A stretch of DNA of 64,000 nucleotides, from assembly GCF_964213995.1 (NCBI RefSeq), contig NC_135815.1, positions 2,480,001 to 2,544,000 of the forward strand. The letters run 5' to 3'. The first letter of the stretch is position 1; each line of letters begins with the position of its first letter. The DNA is from Mustelus asterias. Lineage: Eukaryota. A program made the translations under genes and the position numbers. The notes under the pieces are model-generated. The model was not told where the DNA came from and ran no database searches. It worked only from the letters and a program-made list of their open reading frames with translations. This document shows, piece after piece, positions 1 to 64,000 of this stretch.

Positions 1-878
1 ACACCCGGAATACTCCAATCCCAAATTACATCCGGAATAACCCCATCCCAAACTACACCCAGAATAATCCCATCCCAAACTACACCCAGAATAACCCCAT
101 CCCAAACTACACCCAGAATAATCCCATCCCAAACTACACCTGGAATAACCCCATCCCAAACTACACCCAGAATAATCCCATCCCAAACTACACCTGGAAT
201 AACCCCATCCCAAACTACACCCAGAATAACCCCATCCCAAACTACATCCAGAATAATCCCATCCCAAACTACACCCAGAATAACCCCATCCCAAACTACA
301 TCCAGAATAATCCCATCCCAAACTACACCCAGAATAACCCCATCCCAAACTACATCCAGAATAATCCCATCCCAAACTACATCCAGAATAATCCCATCCC
401 AAACTACACCTGGAATAACCCCATCCCAAACTACACCCAGAATAACCCCATCCCAAACTACATCCAGAATAATCCCATCCCAAACTACACCCAGAATAAC
501 CCCATCCCAAACTACATCCAGAATAATCCCATCCCAAACTACACCCAGAATAACCCCATCCCAAACTACACCCAGAATAATCCCATCCTAAACTACGCCA
601 GAATATTCCATGCCAAACTACACCCCAGACCCATCCCATCCCAAACTATACCCGGAATTATCCCATCTCAAATTACACCCAGAATAATCCCATCCCAAAC
701 TACACCCAGAATAATCCCAACCCAAACTACACCCAGAATATCCCATCGCAAACCACACCCAGAATAATCCCATCCCAAACTACACCTGGAATAATCCCAT
801 CCCAAACTACACCCAGAATATCCCATCGCAAACCACACCCAGAATAATCCCATCCCAAACTACACCTGGAATATCCCA
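1..878. repeat. 29-bp minisatellite (acacccagaataatcccatcccaaactac)n, runs off window start
   Basis: About 30 tandem units visible. Confidence 0.95.
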
Positions 879-922
879 TGCATCGACCTGTCATGAACTT
901 TTGAATTTGTACCATCTGGAGA

Positions 923-984
923 CTAAACACAATCACTGGCTGGAATCGGTCCGTAAACTGTCTCTATGTGTGAAGTTATAAACC
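923..984 (-). CDS. Candidate terminal cytoplasmic exon (G)FITSHIETVYGPIPASDCV* with second TxYxxI motif
   Basis: Weak phase-1 acceptor (tttctatgaaag|GG). In frame if joined directly to exon 7 (570-aa product), but not phase-compatible with exon 8 without another exon. Confidence 0.4.
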
Positions 985-2106
985 CTTTCATAGAAACAAC
1001 ACCCTCCTCACCATAATTACCTCAAGATTGGTCTTACACTGAGCACTAACCCACTGCACACACGCAAAGCAATTAGCTAATGGCCTTGCCAGTGACACCC
1101 ACATCCCATGGCAATAAAATACAGCCATTGTCATCCCCGACATTTCAATATCCTTCTCCCTGCTCAATGAGGTGGGACTGAACAATGAAGCAGAGACCAC
1201 AACACAAGCGCTACAGGGGCTGCCTAGGAATGGGTGTACCTGAGGACAGACAGATTGGGACAGGAGAATTCGGAAAACTGTGATCTTGCCCACAATTGGC
1301 AGCGTTGGATGTTACTCCCTCTCCCCTTACTGACCTCCTGGCTCAGCACTGCCAGGTTTCCGTGAGGCCTCACTGGCTCAGTGAATAGCTATTCAGGTTG
1401 ATATTTGTAATGTTAATTGCCGCTCACTGGCTAATTTGTGTTCCGGCTGGTTGGAATCAGGATGTGTTCCCTCCAGCCAGCTCCCAGCGTGGGACAATGG
1501 CAGATTTATATCAGGCTGGTGGGGTCACAGTTGGTGGGAGGTGAAGGACCTCATCACCACTGGAATGGTCACCTGACCAGTGTCCTGTAGTCAGTCACAT
1601 GACAACACCTGTTGAGGGAGGGAGCTAGGAGGTATAACCTTTGGCCTTTGGGATGATGTCACACAGAAGGCAGTTGAGGGAATCTATAGAACATTCTCTC
1701 CCCAGAAAGACAAGGGAGGAGGTCCACTGAATATTTTAAAACTGAGATAGATTGTGAAAGAGTTGATAACAACATGTGAGTAAAATTGGACTCTCAGGAC
1801 TCAAGATGCAGCTTCAAGACCGTGTGGGAATTTCCTGACAAGGAGATGATATGCTGCTTTATCCATTGTCTTCAGTCACCACAGTCCCAGATGACCAGAG
1901 GCTGCTCTCCCCCTTTAAGGGGAGACTGGTGGTGATTTAACCTGAGGATCACCACACCGCAGGCAAGGGGAGAGGCTGAGAAAGTAGGGCTTTCATGGAC
2001 AATCACAGCCAATACGGGAATTGTACCCATGATGTTAGGCATCGCTCTGCATCACAAACCACTGTCCTGCCAACTGAGCAAAACCCATTAGTCGAAAGCC
2101 TCTTAC

Positions 2107-2150
2107 CACAGCAGGAGTTGCAGCCTCCTCTTTATCATTCTGCATTTGAC
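2107..2150 (-). CDS. Probable exon 8: cytoplasmic exon GQMQNDKEEAATPAV
   Basis: Acceptor ccttatcttatttcag|GT (phase 1, matches exon 7), donor GTG|GTAAGA (phase 0), 44 nt open. Confidence 0.65.
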
Positions 2151-2304
2151 CTGAAATAAGATAAGGCTTTTGGTGAAGTTACTATAACTACCAATCAGGT
2201 AGCAACATTATCGAAAGCATGGAGTTAGACTGTATCCCACTACACCCCACTGTACACTCTTCACCTGTACAGCGCACACACACTCAATGGAATTCAGTTT
2301 TGCT

Positions 2305-3473
2305 TCAGTGGGGGTTGCTGTCTCTGATCGAGAAGGCTAGGGGTTCAAACCCCACATCAGGTTCACACTCCAGTGCAGCACTCAACTGTGAAGGGTGAAC
2401 ACTAACGCAGCATTGCACTGACAGAGGGTCAATGCTAAGGGAGTGCCGCACTGTCAGAGGGTCAGTACTGAGGGAGTGCCGCACTGACAGAGGGTCAGTG
2501 CTGAGGGAGTGCCGCACTGTCAGAGGGTCAGTACTGAGGGAGTGCCGCACTGTCAGAGGGTCAGTGCTGAGGGAGTGCCGCACTGTCAGAGGGTCAGTGC
2601 TGAGGGAGTGCCGCACTGTCAGAGGGTCAGTACTGAGGGAGTGCCGCACTGTCAGAGGGTCAGTGCTGAGGGAGTGCCGCACTGTCAGAGGGTCAGTACT
2701 GAGGGAGTGCCGCACTGTCAGAGGATCAGTACTGAGGGAGTGCCGCACTGTCAGAGGGTCAGTACTGAGGGAGTGCTGCACTGTCAGAGGGTCAGTGCTG
2801 AGGGAGTGCCGCACTGTCAGAGGGTCAGTACTGAGGGAGTGCCGCACTGACAGAGGGTCAGTACTGAGGGAGTGCCACACTGTCAGAGGGTCAATGCTAA
2901 GGGAGTGCCGCACTGTCAGAGGGTCAGTACTGAGGGAGTGCCGCACTGTCAGAGGGTCAGTACTGAGGGAGTGCTGCACTGTCAGAGGGTCAGTACTGAG
3001 GGAGTGCTGCACTGTCAGAGGGTCAGTACTGAGGGAGTGCCGCACTGTCAGAGGGTCAGTACTGAGGGAGTGCCGCACTGTCAGAGGGTCAGTACTGAGG
3101 GAGTGCCGCACTGACAGAGGGTCAGTACTGAGGGAGTGCCGCACTGACAGAAGGTCAGTACTGAGGGAGTGCCGCACTGTCAGAGGGTCAGTACTGAGGG
3201 AGTGCTGCACTGTCAGAGGATCAGTACTGAGGGAGTGCCGCACTGTCAGACGATCAGTACTGAGGGAGCGCTGCACTGTCAGAGGGTCAGTACTGAGGGA
3301 GTGCCGCACTGTCAGAGGGTCAGTACTGAGGGAGTGCCGCACTGTCAGAGGCTCAGTGCTGAGGGAGTGCCGCACTGTCAGGGGGTCAGTACTGAGGGAG
3401 TGCCGCACTGTCAGAGGATCAGTACTGAGGGAACGCCGCACTGTCAGAGGGTCAGTACTGAGGGAGTGCCGCA
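2305..3473 (+). repeat. Degenerate tRNA-derived SINE head followed by 33-bp minisatellite (gcactgtcagagggtcagtactgagggagtgcc)n
   Basis: B-box-like ggttcaaacccc at ~2342. About 32 units over 2415-3473. The unit resembles the DeuSINE (AmnSINE1/SacSINE1) core as I recall it. Confidence 0.9.
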
Positions 3474-3699
3474 CATCTATGCAGAACCAAATGAAAGAGT
3501 TGAGGATCCGTGGTTTAAATTCCCGTGCGGAGGTGATGAAGGTGCAGTGCCTGTTCACCATTGGAAACTGGGGTTTGAATTCAGCCAGGAATTAATGGAC
3601 AAAAATCCTCTTGTTCTGTTATCTTTTCACAGCTTTATAACTAGCTCTTAGTATCTCTAATTGGTGCTAACACCCAGATAGTTCAGAATGGCCGGGGAA

Positions 3700-4564
3700 A
3701 ATATCAGGCTGTATGAGTGAGGGAGCGTTCCTCTGCAGCCCCCTGTCCAATAGCTTGGTGCAGATGTTGAGTGATTGTGTGATGATACTGTGCCTTTTAA
3801 GAGGTGTATTTTAATCATGTTTCTCTGCAGGATGTTTCCAGCAGGCCCTGGAAGCTGTCAGCACCATGATGTCTGTGACCAGTGTCCTTTATTGCTACTG
3901 AGGCAGTATAATTGATAACATGCTGATTTTAATCTGGACTAATGCAGTGTTCAGGGGTTTAATGGTCCTTTAAGGATTGCGGAGTCGAGCTTGATTTGGG
4001 GGATGATTGACAGGTCGGATGATGCCTGGGGACAGTTTTTTCCACAGAAAAGTCCAGGTTTTAGTTTTGTCTCTCAGTTGCTGCGAGAAGCTGGTGGGAG
4101 CAGAAAGTCTCTCTCTCTCTCTCTCTGTCTCTCCAGAGACTTGCTGAAAGTTCCAGGACTGGGAAGCCTCAGAGATTTAGTCAAACATTCAAAGGACCAA
4201 TTCACAGAAGGTGTAAAAAAAGCTGAAAATCCAGCATCATGTGAGCGTGCTTGCTTTTTGTGCCAAGTCTCGAGAAGGGTGTGTGTCTATGGGATGGTGT
4301 TTGACTTGGAACAACAGAGATAGCTAGCTGTTAAGGTTTATATTGTGTTGCGTTTAAATCTTGTAATTGATAGAAGTTATGCTAATTTATTTTTGTTACA
4401 TTTTAACTGTGTCCTTAAATAAACTCTGTTTGATAAAAGCTTCCGAGTGGGTCGTTTGAATCATACCTGGAGTGAAGTCACCCTAAAGCCAAAATCAAAT
4501 GTGAAACTGAGGGTCGAGGCTAACTTCACAAAACACCTTGGAATCTCTGGCCTGAATCATTACA
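3700..4564 (+). mobile_element. LTR-like interspersed repeat, copy 1 of 3
   Basis: Aligns with 14860-15727 and 31865-32389. AATAAA at ~4418, ends ..ACA. 5' boundary uncertain. Confidence 0.6.
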
Positions 4565-4702
4565 ACTGAAACAGGAAAATTGCCCATTTTTCTGAGATAA
4601 CATATCGGTACATATTTCAAACTACTGATGTTTAGAAATAATCATAAACAATTAATAGAATTTGGAATAATCTGTTTGCAATGTACTGAAAGGTTTTCTT
4701 AC

Positions 4703-4746
4703 CACAGACATTTGCGTACACTGTATTCAGTTCCTCTTCAGGGGCT
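4703..4746 (-). CDS. Exon 7: cytoplasmic exon (R)APEEELNTVYANVC(G) with ITSM/ITIM-type motif TVYANV
   Basis: Acceptor tctttctgtccgctttgcccag|A matches phase 2 of the TM exon. Donor G|GTAAGA. Acidic residues precede the Tyr. Confidence 0.85.
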
Positions 4747-5751
4747 CTGGGCAAAGCGGACAGAAAGACCATCAATGAATCATTTACAGCAGAAATATCA
4801 GTGGACGCCTCAATAAGACAATTTAACACTGGGTCCACATTGAGTAGAAAAGACCATCTACTCCCACTCCTTGATTGGATATTTGTGACTACAAAGAGCA
4901 TCTCTTACTCTTCACAATGAAACTTCACACGTGCGATGATCGGTTGGTTGGTGTGAAATGAGCACTTTGAGGTGATTTGGACAGGTCTGCATAAAACAAA
5001 GAACAGCTGTATTTGCTGATAGGAGCAGGACTGCGGGAGACAGATTTAAGATATTGAGCAAAAGATATAGGGGTGGCGGGGGAAGGGGAGGCCAGGGGTG
5101 GGGTGGCGGGGTTAGGGGAGGTCGGGGCGGTGGGGTGGGGGTGCAGTGTCAGGATTTGTGAAAGAAATTTTCAGTCAATGAGTGTTAATGAGCTGGAAGC
5201 AGGGGTGATGATTGATGTCAAAAGCAATTTGATAGGTACTTGAGGAAATTAAATTTCCCAGCTCGGTCAATAATCATTAAACCAACTGAATTCCTCTGCC
5301 GGGTGCTGGCATTGACTCAATGGGCAGAATGGTCTCCATTTGTGCCATAATTGTGGTATGACTGAGGGATTCAACCAATTGTGACCAAATTTCCTTAAGG
5401 ATGCAGCTGGATTCAATATTAGGAGATAACTGAGCAGAAATCCATGGTCGTTGAGTGAGTGCAGGGGTCAGTGATGTTAAAGGTGTAAGTTGTAGAAGGG
5501 GATCAGGATTATATGTCATGACATAATGAAGAAGAGTTACTTATCAAAAACCCAGAAACTATAGACAGGAATTACCATTTAATCATTTCAATGGGGTGAA
5601 GTTAAGCATTTCATGAGAGTTAATTTTGAGCCACGTTTTCCTATTATTCTTCATGCATTTTATATTTGCCCTGAATTATCAATTGCATTTTACAAAGTCT
5701 TCATCACCATTTGTATCAAAGTGTTCTGCAATAGCTACTGTTTTCTGAATC

Positions 5752-6230
5752 TTTGATTTGATTTATTATTGTCACATGTATTAGCACACAGAGAAAAGTA
5801 TTGTTTCTTGAGCGCTTTACAGATAAAGCATACCGTTCATAGAGAAGGAAAGGAGAGAGTGTAGAATGTAGTGTTACAGTCATAGCTAGGGTGTAGAGAA
5901 AGATCAACTTAATGTGAGGTCGGTCTATTCAAAAGTCTGACGGCAGCAGGGAAGAAGCTGTTCTTGAGTTGGTTGGTACGTGACTCAGACTCTTGTATCT
6001 TTTTCCCGACGGTAGAAGGTGGAAGAGAGAATGTCCGGGGTGCGTGGGGTCATTAATTATGCTGGCTGCTTTGCCGAGGCTGCGGGAAGTGTAGACAGAG
6101 TCAATGGATGGGAGGCTGGTTTGCGTGATGGATTGGGCTACATTCACGATGTTTTGTAGTTTATTGCAGTCTTGGGCAGAGCAGGAGCCAGACCAAGCTG
6201 TGATACAACCAGAAAGAATGCTTTCTATGC
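5752..6230 (-). mobile_element. Rex1/Babar-like LINE, 3' fragment
   Basis: SIESILSGCITAW..CSAQD..KLQ peptide and (aaatc)n tail with AATAAA. Tail-only copies at ~13100-13273, 17070-17225 and 35395-35515. Confidence 0.75.
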
Positions 6231-6534
6231 TCAGTCTGGGATTTCCGTAGTGAGAGTTTTGAATTTTCAGCGTACCCGCCAATGGGAGTGTCTATCTAAA
6301 GTGTTTAATTTTTCCATTCCTTCAGTGTGACGGCTGCCACCCACTCTTACAAAAGGGATCAGGGGGGAAACCACTTCCCCCGCCCAATCTTTGTGCCTCT
6401 GTATGTATCTCCCCAGGAAGAGAAAATCACTGAAAGCAAAGCTCCTTTACCGAGATTCTGTGGCTGATTTCACCCCTGCAATTAAATTCACCACAACATT
6501 ATCATCAAATGAGAGGAAGTTACGTTATATTTAC

Positions 6535-6670
6535 CGTTCTGGCTTTAATCTGCTTTGAAAACACGCCCATTTTTTCACACAGAGAATTGTGATGATTGAT
6601 ATGCAGAGGAAGAGGACAAGTGCCAGGGTGCAGGCGATAATGCTGATGACAGGCCGGCTTTCAGGTTCTT
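6535..6670 (-). CDS. Exon 6: transmembrane exon (EEPESRP-VISIIACTLALVLFLCISIITILCV-KKWACFQSRLKPER)
   Basis: Acceptor tcttactattttgcag|AA (phase 1), ~25-aa uncharged hydrophobic run then KK stop-transfer, phase-2 donor CG|GTAAAT. Confidence 0.92.
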
Positions 6671-7541
6671 CTGCAAAATAGTAAGAGACTTTGTATAGTT
6701 TAACATTTGTAAAATGGTTCAAGTAAAGAATGAGGAACATAAGAATTAGGAGCAGAAGTCGGCAAATTCAGCCCTTCGAGCCTGCTCTGCCATTCAATCA
6801 GATCACGGCTGATCTCTCCCTGGCCTCAAATCCACCTCCCCACCTCTTCCCCATGCCCCCTCATCCCGTTTTTGTTAGAAATATATCTATCCCCTTCTTG
6901 AAACCATTCAACGATTCAGACTCCACCGTGCTATGGGGCAGCGAGTTGGATTCCTGTCCTTGTGAAAACCAAGTTAGAATGAGGGAGACAGAGATCTTTC
7001 CCTTCCGACATTTCTGTTGGGCATCAAGTGAGACAGGTGGTGTAGCTCACAGCTGGACTTGTGCTGATCACGCAGAGTGGAGCAATGGGAGATAGATTAT
7101 CAGACTCTTGATTGGATATACAATTTGTGTGAGAGATTGCGGGTGGGATCTTACGACCCCACTCATCCCGAAACCACAAAATCCCACCTGAGCTCAATGG
7201 ACCTTCCCATTGTCCGCTCCTCGCCCGCTCCGATTCCTGTGGTGGGCAGGGCAGTAAAATCCTGGAGATTGTTGCTTTTCAAAGAAACTGATCAATTGTA
7301 ATTTCCACCAATTTCCCTGAGAATGAAATTGCAGTGGGTCTGATTAATGGTGACAATTCATGACGCCAATTTAATCATAGACAGAAATTAGAAATCTACA
7401 CTTTGTTACTCCTCTCAGGAGTAACTGAAAGCTTTGAAATTGCACAGGCTGCAACGTCAAGAGTTCAGGTGGCAGTGAACTCATTGGAGACACTCAGAGC
7501 CAGAACATGGGTTAGTTGGAGGGGATTTTATCTGTGTACAG

Positions 7542-8933
7542 TGTAAGTTTCAGGGCAATCCTCCATATTTTAAAACGACTCAGGAGAAACCTGACAGTTT
7601 AAAAGTGGCCAACTCTGGCTGCTGGCTGATAAAACCTCCCAGAAGGCTCGGCTGGACAAACATAACCTGCCTGTGGACTGTGCTAAGGAAAGGTGTGAGC
7701 CCCCTGAATATGCAAGTGGCCAGGTGCGGCAGAAAGGCAGACACACCAGTGATCTAATCATCAGAAGGACAAAGGGAGATGGAGACCAGCAGACGAACAG
7801 TAAACAGACCAGCAGGGAGACAATGGCCACAGAAATCGGCCCATCCACAGAAGACAAGGAGACCAATCCCACTAATGGGATACCGTTCAGGAAGCTCCGG
7901 AGGAGCATTAAAAATACATTAAAATAACGACCAACGGGGGTCAAGGCAGTTCCAGCCTTTTGTGTTTGGACTTGTCTCAATTAAACCGAGACTGCCGGTG
8001 ATCGAAACCCATTGTCCTTGAAAATCACCTACGGGGACAGGGAAGTTGGTTGTTAAATTGGGCGGAAGATCAAGAGAGGCAGACAAGCCAAACCAAGCTC
8101 TCTTCCAGAATCGCAAGCTCATGTGCAGAGGTGAAGACCGACAGCAGCCCAGTTTCGACCCTGCACTAAGACATTCGAGCCCACCACAAAGGAACCCCTT
8201 TTAGAATTGTGAGTATCCCAGCCAACCTTGTGAAGCTCCCGAGGATAGGATAGAGGTTGAGGCAAGGGGAGGGGTGATGTATTGTAATTTTAAAGTTCAG
8301 TAATCTTGTTTTGAACTGTGTAAAGTAAGGTTTTACATTGTACCCGTTAGCATTTCTCCCATAGTGATAGTATAAAGTATAAGTTTTATTCATGTGTGGT
8401 GGGGTATTGGAGAGGTTGATTCTATTGTTAAATAAATCACTGTAAGTTTTGAAACTCGTTTGGAGTTCATCTTGCCTCTTATTCTCTCATCAGCGCACTC
8501 TGGCGAGGTCACAGTTTCAATATCCCTTACCATAAATCCGGAATCTAGAACCGAGGGTGATCTGAGCGATTCGAACCCGCTCACTCAAGGGAGACTGCTG
8601 GTCAGGAGATAAAAAGGATAGATTCTCTCTGTTCTCTTTCTTGGAGACCTACTCGAGTGGAGTGGGTGCAGGGTGGCCGTTGTCCCACCGACAAGGGAGA
8701 GAATCACTCAGGCCTTGGTGGCGGTTTTGGGGTGGCTGTGTGATATCAGTATCAGGTTACCGGTCAGGTATAAACGGTGAGCCTGGTTCAGCGCTCTCTC
8801 CTGCGGAGTTGCCCCAGTGCAGCATTCCCTGGCCTTTGAAATTTCAAGGCCTGCAAGAGAGAGACACTCGCAGCTATCGGCAGACCCCCAAATACCGGCC
8901 TGTAAGTGGAGTAAAGAGAAAGATCCCGTTACA
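7542..8933 (+). mobile_element. Solo LTR, 1392 bp, in the V4-TM intron
   Basis: TGTAAG...GTTACA termini, 4-bp TSD ACAG (7538-7541 / 8934-8937), AATAAA near 8431. Confidence 0.85.
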
Positions 8934-9002
8934 ACAGTAAACTCCTGCCATCAGCCCGGGGGGAATGGCCCAAACAAAACCCCTGACCAGGGAGAGGATT
9001 AC

Positions 9003-9377
9003 CATGCTGAATTGGGGAGAAGGTTGTATCAGTGACATTGAGCTGGGTCCCTGCTCCATGGATGTAGCTCCACACACTGCATCTGTACACAGCTGTATCA
9101 TTGAGGGTCACATTCACAATGGTCAGAATGTAGCTGTTGCTGCTGACATTCCGGGAAGGCTGAAAACGGTGGTGGGAATCCTGGGACTTGGTAATGGTGC
9201 CATTCACAAATTGGCTGATCAGCCACTCACTGCGGTAGCCAGCTCGCTGGTAACGCCAGTGGACATCAGTGTCAATCACACTGGCATTGTACATGGCACA
9301 TTGTAAGTCGACAGCCTGACCCTCTGGCACCTTGCTGACTGTTGGATACTGCATGAGGACTGGGTCAGACAATGGGG
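9003..9377 (-). CDS. Exon 5: VJ domain V4 (near-copy of V3) plus 9-aa stalk DTTFSPIQH
   Basis: Same acceptor sequence as V3. No GT at the position of the V3 donor. The next phase-1 donor is G|GTAATC at 9003/9002, giving 375 nt in frame with the TM exon. Confidence 0.85.
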
Positions 9378-9454
9378 CTGTGGGTGGGAAACATCTGGAA
9401 TGCAACGCAAAAAAAAGAAAGAAAAATTTCTCCAGTATTGAAAATTCAACACAT

Positions 9455-9790
9455 TGGGGAGGCTGTGGTGTGATGTTATTGTCATTGGACTTGTGTCCAG
9501 AAACCCAGGGTAATGTTCTGGTGACTCAGGTTCAAAACCCACCACGGCAGATGGTGAAAGTTGAATTCAACAGAAATCTGGAATTAAAACCGTGAACCCA
9601 TTGTCAATTGTTGTAAAAACCCATCTGGTTCAGTCATGTCCTTTAGGGAAGAAATCTGCAGTCCTTACCTGGTCAGGTTTACATGTGACTCCAGACCCAT
9701 GACAATGTGGTTGACTCTTCAATGCACTCAGGCAGGGGCAATAAATGCTGGCCCAGCCAGCAACACCCACAGACCATGAATACATTTTTT
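9455..9790 (+). mobile_element. tRNA-derived SINE with LINE-like tail (family also at ~12130-12540, 35780-36320, 44440-44810)
   Basis: ggttcaaa B box, conserved body cccatctggttcac..ggaaatctg..ccttacctggtc, tail gggcaataaatgctggcc. Confidence 0.75.
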
Positions 9791-10825
9791 ACAAGTGTCA
9801 CTCGGTAGCTCGGGAAGTCAATGGACCAATTGGGAAGCTTGTTGACTGCAGCAGCTGTTTTGAAAGGTCTGATGATCTAATTAAACTGGTGTTACTACAA
9901 TCATTAACATGGTTCCAGCAAACAGCAATTGGTGGAGGTTTAAACATGAAAGATAAATCCACACAGATACTATATAGTCCTGTTGCAATATATTCAAAGA
10001 TTAATGAGGTTTATTTTGCAGAACTTTCCTTTAGGGCTAAATAAAAATGGGAGGTTCAATGTGTAATTGAAAAAGAAGGGCAGCATGGACAAATTGGGCC
10101 GAAGGGCCTGTTTCCATGTTATAAACCTCTATGACATGGCTGACAGGGTAGCCTGTCTATCGGTCTCTCTGGAAAGGCTATTGCATGTTGCTGTTCAGAG
10201 ACAGAGGCCTCTTAGAATCCCTACAGTGCAGAAGGAGGACTGGGGGAGGAAACCGGAGCACCCAGAGAAAACCCACGTAGACACAATGAGAACATGCAAA
10301 CTTCGCACAGACAATGACGCAAGTCGGGAATCGAACCCGAGTCCCTAGTGCTGTGAGACAGCAGTACTAACCCCAGAGCCACCGTGTGATAGGCCTGTTG
10401 CACAGTGGGCCCCACATTGCTGATTGTCAGTGATCGGGGTCTCTGTGAAATGAGGACAAGACGCTTCTGCAACCTTTCAGCCCATTCACAGTCATCAGCT
10501 GATCCAGCATTGGGGGATTTGGTTGTGGATGGACTGATAGGTAGTGGGTAGTGATTGGATTGGAAGGTATAGTTGGTAGAGAGTGCCCTGAAAGATACAA
10601 CAGCGACTGCTAAATGTGAAGCGACCAGATTCACCACAATGAGTGGAGGAATTCCACAAAGCAATCAACCAATCACAATTGTCTCCTCAATCAGGTGATG
10701 ACAACATTGATAAATACTGATTTCATTTGGGGTGAAAGCCCAGAAAAACTCAAATAAAGAGCTCAATTTTTTTGAGATTTTTTAAGCCATCATTACAAAA
10801 TTAAACACACAAAACTGTTTCCTGA

Positions 10826-11797
10826 ATCCCCCAGGGGCAATACTTACCCTCACACTCCTGGGAAAATCCCCCAGGGGCGATACTTACCCTCACACTCCTG
10901 GGAAAATCCCCCAGGGGCGATACTTACCCTCACACTCCTGGGAAAATCCCCCAGGGGCGATACTTACCCTCACACTCCTGGGAAAATCCCCCAGGGGCGA
11001 TACTTACCCTCACACTCCTGGGAAAATCCCCCAGGGGCGATACTTACCCTCACACTCCCGGGAAAATCCCCCAGGGGCAATACTTACACTCACCTTCCCT
11101 GGAAAATCCTCCAGGGCTGATACTTATCCTTACACTCCCAGGGAAATCTCCTTGTTGGGTGATACGTACCCTCACACTCCTGGGAAAATCCTCCAGGGGC
11201 GATACTTACCCCCACACTCCCAGGAAAATCTCCTTGTTGGACGATACTTGGATGATAGGGCGGCACGGTAGCACAGTGGTTAGCACTGCTGCTTCACAGC
11301 TCCAGGGACCTGGGTTCGATTCCCGGCTTGGGTCACTATCTGTGTGGAGTTTTCACATTCTCCTCGTGTCTGCGTGGGTTTCCTCTGGGTGCTCCGGTTT
11401 CCTCCCACAGTCCAAAGATGTGCGGGTTAGGTTTATTGGCCATGCTAAAAATTGCCCCTTAGTGTCCTGAGATGTGTAGGTTAGAGGGATTAGCGGGTAA
11501 ATCTGTAGGGATATGGGGGTAGGGCCTGGGTGGGATTGTGGTCGGTGCAGACTCGATGGGCCAAATGGCCTCTTTCTGCACTGTAGGGTTTCTATGATTA
11601 TATGATACTTACCCTCAAACTCCTGGGAAAATTGCCCAGGGGCAATACTTACCCTCCACTTCCGGGAAAATTTCCTTGTTGGGCAATACTTACCCTCACA
11701 TTCCCTGGAAAATCCTCTTGTGGGGTGGCACTTACCCTCACACTCCCAGGAAGACCCCCTTGTGGGGCGATACTTACACTCCCAGGAAGACCCCCTT
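10826..11797. repeat. 40-bp minisatellite (ggaaaatcccccaggggcgatacttaccctcacactcctg)n, split by a SINE
   Basis: Exact 40-bp period at 10861-11060, degenerating outward, about 15 units. Confidence 0.93.
11258..11601 (+). mobile_element. Full-length HE1-like SINE inserted in the minisatellite
   Basis: gggcggcacggtagcacagtggttagc (A box), ggttcgattccc (B box), CR1-like tail, TSD atgata. Other copies: ~10220-10386(-), 21976-22110(-), 22246-22410(-), 29172-29331(+), 33235-33480(+), 34417-34760(-), 45234-45530(+). Confidence 0.85.
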
Positions 11798-12554
11798 GAA
11801 TCACATCTTCAAACAGCTGTAATAACTCGCTCCAACGTGACGTCACATCGGCGAGGTTTGAATATTGAATATTGAGGGGGGTGGAAATCATGTGACGGGG
11901 CTGGATAATGATATGAAAATGTATTCAAAAATATTAGAATTAGGTTCTCACCTTTTATGGGTCACTGATGAGGTGCGGGGAAAATCAGGAAACGTGATCT
12001 CGCCAGTGAGAATGATGCTTCCCCACTCTCTCTGTATTTTCCTCCCACATTGCCATTCTCTCTGAATGTTAGAGCAGGTTCAGAGGCCACGTAACCTACA
12101 CCTGCTCTTCTTTCCTCCATTGCTACATGAGTTCAAAGCCCAGCAGGGCAGCAGGGGATTTTGAATACAGTTCAGTTAAATAAATTTGAAAGAAAAATCT
12201 TAGTGCCAGTAATGGGCAGCATGGACAAGTTGGGCTGAAGGGCCTGTTTCCATGCTGTAAACCTCAACCAAATTATTATAAAAATCCATCTGATTCACCA
12301 AAATCCTATAGGGTAAGAAATCTGCTGCGCTGACCAAGTCTGGCCAGAATATGACCCCAGAGCCACAGCAATGTGGTTGAAATTAACTATTCTCTGAAAT
12401 AGCCTCACAAGCCACTCAGTTGTATCAAACATCTCTGCCTGCAGAAGTTCAAGAAGGCAGTTCATCTACATCTTCTCAAGGGTATTTAGGGATGGGCAAT
12501 AAATTCTGGCTTTGTCAGTGACTCCCACACCCACGGACCATAGAAATACCATTG

Positions 12555-12995
12555 AGCTATTCTGACTCGGTTAGGATTGTTTTCGCTGGAGTTCAGACAA
12601 ATGAGGGGGGATCTCACAGAGACTTATAAAATTCTAACAGGACTAGACAGGGTAGATGGAGGAAGGATGTTCCCGATGGTGGGGGAGTCCAGAAACAGGG
12701 GTCACAGTCTGAGGATTTAGGATAGACCATTTAGGACGGAGGTGAGAAGACATTTCTTCACCCAAAGAGTGGTGAGCCTGTGGAATTCATTACCACAGGA
12801 AGTAGTTGATGCCAAAACATTGAATGTATTCAAGAGGCAGCTGGATATAGCACTTGGGGCGAATGGGATCAAAGGTTATGGGGAAAAAGCAGGATTAGGC
12901 TATTGAGTTGGATGATCAGCCATGATCGTGATGAATGGTGGAGCAGGCTCGGAGGGCCAAATGGCCTCCTCCTGCTCGTATCTCCTATGTTCCTA
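12555..12995 (+). mobile_element. CR1 LINE 3' fragment
   Basis: Encodes RLGLFSLE..MRGDL..FFTQRVV, followed by CR1 3'UTR. Confidence 0.85.
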
Positions 12996-13357
12996 CATTT
13001 CTTTTTCTCCACTATTTAATTCTTGAATCTTTCACTTTACAAAGAACATTCCGGCTCTCAATTCCATGCCCAGTACAGTATTGTGTCTGCTTGTGGTTCT
13101 ACTTTTCTCTACACCCTTTCTCTACATCCTCGCTATGACTGTAACACTACATTCTGCACTCTCTCGTTTCCTTCTCTATGACTGGTATGCTTTGTTTGCA
13201 TAGTGCAGAAGAAACAATACTTTTCACTGTATGCTAATACATGTGGCAATAATAAATGAAATCCAATCAAATCACTTGTCTAAGCTGTTGTGGGAAGGTC
13301 AACTGGTTCTCAGTAACGTTTCTGTCAATCTGACAATGTTAGTGAGCATTGACTTAC

Positions 13358-13705
13358 CAGTGACATTGAGCTGGGTCCCTGCTCCATGGATGTAGCTCCA
13401 CACACTGCATCTGTACACAGCTGTATCATTGAGGGTCACATTCACAATGGTCAGAATGTAACTGTTGCTGCTGACATTCCGGGAAGGCTGAAAACGGTGG
13501 TGGGAATCCCGGGACTTGGTAATGGTGCCATTCACAAATTGGCTGATCAGCCACTCACTGCGGTAGCCAGCTCGCTGGTAATGCCAGTGGACATCAGTGT
13601 CAATCACACTGGCATTGTACATGGCACATTGTAAGTCGACAGCCTGACCCTCTGGCACCTTGCTGACTGTTGGATACTGCATGAGGACTGGGTCAGACAA
13701 TGGAG
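13358..13705 (-). CDS. Exon 4: VJ domain V3 (PLSDPVLMQYP..LQC..VHWH..DTAVYRCSVWSYIHGAGTQLNVT)
   Basis: Acceptor tttcccacccacag|, donor G|GTAAGT, 348 nt, phase 1-1. Confidence 0.93.
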
Positions 13706-14054
13706 CTGTGGGTGGGAAATGGAAGGAGCTTTAACACAAACTGATACATTTCTCGGTCATTCAAAGTTCAACAATTCATTTATGTTTAATGTGCCAGATT
13801 TCAGACTGATTGGCCGGATAAAGTGGAACTGAGCTTGGTCGAGAGTGTCAGCTGTGGTTTAGTGGAAGCAATCTGTCCTCAGAGTCAGCCCACAGTGCAG
13901 AGAATTCCACAGGCCATCAACTCTCAGCACAGCATTGAAGCAGCTTTTTAGGACAAGCCATCACTGAACTGAGATGTTAAAACAAGTCCGGTCAGATGTG
14001 AAATCTCTCACATCATTATTTAAAGATCCCTAAACCAATTGATGTGGCCATTCG

Positions 14055-14680
14055 TAAGAACATAAGGACATAAGAACTAGGAGCAGGAGTAGGCCATCTG
14101 GCCCCTCGAGCCTGTTCCTCCATTCAATAAGATCATGGCTGATCTTTTCATGGATTCAGCTCCACTTACCCGCCCGCTCACCATAACCCTTAATTCCTTT
14201 ACTGTTCAAAAATTTATCTATCCTTGCCTTAAAAACATTCAATGAGGTAGCCTCAACTGCTTCACTGGGCAGGGAATTCCACAGATTCACAACCCTTTGT
14301 GTGAAGAAGTTCCTCCTCAACTCAGTCCTAAATCTGCTCCCCCTTACTTTGAGGCTATGCCCCCTAGTTCTAGTTTCACCCGCCTTTGGAAACAACTTCC
14401 CTGCTTCTATCTTATCTATTCCCTTCATAATCTTATATGTTTCAATAAGATCTCCCCTCATTCTTCTGAATTCCAATGAGTATAGCCCCAGTCTACTCAA
14501 TCTCTCCTCATAAGCCAATCCTTTCAATTCCGAAATCAACCTAGTGAACCTCCTCTGCACCCCCTCCAAAACTGTACGCAATACTCCAGGTGTGGCCTCA
14601 CCAGGACCTTATACAGCTGCAACATAACCTCGCTGTTTTTAAACTCCATCACTCTGGCAATGAAAGACAAAATTCCTTTT
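14055..14680 (-). mobile_element. CR1 LINE 3' fragment
   Basis: ORF 14156-14581 is the CR1 ORF2 C-terminus. (ttcttatg)n tail. Confidence 0.9.
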
Positions 14681-14859
14681 GTTGTTGTTTGTGGGACTCT
14701 GTGTGTTTCCTACAGCAGGGATTTCAAATGTATTTCATTGTCTGTAAAGTGAGTTTGTGAAAGGCACTGCACAAAAACAGCTGTTTCATTCCTTTCCTGT
14801 TTAACGTTCTTAACCTAAAAATGTCAAAGTGAGGCTGGGACAAGCATACCCGAATCTGA

Positions 14860-15727
14860 GAATGATTGACTGCTCCCCCCGTACACCCTCTCAATAGTGG
14901 TGGCAGTTGTGTGCTTTTAAGAAATATATTTCTCTGCAGGCTGTTTCTGGAGCCCTTGGAAATTTGTCGGCACCGTGTTGTCTGTAGCCGGTGTCCTTTG
15001 TTGTTACTGAGGCAGTATAATTGATATCATGTTGATTTTAATCTGGACTAATGCAGCATTCTGTGGTTTTAATGGTCCTTTGGGATTGCAGAGTGTAGTT
15101 TGTTTGTGGGTGATTGACAGTTTATGTCATGTGACTGCGGGCAGCTATGCTTCACAGAAAAGTCCAGTTTTGTGTTTCGTTTTCAAAAGTAGCTTGAAGT
15201 GGAGAGAAGAACCAGCACATTTTCCCTCTCTTTGGAGTTGGAGTTTCCATTCTCTGTATGGCTGTTTTTGGAAGCTGTCCATGATTAAGTTTACCTCTCT
15301 GAAGTTTGGCTGTTTTGAGGGTATCCTCCTCTGCAAACAGCTGGTCTAGATTTATGTCCATAGCTGTTACAAAGCTGAAGATGCAGTATCACATGAGCAT
15401 ACTTGCTTTCTGTGCTAAGACTGAAGGAGGGTGTGTATCAGTGGGATGGTGTTTAACTTGGAACAACAGAGATAGATAGCTGTTAGAGTTACACTGTGTC
15501 ATGTTTAAGTCTTGTAATTGGTAAAAGTTATGCTAATTCTTTTTATTATATTCTAACTGTGTTCTTAAATAAACTTTGTTTGATAAAAGCTTCCTTTTAT
15601 CAAAGGAATCATACTTACATTCATAACTAGAGTGTGAATCACACCTTGTGCCAAAGCAAATGTAAAAACTTAGGGTCGAGGATAACTTCACAAAACACTT
15701 TGTAATTTCTGGCCTGGATCTTAAACA
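14860..15727 (+). mobile_element. LTR-like interspersed repeat, copy 2
   Basis: Shared blocks with 3700-4564 (e.g. actgaggcagtataattgat, ttggaacaacagagatag). Confidence 0.6.
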
Positions 15728-15729
15728 AG

Positions 15730-16150
15730 TGTGTGCAGAGGGCTGTGCCCAGTGACCCCTCCTCAGGGAGATACTCAGACAATAGAGGAGACTCAGTCTG
15801 ATGGTAGAACTATGTGTCAACTATGTGAAAAATGGTCTTTGGTCTGCCCGAAAGTTGTTGGTCTTCCAATACAAAGAACTGTCCTCGACTGGGTGTTGCA
15901 GACTGGCACATTCCAAGGTCGAGGTCTACATGCTGAGGGACACACTCAAGCTTGGGGCAGACACCGCAGAGGCACAATGGGGGAAGGTCGCTGTCTAGAC
16001 CTTTCAGCCAGAGTGAACCAAGGGCTATATGATTCACTTTGCATCTACGCAGAGAATATTACCTGTCGCACAATTGCATTGAAGCAGCTCAGAATGCAAC
16101 ATGATCAATGTAAAAAAACTTAAATACTTTTGCACTGTCTGTAATTATTA
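15730..16150 (+). mobile_element. Tx1/L1-like LINE 3' fragment
   Basis: Peptide VKNGLWSARKLLVFQ..CCRLAHSKV..LRDTLKLG resembles a Tx1-type ORF2 C-terminus. Confidence 0.6.
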
Positions 16151-16343
16151 ATTTCAAATGTCTTGTAATGTAAAAAGTGGTAATAGAATTGTGTTTTTTC
16201 ACACTGGTGATATTTCAGTCAGAGGGGACATGGACTCAGTGATGCAGGAAGGAGTGAGATGAACAGTGACAGGCTCCAGGGGATATTGGCAGACCAGTGA
16301 AATAGGTGGAGACATGACAGACAGAATTTACTGCAGAGAAGTG

Positions 16344-16651
16344 TGTGGTGAACCATAGATGGTTACCACTATGGGTACTGAACCATAAATGGTTAGCACA
16401 ATGGGTACTTGTACATATGTTACTGTTGTCACTGTTGGGGTTAGGGTTGGGGTGTTCTACCTGTTGGTATTGTTCTGTGGTACACTCCGGTTGGCTCCAC
16501 CTACCTGTAGGAGTATAAAGGTCACTGCATTGCCTGGTGACCCTTTAGTCTGGGATTGTATTGTTAAGCAGTATGCTCCATTCTTGTTACTAATAAAAGC
16601 CTTTATTTCCCGGGTACGATCCAGCCTCCCGAGTGATTTAATCGCGCATCA
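16344..16651 (+). mobile_element. Small solo LTR (308 bp) inside a decayed CR1
   Basis: TG...CA ends, 5-bp TSD AAGTG (16339-16343 / 16652-16656), TATAAA ~16514, AATAAA ~16592. Confidence 0.85.
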
Positions 16652-17280
16652 AAGTGGAAAGTGGTTAAGTTTCATAAGCATGAGGGGAGGCAATGCGATT
16701 AAATTCTGCAGTTTCCAAACAGGATTCAGGAACCGAGGGAGTTATATGGTTACAATTCTTCAAACTAGTCAAACAAGTTCAGAAGGCATCTGAAAATGCG
16801 CACAGGACCCTGGACCTTCTTCATATGAAACAGAACCCAAACAAAAGGAAATTATAAAACATCAGTTAGCCATGTGTCCAGTTGTGGACACGACACTTCA
16901 GAGAGGATGACAAGGTGCTAGAGAGGGTTCAGCAGCGATTGATTCGAGTGGTTCAGGGCTGATGTTTGTGGGGTGAGGTAGTGATCTATTCAGGGAATTA
17001 ATGATAACTAACTGTGACTGTGGCTGTGACTGAACTCTCACATCAGATTTTAAATTGACCTACCTTATTTGACCTTTCGCTACACCCTAGCTATGTCTGT
17101 AACACTACAGTGTGCAACCTCTCCTTTCCTTCTCTATGTACAGTATGCTTTGCCTGTAAAGCGCAAGAGACAATACTTTTCACTGTATACTAATGCATGT
17201 GACAATAATAAATCAAATCAAATCAAGGAGAGAGATAATTGTGAGAAATTATTGAATAATCCACTGCTGAGTTATACTGC

Positions 17281-17370
17281 GGTGGAGATGCCGGTGTTGG
17301 ACTGGGGTAAACAGAGTAAGAAGTCTAACAACACCAGGTTAAAGTCCACCTGGTGTTGTAAGACTTCTTA
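17281..17370. mobile_element. 90-bp Penelope-terminus mini-insertion forming a hairpin
   Basis: 14-bp TSD ctgagttatactgc. Same terminus as 45620. Internal ~24-bp inverted repeat. Confidence 0.8.
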
Positions 17371-17695
17371 CTGAGTTATACTGCAACAGATCACTTCCAC
17401 ATTCATGCTTTGTAATGTCCAATTTAAAATCGCTTTAGAATTCCCAGTGCCTATCTGAATAACAGAAATCAATTTTTTTGGGTTTATCAATTCTATTCAG
17501 AAGTGAACTGCGTACAGGAGAAAGATTTCACAATGTCATTCTCCCAGCCCCATGGAATATTGGTCAGAGAAAAGGTCACAACATCACAATCCCAATCCTC
17601 CAGTCCATTCTCCTTCCTACTGGCAGTGTATGTTTACAGAACCCCCCTCTGTCCCGTGATGTCATTGTGAATTTAACTAAATCCCACATACTTAC

Positions 17696-18040
17696 TGGTT
17701 ACATTCAGCTGTGTCCCGTTCCCACTGATATCTCCCCACACTGAGCAGTAATAGACGGCAGTGTCACTGGGCTGCACCATGGTGATTGTCAGAATGAAGC
17801 TGTTATTGGAGGTGTCTCTGGAAGGCTGGAAACGCTCAGTGAAACCTGGGCTCCGGTGTGTGTGATTCCCTGTATCCTGTGTTAAAACTCTCTTCCTATC
17901 TTTCCCAGGTAGCTCCCGGTGCCAGTGAACATCAGTGCCTGTCACTGTAGCGTTCCCCATGGTGCACTGTAACCGTGCAGTCTGACCCTCTGTGACACGT
18001 TCCACACTCGGAGACTGGGTAAGGACTGGAACATTCGCAC
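17696..18040 (-). CDS. Exon 3: VJ domain V2 (ANVPVLTQSP..LQC..VHWH..DTAVYYCSVWGDISGNGTQLNVT)
   Basis: Acceptor ttttcctctttttaaag|, donor A|GTAAGT, 345 nt, phase 1-1, V-set motifs. Confidence 0.95.
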
Positions 18041-18907
18041 CTTTAAAAAGAGGAAAATATCAACAATTTAAAAAATAGTGTGAAGATTGTGAATATCCTA
18101 AATGTTTCAATGAAAAATGCATCAGCTGACATTACCTTGGGGAAATCGTAAATAAATCATCAAATGCTCTGATCTGAAAAACTCAAAGATTTTGAGATGT
18201 CTAGCTGTCCCTGCCACCTCCCTTCCCATTCCCAACTTCCCTATCCTTCCCCCCTGATCCCCATCACTGCGGAGGTTATTTTATATCCCACCTGGAGATC
18301 CAGCTTCATCAGCTGATGCAGGGTTCACCAATAAAAAGCTTCCTTGGCCTTAAACAACCACATCTGTCTACACTGCCTGCACTCCAGGTTTTAATTAGAA
18401 TCAAATGGGGAAAGATAAAGAGAGAGCGAACAGAAGTAGTTCACAATTTTGGTGATGCCATTGGGAATGGCACACTTGACAAAATCCAGCCCCGAATCTC
18501 TGCAGGGAATCTGAATCACCAGCAACACACCCTGAGGTTTTGTTATATTTTCCCTTTGGGTGAGACTTTGAGGTGACACCCTTTACACTCACATTTTTAT
18601 TTTATATTTGTTTGTCTGTGTAAATGGTACATTTTTAGTTTACAGATTTCAGGCTTCCTGCCAAAGTGTTCCCCCCTCCAGGTCACAGCCTCCCGGACCT
18701 GTTACATTCCTAATATCCAAATTCCAGGCCCATCGAGGAGAATCTTGTGGAATTCCATCATCAGAGAGTTTCCTGGGAGGGGGCTCGACAAATCTCACCT
18801 TTTTAATCCTCCAGTTATTATGAAAGTCGATTTCACATTCCTTAATTGTCCTGAATTAATCTGACAGATTTACACTATTATCATGAAACACCTGGCACTG
18901 CCACTTC

Positions 18908-19411
18908 AGAGTCATAGAGGTTTACAGCATGGAAACAGGCCCTTCAGCCCAACTTGTCCATGCCGCCCTTCCTTTAAACTCCAAAACTAGTCCCAATTGC
19001 CCGCATTTGGCCCATATCCCTCTATACCCATCTTACTCATGTAACTGTCTAAATGCTTTTTAAAAGACAAAATTATACCCGCCTCCACTACTACCTCTGG
19101 CAGCTTGTTCCAGACACTCACCATCCTCTAAGTGAAGAAATTGCCCCTCTAGACCTTTTGTATCTCTCACCTCTAACCTTAGGCCAATGCCCTCTAGTTT
19201 TAGACTCCCCAACCTTTGGGAAAAGATGTTGACGATCTAGCTGATCTATGCTCCTCATTATTTTTTAGACCTCAATAAGATCACCCTTAAGCCTCCTACG
19301 CTCCAGGGAAAAAGTCCCAGTCTATCCAGCCTCTCCTTATAACTCAAACCATCATGTCTCATTAACATCCTGGTAAACCTTTTCTGCACTCTTTCTAGTT
19401 TAATAATATCC
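18908..19411 (-). mobile_element. CR1 LINE 3' fragment
   Basis: KDIIKLERVQKRFTRM..YKERLDRLGLF. Its 5' end abuts the inverted-repeat arm. Confidence 0.85.
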
Positions 19412-20349
19412 TTTACTCCTCCATGTTGAACACCACTTGGAGGAAGCACTGAGGGGGGCAAGGGCACAGAATGTACTCTGGGTGGGGGATTTCAATGTCC
19501 ATCACCAAGAGTGGCTCAACAGCAGCACTGCAGACCGAGCCAAATGACATAGCGGTTAGACTGGGACTGCAACAGGTGGTGAAATTTAAACTTTGGAAAC
19601 CATTTCTATGCTAATGCTGAACCCCTTCAGCTCCCTCTCACTCACTAAACCCTGCCTTCCCCAGCTGTGTGTAAGTGTTTGGTTTGCCAGCACCCTGAGG
19701 AATTGTTGGTCAGTCCAGTGCAATGTAAAAGAGTCAATAAATTCTGATGGAGGGTCGTCAACTTGAAAGATTATGTGGAATATGAATCTGGGTCAGGAGT
19801 TGGCCACTCGGCCCCTCAGTCCTGCTCCGCCATCCATGGCTGATCTGATTGTAAGTGTTTCTCTGTGTTGCGAGGGTGCTGGATTTGCTGAGTATTCCGG
19901 CATTTTCTGTTTTCTTTATTTCAGATTTTCAAAACGTGCAGTATTTTGCTTGGGGTTTGTTTGAGCTCAGCGACAAATAGGGTTGCCCGGAACTGTCCAC
20001 AGTGCAGTACTGTACACACTTTGCTCTGTTTTTACCCAGCCCTTTGCCTCCTTTTCCTCTGCCAGACATGATGATTCTTCACTCAGTTCCCAACAAAATG
20101 CTATCTGTCTTACTGCTCGTTTTCTTCTCGTGACTGAATTTTCTGTGAGATTTTGGTGCGTCGTTTACACTTAATCATTTGTTCAATGAAAATGCCCCAG
20201 TTGGGTTTGACCCAGATTGAACTCTATCATGTGATTAAAATGTTCACCCAGCATCGTTAGTGTAAAAAGTGACAATCTTTTATCGTATTTACCTAAACAT
20301 CAGATGATTATGTGGTAAAATTTGGAATAAAAGCAGAGAAAATACTCAC

Positions 20350-20700
20350 TGGTCACATTCAGCCGGGTTCCACTTCCAAGGATACGTCCCCAAATCCCAC
20401 AGATATAGACATTGGAGTCACTGAGCTGCACATCTCTGATGGTCAGATTGTAACTGTTACTGGCAACATCTCTGGAAAGCTGAAATCGCTCGGAGAATCC
20501 TCCTGACCGGTAAACTCTGCCATCTACGTAATGACTCAGTAACATTTGATTCTTATTTTGTGCGTACCAGTGTACAGTAAAACTCTCCACTCTGTTATTT
20601 GTGTTGCTGCTCTGCAAATTACACCCAAACTTCACCGCTTCACCCTCACGCACTTTCACAACCGCAGGTGATTGGACGAGGACTATCTTTGCCTCGTGAC
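20350..20700 (-). CDS. Exon 2: Ig V-set domain V1 with joined J-like strand (HEAKIVLVQSP..FGC..VHWY..DSNVYICGIWGRILGSGTRLNVT)
   Basis: Acceptor ttttctctttccag|, donor A|GTGAGT, 351 nt, phase 1-1. Canonical C, W, DxxxYxC and GxGT. Confidence 0.95.
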
Positions 20701-20736
20701 CTGGAAAGAGAAAATAATTGAAGATTGGAACAGATA

Positions 20737-21270
20737 AGAAAGAACAAAGAACAGGACAGCACAGGAACAGGCCCTTTGACCCACCAAGTCTGTGCTGACG
20801 CAGGTGCCTCTCTAATCTAATATCTTCTTGCCTACACATGGTTCCTATCCCTCTATTCCCTGCCTATTCCTGTATCTATCTGGATGCCTCTTGAACATTG
20901 TTACAGAATCTGCTTCCAGCACCTCCTCCGGCAGCGCGTTCCAGGCGTTAACCACCCTCTGTGAGAAAAACTTGCCTCTTACATCTCTTTTAAACTTTCC
21001 CCCTCTCACTTTCAACCGATGCCCCGTGAGCAAGTGACTCTTCGACCCTGGGGAAAAGACTCTGATTATCCACTCTATCCAAGCCTGTTATAATCCTGTA
21101 AATCTCTATCAGGTTCCGCCCCCCGCCCCCCTCTCCTCATCCTCTGACGCTCCAATGAAAACAATCCAAGTTTGTTCAACCTTTCTTCACCCTCCATATC
21201 CTCCAAACCAGGCAACATCCTGGTAAAGGTCGTCTACACCCTTTCCAATGTGTCAACATCCTTCCGGTGG
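20737..21270 (-). mobile_element. CR1 LINE 3' fragment
   Basis: GHRLKVRGGKFKRDVRGKFFSQRVVNAWN and (ttctttg) tail. Close relative at 36745-37425. Confidence 0.85.
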
Positions 21271-22410
21271 TGAGAAAGTACAAAGTCTAACCTGAAAGCA
21301 GGTTATGAAATCTGTATATTGATGAATATATAACTGTGTATTATCCTCACTAATATGTTGCCGAGCTAAAACAAACCCCAAGCAAAATACTGCATGTTTT
21401 CAAAATCTGAAATAAAGAAAACAGAAAATGCTGGAATACTCAGCAAATCCAGCACCCTCGCAACACAGAGAAACACTTACAATCAGATCAGCCATGGATG
21501 GCGGAGCAGGACTGAGGGGCCGAGTGGCCAACTCCTGACCCAGATTCATATTCCACATAATCTTTCAAGTTGACGACCCTCCATCAGAATTTATTGACTC
21601 TTTTACATTGCACTGGACTGACCAACAATTCCTCAGGGTGCTGGCAAACCAAACACTTACACACAGCTGGGGAAGGCAGGGTTTAGTGAGTGAGAGGGAG
21701 CTGAAGGGGTTCAGCATTAGCATAGAAATGGTTTCCAAAGTTTAAATTTCACCACCTGTTGCAGTCCCAGTCTAACCGCTATGTCATTTGGCTCGGTCTG
21801 CAGTGCTGCTGTTGAGCCACTCTTGGTGATGGACATTGAAATCCCCCACCCAGAGTACATTCTGTGCCCTTGCCCCCCTCAGTGCTTCCTCCAAGTGGTG
21901 TTCAACATGGCGGAGTACTGACTCATCAGCTGAGGGGGTGACAATACATGATAATCAGCAGGAGGTTTCCTTGCCCATGAAAACCCCCAGGGCAATTCCC
22001 TCTCAACTGTACACCACTGAGAACATGCAAACTTCACACACTGACCCAAGCTGGGAGTTGAACCCGGGTCCCTGGCGCTGTGAGGCAGCAGTGCTAACCA
22101 TTGTGCCACCACCTCTGCTGGATCTGTCCCGCCAATGGGACAGGACACACCCAGGAAGGGTGATGGTGATGTCTGGGACATTCTGCAAGTATGACAATGT
22201 CAGGCTGTTGCTTGAAAGGTTTGTGGAGTAGCTGTATGTCTCAGTCATAGAATCATAGAAACCCTACAGTACAGAAAGAGACCATTTGGCCCATCGAGTC
22301 TGCACTGACCACAATCCCACCCAGGCCCTACCCCCAGATCCCTACATATTTACCTGCTAATCCCTCGCGCTCTGAAGCAGCAGTGCTAACCATTGTGCTA
22401 CCGTGCCGCC

Positions 22411-25400
22411 CAGTGTTGGGACAGTGTGTCTCAGTGTTGGGGCTGTGTGTCTCAGTGTTGGAGCTGTGTGTCTCAGTGTTGGGACTGTGTGTGTCAGTGT
22501 TGGGGCTGTGTGTGTCAGTGTTGGGGCTGTGTGTCTCAGTGTTGGGGCTGTGTGTGTCAGTGTTGGGGCTGTGTGTCTCAGTGTTGGGGCTGTGTGTGTC
22601 AGTGTTGGGGCTGTGTGTCTCAGTGTTGGAGCTGTGTGTCTCAGTGTTGGGGCTGTGTGCCTCAGTGTTGGGGCTGTGTGCCTCAGTGTTGGGGCTGTGT
22701 GTCTCAGTGTTGGGGCTGTGTGTCTCAGTGTTAGGACAGTGTGTCTCAGTGTTAGGACAGTGTGTCTCAGTGTTGGGGCTGTGTGTCTCAGTGTTGGGGC
22801 TGTGTGTCTCAGTGTTAGGACAGTGTGTCTCAGTGTTAGGACAGTGTGTCTCAGTGTTGGGACAGTGTGTCTCAGTGTTGGGGCTGTGTGTCTCAGTGTT
22901 GGGACAGTGTGTCTCAGTGTTGGGGCTGTGTGTCTCAGTGTTAGGACAGTGTGTCTCAGTGTTAGGACAGTGTGTCTCAGTGTTGGGGCTGTGTGTCTCA
23001 GTGTTGGGACAGTGTGTCTCAGTGTTGGGACAGTGTGTCTGTGTTAGGACAGTGTGTCTCAGTGTTGGGACAGTGTGTCTCAGTGTTGGGACAGTGTGTC
23101 TCAGTGTTGGGGCTGTGTGTCTCAGTGTTGGGACAGTGTGTCTCAGTGTTTGTGCTATGTGTCTCAGTGTTGGGGCTGTTTGTCTCAGTGTTAGGACAGT
23201 GTGTCTCAGTGTTAGGACAGTGTGTCTCAGTGTTAGGACAGTGTGTCTCAGTGTTGGGACAGTGTGTCTCAATGTTGGGACAGTGTGTCTCAGTGTTGGG
23301 GCTGTGTGTCTCAGTGTTGGGACAGTGTGTCTCAGTGTTTGTGCTATGTGTCTCAGTGTTAGGACAGTGTGTCTCAGTGTTAGGACAGTGTGTCTCAGTG
23401 TTAGGACAGTGTGTCTCAGTGTTGGGACAGTGTGTCTCAGTGTTGGGGCTGTGTGTCTCAGTGTTGGGGCTGTGTGTCTCAGTGTTTGTGCTATGTGTCT
23501 CAGTGTTGGGGCTGTTTGTCTCAGTGTTAGGACAGTGTGTCTCAGTGTTAGGACAGTGTGTCTCAGTGTTAGGACAGTGTGTCTCAGTGTTGGGACAGTG
23601 TGTCTCAATGTTGGGACAGTGTGTCTCAGTGTTGGGGCTGTGTGTCTCAGTGTTGGGACAGTGTGTCTCAGTGTTTGTGCTATGTGTCTCAGTGTTAGGA
23701 CAGTGTGTCTCAGTGTTAGGACAGTGTGTCTCAGTGTTAGGACAGTGTGTCTCAGTGTTGGGACAGTGTGTCTCAGTGTTGGGGCTGTGTGTCTCAGTGT
23801 TGGGACAGTGTGTCTCAGTGTTTGTGCTATGTGTCTCAGTGTTGGGACAGTGTGTCTCAGTGTTTGTGCTATGTGTCTCAGTGTTGGGACAGTGTGTCTC
23901 AGTGTTAGGACAGTGTGTCTCAGTGTTGGGACAGTGTGTCTCAGTGTTGGGGCTGTGTGTCTCAGTGTTGGGGCTGTGTGTCTCAGTGTTTGTGCTATGT
24001 GTCTCAGTGTTGGGGCTGTTTGTCTCAGTGTTAGGACAGTGTGTCTCAGTGTTAGGACAGTGTGTCTCAGTGTTAGGACAGTGTGTCTCAGTGTTGGGAC
24101 AGTGTGTCTCAATGTTGGGACAGTGTGTCTCAGTGTTGGGGCTGTGTGTCTCAGTGTTGGGACAGTGTGTCTCAGTGTTTGTGCTATGTGTCTCAGTGTT
24201 AGGACAGTGTGTCTCAGTGTTAGGACAGTGTGTCTCAGTGTTAGGACAGTGTGTCTCAGTGTTGGGACAGTGTGTCTCAGTGTTGGGGCTGTGTGTCTCA
24301 GTGTTGGGACAGTGTGTCTCAGTGTTTGTGCTATGTGTCTCAGTGTTGGGACAGTGTGTCTCAGTGTTTGTGCTATGTGTCTCAGTGTTGGGACAGTGTG
24401 TCTCAGTGTTAGGACAGTGTGTCTCAGTGTTGGGACAGTGTGTCTCAGTGTTGGGGCTGTGTGTCTCAGTGTTGGGGCTGTGTGTCTCAGTGTTGGGGCT
24501 GTGTGTCTCAGTGTTGGGACAGTGTGTCTCAGTGTTAGGACAGTGTGTCTCAGTGTTGGGACAGTGTGTCTCAGTGTTGGGACAGTGTGTCTCAGTGTTG
24601 GGGCTGTGTGTCTCAGTGTTGGGACAGTGTGTCTCAGTGTTAGGACAGTGTGTCTCAGTGTTGGGACAGTGTGTCTCAGTGTTGGGACAGTGTGTCTCAG
24701 TGTTGGGGCTGTGTGTCTCAGTGTTGGGACAGTGTGTCTCAGTGTTTGTGCTATGTGTCTCAGTGTTAGGACAGTGTGTCTCAGTGTTAGGACAGTGTGT
24801 CTCAGTGTTAGGACAGTGTGTCTCAGTGTTGGGACAGTGTGTCTCAGTGTTGGGGCTGTGTGTCTCAGTGTTGGGACAGTGTGTCTCAGTGTTTGTGCTA
24901 TGTGTCTCAGTGTTGGGGCTGTGTGTCTCAGTGTTGGGGCTGTGTGTCTCAGTGTTTGTGCTATGTGTCTCAGTGTTGGGGCTGTTTGTCTCAGTGTTAG
25001 GACAGTGTGTCTCAGTGTTAGGACAGTGTGTCTCAGTGTTAGGACAGTGTGTCTCAGTGTTGGGACAGTGTGTCTCAATGTTGGGACAGTGTGTCTCAGT
25101 GTTGGGGCTGTGTGTCTCAGTGTTGGGACAGTGTGTCTCAGTGTTTGTGCTATGTGTCTCAGTGTTAGGACAGTGTGTCTCAGTGTTAGGACAGTGTGTC
25201 TCAGTGTTAGGACAGTGTGTCTCAGTGTTGGGACAGTGTGTCTCAGTGTTGGGGCTGTGTGTCTCAGTGTTGGGACAGTGTGTCTCAGTGTTTGTGCTAT
25301 GTGTCTCAGTGTTGGGACAGTGTGTCTCAGTGTTTGTGCTATGTGTCTCAGTGTTGGGACAGTGTGTCTCAGTGTTAGGACAGTGTGTCTCAGTGTTGGG

Positions 25401-25730
25401 ACAGTGTGTCTCAGTGTTGGGGCTGTGTGTCTCAGTGTTGGGGCTGTGTGTCTCAGTGTTGGGGCTGTGTGTCTCAGTGTTGGGACAGTGTGTCTCAGTG
25501 TTAGGACAGTGTGTCTCAGTGTTGGGACAGTGTGTCTCAGTGTTGGGACAGTGTGTCTCAGTGTTGGGGCTGTGTGTCTCAGTGTTGGGACAGTGTGTCT
25601 CAGTGTTAGGACAGTGTGTCTCAGTGTTGGGACAGTGTGTCTCAGTGTTGGGACAGTGTGTCTCAGTGTTGGGGCTGTGTGTCTCAGTGTTGGGACAGTG
25701 TGTCTCAGTGTTTGTGCTATGTGTCTCAGT
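22411..25730. repeat. 21-bp minisatellite (cagtgttgggacagtgtgtct)n, ~3.3 kb, in intron 1
   Basis: About 158 units with recurring variant patterns. One 19-bp unit near 23040. Confidence 0.97.
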
Positions 25731-26394
25731 GGTGTTGGCCCCTTCCAGCATGCCCGTTATCCAGCTGTTAATTCCTGGAAGGGATGGGGAGGGTAGGGTT
25801 AGTAGTCAGTGAGTAATATGAAATGGTGAAATCTGCTTCACTGGACCTCCAGGCCCACGCCCATCTCCTTCTGATATGGACCCTGCCACTGACTCTCTGA
25901 ATTCTCAAGAGGAAACGGAATGCTGGCAAGATGGTGGCAATGTGGTTAATTTCTGTAATTCACTTTGCTTCTGTTCGCAAGTTCTCATTACTAAAGAGTT
26001 GCTTCACAGTTCCATGCCCTTGCTGCTAAATGGTTATATTGAACAGATTAGGTAAATACCGATTGTGAAAGAGGAATCTTCAGGGAACAGAGCCAATGAG
26101 GAGAGTTTGAACAGTTTCAAGTTGTTTCCATTGCTGAATTATTGGGTTAGATATCAGTCACCACTGAACCCTTTGGACAGGTAAAAAGCAGAAGCAAAAA
26201 TGAGCAATTTCATCAGGTACTCCCCCAAGAAAACTCCAAAACTGGATCATCGACAGCAACTAAGCCATGTGTTAGCGCTCTTGAATGTACTAATGATACT
26301 GGGTTAAATAAGCCTAAAGTTTTTTATTTTATTGACAAAGGGTTAATGTCAGAGTCAGGAATGAGCAATGAATGTTCATTATCTGTCCTTGAAG

Positions 26395-28648
26395 CTTGTT
26401 ACTAGAGAGGCAGTGCTTGGTAGACTAACGGGACTGAAGGTGGACAAGTCCCCGGGCCCGGATGGAATGCATCCCAGGGTACTGAAAGAAATGTCGGAGG
26501 TAATTGCGGATGCGTTAGTGGTTATTTATCAAAATTCGTTGGATTCTAGGGTAGTGCCGGCTGATTGGAAAACAACTACTGTTACGCCGCTGTTTAAAAA
26601 AGGAAGTAGACAAAAGGTGGGTAACTACAGGCCGGTTAGCTTAACGTCTATAGTTGGGAAAATGCTGGAATCCATCATTAAAGAAGAAATAGCAGGCCAT
26701 CTGCTCAAGCAGACGCAGCATGGATTCATGAGAGGAAAGTCGTGCTTGACGAACCTACTGGATTTTTCTGAAGCTGTGACTAGTGCCGTTGACGGAGGGG
26801 AACCGGTGGATGTGGTATTTTTGGATTTCCAAAAGGCATTCGATAAGGTGCCTCACAAAAGGTTGCTGCGGAAGATTGGGGCACACGGAGTTGGGGGTAG
26901 GGTGTTAGCGTGGATTGGGGATTGGCTATCCAACAGGAAGCGGAGAGTTGGAATAAATGGGTGCTTTTCTAGTTGGCAGATGGTGACTAGTGGCGTGCCG
27001 CAGGGATCGGTACTGGGGCCTCAACTGTTTACTATTTACATAGATGATCTGGAGGAGGGGACTGAGTGTAGGGTAACAAAGTTTGCTGACGACACGAAGA
27101 TAAGTGGGAAAGTGAATTGCGTGAAGGAAGCGGAAGGTCTGCAGAGAGATTTGGATAGGCTGAGTGAGTGGGCGAGGATCTGGCAGATGGAGTATAACGT
27201 TGGCAAATGTGAGGTTATTCACTTTGGAAGAAATAATAGCAAATTGGATTATTATTTAAATGGAAAAAAATTACAACATGCTACTGTGCAGAGGGACCTG
27301 GGGGTCCTTGTGCAGGAGTCGCAAAAACTCAGTCTGCAGGTACAACAGGTGATCAAGAAGGCAAATGGGATGTTGGCATTTAACGCGAGGGGGATAGAAT
27401 ATAAATGCAGAGAAGTCTTGCTGCATCTGTACAAGGCATTGGTGAGGCCGCAGCTGGAATACTGTGCGCAGTATTGGTCCCCTTATTTGTGAAAGGATAT
27501 ATTGGCCTTGGAAGGAGTGCAGAGAACATAAGAACATAAGAAATAGAAGCAGGAGTAGGCCATCTAGCCCCTCAAGCCTGCCCCGCCATTCAATAAGATC
27601 ATGGCTGATCTGAAGTGAATCTGTTCTACTTACCCGCCTGCTCCCCATAACCCTTAATTCCCTTACCGATCAGGAATCCATCTATCCGTGATTTAAACAT
27701 ATTCAATGAGGTAGCCTCCACCACTTCAGTGGGCAGAGAATTCCAGAGATTCACCACCCTCTGAGAGAAGAAGTTCCTCCTCAACTCTGTCCTAAACTGA
27801 CCCCCCTTTATTTTGAGGCTGTGCCCTCTAGTTCTAGTTTCCTTTCTAAGTGGAAAGAATCTCTCCACCTCTACCCTATCCAGCCCCTTCATTATCTTAT
27901 AGGTCTCTATAAGATCCCCCCTCAGCCTTCTAAATTCCAACGAGTACAAACCCAATCTGCTCAGTCTCTCCTCATAATCAACACCCCTCATCTCTGGTAT
28001 CAACCTGGTGAACCTTCTCTGCACTCCCTCCAAGGCCAATATGTCCTTCCGCAAATAAGGGGACCAATACTGCACACAGTATTCCAGCTGCGGCCTCACC
28101 AATGCCCTGTACAGATGCAGCAAGACATCTCTGCTTTTATATTCTATCCCCCTCGCGATATAGAAGGTTCACCAGGTTGATACCGGAGATGAGGGGTGTA
28201 GATTATGAGGAGAGACTGAGCAGATTAGGTTTGTACTCGTTGGAATTTAGAAGGCTGAGCGGTGATCTTATAGAGGCATATAAGATAATGAAGGGGCTGG
28301 ATAGGATAGAATTCTTTCCACTTAGAAAGGAAACCAGAACTAGAGGACACAACCTCAAAATAATGGGGGGTCAGTTTAGGACAGAGTTGAGGAGGAATCT
28401 CTTCTCTAGGATGGTGGTGAATCTCTGGAATTCTCTGCCCACTGAAGTGGTGGAGGCTTCCTCGTTGAATATGTTTAAATCATGGATAGATGGATTCCTG
28501 ATCGGTAAGGGAATTAAGGGTTATGGGGAGCAGGCGGGTAAGTGGAACTGATTCACTTCAGATCAGCCATGATCTTATTGAATGGCGGGGCAGGCTCGAG
28601 GGGCTAGATGGCCTACTCCTGCTCCTATTTCTTATGTTCTTATGTTCT
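26395..28648 (+). mobile_element. 5'-truncated CR1 (RT domain) with an inverted same-subfamily copy inserted at ~27524-28161
   Basis: RT motifs [17 protein letters not shown] and FADD. Host ORF breaks at EGVQR| and resumes at RFTRLIPE. Confidence 0.92.
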
Positions 28649-29581
28649 AAGCTGTCTTTGGGTGAAGTGAAATGAGTAACTCTGTCTCAAACAAAGAATG
28701 GGTTCAAAGTTCCCACAATCAATATTAAGCTCACACATCAGTAACTTTAGTTTTTATCACCAACCCTTCTGAGAATACAGAGCGACATTTCTTATCCTCT
28801 AGAGCAAAGACTCAGGCCAGAATTCTCCGGCCATTCGCATCCCGCCACCGCTGCCAGCGGAACAGAGAATTTGTCGTTCAGCCAAATCTCCGCTGACTGC
28901 AGCGGGACTGGAGAATCCCAGCTGCGGGTGAGGTCGGAGAATTTCGGCTGCAATTCCTGATTCTCCAGAGCTTTGGAAAATCATGATGAACACATTTACA
29001 ATATCCTCACCTGACCGTTTAATATTTTAACATGGAACCCATCAGGTCCTGGAGATTTATCAATCTTAAATCCCATTTACTGGCTCCGCTATCATTGTTT
29101 TTACATGTTTTAAATCCAATTTGATTTTTCTAAAAGGCTGCAACATTGTCATTTAACAAACCCTCATAACGGGACGGCACGGTGACACAGTGGTTAGCAT
29201 TGCTGCCTCACAGCGCCAGGGAGCGAGGTTCGATTTGCAGCTCGGGTTACTGTCTGTGCGGAGTCTGCACTTTCTCCCCGTGTCTGCGTGGGTTTCCTCC
29301 GTGCGCTCCGGTTTCCTCCCACAGTCTGAAAGAAGTGCCAGTTACCTTGAAGGGCAGTTGATTGGTCTCTGTGGTGCAATACTCTCATACATGCAGCGAA
29401 CTGGGCTAGGTGTCTCAGTGTGAGATCTGACGCTGTATTTTCCCATTGAACCACGAGAAAGCCCAAGCTATCGCAATGCTTAAACAGAAATGTGACAACA
29501 AAATACACACCACCCACTCAGAATCCGAAAACCAAACTCCAAAGCAAACAAAACCAAAGTCAACTCTGGCTGTTCACTTAC

Positions 29582-29633
29582 CCATTTTGACACAGAAGGC
29601 CAGGGTCAGGACTGAGAGAAATGGCTCAAACAT
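29582..29633 (-). CDS. Exon 1 (signal peptide) of multi-VJ Ig-superfamily receptor: MFEPFLSVLTLAFCVKM+G
   Basis: ATG at 29633-29631, hydrophobic core, phase-1 donor G|GTAAGT. Joins V1 in frame (..VKMGHEA-KIVLVQSP). TATA element about 50 bp upstream. Confidence 0.85.
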
Positions 29634-29659
29634 TTTAAACAAACTTATTCTTCAAAGAC

Positions 29660-29820
29660 TAACTTCCTGTTCTTTCACACGGAGTATATATAAAACCGCT
29701 GGTCTTGCAAATGTGACTGAATTTCACTGCTGTTCACGGGGCTCAAATACAACCACAGAAAGAGGAAGAAATAACATGAGGGACTGCCCTCTGAAAACAA
29801 TTCACAAATCAGGAAATAAG
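29660..29820 (-). promoter_or_regulatory. Putative leukocyte-type promoter of the receptor gene
   Basis: TATATATA 29685-29692, ETS site ACAGGAAGT 29662-29670, octamer-like ATTTGCAA 29705-29712, RUNX TGTGGTT 29751-29757 next to PU-box-like AAAGAGGAAG 29759-29768. Confidence 0.6.
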
Positions 29821-30289
29821 TGCGCAGACCCTGTTGCACCAATCACCCTTCAATGCCTCTTCTATTGGCTGCAGTGGCTGGAATTGTACCATCCCGCCCG
29901 ACGCAGAATCGGTGCGGGCGAGGGGTGGACAATGGGAAGGTCCGTTGACCTTGGCTGGGATTTTACAGTTTCAGGATGAGCGGGGCTGTAAAATCCCGCA
30001 GTGACTCCAACTCTTGTCAAGATCCACAGGCACTGTGTAAGCTTTAGGCCGTGCAGTCAATTTCCCAAAAAATGGTTAAGCTCAAGAGTGGTTTCAAATT
30101 AGTTCATTAAATGGTTTGTTAATGCAATGGCTTCAATATTATCCCTAAACCAAATAGACATGGAAAGCACATGACCTGTGACAGGTGAGAATGGTTTAGC
30201 AGTCCAGCAGGACACACAGATGGATGGAGTGAGTGTCGATCTCTGTAACTTATGGTGGCAGCTTTTGTTCTCCAATTGAAGTGTTCGGA

Positions 30290-30892
30290 AGCCCTTTCCC
30301 CAATGCCCTCACTCTCCTCCCGTCTCCCTCACTCTTCCCAAACTCCCTCACACCCCGCGCCCCCAGACTCTTATTCTTCCCAATCTCCCTCACTCTCCTC
30401 CCATCTCCCTCACTCTTCCCAAAACTCCCTCACACCCCCCCAGACTCTCATTCTTCCCAATCTCCCTCACTCTTTCCCATCTCTCTCACTCTTCCCCATT
30501 CTCCCTCTCTCTTCCCAAAATTCCCTCACTCTCCTCCAGACTCTCTGATTCTTCCCCATCTCCCTCACTTTCCCCAGACTCCCTCACTTTCTCCCAGACT
30601 CCCTCACTCTGCTCTCAATCTCCCTCACTCTCCTCCCATCTCCCTCACTCTTCCCAAAACTCCCTCATACACCCCCCCCAGACTCTCATTCTTCCCAATC
30701 TCCCTCACTCTCATCCCATCTCCCTCACTCTTCCCAAAACTCCCTCACACCCCACCCCCCCCAGACTCTCATTCTTCCCAATCTCCTTCACTCTTCCCCA
30801 TCTCCCTCATTTTCCCCAGATTCCCTCACTCTTCCCCAGACTCCCTCACACTTTCCCAGACTCCCTCAATCTTCCCCAGACTTCCTCATTCT
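30290..30892. repeat. Pyrimidine-rich degenerate repeat (ctccctcactcttccc-type) upstream of the promoter
   Basis: Almost no G on the + strand over 600 bp. Confidence 0.85.
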
Positions 30893-31296
30893 TATATATT
30901 TTAGATATTACATGTTATGGTTCAAAATCCTGGAATTCCCTCCCTCACGGCATTGTGGGTCATCCCACAGCACGTGGACTGCGGCGATTCAAGAAGGCAG
31001 CTCACCACCACCTTCTCCAGGGCAACTCGGGATGGGCAATAAATGCTGGCCAGCCAGCGACGCCCATCTCCCGTGAATGATTAAAAATAATTAAAGACTG
31101 AATATTCTGGATAAACTCAGAAAGTCTGATAGTATCGGTGGAGAGAGAAACGGAATTAACATTTCAAATCCAAATCAGAACTTCAGAACTGAGGCAGGAT
31201 AGAAATGTGATGAGTCAGACAGGTGGAGACCAGCTGGGAAAGGTGGGGCAGAATGGGTCAGAATTGGAGGTTTGCTGTCGAAATGTTGCTGTCTAA

Positions 31297-31864
31297 ATGT
31301 TGCTGCAGCTTTATAGGACCCTGGTTAGACCCCACTTGGAGTACTGCGCGCAGTTCTGGTTACCTCATTACAGGAAAGATGTTGAAGCCATTGAAAGGGT
31401 GCAGAGGAGATTTACAAGGATGTTGCCTGGATTGGGGGGCATGCCTTATGAGGATAGGTTGAGGGAGCTTGGTCTCTTCTCCCTGGAGAGACGAAGGATG
31501 AGAGGTGACCTGATAGAGGTTTACAAGATGTTGAGAGGTCTGGATAGGGTAGACTCTCAGAGGCTATTTCCAAGGGCTGAAATGGTTGCTACGAGAGGAC
31601 ACAGGTTTAAGGTGCTGGGGGGTAGGTACAGAGGAGATGTCAGGGGTAAGTTTTTCACTCAGAGGGTGGTGGGTGAGTGGAATCGGCTGACGTCGGTGGT
31701 GGTGGAGGCAAACTCGTTGGGGTCTTTTAAGAGACTTCTGGATGAGTACATGGGATTTAATGGGATTGAGGGCTATAGATAGGCCTAGAGGTGGGGATGT
31801 GATCGGCGCAACTTGTGGGCCGAAGGGCCTGTTTGTGCTGTGGCTTTCTATGTTCTATGTTCTA
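31297..31864 (+). mobile_element. CR1 LINE 3' fragment
   Basis: Intact ORF2 C-terminus and (tgttcta)n tail, flanked by tctaaatg repeats. Confidence 0.9.
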
Positions 31865-32389
31865 AATGCTGCTTTTGAGTTAGGAGAGAGCAGTCTCTCT
31901 CTTTTCCCCTCTCTGTAGTCTGGAGACAGGAAGCTGCCAGAGACTGGGTTTACCTCTCTGAGGTTTGGCTGTTTTGAGGGTATATCCTTCTCTGAATATT
32001 GCTGGCTTGGATTTCTGTCCATAGGTGTTACAAAGCTCTAAATCCAGCATCACCTGAGCATACTTGTATTAGTGCTGACGAATTCTGAAGAAGAGTGTGT
32101 GTCTGTGGGGCATTGCTTTGAATTGGAACAACAGAGATAGCTAGCTGTTGGGAGTTATTCTGTGTCATGTTTAAGCTTTGTAATTGATAAAAGTTATGCT
32201 AATTCTTTTTGTTATGTTCGAACTGTGTTCTTAAATAAACTCTGTTTGAAAAAAGCTTCCTAGTGGGCCACTTGAATCATACCTGGAGTGAAACACCTTA
32301 GACTCACGCTAACGCCAAAATCAAATGTGAAACTTAGGGTCTAGGCTAACTTCACAGAACACCTTGGGGTCTCTGGTCTGGGTCTCAAC
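31865..32389 (+). mobile_element. LTR-like interspersed repeat, copy 3 (3' part)
   Basis: Same 3' half as copies 1 and 2, ends tctcaaca. Confidence 0.6.
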
Positions 32390-32989
32390 AGCAGTACCAC
32401 AGGGCAGTGTAAGGGACAGTGCTGAGGGACAGTTTCAGGGACAATGCAAGGGTAGTACCTAGGGGGTAGTGTCAGGAGGCAGTGGCAGGGCTTTCCCTAG
32501 GGAGTTCCATTGTGGGAGGGGGATTTCCCTGTGTCCATGGGGAGGGGGCTCCCTGTGTACAAAGAGGAAGGGTCTCTCTGTGTGTGTACGGGGGGGTTCC
32601 TTGTTTTAACTTTTAGTGCATCCCAATATTTGGAGTGCTGATGTTGCAGCTGGGCTGGCTCTGGTGTGGGGTACGCCTCCAGCGTTGTTTATTTTCTCCG
32701 TGCTATGAAAGCTGACTGCTCAGAGAGCGAAGCTTCACACTGCTTCTCTCACCCAAGACAGCACTTAGAAACAAAACCAGAAAATTCCACCTGAGGTCTC
32801 TTCCCCTCCAATCCCTGAACACTCACGGATGCTCTTTATCTCGAGGGGCTGATTGCTTCCCCAATATCAACATAAAAACGTACAGATTAGCAGCAAGTTT
32901 AGGCCACTCGGCCCCTTGGGCCTGCTCTGCCATTCAACATGATCATGGCTGATCTGATTGTAACCTCAACCCCACATTCCTGCCACCCC

Positions 32990-33142
32990 CAATAACCTTT
33001 CACCCCCGATAGCCTTTCACCCCGATAACCTTTCACCCCTGAAAACCTTTCACATCCGATAACCTTTCACCCCCGAAAACCTTTCACACCCGATAACCTT
33101 TCACCCCCGAAAACCTTTCACACCCGATAACCTTTCACCCCG
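32990..33142. repeat. ~18-19-bp tandem repeat (ccgataacctttcaccc) expanded inside a CR1 3' end
   Basis: About 8 units within a minus-strand CR1 tail (~32880-33230). Confidence 0.8.
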
Positions 33143-34109
33143 TTGCCTACCGAAAAGCTATCCACCGCTGCCTTAAAAATATTCAAAGATGCTGCTTCCA
33201 CTGCCTTTTCAGGAAGAGAATTTCACCTCAGATGTGCGGCACAGTGGCACTGCTGTCTCACAACACCAAGGATCCAGGTTCAGTTGCCGGCTTGGGTCAC
33301 TGTCTGTGTGGAGTTTGCACATTCTCCCTGTGTCTGCGTGGGTTTCCTCCGGGTGCTCTGGTTTCCTCACACAGTCCAAAGATGTGCGGGTTAGGTGGAT
33401 TGGCCATGCTAAGTTCGCCCTTAGCGTAAGTTATGGCATTAACCGGGATACGGGGATGGGATGGGCCTGGATAAGATGTTCTATCAGAGAGTTTTAGGGT
33501 GAGGGGCAGGAGATTCAGAGGGGATTTGAGAAAAAGCTTTTTCACTCAGAGGGTGGTGGGAATCTGGAATGCTCTGCCTGGGGAAGGTAGTGGAGGCTGG
33601 AAACCTTATAACCTTTAAAACGTATTTCGATGAGCACCTGAAATATCAAAACATTCTAGGGTATAGGACAAGAGCTGGAAAATGGGATTCATGCGACTTT
33701 AGTGGAAGTTATTGTTGGTGCAGACTCGATGGGTCAAAAGACCTTTTCTGTGCTGCGTAACTCCATAGAAAGGCCATCACCATGAGAAATAAAGATCCCG
33801 TAATGAAAACAAGTGTGAACCTGACCGTTTGGATTAGTCTTAATCGCCAGAAACAATGGAATTTTCCAGGTGTATTTCTATCGTGTCCATAATTATTCTA
33901 CGTGGTGAGTGACGATCTGGGATGCTTTACCTGAAAGGCCAGTGGAAACAAATCCCATAGCAATTTTCCAAAGGGAATTGGATAAATATTTGAAAAGTAA
34001 TCATTTCCAGTGTTGTGAGGAGTAAGACTAATTGGCTCGCTCTTTCAAAGAACCAGCATAGTCATGATGGGCTGAATGGCCATCTGCAAAATGTTATGAT
34101 TTCTAATTC

Positions 34110-34300
34110 AGAACACCAGGTTATAGTCCAATCGGTTCATTTGGTATCACGAGCTTTCAGAGCGTTGCTCCTTCATCAGGTGGATGAGTCAAGGAGCAGC
34201 GCTCCAAATGCTCGTGCTACCAAATAAACCTGTTGGACTTTAACCTGGTGTTGTGAGACTTCTTAATGTGCCCACCCCAGTCCAACACCGGCACCTCCAT
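34110..34300. mobile_element. Penelope pLTR fragments in inverted arrangement
   Basis: Matches the termini of 45620-46269. Inverted repeat centred near 34190. Confidence 0.75.
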
Positions 34301-36744
34301 CACTGTGCCACCGTGCCACCCACGATGTGAAAGGTGCTTTAGAATTTTTCTTTATTGGCTCATTATACAGTTATCTACCTTCCAAAATAGCAACTTTGAT
34401 GCGAAATATTATAATATCATAGAAATCATAGAAACCCTACAGTACAGAAAGAGGCCATTCGGCCCACCGAGTCTGCACCGACCACAATCCCACCCAGGCC
34501 CTACCCCCACATATTTTACCCGCTAATCCCTCTAACCTACGCATCCCAGGACTCTAAGGGGCAATTTTTTTAACCTGGCCAATCAACCTAACCCGCACAT
34601 CTTTGGACTGTGGGAGGAAACCGGAGCACCCGGAGGAAACCCACGCAGACACGAGGAGAATGTGCAAACTCCACACAGACAGTGGCCCGAGCCAGGAATC
34701 GAACCCGGGACCCTGGAGCTGTGAAGCAGCAGTGCTAACCACTGTGCTACCGTGCCGCCCAACTGGGTTGGCTCTGGTGTGGGGTACGCTGGTGTGGGGT
34801 AGTTAAATATTAGCAGGTGAGTTTGTTCCTGACTCGGTTTTCGACACTGCTGATGGAAATGTCATTAAGGAAGCTGTAAAAGAGGAAGTCGGTTTTAACT
34901 GAACCCACAGGAGTTTATTTTTGGACTGAACAGTTCTAAATGCTTGGTTTTGTTTGTGGAGTTTTTGATCTCTGTACATTAAACTGTAAAGTAGCATTGT
35001 ACACAGAGCTGCTGGCTTTTCCCCTTTGTTAAATTGTGTCAAAAAATTTAAAGAAGACAATGAACAAAGAACAAAGAAAATTACAGCACAGGAACAGGCC
35101 CTTTGGTCCTCCAAACTGCACCGACCATGCTGCCCGACTGAACTAAAACCCCCGACACTTCCGGGGACCATATCCCTCTATTCCCATCCTATTCATGTAC
35201 TTGTCAAGACGCCCCTTAAAATTCACGATGGTATCCGCTTCCACTCCCTCCCTCGGCAACGAGTTCCAGGCACTGAAAGAAAAATCCATTCATTGCAATC
35301 GATCTGGAAACAGATTTGATAAATTAGAGAGAAATATAAAGAACAGACGGTTTGACAAAGTTCCTCTTTTTATCTGCATATTGTTCCAACTCTTTCTGCA
35401 CTCTCTCCTTTCCTTCTCTATGAACAGTATGCTCTGTCTGTATAGCGTGTGAGAAACAAAACTTTTCACTGTATGCTAATATATGTGACAATAATAAATC
35501 AAATCAAATCAAATCTAAGGGAACTGTGATGTTGTAAAGTGGACATAGGCTGCCTTGTCCCAATTCCTAAGAATGCTAGTCTCTACCCTACTGCACCTGA
35601 AACCCTCATCAGCGCCTACCCTGATACATTCTGCCCTTCATCAATTTGAACTCATCCAAGGGAGGTGGGTGGCGGCAGGGGGGAGGGGGGGGGGGGCGGC
35701 GCGGGGTGGGGGGGGCGCGGGGGGGGGGGGGTGGCGGATGAGGTGGTGAGGGGGGGGGGTGGTTCCAGGGAGTGGGGGGAGCAGTGGTGTAGTGGTATTG
35801 TCACTGCTCGAGTAATCCAGGGACCTCGGGCAAAACCTGGGACCTGAGATTGAATGCCACCCCGACAGATGGTAACATTTGAATTCATAAAAATATCTAC
35901 CTTCCAAAATAGCAACTTTGATGAGAAATATTATAATATAAATAATTTAAATATTAGCAGCTGAGTTTGTTCCTGACTCAGTTTTCGCCACTGCTCCGAT
36001 ATACAAAGAAGTCAAAAGTCCTCTTGTTGGAAGTGCCTTTCAGGAAGCTGTAAAAGAGGAAGTTGGGTTTAAATAAGCCCACGAGAGTTAAAGAATTAAA
36101 GGGAGTTAAAAGTCTAATGGTGACCATGAAACCATTGTCGATTGTTGTAAAAACATGTCTGGTTCACTTTAGGGAAGGAAATCTGTCGTCCTTACCTGGT
36201 CTGACCTCCATGTGACTTCAGAGCCACAGCAATGTGGTTAAGTCTTAAAAATGCCTTTTGAAATGGAGGGAGTTAGGGATGGGCAATAAATGCAGGCCCA
36301 GCCAGTGACGCCCACATTCCATACAAAAGACTCTGCCAGCTATCTCCCACCTCACACCCACTCCATGTGCCATTCATTGAATACATTTAAGACTGGGGCA
36401 GTTGGGCTTTGGATCTCTCGGGAAATCAAGGATTCTGGAGAGTGGGTGGGAAACTGGTTGAGGAATAACCAGGATCACAGTGAATGGTGGAGCAGGCTCA
36501 AGGGGCCATGTGATCAACTCCTGCTCCTATCCAAACATTCCAGCATTCCCAAATGTGTGAATGACAGGAAGGAGAATGGTGGTGAACAACTGTTTTTTGG
36601 ACTGGCAGAAGGGTTTCCCATTAGGATCACTGCTTTCCTAGATATATATTAATGAAATGGGCGTGATCGTACAGGACCTGAGGTCAAAATGTGAAGATAG
36701 TGCGCAACATGGAAGTATTGTGAACTGTGAGGAGGACAGTGAAC

Positions 36745-37425
36745 TAAGAACAAAGAACAGCACAGGAACAGGCCCTTCGGCCCACCAAGTCTGTGCCAAC
36801 ACAGAAGCCTCTCTAATCTAGTATTTAATGCCGCTACATGGTTCCTATCCCTCTATTCCCTGCCTATTCATGTATCTATCCAGATGCCTCTTGAACGTTG
36901 TTATAGAATCTGCTCCCACCTCCTCCTCCGGCAGCGCGTTCCAGCCATTCACCACCCTCTGTGTGAAAAACTTGCCCTTTACATCTCTTGTAAACTTTCC
37001 GCTTCTCACTCTCAACCTATGCCCCCTGAGTAATTGACCCTTCAACTCTGGGAAAAAGATTCTGACTATCCTGTCATAATCCTGTAAACCTCTATCAGGT
37101 CCCCCCTCATCCTCTGATGCTCCAATGAAAACAATTCAAGTTTGTTCAACCTTTCTTCATAGTCCATATCCTCCAAACCAGGCAACACTTGTTAAATCTC
37201 TTCTTCACCCTTTCCAGTGCATCAACATCGTTCCGGTAGTGTGGTGACCAGAATTTTACACAATATTCCAAATGCGGCCTAACCAAAGTCTTATACAGCT
37301 GCAACATGATTTTCCAATTCCTATACTCAACACCCTGAGCGATGAAGGCCAGCATGCCGGACGCCTTCTTGACCAACTTGTCCACCTGAGTTGCCACCTT
37401 CAGGGAACTGTGGACCTGCACGCCT
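36745..37425 (-). mobile_element. CR1 LINE 3' fragment
   Basis: LYKTLVRPHLEYC..KFFTQRVVNGWN. Confidence 0.85.
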
Positions 37426-38536
37426 CACATCTGATAGACATTAAGAGGATCTAGACTTGCTGGTGGAATGGACAGACACATGGCAGATAAAGCTTAATGC
37501 AGAGAAATGTGAGGCAATGAATTTTAGTAGGAAGAATAAGGAGAGACAGTATAAACTGAAGGACATAATTCAAAAGGGAATGCAGAAGCAGAGGAACTTG
37601 GTGCATGTGTACACAAATCAATAAGGTGACAGGACAATGGAAAAGTGGGTAACAAGTGTTCTGGGTTTTATAAATAGCGACTTTGACCAAAAACAAGAAT
37701 GTTCCAGGGAACATTAATGAAGCAATAATTCAATCTCTGGATGATTGGGTTTAGTTCTGGGCAGAAAAGATTTATGAGATGGTTTGAGGATGAGGAGCTC
37801 CAATTCTGTGGTGGACTGTTCAGGTCATAAAAGGGAAACTTGTCAAGTTGTTTGGAAGAGGAAGTGTCTGAACAGAAAAATTGAGAGAAATTAGGCTGGA
37901 TTTAATGATACGACAGTGTCCCTGACTCCCTCTTCCCCACAGAGGAACGTTTGTGAGGGGTAGGGGGAGCTGTGTCCTGACTGATAGCTCACCGTGCAGC
38001 CATTCATTGGTTAAAGGCAAGACATGCTCTCTGTCAGAGCGGAAAGTCGCACCTCAGAGAGCTGGCAGCCAATCAAATGCTCTCTGATTTTTGCAATGAG
38101 ACTGGTGCTTGGGTTTCACCCACTTTCCAGAGTTAAGGATAGGTGGGGTGAGCTTGCCAGCCGCAGACGAGGGGGCCCCATCAAGGATGGCAAGGCCACA
38201 GATATGGAAACATTCATGGTGGGTGGAGTATCTGGGGAAGAGTTTGGGGGGTGTTGCCCAGATAATCTCAGTGGGATTAATGGAGGAGGTCCCCTTCCTC
38301 GCCAGTAGCCCACACAATAAAAGCTGCCTGGTTGCATGCTTGGCATGGTTCTCTCCTGCTATTGGTTGAATCGCAATGATGGCAAAATAGTTAGCCAATT
38401 AATGGCATCCATTGGTCCAATGGGCAGCGGGGCCTCCCCACATCACCCCTGCCATGGGTAAAATTGTGATAGGGTCAGGATGTGTGGCTATGGTTGAGCA
38501 CAATTTTGGTAGAAATAATGTAGGGAGGAGCTATAC

Positions 38537-41500
38537 ATAGAACATCGAACATAGAACAGTACAGCACAGAACAGGCCCTTCGGCCCACGATGTTGTGCCG
38601 AGCTTTATCTGAAACCAAGATCAAGCTATCCCACTCCCTATCATCCTGGTGTGCTCCATGTGCCTATCCAATAACCGCTTTAATGTTTCTAAAGTGTCTG
38701 ACTCCACTATCACTGCAGGCAGTCCATTCATAGAACATAGAACATAGAACATTACAGCGCAGAACAGGCCCTTCGGCCCACGATGTTGCACCGACCAGTT
38801 AAAAAAAAAACTGTGACCCTCCAACCTAAACCAATTTCTTTTCGTCCATGAACCTATCTACGGATCTCTTAAACGCCCCCAAACTAGGCGCATTTACTAC
38901 TGATGCTGGCAGGGCATTCCAATCCCTCACCACCCTCTGGGTAAAGAACCTACCCCTGACATCGGTTCTATAACTACCCCCCCTCAATTTAAAGCCATGC
39001 CCCCTCGTGCTGGATTTCTCCATCAGAGGAAAAAGGCTATCACTATCCACCCTATCTAAACCTCTAATCATCTTATATGTTTCAATAAGATCCCCTCTTA
39101 GCCGCCGCCTTTCCAGCGAAAACAATCCCAAATCCCTCAGCCTCTCCTCATAGGATCTCCCCTCCATACCAGGCAACATCCTGGTAAACCTCCTCTGCAC
39201 CCTCTCCAAAGCCTCCACATCCTTCCTGTAATGTGGGGACCAGAACTGCACACAGTACTCCAAGTGCGGCCGCACCAGAGTTGTGTACAGTTGCAACATA
39301 ACGCTACGACTCCTAAATTCAATCCCCCTACCAATAAACGCCAAGACACCATATGCCTTCTTAACAACCTTATCTACTTGATTCCCAACTTTCAGGGATC
39401 TATGCACACATACACCTAGATCCCTCTGCTCCTCCACACTATTCAAAGTCCTCCCGTTAGCCCTATACTCAACACATCTGTTATTCCTACCAAAGTGAAT
39501 TACCTCACACTTCTCCGCATTAAACTCCATCCGCCACCTCTCGGCCCAACTTTGCAACCTGTCTAAGTCTTCCTGCAAACTACGACACCCTTCCTCACTG
39601 TCTACCACACCACCGACTTTGGTGTCATCAGCAAATTTGCTAATCCACCCAACTATACCCTCATCCAGATCATTAATAAATATTACAAACAGCAGTGGCC
39701 CCAAAACAGATCCCTGAGGTACACCACTTGTAACCGCACTCCATGATGAATATTTACTATCAACCACCACCCTCTGTTTCCTATCCGCTAGCCAATTCCT
39801 GATCCAATTTCCTAGATCACCCCCAATCCCATACATCTGCATTTTCTGCAGAAGCCTACCATGGTGAACCTTATCAAACGCCTTACTAAAATCCATATAT
39901 ACCACGTCCACTGCCTTGCCCCCATCCACCTCCTTGGTCACTTTCTCAAAAAACTCAATAAGGTTAGTAAGGCACGACCTACCTGCCACAAAACCATGCT
40001 GACTATCACCTATCAATTCATTACTCTCCAAATAACTATAAATCCTATCCCTTATAATTTTTTCCAACATCTTGCCGACAACAGAAGTGAGACTCACCGG
40101 TCTATAATTCCCGGGGAAGTCTCTGTTCCCCTTCTTAAACAATGGGACAACATTCGCTAACCTCCAATCTTCTGGTACTATACCAGAGGCCAACGACGAC
40201 CTGAAGATCAGAGCCAGAGGCTCTGCAATCACTTCTCTTGCCTCCCAGAGAATCCTTGGATAAATCCCATCCGGACCAGGGGATTTATCTATTTTCAGAC
40301 CCTCCAGAATATCCTGCACATCCTCCTTATCAACTGTAATAATGTCTATTCTACTCCCCTGCAACCCAGTGTCCTCCTCAGCTATATTCATGTCCCCTTG
40401 CGTGAACACCGAAGAGAAATATTGGTTCAATGCTTCACCAATCTCCTCCGGTTCCACACATAACTTCCCTATTCATCCACACCTAAATTCCACACATAAG
40501 TATTCATCCACACATAAATTCCACACCCCAACCACTCTCTGCGTAAAGAACCTACCTCTGATATCCGTCCTGTATCTCCCACCACGAACTCTATGGTTAT
40601 GCCCCCTTGTAATAGCTCCATCCACCCGAGGAAATAGTCTTTGAACGTTCACTCTATCTATCCCCTTCATCATTTTATACACCTCTATTAAGTCTCCCCT
40701 CAGCCTCCTCCGCTCCAGAGAGAACAGCCCCTGTTCCCTCAACCTTTCCTCATATGACCTACGCTCCAAACCAGGCAGCATCCTGGTAAATCCCTCTGCA
40801 CTCTTTCCAGCGCTTCCACATCCTTCTTATAGTGAGGTGACCAGAACTGCACACAATATTCCAAATGTGGTCTCACCAAGGTCCTGTACAGTTGCAGCAT
40901 AACCCCACGGCTCTTAAACTCCAACCCCCTGTTAATAAAAGCTAACACACTATAGGCCTTCTTCACAGCTCTATCCACTTGACTGGCAACCTTTAGAGAT
41001 CTGTGGATATGGACCCCAAGATCTCTCTGTTCCTCCACAGTCTTCAGAACCCTACCTTTGACCCTGTAATCACATTTAAATTAGTCCTACCAAAATGAAT
41101 CACCTCACATTTATCAGGGTTAAACTCCATTTGCCATTTTTCAGCCCAGCTTTGCATCCTATCTATGTCTCTTTGCAGCCTACAACAGCCCTCCACCTCA
41201 TCCACTACTCCACCAATCTTGGTGTCATCAGCAAATTTACTGATCCACCCTTCAGCCCCCTCCTCTAAGTCATTAATAAAAATCACAAAGAGCAGAGGAC
41301 CAAGCACTGATCCCTGCGGCACACCGCTAGCAACCTGCCTCCAATCCGAAAATTTTCCATCGACCACCACCCTCTGTCTTCGGTCAGACAGCCAGTTACC
41401 TGTCCAATCGGCCAACTTTCCCTCTATCCCACACTTCATTACTTTCATCATAAGCTGACCATGGGGGACCTTATCAAACGCCTTACTAAAATCCATGTAT

Positions 41501-43475
41501 ATGACATCAACTGCCCTACCTTCATCAACACACTTAGTTACCTCCTCAAAAAATTCTATCAAATTTGTGAGGCACGACTTGCCCTTCACGAATCCGTGCT
41601 GACTATCTCGGATTAATCCGCATCTTTCTAAATGGTCGTAAATCCCATCCCTAAGGACCCTTTCCATCAATTTACCAACCACCGAAGTAAGACTAACCGG
41701 TCTATAATTACCAGGGTCATTTCTATTTCCTTTCTTAAACAGAGGAACAACATTCGCCATTCTCCAGTCCTCTGGCACCATCCCCGTGGACAGCGAGGAC
41801 CCAAAGATCAACGCCAAAGGCTCTGCAATCTCATCCCTTGCCTCCCACAGAATCCTAGGATACATTTCATCAGGCCCAGGGGACTTATCGATCTTCAGTT
41901 TATTCAAAACTGCCAAGACATCCTCCCTCCGAACATCTATTTCCTCCAGCCTATTAGCCTGTAACACCTTCTCTTCCTCAAAAACATGGCCCCTCTCATT
42001 GGTGAACACTGAAGAAAAGTATTCATTCATCACCTCGCCTATCTCTACTGACTCCATACACAAGTTCCCACTACTGTCCTTGACCGGCCCTAATCTCACT
42101 CTGGTCATTCTTTTATTCCTCACATAAGAGTAAAAAGCCTTGGGGTTTTCCTTGATCCGACCCGCCAAGGACTTCTCATGTCCCCTCCTAGCTCTCCTCG
42201 GCCCCTTTTTCAGCTCATTCCTTGCTAACTTGTAACCCTCAATCGAGCCATCTGAACCTTGTTTCCTCATCCCTACATAAGCTTCCCTCTTCCTTTTCAC
42301 AAGACATTCCACCTCTTTTGTGAACCATGGTTCCCTCACTCGGCCATTTCCTCCCTGCCTGACAGGAACATACCTATCAAGGACATCCAGTATTTGTTCC
42401 TTGAAAAAGTTCCACTTTTCATTAGTTCCTTTCTCTGACAGTTTCTGTTCCCAACTTATGCCCCCTAATTCTTGCCTAATCGCATCATAATTACCCCTCC
42501 CCCAATTGTAAACCTTGCCCTGCCGTACGGCCCTATCCCTCTCCATTGCAATAACAAAAGACACCGAATTGTGGTCACTATCTCCAAATTGCTCTCCCAC
42601 AACCAAATCTAACACTTGGCCCGGTTCATTTCCCAGTACCAAATCCAATGTGGCCTCACCTCTAGTCGGCCCATCCACATATTGTGTCAGGAAACCCTCC
42701 CGCACACACTGCACAAAAACTGCCCCATCCAAACTATTTGACCTACAAAGGTTCCAATCAATATTTGGAAAGTTAAAGTCCCCCATGACAACTACCCTGT
42801 GACCCCCACACATATCCATAATCTGCTTAGCAATTTCTTCCTCCACATCTCTATTACTATTTGGGGGCCTATAGTAAACTCCTAGCAACGTGACCGCTCC
42901 TTTCCTATTTCTAACTTCAGCCCATATTACCTCAGTGTGCAGATCCCCCACGAAGTGCCTTTCCGTAGCCGTTAAACTATCCTTGATTAACAATGCCACT
43001 CCTCCACCTCTTTTACCAGCTTCCCTACACTTAGTGAAACATCTATACCCCGGAACGTCCAACAACCATTCCTGTCCTTGTTCTACCCACGTCTCCGTAA
43101 TGGCCACAACATCGTAGTCCCAAGTACCAATCCACGCCCCAAGTTCATCTACCTTGTTCCGGATGCTCCTTGCATTGAAGTAGACACACTTCAACCCACC
43201 TTCCTGTCTACCAGTACCCACCCTTGACCCTGATACCTTCCCCAATACCTCACCACCCTCACTGACTTCTGGACTACAACTCCCTTTCCCACTCCCCTGA
43301 CAAATTAGTTTAAACCCCCCTGAAGAGCCGTAACAAATTTCCCTCCGAGGAAATTGGTGCCCCTCTGGTTCAGGTGCACCCCGTCCTGTTTGTACAGGTC
43401 CCACCTTCCCCAGAACGTGTTCCAATTATCCACGTATCTGAAACCCTCCCTCCTACACCATCCCTGCAACCACAT
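38537..43475 (-). mobile_element. Long CR1 element: ORF1 esterase C-terminus (43305-43475) plus frameshifted ORF2 (APE+RT), interrupted by a nested CR1
   Basis: ORF1 SGNH-like DGVHLN. APE motifs NARS, ITETW, GDFN, SDH. RT motifs PQGS, FADD. Frameshifts near 41050 and 40790. The 3' end lies at 38537-38730. Confidence 0.93.
38731..40470 (-). mobile_element. Nested young CR1 (open 543-aa RT/C-terminal ORF)
   Basis: ORF 38826-40457 uninterrupted, with its own (tgttcta)n tail, inserted in the 3' end of the host CR1. Confidence 0.92.
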
Positions 43476-44220
43476 ATTTAACTGCACAATAAATGGCAGA
43501 ACCATAAAGGGTGTAGATACGCAGAGGGACCTGGGTGTGCAAGTCCACAGATTCTTGAAGGTGACGTCACAGGTGGAGAAGGTGGTGAAGAAGGCATATG
43601 GCATGCTTGCCTTTATAGGACGGGGCATAGAGTATAAAAGTTGGGGTCTGATGTTGCAGATGTATAGAACGTTGGTTCGGCCGCATTTGGAATACTGCGT
43701 CCAGTTCTGGTCGCCACACTACCAGAAGGACGTGGAGGCTTTGGAGAGAGTACGGAGGAGGTTTACCAGGATGTTGCCTGGTATGGAGGGGCTTGGTTAT
43801 GAGGAGAGATTGGGGAAACTGGAGTTGTTCTCCCTGGAAAGACGGAGGATGAGGGGAGACTTAATAGAGTTGTATAAAATTACGAAAGGCATAGATAGGG
43901 TGAACGGTGGGAAGCTTTTTCCCAGGTCGGTGGTGACGTTCACGAGGGGTCATAGGTTCAAGGTGAAGGGGGAAGGTTTAACACGGATATCAGAAGGACG
44001 TATTTTACACAGAGGGTGGTGGGGGCCTGGAATGCGCTGCCAGGCAAGGTGGTGGAGGCGGACACACTGGGAACGTTTAAGACTTATCTAGATAGCCATA
44101 TGAACGGAGTGGGAATGGAGGGATACAAAAGAATGGTCTAGTTTGGACCAGGGGGCGGCACGGGTTTGGAGTGCCGAAGGGCCTGTTCCTGTGCTGTATT
44201 GTTCTTTGTTCTTTGTTCTA
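43476..44220 (+). mobile_element. CR1 LINE 3' fragment, head-to-head with the long CR1
   Basis: INGRTIKGVDTQRDLGVQVH..RPHLEYC and (ttctttg)n tail. Confidence 0.88.
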
Positions 44221-45619
44221 ATGCCCATCGAATGTATGTCTGATTCTAGAGGACCACAACTCTGTGAGGACCTCCTCCAGGGATCACAGCCGACACGCAC
44301 ACAGCTTGTGATTCAGCTGGAGATAGGATAGATACTCCCTGAACACTCTGCGTGGATAAGGTTTTCTGTTGAGAGCCCTTCTCCTCCTCCTCCTCCCCTC
44401 GCTATGAGCACTATCTCTCCCTCTTGGGAAGGTGATGCCCTCGTGGTATTATCGCTAGACTATTAATCCAGAAGTTCAGATAATGTTCTGGGGAGCCGGG
44501 TTCGAATCCCACCGTGGCAGATAGTGGAATTCGAATTCAATAAAAAATATCTAGAATTAAGAATCTTCTGATGACCATGAAACCATTGTCGATTGTTGGA
44601 AAAACCCATCTGGTTCACTAATGTCCTTTAGGGAAGGAAATCTGCCGTCCTTACCTGGTCTGGCCTACCTGTGGCTCCAGAGCCACAGCAATGTGGTTGA
44701 CTCTCAACTGCCCTCTGAAATGGCTGAGCAAGCCACTCAATTCAAGGGCAACTGGAGATGGGCAATAAATGCTGGCCAGCCAGCAGTGCCCATGTCCCAT
44801 GAATGAATTGCTGCCAATTCTCCACCTCCCCCCCATTCCTCAAGAGGGGAGGCTACTCCAGTGTTGGTGGATCCATTGATTGAAATTTTTCATAACTCAT
44901 AAATTCCGGGAGAGGGTACAAGAGGATTGGAAAACAGCCAATGTGACTCTCTTGTTCAAAAAGGGAGAAAGGCAGAAGGGAGGGAACTATAGGTCAGTGA
45001 GTTAAATTGGCAAGATGCTGGAGTCAATAATCAAAGAGGAGATAGCTAATCATTTAGGAAAGCAGAATATAATCAAACCTAGTCAACATTGTTTCATGAA
45101 AAGTAAATCATGTTTGACAAATTTGCTCAAACTCTTTGAGGATATAACAGAGAGAATAGATAGAGGTGAACCTGTAGATATCGTGTTTTTAGATTTCCTA
45201 AAGGCATTGACAAGGTGCCACATATCACAAGGTGTAGCACGGTGGCACAGTGGTTAGCACTGCTGCCTCACAGTGCCAGGGTCCCGGGTTCAATTCTCAG
45301 CTTGGGTCACTGTTTGTGTGGAATCTGCACATTCTCTCCGTGTCTGTGTGGGTTTCCTCCGGATGCTCCGGTTTCCTCCCACAGTTCGAAAGACGTGCTG
45401 GTTTGGTGCATTGGCCATGCTAAATTCTCCCTCTGTGAACCTGAACAGGCGCCGGAGTGTGGTGACTGGAGGATTTTCACAGTAACTTCATTGCAGTGTT
45501 AATGTAAGCCTACTTGTGACACTGATAAACTTTCAATATAACAGGCTGATGCATGAAGTAAAAGCCTATGGAATTGAAGGAAGTGTTAGCATGGATTGAA
45601 AACTGGCCATCACATAGAA

Positions 45620-46269
45620 GTGGAGATGCCAGCGTTGGACTGGGGTAAACACAGTAAGAAGTTTAACAACACCAGGTTAAAGTCCAACAGGTTTATTTGG
45701 TAGCAAAAGCTACAAGCTTTCGGAGCCTTAAGCTCCTTCTTCAGGTGAGTGGGAATTCTGTTCACAAACAGGGCATATAAAGACTCAAACTCAATTTACA
45801 GAATAATGGTTGGAATGCGAATCCTTACAGCTAATCAAGTATTAAAGGTACAAACAATGTGAGTGGAGAGAGCATTAAGACAGGTTAAGGAGATGTGTAT
45901 TGTCTCCAGACAGGACAGCCAGTGAAATTCTGCAAGTCCAGGCAGGCTGTGGGGGTTACAGATAGTGTGACATGAACCCAATATCCCGGTTGAGGCCGTC
46001 CTTGTGTGTGCGGAACTTGGCTATCAGTTTCTGCTCAGCGACTCTGCGCCGTCGTGTGTCGTGAAGGCCGCCTTGGAGAACGCTTACCCGAATATCAGAG
46101 GCCGAATGCCCGTGACCGCTGAAGTGCTCCCCAACAGGAAGAGAACAGTCTTGCCTGGTGATTGTCGAGCGGTGTTCATTCAGCCGTTGTCGCAGCTCCA
46201 AAAGCTTGTGGCTTTTGCTACCAAATAAACCTGTTGGACTCTAACCTGGTGTTGTGAGACTTCTTACTG
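45620..46269 (-). mobile_element. 5'-truncated Penelope-like element (GIY-YIG C-terminal part, pLTR, inverted 5' pLTR piece)
   Basis: RQRLNEHR..PVGEHF..H..RRRVAEQKLIAKF..GLNRD. 12-bp TSD catcacatagaa. 46194-46269 is an inverted copy of 45652-45726. Confidence 0.9.
45711..45750 (-). ncRNA. Hammerhead-ribozyme-like core in the Penelope pLTR
   Basis: CUGAAGA-a-ggagc-uuaag-gcucc-GAAA-gcuugua. Second copy at 34148-34190 (CUGAUGA..GAAA). Helix III is minimal or non-canonical. Confidence 0.55.
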
Positions 46270-47414
46270 CATCACATAGAAAACAGACAGTTGGAATTAA
46301 TGAATTCTGCAGAGAGTGGCGAATCTCTGGAATTCTCTGCCCCGAAGGGTGCTGGAAGCTGGATCATTAGAAGTATTTAAAGTGGAGGTGGATAAATATT
46401 TGACAGATCGAGGAATAGAGGGCGATGGGGAAATGGCACAGAAAGGAGTTGAGGCCGACACAGATCAGCCATGATGGTATTGAATGGTGGGGCAGGCTTG
46501 ACAGGCTGATTGGCCAACTCCTGCTTCTATTTCTTGTGTTCTTGTATAGTTTTGACCCGTAACCGGAGTGAAGTGTAGAAGTTCCAGTCAAAACCCACAA
46601 CTTCCCCATTTGCAGCACGGCTTCCTGCAGCTTACAAAAAACATAAGCAAATTCCACAAAATCTCCAGCACTACCCGAAACTCAGAGTGAGGAGAACATC
46701 AGCATTAATTACTTTGTGAGTCAGTGTTGAATCCTAGAATTGTCTTTGGTGGTGAGGGAGGAGTCTTCCTATTGTTGAAAGCATCATTCGCTGTGTGGCT
46801 TTCGGAGAGGCTGATAAAACAGTGGTACAAGTTTGCAGTGCGGGACGTGGCTGCTATTCTCACTGGACTAGCTGAGGCCCAAGATAATGGCCTGGGGACA
46901 TGGGTTCAAATCCCACACCTGACAGCTGGCGGCATTTCAATTCAATTAATTAATAAATCAGGTTTTCAATTTGTAATCATTCCTGCGACCTTCTTTGCCT
47001 CTTGTGCCCCTAAATGTCTTTTTCTAAACTCTCCAGCTCCCACCTTTCACTGGCATTCTACCAGCTCTGGGACCTCGACTAGGATTCCTTGTGTGGATTC
47101 CTCTCATGAAACTTCCTCCAGAATTGAATCTGTTGCTGGGATCATTCTTTTCCCCAGGTGGTGGAGGGATGGGGTGGGGGGGATGGGGTGGGGGAGTGGG
47201 GGAGGTGGGGAGGGGGGGAGATGTGTGAACGCTGATCCATTGCTGCGAACATCACCCTTTGAACCTCAGCTCTCACACTCTCATACTCATGCCCCGCCAT
47301 GCCAGGGAAAGTGCGGGGGGCAGCGAGGCTTTGGCCGGGCGCTCACTGGTACTCTGGCTTGTTGCTGGAAGGTGACCAATAAAGGTGCAATCATCTCTCT
47401 TAACGATTCACACT

Positions 47415-50400
47415 GAGACACGCGGTGACGGATCAGACACACGGGGACGCGGATCAGAGACACGCGGTGACGGATCAGAGACACGCGGAGGTGGATCAGA
47501 GACACGCGGTGACGGATCAGAGACACGCGGAGGTGGATCAGAGACACGCGGAGGTGGATCAGAGACACGCGGTAACGGATCAGAGAAACGCGGTAATGGA
47601 TCAGAGACACGCGGTGACGGATCAGAGACACACGGTGACGGATCAGAGACATGCGGTGACGGATCAGAGACACGCGGTGACGGATCAGAGACACACGGTG
47701 ACAGATCAGAGACACGCGGTGACGGATCAGAGACACGTGGTGACGGATCAGAGACACGCGGTGACGGATCAGAGACACACGGAGGCGGATCAGAGACACG
47801 CAGTGACGGATCAGAGACACGCGGTGACGGATCAGAGACACACGGTGACGGATCAGAGACACGCGGTAACGGATCAGAGACACGCGGTGACGGATCAGAG
47901 ACACACGGTAACGGATCAGAGACACGCGGTGACGGATCAGAGACACGTGGTGACGGATCAGAGACACGCGGTGACGGATCAGAGACACACGGAGGCGGAT
48001 CAGAGACACGCAGTGACGGATCAGAGGCACGCGGTGACGGATCAGAGACACACGGTGACGGATCAGAGACATGCGGTAACGGATCAGAGACACACGGTGA
48101 CGGATCAGAGACACACGGTGACGGATCAGAGACACGCGGTGACGGATCAGAGACATGCGGTGACGGATCAGAGACACGCGGTGACGGATCAGAGACACGC
48201 GGTGACGGATCAGAGACACACAGTAACGGATCAGAGACACACGGTAACGGATCAGAGACACACGGTGACGGATCAGAGACACGCGGTGACGGATCAGAGA
48301 CACGCGGTGACGGATCAGAGACACGCGGTGACGGATCAGAGACACGCGGTGACGGATCAGAGACACACGGAGGCGGATCAGAGACACGCGGTGACGGATC
48401 AGAGACATGCGGTGACGGATCAGAGACACGCGGTGATGGATCAGAGACACGCGGTGACGGATCAGAGACACGCGGTGACGGATCAGAGACACGCGGTGAC
48501 GGATCAGAGACACGCGGTGACGGATCAGAGACACGCGGTGACGGATCAGAGACACGCAGTGACAGATCAGAGACATGCGGTGACGGATCAGAGACACGCG
48601 GTGACGGATCAGAGACATGCGGTGACAGATCAAAGACACGCGGTGACGGATCAGAGACATGCGGTGACGGATCAGAGGCACGCGGTGACGGATCAGAGAC
48701 ACGCGGTGACAGATCAGAGACATGCGGTGACAGATCAGAGACATGCGGTGACGGATCAGAGACACACGGTGACGGATCAGAGACACGCGGTGACGGATCA
48801 GAGACACGCGGTGACAGATCAGAGACATGCGGTGACGGATCAGAGACACGCGGTGACGGATCAGAGACACACGGAGGCGGATCAGAGACACGCGGTGACG
48901 GATCAGAGACACGCGGTGACGGATCAGAGACACGCGGTGACGGATCAGAGACACATGGTGACGGATCAGAGACACGCGGTGACGGATCAGAGACACACGG
49001 TAACGGATCAGAGACACGCGGTGACGGATCAGAGACACGCGGTGACGGATCAGTGACACGCGGCGATGGATCAGAGACACACGGTAACGGATCAGAGACA
49101 CACGGTGACGGATCAGAGACACGCGGTGACGGATCAGAGACACGCGGTAACGGATCAGTGACACGCGGTGAAGGATCAGAGACACGCGGTGACGGATCAG
49201 TGACACGCGGTGATGGATCAGAGACACACGGTAACGGATCAGAGACACGCGGTGATGGATCAGAGACACGCCGTGACGGATCAGTGACACGCGGTGATGG
49301 ATCAGAGACACACGGTAACGGATCAGAGACACACGGTGACGGATCAGAGACACGCGGTGATGGATCAGAGACACGCGGTAACGGATCAGAGACACGCGGA
49401 GGCGGATCAGAGACACACGGTGACGGATCAGAGACACGCGGTGACGGATCAGAGACACGCAGTGACGGATCAGAGACACGCGGTGACGGATCAGAGACAC
49501 ACGGTGACGGATCAGAGACACGCAGTGACGGATCAGAGACACGCGGTGACGGATCAGAGACACACGGTGACGGATCAGAGACACGCAGTGACGGATCAGA
49601 GACACACGGTGACGGATCAGAGACACGCGGTGACGGATCAGAGACACGCGGTGACGGATCAGAGACACGCGGAGGCGGATCAGAGACACGCGGTGACGGA
49701 TCAGAGACACACGGTGACGGATCAGAGACACGCGGTGACGGATCAGAGACACGCGGTGACGGATCAGAGACACGCGGTGACGGATCAGAGACATGCGGTG
49801 ACGGATCAGAGACATGCGGTGACGGATCAGAGACACGGGGTGACGGATCAGAGACACGCGGTGACGGATCAGAGACACGCGGTGACGGATCAGAGACACA
49901 CGGTGACGGATCAGAGACACGCGGTGACGGATCAGAGACACGAGGTGACGGATCAGAGACACGCGGTGACGGATCAGAGACACGAGGTGACGGATCAGAG
50001 ACACGCGGTGACGGATCAGAGACACGCGGTGACGGATCAGAGACATGCGGTGACGGATCAGAGACATGCGGTGACGGATCAGAGACACGCGGTGACGGAT
50101 CAGAGACACGCGGTGACGGATCAGAGACATGCGGTGACGGATCAGAGACACGCGGTGACGGATCAGAGACACGCGGTGACGGATCAGAGACACGCGGTGA
50201 CGGATCAGAGACACGCGGTGACAGATCAGAGACATGCGGTGACGGATCAGAGACACGCGGTGACGGATCAGAGACACACGGAGGCGGATCAGAGACACGC
50301 GGTGACGGATCAGAGACACGCGGTGACGGATCAGAGACACGCGGTGACGGATCAGAGACACATGGTGACGGATCAGAGAAACGCGGTAATGGATCAGAGA

Positions 50401-53400
50401 CACGCGGTGACGGATCAGAGACACACGGTGACGGATCAGAGACATGCGGTGACGGATCAGTGACACGTGGTGACGGATCAGAGACACGCGGTGACGGATC
50501 AGAGACATGCGGTGACGGATCAGAGACATGCGGTGACGGATCAGAGACATGCGGTGAGGGATCAGAGACACGCGGTGACGGATCAGAGACACGCGGTGAC
50601 GGATCAGAGACACGCGGTGACGGATCAGAGACATGCGGTGACGGATCAGAGACATGCGGTGACGGATCAGAGACACGCGGTGACGGATCAGAGACACGCG
50701 GTGACGGATCAGAGACACGCGGTGACGGATCAGAGACACACGGTGACGGATCAGAGACACGCGGTGACGGATCAGAGACACACGGTGATGGATCAGAGAC
50801 ACGCGGTGACGGATCAGAGACACACGGTGACGGATCAGAGACACGCGGTGACGGATCAGTGACACGTGGTGACGGATCAGAGACACGCGGTGACGGATCA
50901 GTGACACGTGGTGACGGATCAGAGACACGCGGTGACGGATCAGAGACACACGGTGACGGATCAGAGACACGCGGTGACGGATCAGAGAAACGCGGTAATG
51001 GATCAGAGACACGCGGTGACGGATCAGAGACACGCGGAGGTGGATCAGAGACACGCGGTGACGGATCAGAGACACGCGGTGACGGATCAGAGACACGCGG
51101 AGGTGGATCAGAGACACGCGGTGACGGATCAGAGACACGTGGTGACGGATCAGAGACACACGGTGACGGATCAGAGACACGCGGTGACGGATCAGTGACA
51201 CGCAGTGACGGATCAGAGACACGCGGTAACGGATCAGAGAAACGCGGTAATGGATCAGAGACACGCGGTGACGGATCAGAGACACGCGGTGACGGATCAG
51301 AGAAACGCGGTAATGGATCAGAGACACGCGGTGACGGATCAGAGACACACGGTGACGGATCAGAGACACGCGGTGACGGATCAGAGACACGCGGTGACGG
51401 ATCAGAGACACACGGTGACGGATCAGAGACACACGGTGACGGATCAGAGGCACGCGGTGACGGATCAGAGACACACGGTGACGGATCAGAGACACGCGGT
51501 GACGGATCAGAGACACGCGGTGACGGATCAGAGACACACGGTGACGGATCAGAGACATGCGGTGACGGATCAGAGACACGCGGTGACGGATCAGAGACAC
51601 ACGGTGACAGATCAGAGACACGCGGTGACGGATCAGAGACACGTGGTGACGGATCAGAGACACGCGGTGACGGATCAGAGACACACGGAGGCGGATCAGA
51701 GACACGCAGTGACGGATCAGAGACACGCGGTGACGGATCAGAGACACACGGTGACGGATCAGAGACACGCGGTAACGGATCAGAGACACGCGGTGACGGA
51801 TCAGAGACACACGGTAACGGATCAGAGACACGCGGTGACGGATCAGAGACACGTGGTGACGGATCAGAGACACGCGGTGACGGATCAGAGACACACGGAG
51901 GCGGATCAGAGACACGCAGTGACGGATCAGAGACACGCGGTGACGGATCAGAGACACACGGTGACGGATCAGAGACACGCGGTAACGGATCAGAGACACA
52001 CGGTGACGGATCAGAGACACACGGTGACGGATCAGAGACACGCGGTGACGGATCAGAGACATGCGGTGACGGATCAGAGACACGCGGTGACGGATCAGAG
52101 ACACGCGGTGACGGATCAGAGACACACAGTAACGGATCAGAGACACACGGTAACGGATCAGAGACACACGGTGACGGATCAGAGACACGCGGTGACGGAT
52201 CAGAGACACGCGGTGACGGATCAGAGACACGCGGTGACGGATCAGAGACACGCGGTGACGGATCAGAGACACACGGAGGCGGATCAGAGACACGCGGTGA
52301 CGGATCAGAGACATGCGGTGACGGATCAGAGACACGCGGTGACGGATCAGAGACACGCGGTGACGGATCAGAGACACGCGGTGACGGATCAGAGACACGC
52401 GGTGACGGATCAGAGACACGCGGTGACGGATCAGAGACACGCGGTGACGGATCAGAGACACGCGGTGACAGATCAGAGACACACGGTGACGGATCAGAGA
52501 CACGCGGTGACGGATCAGAGACACGAGGTGACGGATCAGAGACACGCGGTGACGGATCAGAGACACGAGGTGATGGATCAGAGACACGCGGTGACGGATC
52601 AGAGACACGCGGTGACGGATCAGAGACATGCGGTGACGGATCAGAGACATGCGGTGACGGATCAGAGACACGCGGTGACGGATCAGAGACACGCGGTGAC
52701 GGATCAGAGACATGCGGTGACGGATCAGAGACACGCGGTGACGGATCAGAGACACGCGGTGACGGATCAGAGACACGCGGTGACGGATCAGGGACACGCG
52801 GTGACAGATCAGAGACATGCGGTGACGGATCAGAGACACGCGGTGACGGATCAGAGACACACGGAGGCGGATCAGAGACACGCGGTGACGGATCAGAGAC
52901 ACGCGGTGACGGATCAGAGACACGCGGTGACGGATCAGAGACACATGGTGACGGATCAGAGAAACGCGGTAATGGATCAGAGACACGCGGTGACGGATCA
53001 GAGACACACGGTGACGGATCAGAGACACGCGGTGACGGATCAGTGACACGTGGTGACGGATCAGAGACACGCGGTGACGGATCAGAGACATGCGGTGACG
53101 GATCAGAGACATGCGGTGACGGATCAGAGACATGCGGTGAGGGATCAGAGACACGCGGTGACGGATCAGAGACACGCGGTGACGGATCAGAGACACGCGG
53201 TGACGGATCAGAGACATGCGGTGACGGATCAGAGACATGCGGTGACGGATCAGAGACACGCGGTGACGGATCAGAGACACGCGGTGACGGATCAGAGACA
53301 CACGGTGACGGATCAGAGACACGCGGTGACGGATCAGAGACACACGGTGATGGATCAGAGACACGCGGTGACGGATCAGAGAAACGCGGTAATGGATCAG

Positions 53401-56400
53401 AGACACGCGGTGACGGATCAGAGACACACGGTGACGGATCAGAGACACGCGGTGACGGATCAGTGACACGTGGTGACGGATCAGAGACACGCGGTTTCGG
53501 ATCAGTGACACGTGGTGACGGCTCAGAGACACGCGGTGACGGATCAGAGACACACGGTGACGGATCAGAGACACGCGGTGACGGATCAGAGAAACGCGGT
53601 AATGGATCAGAGACACGCGGTGACGGATCAGAGACACGCGGAGGTGGATCAGAGACACGTGGTGACGGATCAGAGACACGCGGTGACGGATCAGAGACAC
53701 GCGGAGGTGGATCAGAGACACGCGGTGACGGATCAGAGACACGTGGTGACGGATCAGAGACACACGGTGACGGATCAGAGACACGCGGTGACGGATCAGT
53801 GACACGCAGTGACGGATCAGAGACACGCGGTAACGGATCAGAGAAACGCGGTAATGGATCAGAGACACGCGGTGACGGATCAGAGACACGCGGTGACGGA
53901 TCAGAGAAACGCGGTAATGGATCAGAGACACGCGGTGACGGATCAGAGACACACGGTGACGGATCAGAGACACGCGGTGACGGATCAGAGACACGCGGTG
54001 ACGGATCAGAGACACACGGTGACGGATCAGAGACACACGGTGACGGATCAGAGACACGCGGTGACGGATCAGAGACACGCGGTGACGGATCAGAGACACA
54101 CGGAGGCGGATCAGAGACACGCAGTGACGGATCAGAGACACACGGTGACGGATCAGAGACACGTGGTGACGGATCAGAGACACGCGGTGACGGATCAGAG
54201 ACACGCGGTGACGGATCAGAGACACGCAGTGACGGATCAAAGACACGCGGTGACGGATCAAAGACACGCGGTGACGGATCAGAGACACGCGGTGACGGAT
54301 CAGAGACACGCGGTGACGGATCAGAGACACGCGGTGACGGATCAGTGACACGCAGTGACGGATCAGAGACACGCAGTGACGGTTCAGAGACACGCGGTGA
54401 CGGATCAGTGACACGCAGTGACGGATCAGAGACACGCGGTGACGGATCAGTGACACGCGGTGACGGATCAGAGACACGCAGTGACGGATCAGAGACACAC
54501 GGTGACGGATCAGAGACACGCGGTGACGGATCAGTGACACGCGGTGACGGATCAGAGACACGCAGTGACGGATCAGAGACACACGGTGACGGATCAGAGA
54601 CACGCGGTGACGGATCAGAGACACGCGGTGACGGATCAGAGACACGCAGTGACGGATCAGACACGCGGTGACGGATCAGAGACACACGGTGACGGATCAG
54701 AGACACGCAGTGACGGATCAGAGACACGCGGTGACGGATCAGAGACACGCGGTGACGGATCAGAGACACACGGTGACGGATCAGAGACACGCGGTGATGG
54801 ATCAGAGACACGCGGTAACGGATCAGAGACACGCGGTGATGGATCAGAGACACGCGGAGGCGGATCAGAGACACGCGGTAACGGATCAGAGACACGCGGT
54901 GACGGATCAGAGACACGCGGTGACGGATCAGAGACACATGGTGACGGATCAGAGACACGCGGTGACGGATCAGAGACACACGGTAACGGATCAGAGACAC
55001 GCGGTGACGGATCAGAGACACGCGGTGACGGATCAGTGACACGCGGCGATGGATCAGAGACACACGGTAACGGATCAGAGACACACGGTGACGGATCAGA
55101 GACACGCGGTGACGGATCAGAGACACGCGGTAACGGATCAGTGACACGCGGTGATGGATCAGAGACACGCGGTGACGGATCAGTGACACGCGGTGATGGA
55201 TCAGAGACACACGGTAACGGATCAGAGACACGCGGTGATGGATCAGAGACACGCCGTGACGGATCAGTGACACGCGGTGATGGATCTGAGACACACGGTA
55301 ACGGATCAGAGACACACGGTGACGGATCAGAGACACGCGGTGATGGATCAGAGACACGCGGTAACGGATCAGAGACACGCGGAGGCGGATCAGAGACACA
55401 CGGTGACGGATCAGAGACACGCGGTGACGGATCAGAGACACGCAGTGACGGATCAGAGACACGCGGTGACGGATCAGAGACACACGGTGACGGATCAGAG
55501 ACACGCAGTGACGGATCAGAGACACGCGGTGACGGATCAGAGACACACGGTGACGGATCAGAGACACGCAGTGACGGATCAGAGACACACGGTGACGGAT
55601 CAGAGACACGCGGTGACGGATCAGAGACACGCGGTGACGGATCAGAGACACACGGAGGCGGATCAGAGACACGCGGTGACGGATCAGAGACACACGGTGA
55701 CGGATCAGAGACACGCAGTGACGGATCAGAGACACGCGGTGACGGATCAGAGACACACGGAGGCGGATCAGAGACACGCGGTGACGGATCAGAGACACAC
55801 GGTGACGGATCAGAGACACGCAGTGACGGATCAGAGACACACGGTGACGGATCAGAGACACGCGGTGACGGATCAGAGACACGCGGTGATGGATCAGAGA
55901 CACGCGGTGATGGATCAGAGACACACGGTGACGGATCAGAGACACGCGGTGACGGATCAGAGACACACGGTGACGGATCAGAGACACGCGGTGACGGATC
56001 AGAGACACACGGTGACGGATCAGAGACACACGGTGACGGATCAGAGACACGGGGTGACGGATCAGAGACACGCGGTGACGGATCAGAGACACACGGTGAC
56101 GGATCAGAGACACACGGTGACGGATCAGAGACACGCGGTGACGGATCAGAGACACGCGGTGACGGATCAGAGACATGCGGTGACGGATCAGAGACACGCA
56201 GTGACGGATCAGAGACACGCGGTGACGGATCAGTGACACGCGGTGACGGATCAGAAACACGCAGTGACGGATCAGAGACACGCGGTGACGGATCAGAGAC
56301 ACGCGGTGACGGATCAGAGACACGCGGTGACGGATCAGAGACACATGGTGACGGATCAGAGACACGCGGTGACGGATCAGAGACATGCGGTGACGGATCA

Positions 56401-59400
56401 GAGACACGCGGTGACGGATCAGAGACACATGGTGACGGATCAGAGACACGCAGTGACGGATCAGAGACACGCGGTAACGGATCAGAGACACGCGGTGACG
56501 GATCAGAGACACGCGGTAACGGATCAGTGACACGCGGTGATGGATCAGAGACACACGGTAACGGATCAGAGACACCCAGTGACGGATCAGAGACATGCGG
56601 TAACGGATCAGTGACACGTGGTGATGGATCAGAGACACGCGGTAACGGATCAGAGACACGCGGTGACGGACCAGAGACACGCGGTAACGGATCAGTGACA
56701 CGCGGTGATGGATCAGAGACACGCGGTGACGGATCAGTGACACGCGGTGATGGATCAGAGACACACGGTAACGGATCAGAGACACGCGGTGACGGATCAG
56801 AGACACGCGGTGACGGATCAGTGACACGCGGTGATGGATCAGAGACACACGGTAACGGATCAGAGACACGCGGTGACGGATCAGAGACACACGGTAACGG
56901 ATCAGAGACACACGGTGACGGGATCAGAGACACGCGGTGATGGATCAGAGACACGCGGTGACGGATCAGAGACACACGGTGACGGATCGGAGACACGCGG
57001 TGACGGATCAGAGACACACGGTGACGGGATCAGAGACACACGGTGACGGATCAGAGACACACGGTGACGGGATCAGAGACACGCGGTGATGGATCAGAGA
57101 CACGCGGTAACGGATCAGAGACACACGGTGACGGATCAGAGACACGCGGTGACGGATCAGAGACGCGCAGTGACGGATCAGAGACACGCGGTGACGGATC
57201 AGAGACACACGGTGACGGATCAGAGACACGCAGTGACGGATCAGAGACACGCGGTGACGGATCAGAGACACACGGTGACGGATCAGAGACACGCGGTAAC
57301 GGATCAGAGACACGCGGTGACGGATCAGAGACACACGGTGATGGATCAGAGACACGCGGTGACGGATCAGAGACACGCGGTGACGGATCAGAGACACACG
57401 GTGACGGATCAGAGACACGCTGTGACGGATCAGAGACACACGGTGACGGATCAGAGACACACGGAGGCGGATCAGAGACACGCGGTGACGGATCAGAGAC
57501 ACGCGGTGACGGATCAGAGACACGCGGTGACGGATCAGAGACACACGGTGACGGATCAGAGACACGCGGTAACGGATCAGAGACTCGCGGTGACGGATCA
57601 GAGACACGCGGTGACGGATCAGAGACACACGGTGACGGATCAGAGACACGCGGTGATGGATCAGAGACACGCGGTAACGGATCAGAGACACGCGGTGATG
57701 GATCAGAGACACGCGGTAACGGATCAGAGACACGTGGTGACGGATCAGAGACACACGGTGACGGATCAGAGACACGCGGTGACGGATCAGAGACACGCGG
57801 TAACGGATCAGTGACACGCGGTGATGGATCAGAGACACACGGTAACGGATCAGAGACACCCGGTGACGGATCAGAGACACGCGGTAACGGATCAGTGACA
57901 CGTGGTGATGGATCAGAGACACGCGGTAACGGATCAGAGACACGCGGTGACGGATCAGAGACACGCGGTAACGGATCAGTGACACGCGGTGATGGATCAG
58001 AGACACGCGGTGACGGATCAGTGACACGCGGTGATGGATCAGAGACACACGGTAACGGATCAGAGACACGCGGTGACGGATCAGAGACACGCGGTGCGGA
58101 TCAGTGACACGCGGTGATGGATCAGAGACACACGGTAACGGATCAGAGACACGCGGTGACGGATCAGAGACACATGGTAACGGATCAGAGACACACGGTG
58201 ACGGGATCAGAGACACGCGGTGATGGATCAGAGACACGCGGTGACGGATCAGAGACACACGGTGACGGATCAGAGACACGCGGTGACGGATCAGAGACAC
58301 ACGGTGACGGGATCAGAGACACACGGTGACGGATGAGAGACACACGGTGACGGGATCAGAGACACGCGGTGATGGATCAGAGACACGCGGTAACGGATCA
58401 GAGACACACGGTGACGGATCAGAGACACGCGGTGACGGATCAGAGACACGCAGTGACGGATCAGAGACACGCGGTGACGGATCAGAGACACACGGTGACG
58501 GATCAGAGACACGCAGTGACGGATCAGAGACACGCGGTGACGGATCAGAGACACACGGTGACGGATCAGAGACACGCGGTAACGGATCAGAGACACGCGG
58601 TGACGGATCAGAGACACACGGTGATGGATCAGAGACACGCGGTGACGGATCAGAGACACGCGGTGACGGATCAGAGACACACGGTGACGGATCAGAGACA
58701 CGCTGTGACGGATCAGAGACACACGGTGACGGATCAGAGACACACGGAGGCGGATCAGAGACACGCGGTGACGGATCAGAGACACGCGGTGACGGATCAG
58801 AGACACGCGGTGACGGATCAGAGACACACGGTGACGGATCAGAGACACGCGGTAACGGATCAGAGACACGAGGTGACGGATCAGAGACACGCGGTGACGG
58901 ATCAGAGACACGAGGTGATGGATCAGAGACACGCGGTGACGGATCAGAGACACGCGGTGACGGATCAGAGACATGCGGTGACGGATCAGAGACACGCGGT
59001 AACGGATCAGTGACACGCGGTGATGGATCAGAGACACGCGGTGACGGATCAGTGACACGCGGTGATGGATCAGAGACACACGGTAACGGATCAGAGACAC
59101 GCGGTGACGGATCAGAGACACGCGGTGACGGATCAGTGACACGCGGTGATGGATCAGAGACACACGGTAACGGATCAGAGACACGCGGTGACGGATCAGA
59201 GACACACGGTAACGGATCAGAGACACACGGTGACGGGATCAGAGACACGCGGTGATGGATCAGAGACACGCGGTGACGGATCAGAGACACACGGTGACGG
59301 ATCAGAGACACGCGGTGACGGATCAGAGACACACGGTGACGGGATCAGAGACACACGGTGACGGATCAGAGACACACGGTGACGGGATCAGAGACACGCG

Positions 59401-62400
59401 GTGATGGATCAGAGACACGCGGTAACGGATCAGAGACACACGGTGACGGATCAGAGACACGCGGTGACGGATCAGAGACACGCAGTGACGGATCAGAGAC
59501 ACGCGGTGACGGATCAGAGACACACGGTGACGGATCAGAGACACGCAGTGACGGATCAGAGACACGCGGTGACGGATCAGAGACACACGGTGACGGATCA
59601 GAGACACGCGGTAACGGATCAGAGACACGCGGTGACGGATCAGAGACACACGGTGATGGATCAGAGACACGCGGTGACGGATCAGAGACACGCGGTGACG
59701 GATCAGAGACACACGGTGACGGATCAGAGACACGCTGTGATGGATCAGAGACACACGGTGACGGATCAGAGACACACGGAGGCGGATCAGAGACACGCGG
59801 TGACGGATCAGAGACACGCGGTGACGGATCAGAGACACGCGGTGACGGATCAGAGACACACGGTGACGGATCAGAGACACGCGGTAACGGATCAGAGACT
59901 CGCGGTGACGGATCAGAGACACGCGGTGACGGATCAGAGACACACGGTGACGGATCAGAGACACGCGGTGATGGATCAGAGACACGCGGTAACGGATCAG
60001 AGACACGCGGTGATGGATCAGAGACACGCGGTAACGGATCAGAGACACGTGGTGACGGATCAGAGACACACGATGACGGATCAGAGACACGCGGTGACGG
60101 ATCAGAGACACGCGGTAACGGATCAGTGACACGCGGTGATGGATCAGAGACACACGGTAACGGATCAGAGACACCCGGTGACGGATCAGAGACACGCGGT
60201 AACGGATCAGTGACACGTGGTGATGGATCAGAGACACGCGGTAACGGATCAGAGACACGCGGTGACGGATCAGAGACACGCGGTAACGGATCAGTGACAC
60301 GCGGTGATGGATCAGAGACACGCGGTGACGGATCAGTGACACGCGGTGATGGATCAGAGACACACGGTAACGGATCAGAGACACGCGGTGACGGATCAGA
60401 GACACGCGGTGACGGATCAGTGACACGCGGTGATGGATCAGAGACACACGGTAACGGATCAGAGACACGCGGTGACGGATCAGAGACACACGGTAACGGA
60501 TCAGAGACACACGGTGACGGGATCAGAGACACGCGGTGATGGATCAGAGACACGCGGTGACGGATCAGAGACACACGGTGACGGATCAGAGACACGCGGT
60601 GACGGATCAGAGACACACGGTGACGGGATCAGAGACACACGGTGACGGATCAGAGACACACGGTGACGGGATCAGAGACACGCGGTGATGGATCAGAGAC
60701 ACGCGGTAACGGATCAGAGACACACGGTGACGGATCAGAGACACGCGGTGACGGATCAGAGACACGCAGTGACGGATCAGAGACACGCGGTGACGGATCA
60801 GAGACACACGGTGACGGATCAGAGACACGCAGTGACGGATCAGAGACACGCGGTGACGGATCAGAGACACACGGTGACGGATCAGAGACACGCGGTAACG
60901 GATCAGAGACACGCGGTGACGGATCAGAGACACACGGTGATGGATCAGAGACACGCGGTGACGGATCAGAGACACGCGGTGACGGATCAGAGACACACGG
61001 TGACGGATCAGAGACACGCTGTGACGGATCAGAGACACACGGTGACGGATCAGAGACACACGGAGGCGGATCAGAGACACGCGGTGACGGATCAGAGACA
61101 CGCGGTGACGGATCAGAGACACGCGGTGACGGATCAGAGACACACGGTGACGGATCAGAGACACGCGGTAACGGATCAGAGACTCGCGGTGACGGATCAG
61201 AGACACGCGGTGACGGATCAGAGACACACGGTGACGGATCAGAGACACGCGGTGATGGATCAGAGACACGCGGTGACGGAACAGAGACACGCGGTGATGG
61301 ATCAGAGACACGCGGTAACGGATCAGAGACACGTGGTGACGGATCAGAGACACACGGTGACGGATCAGAGACACGCGGTGACGGATCAGAGACACGTGGT
61401 GACGGATCAGAGACATGCGGTGACGGATCAGAGACACACGGTGACGGATCAGAGACACGTGGTGACGGATCAGAGACACGCGGTGACGGATCAGAGACAC
61501 GCGGTGACGGATCAGAGACACGCGGTGACGGATCAGAGACACGCGGTAACGGATCAGAGACACATGGTGACGGATCAGAGACACGCGGTGACGGATCAGT
61601 GACACGCGGCGATGGATCAGAGACACACAGTAACGGATCAGAGACACACGGTGACGGATCAGAGACACGCGGTGACGGATCAGAGACACGCGGTAATGGA
61701 TCAGTGACACGCGGTGATGGATCAGAGACACGCGGTGACGGATCAGTGACACGCGGTGATGGATCAGAGACACACGGTAACGGATCAGAGACACGCGGTG
61801 ACGGATCAGAGACACGCGGTGACGGATCAGTGACACGCGGTGATGGATCAGAGACACACGGTAACGGATCAGAGACACGCGGTGACGGATCAGAGACACG
61901 CGGTGACGGATCAGTGACACGCGGTAACGGATCAGAGACACACGGTGACGGATCAGAGACACGCGGTGACGGATCAGAGACACGCGGTGACGGATCAGAG
62001 ACACACGGTGATGGATCAGAGACACGCGGTGACGGATCAGTGACACGCGGTGACGGATCAGTGATACGCGGTGACGGATCAGAGACACGCGGTGACGGAT
62101 CAGAGACACACGGTGACGGAGCAGAGACACGCGGTGACGGATCAGAGACACACGGTGACGGATCAGTGACACGCGGTGACGGATCAGAGACACGCGGTGA
62201 CGGATCAGAGACACGCGGTGACGGATCAGAGACACGCGGTGACGGATCAGTGACACACGGTGACGGATCAGAGACACGCGGTGACGGATCAGTGACACAC
62301 GGAGGTGGATCAGAGACACGCGGTAACCGATCAGAGACACGCGGTGACGGATCAGAGACACGCGGTGACGGATCAGAGACACACGGTGACGGATCAGAGA

Positions 62401-62477
62401 CACGCGGTGACGGATCAGAGACACATGGTGACGGATCAGAGACACGCGGTGATGGATCAGAGACACGCAGAGGTGGA
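47415..62477. repeat. 15-kb CpG-rich 21-bp satellite (gagacacgcggtgacggatca)n
   Basis: About 715 units, with higher-order blocks marked by variant units and rare indels. Confidence 0.98.
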
Positions 62478-63113
62478 ATGCCTGCTCCACATTTCAATCA
62501 TTATTAAGGCATGATCTGCCGATGTTTAGAAGTGCACATTCCCATCTCCCCCCGATAACTTGCTCAACAACAATCCAACCACCTCCGCATCAAAAATATT
62601 CAGTGCCCCCACTTCCATCATCTTCTGAGGCAGAGTTCTAAAATCACACAACCCTCACTGTCGCTGGGTCAAAATCCCTCCCTAACAGCACAAAGGGTGT
62701 ACCTACACCTCAGGGACTGCAGTGGTTCACCACCACCTTCTGAAGGGCAATTGGGGATGGGCAGTAAATGCTAGGCCTTAGAAGATGCTCTTTGACATCA
62801 TGATCCACTCTTGATGCTACAGGTACACATTACAAAACCGATGTTGCCATTCTCACTGAGACGGCATTGTGTGTGAATCCTGGCAGCACTGAATGGGAGT
62901 ACCATGAATACTATTCTGGGTCTGAATACTGCACCTGTCGCACCAAAGCAACTCACACCATGCAGCTGAATTTTGCCCCCAGCTGGTCTGTTTCTTTCAA
63001 AGAGATGGAGAGAAACAAGAGGCACAGGTTCTCTGTCTGTCTGTGATATGTGGATAGTTTCTTCACAACTGGGCAAGGCAATATTTCTCTCACCTTCCTC
63101 TTTCTCTGGTATA

Positions 63114-64000
63114 CAAAGAACAAAGAACAACACAGCACAGGAACAGGCCCTTCGGCCCTCCAAGCCTGCGCTGCTCATGTGTCCAGCGAGACCATTCGGT
63201 TGTATCCCTCTATTCCCAGTCTGTTCATGTGGCTACCTAGATAAGTCTTAAACGATCCCAGCGTGTCCGCCTCATTCACCTTGCTTGGCAGCGCATTCCA
63301 GGCCCCCACCACCCTCTGTGTAAAATACGTCCCCCTGACATCTGTGTTGAACCTTGCCCCCCTCACCTTGAACCCGTGACCACTTGTGTTCATCACCTCC
63401 GACCTGGGAAAAAGCTTCCCACTGTTCACCCGATCTATGCCCTTCATAATTTTATACACCTCCATTAGGTCGCCCCTCATCCTCCGTCTTTCCAGGGAGA
63501 ACAACCCCAGTTTACCCAATCTCTCCTCATAGCTAAGACCCTCCATAGCAGGCAACATCCTGGTAAACCTTTTCTGCACTCTCTCCAAAGCCTCCACGTC
63601 CTTCTGGTAGTGTGGCGACCAGGACTGGACGCAGTATTCCAAATGTGGCCTAACCAACATTCTATACAGCTGCAACATCATATGCCAACTTTTATATTCT
63701 ATGCCCCATCCAATAAAGGCAAGCATGTCATATGCCTTCTTCACCACCCTCTCCACCTGTGCTGCCACCTTTAAGGATCTGTGGACTTGTATACCCAGGT
63801 CCCTCTGTGTGTCTATATTCCTGATGGTTCTGTCATTTATTGTATAGCTCCCCCTTACATTAGATCTACTGAAATGCATCACTTCGCATTTATCTGGATT
63901 AAATTCCATCTGCCATTTCTCCGCCCAGTGTTCCAGCCTATCTATATCCTGCTGTATTCTCTGACAATGTTCATCACTATCCGCAACTCCAGCAATTTTT
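63114..64000 (-). mobile_element. CR1 LINE 3' portion, runs off window end
   Basis: ORF 63175-63909 ([23 protein letters not shown]) plus tail. Confidence 0.92.

What the first reader, a model, noticed from the sequence alone, without database searches (positions are those of the whole stretch)
19414..21917. Near-perfect ~565-bp inverted duplication brackets exactly the membrane-distal V1 exon
Seen: arms ~19414-19980 and ~21352-21917 are reverse complements around a ~1.4-kb spacer holding V1 and both its splice sites. The arm is a composite (LINE endonuclease scrap, unique DNA, repeat scraps), and the LINE scrap continues beyond only the right arm. This points to a local inverted duplication rather than two insertions of one TE. 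V1 is symmetric (phase 1-1, 351 nt, stop-free). Inference: in pre-mRNA the arms would form a long dsRNA stem promoting in-frame V1 skipping or back-splicing into a 351-nt circRNA with an endless frame. At DNA level, recombination between the arms would invert V1, acting as an on/off switch or polymorphism for the likely ligand-binding domain.
Basis: partly seen in the sequence, partly recalled or inferred. Interest (0 to 1): 0.72.

Follow-up and report, generated by a model that had tools for sequence, protein, structure and literature searches.

The report
Old inverted duplication around receptor exon
In a shark immune-receptor gene, 565 bases of one intron were copied backwards into the next intron so that the outermost binding-domain exon sits between two matching arms; the copy is likely old and kept alike by gene conversion, and would likely cause some skipping of that exon as a side effect, a known kind of event with no sign of a purpose-built switch.

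Summary
The repeat is real: arms 19414-19978 and 21353-21917, 565 nt, 8 mismatches, 1374-nt spacer holding the 351-nt V1 exon of a shark multi-V ITIM/ITSM receptor gene. Public read contigs hold both inner junctions and show 1.5-1.7x depth over the arm, so it is no assembly artefact. The left arm is the new copy: it splits an older retrotransposon fragment, with about 4 nt lost and no target-site duplication; the arm occurs twice among the matches scored in the genome. New here: 478 nt of the arms are identical while the inner 80 nt differ at 7 sites, and a related organism about 3-6% diverged already has the left junction (one contig). So the duplication is likely old and recently homogenised by gene conversion. 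Against a purpose-built switch: only 1 of 19 family V exons has such arms, local inverted repeats are common in this cluster, chance bracketing of a V exon is about 14%, all V exons are symmetric, and no recombination signals flank the arms. Partial V1 skipping is plausible by analogy with TBXT but untested; no RNA run was listed. The scan has noted similar converted inverted repeats in other cartilaginous fish genomes.

The parts
19414..19978 (+). Left arm: inserted inverted copy, in the V1-V2 intron; the last 3 nt may already belong to the host element
   Evidence: inner junction in contigs of X3 (19869-20036, 0 differences) and X5 (19462-20379)
21353..21917 (-). Right arm: donor copy, in the leader-V1 intron
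   Evidence: LINE-like scrap continues past 21917 in 8 of 8 other copies; inner junction in contigs of X1 and X2 (21198-21841)
19421..19898 (+). 478-nt core identical between the arms (mirror 21433-21910): inferred gene-conversion tract
18908..19413 (-). Older CR1-like LINE 3' fragment (label recalled from its translation) split by the left arm
   Evidence: 84-91% to other copies; loose ends at 19414
19976..20004 (-). Continuation of the same CR1-like fragment after the left arm
   Evidence: matches what follows the break point in the two closest other copies
20350..20700 (-). V1 exon, single-exon V-set domain with a J-like end, phase 1-1
21748..21979 (-). LINE endonuclease-like scrap (label recalled), of which 21748-21917 lies in the arm
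29582..29633 (-). Leader exon coding part (52 nt, phase 1)
17696..18040 (-). V2 exon (345 nt)
13358..13705 (-). V3 exon (348 nt)
9030..9377 (-). V4: copy of V3 without a GT donor
6516..6665 (-). Transmembrane exon (ends approximate); cytoplasmic exons near 4757-4698 and 2157-2110; last exon with ITIM- and ITSM-like tyrosines lies just outside the window (G000:C15:2478800-2478690)

Best explanation
A 565-nt piece of intron 1 of a shark multi-V inhibitory receptor gene sits copied backwards inside an older retrotransposon fragment in intron 2, likely from one template-switch repair or replication event; its core was likely re-matched later by arm-to-arm gene conversion, and the arms are predicted to pair in the pre-mRNA and would likely cause partial in-frame V1 skipping as an unselected side effect. 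Shown: the structure, its direction (right arm donor, left arm copy), no target-site duplication, the uneven mismatches, both inner junctions in read contigs. Inferred: template switching, age, conversion. Predicted only: RNA duplex, skipping, circle, editing, rare inversion.
For: Host element resumes after the left arm with about 4 nt lost and 0-2 nt shared at the joints. Mismatches: 7 in the inner 80 nt, 1 in the outer 485 (Fisher p 6e-6; 3e-5 if 19976 is counted as junction); a 478-nt perfect run arose in 0 of 200,000 simulations. Derived letters fall on both arms: right at 19420 (8 of 8 outgroup copies agree with left) and 19930 (5 of 5), left probably at 19899 (5 of 7); 5 of 8 sites could not be polarised. 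One contig of organism B (X5) runs across the left inner junction with 50 other letters in 918, its other long pieces differing by 2.6-6.5%, so unconverted arms should differ at about 19-24 of 478 sites; none do. Exon-limited likeness among paralogues (V2-type 91-97%, V3-type 98-99%, leader 99.5-100% over 183-196 nt, introns unalignable) points to conversion across the cluster. 14 of 15 local inverted-repeat rows in 862 kb lie in the 462-kb cluster blocks; two other structures have partly low-copy arms and no family exon in their spacers. Skipping precedent: a 297-nt intron copy placed backwards in the next intron of mouse Tbxt caused exon skipping (PMC10901737, passages).
Against: The age argument from another species rests on one contig of one run, and that listing was cut. 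Error-prone synthesis near a young junction could also cluster mismatches at the inner end, though it does not explain derived letters in the donor arm or organism B. This is by far the strongest pair around any of 19 V exons (984 bits against at most 226), it sits on the membrane-distal domain, and it has lasted long in this lineage, which selection could also explain. V1 has a strong-looking acceptor (17 of 20 pyrimidines), and in human Alu data the link between pairing and skipping held only for weak acceptors (PMC13019027 section 21), so skipping may be slight. The template is 1.4 kb away, beyond the 100-nt range of the templated insertions in PMC8421209 (passages).
Confidence: 0.62

Rival explanations
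1. Co-opted splicing switch: whatever its origin, the paired arms are kept by selection because they tune the ratio of full-length to V1-less receptor (or make a V1 circle).
For: Predicted very stable duplex, about -1148 kcal/mol; geometry close to TBXT (1374 against 1448 nt); V1-less architecture exists in the family (neighbour P0033 starts with a V2-type domain; 25 of 67 homologues do, many from incomplete models); arms retained and converted.
Against: 1 of 19 V exons; organism B shows the arm at 1.02x depth against 1.46x expected for an identical twin, and no long right-arm piece was listed, so the perfect pair seems not conserved; conversion needs no selection; relatives' database isoforms drop one internal V domain in 5 of 5 pairs compared, so V skipping is common in the family; whether those genes have arms was not checked.
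Confidence: 0.17
2. Germline flip-flop polymorphism: recombination between the arms inverts V1 from time to time, giving V1-off alleles.
For: 478 nt of perfect identity and signs of arm-to-arm exchange; inverted-repeat inversions recur often in primates (PMC3961182, passages). Organism B's single-depth arm joined to the left end of the spacer is also what an inverted allele that lost its outer left arm would show.
Against: The assembly has the ancestral orientation; no inverted copy among scored G000 matches; the inversions in that paper span 5-226 kb, far larger than here; contigs cannot phase across the core.
Confidence: 0.1
3. Young duplication with error-prone copying at the inner junction and no conversion.
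For: 0 differences in 478 nt (upper 95% bound 0.6%); mismatches cluster at a junction.
Against: Left junction present in organism B; two derived letters lie in the donor arm.
Confidence: 0.08
4. Programmed somatic inversion in lymphocytes, a DNA transposon with long terminal repeats, or an assembly artefact.
For: Immune gene; long terminal inverted repeats in form.
Against: RSS scans gave 1 match each in 64 kb, at chance level and far from the arms; no target-site duplication, two copies only, spacer still continuous with the left flank; read contigs hold both inner junctions with 1.50x and 1.73x depth against 1.62x expected.
Confidence: 0.03

Closest known systems
Inverted-pair exon loop-out: hominoid TBXT AluSx1/AluY and the engineered mouse Tbxt-insRCS allele (PMC10901737, passages)
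   Same: One exon between inverted intronic copies about 1.4 kb apart; the engineered allele is a non-transposon intron copy placed backwards in the next intron
   Different: Here the pair is natural, about twice as long and nearer perfect; no skipped transcript has been seen
Reverse complementary matches promoting back-splicing and skipping (PMC8330042, abstract; PMC13019027, abstract and section 21)
   Same: Complementary arms in both flanking introns of a symmetric exon
   Different: Composite low-copy arms; acceptor looks strong; no circle or editing data
Templated inverted insertions by template switching (MMB-TIs; PMC8421209, passages)
   Same: Inverted copy of nearby DNA, small loss at the site, no target-site duplication, germline
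   Different: 565 nt copied from 1.4 kb away, larger and farther than that paper's definition; microhomology minimal
Inverted repeats under conversion with recurrent inversion (PMC3961182, passages)
   Same: High-identity core, tract of a few hundred bases
   Different: Much smaller; no inverted allele seen
Host gene: compared with shark non-rearranging VJ genes UrIg/UrIg2 (PMC12227049, passages) and skate MDIRs (PMC3031540, passages)
   Same: Single-exon V with J-like end; domains homogenised by conversion (UrIg2); multigene inhibitory-type receptors (MDIR)
   Different: Tandem V domains only, no C1 domains, membrane-bound with ITIM/ITSM-like tail; no sequence test against MDIR was run; database names for its relatives are automatic

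Membership tests
Inverted-pair exon loop-out / circRNA locus | Complementary arms in both introns flanking the exon | tested here: met
Inverted-pair exon loop-out / circRNA locus | Stable arm-arm duplex in the transcript | tested here: met
   prediction only: 553 pairs in the minimum-energy fold
Inverted-pair exon loop-out / circRNA locus | Skipped or back-spliced RNA, or A-to-I editing, observed | not testable with these tools
   no RNA holder listed; laid runs were contigs
Inverted-pair exon loop-out / circRNA locus | Weak acceptor favouring loop-out | tested here: inconclusive
   17 of 20 pyrimidines, like V2 (16) and V3 (17); no splice-strength model at hand
Templated inverted insertion | Inverted copy of nearby DNA at a break with small loss and no target-site duplication | tested here: met
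Templated inverted insertion | Microhomology at the joints | tested here: inconclusive
   1 nt at the outer joint, 0-2 nt at the inner
Templated inverted insertion | Template within 100 nt (MMB-TI definition) | tested here: not met
   1374 nt; works like, is not an MMB-TI as defined in PMC8421209
Converting inverted repeat | Arms more alike than their age allows, in a bounded tract | tested here: met
   outside evidence is one contig
Recurrent inversion polymorphism | Both orientations found | not testable with these tools
   contigs cannot phase 478 identical nt; one assembly only
DNA transposon / Pack-type element | Target-site duplication and dispersed copies | tested here: not met
RAG-mediated rearrangement | 12/23 recombination signals at the ends | tested here: not met
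MDIR receptors (host gene) | CD300/pIgR-like domains | not tested
   best solved-structure sequence matches were mostly antibody V domains, with JAML among them; no MDIR sequence compared

The most novel reading that the evidence does not exclude
A repair accident was co-opted: a self-renewing inverted repeat, kept perfect by gene conversion, toggles the ligand-facing domain of a shark inhibitory receptor both by RNA loop-out and by recurrent germline inversion, giving segregating V1-on and V1-off forms that could dodge pathogen binding.
Probability: 0.08. Interest if true: 0.7.

Novelty: new member of a known kind. Interest (0 to 1): 0.3.

Why it matters
As it stands it is a clean natural counterpart of the engineered Tbxt inverted-copy allele, in an immune gene, with a simple test (one RT-PCR, one minigene). 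It also warns that near-identity of inverted arms in shark genomes does not date them. It would matter more if V1-less transcripts or inverted alleles proved common, since the outer domain of an inhibitory receptor would then be switchable without new coding change. The host family of tandem single-exon VJ receptors may deserve more attention than the repeat.

Tried and rejected
No RNA holder listed for the stretch: no evidence either way on expression or splicing. X3 had no cover over V1: not used. The state of the right arm in organism B stays open: only the cut listing bears on it. Paralogous V1 loci share only the exon and a few flanking bases, so they give no empty-site outgroup. No database protein identical to this gene's V1 or whole product turned up among 136 and 112 candidates: weak evidence, not used. 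Transposon with terminal repeats, RAG switch and assembly artefact rejected (see rivals). The Pfam scan of the scraps did not run, so the CR1, LINE-endonuclease and Penelope labels are recalled from translations, not tested. The chance estimate (4.7% for V1, 14% for any of three V exons, about 20% for any of six exons) left out V4 and two small cytoplasmic exons. Eight of X5's V1 differences were listed, 7 at codon positions 1-2: too few and from a cut list. No earlier notes near this place. Paper searches listed nothing on this locus or clearly on this receptor family; one search returned no paper; most subscription papers and all supplements were unseen.

Full report
Observation. The repeat is there as described: arms 19414-19978 and 21353-21917, 565 nt without gaps, 8 mismatches, 1374 nt apart, the longest of 139 inverted pairs in the window. 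The spacer holds one exon on the minus strand, 20700-20350, 351 nt, phase 1-1, open, with a canonical acceptor and donor; read as a circle it has no stop. The arms lie 652 nt before the acceptor and 371 nt after the donor, so 'exactly' overstates it. The whole arm matched two places only among 40 scored matches in each of two searches of G000; all other matches were scraps of at most 171 query positions.

Host gene. Leader (29633-29582), V1, V2, V3, a V3 copy without donor (V4), a transmembrane exon, two small cytoplasmic exons and a last exon with ITIM- and ITSM-like tyrosines just beyond the window (motif names recalled). All 67 homologous proteins retrieved carry shark or ray labels and consist of tandem V-set domains. 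G000 has 19 closely related V exons in a 1-Mb cluster on C15. Each V ends in a J-like stretch within the same exon, as in the non-rearranging shark genes UrIg and UrIg2 (PMC12227049, passages), but there are no C1 domains. That V1 binds ligand is an inference from its position.

Not an artefact. Contigs of public runs X1 and X2 (one sample) cross the right inner junction, a contig of X3 (another sample) crosses the left inner junction with no difference, and the X1/X2 contig has 1.50x and 1.73x the depth of its neighbours against 1.62x expected for a collapsed two-copy core. X1/X2 may be the assembly's own source. The outer junctions were not seen in listed pieces.

Origin. The left arm splits an older CR1-like fragment (label recalled): the two closest of four other copies continue past the break point with the sequence found right after the arm, about 4 nt being lost, with no target-site duplication and 0-2 shared letters at the joints (loose ends at 19414 agree). 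The LINE-like scrap at the arm's outer end continues only on the right, in 8 of 8 other copies. So the right arm is the donor, the left the copy, and the spacer keeps its ancestral orientation. This works like a templated inverted insertion by template switching (PMC8421209, passages), though larger and more distant than that paper's class.

Age and conversion. Seven mismatches lie in the inner 80 nt, one 6 nt from the outer end, none in the 478 nt between (Fisher p 6e-6; 0 of 200,000 random placements gave such a run; p 3e-5 if 19976 is junction). Three of eight sites could be polarised with other repeat copies: two derived on the donor arm, one probably on the copy. One 924-nt contig of organism B (X5) runs from inside the left arm across the inner junction into the spacer with 50 other letters and 16 gaps; B's other long pieces differ by 2.6-6.5%. 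The insertion therefore likely predates the split, and unconverted arms should differ at some 19-24 of 478 sites. Recent conversion of the core is the simplest account; the tract fits the few-hundred-base range cited in PMC3961182 (passages). The cluster shows the same habit: paralogous V2-type and V3-type exons and two leaders are 91-100% alike over the exon and little more. In B the contig has 1.02x depth against 1.46x for an identical twin, and no long right-arm piece was listed, so B seems to lack the perfect pair; whether it lost, diverged or inverted is open, and the listing was cut.

Is the bracketing special? Of 19 V exons, only V1 has such arms within 3 kb; six others have a weak 70-84% repeat pair and twelve none. 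In 862 kb scanned, 15 rows of local inverted repeats (200 nt or more, 90% or more, spacer up to 5 kb) appeared, 14 in the 462-kb cluster blocks and 1 in 400 kb from elsewhere; three rows form one nested structure. Most arms are high-copy repeats; two other structures have partly low-copy arms, and 0 of 5 spacers tested held a family exon. A second, 93% pair lies in intron 1 of this same gene around no exon. A random placement of this footprint that spares exons encloses V1 4.7% of the time and some V exon 14%. Symmetry and an endless circle hold for every V exon. No recombination signals flank the arms. Against this ordinary reading: it is much the strongest pair around any V exon, on the outermost domain, and it has lasted.

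Likely consequence. The arms are predicted to form a duplex of about 553 pairs, complete 1.4 kb before the V2 acceptor is transcribed. In mouse Tbxt a 297-nt intron copy placed backwards in the next intron caused exon skipping, and the human Alu pair is 1448 nt apart (PMC10901737, passages); such matches promote both skipping and circles in C. elegans (PMC8330042, abstract). But many constitutive human exons have inverted Alu pairs, and the effect showed mainly for weak acceptors (PMC13019027, section 21); V1's acceptor looks strong. I put some V1 skipping at about 60-65%, a regulated and selected role at about 17%. The product, leader-V2-V3-TM, would be in frame and resembles the neighbouring gene P0033; relatives' database isoforms drop an internal V domain in 5 of 5 pairs compared. 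Rare germline inversion is possible given 478 identical nt; none was seen or could be.

Verdict. A real, likely old, converted local inverted duplication with a plausible but untested splicing side effect: a new member of known kinds. Earlier notes of this scan describe similar cases in other cartilaginous fish; they are unchecked and were read after this account was formed (note). Interest 0.3.

Noticed in passing
window 9030-9377 (-): V4 is 98.6% identical to V3 over 365 nt only and lacks the GT donor; likely skipped, or a terminal exon for a secreted form (frame stays open about 30 codons on).
   Followed up: partly
G000:C15:1.55-2.56 Mb: Cluster of tandem single-exon VJ-type receptors (19 V exons) with ITIM/ITSM-like or single-tyrosine tails, present across sharks and rays under automatic names; no describing paper found. 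Possibly an undescribed family.
   Followed up: partly
G000:C15 V2-type, V3-type and leader exons: Exon-limited near identity among paralogues with unalignable introns, whereas V1-type exons differ by 15-19%: concerted evolution of inner domains, divergent outer domain.
   Followed up: partly
G000:C15:2545461-2562238 (+), just right of the window: Head-to-head neighbour gene whose V1 exon changes frame near its 3' end.
   Followed up: no
window 27523-28018 / 28162-28648: Second inverted pair in intron 1 (496 nt, 93%, 143-nt spacer), high-copy repeat, evenly spread mismatches, no exon inside.
   Followed up: partly
G000:C15:1585455-1588724 and 1629603-1639017: Two other local inverted duplications with partly low-copy arms (about 1.4 kb nested, and 3.2 kb with a 751-nt perfect run).
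   Followed up: partly
window 47415-62468 and 22411-25731: Large 21-nt minisatellite arrays (716 and 158 copies); the second lies in intron 1 just outside the right arm.
   Followed up: no
window 20472-20763, run X5: V1 piece of organism B differs by 6.5% against 2.6-4.3% in nearby pieces; 7 of 8 listed exon changes at codon positions 1-2, a weak hint of fast protein change.
   Followed up: partly
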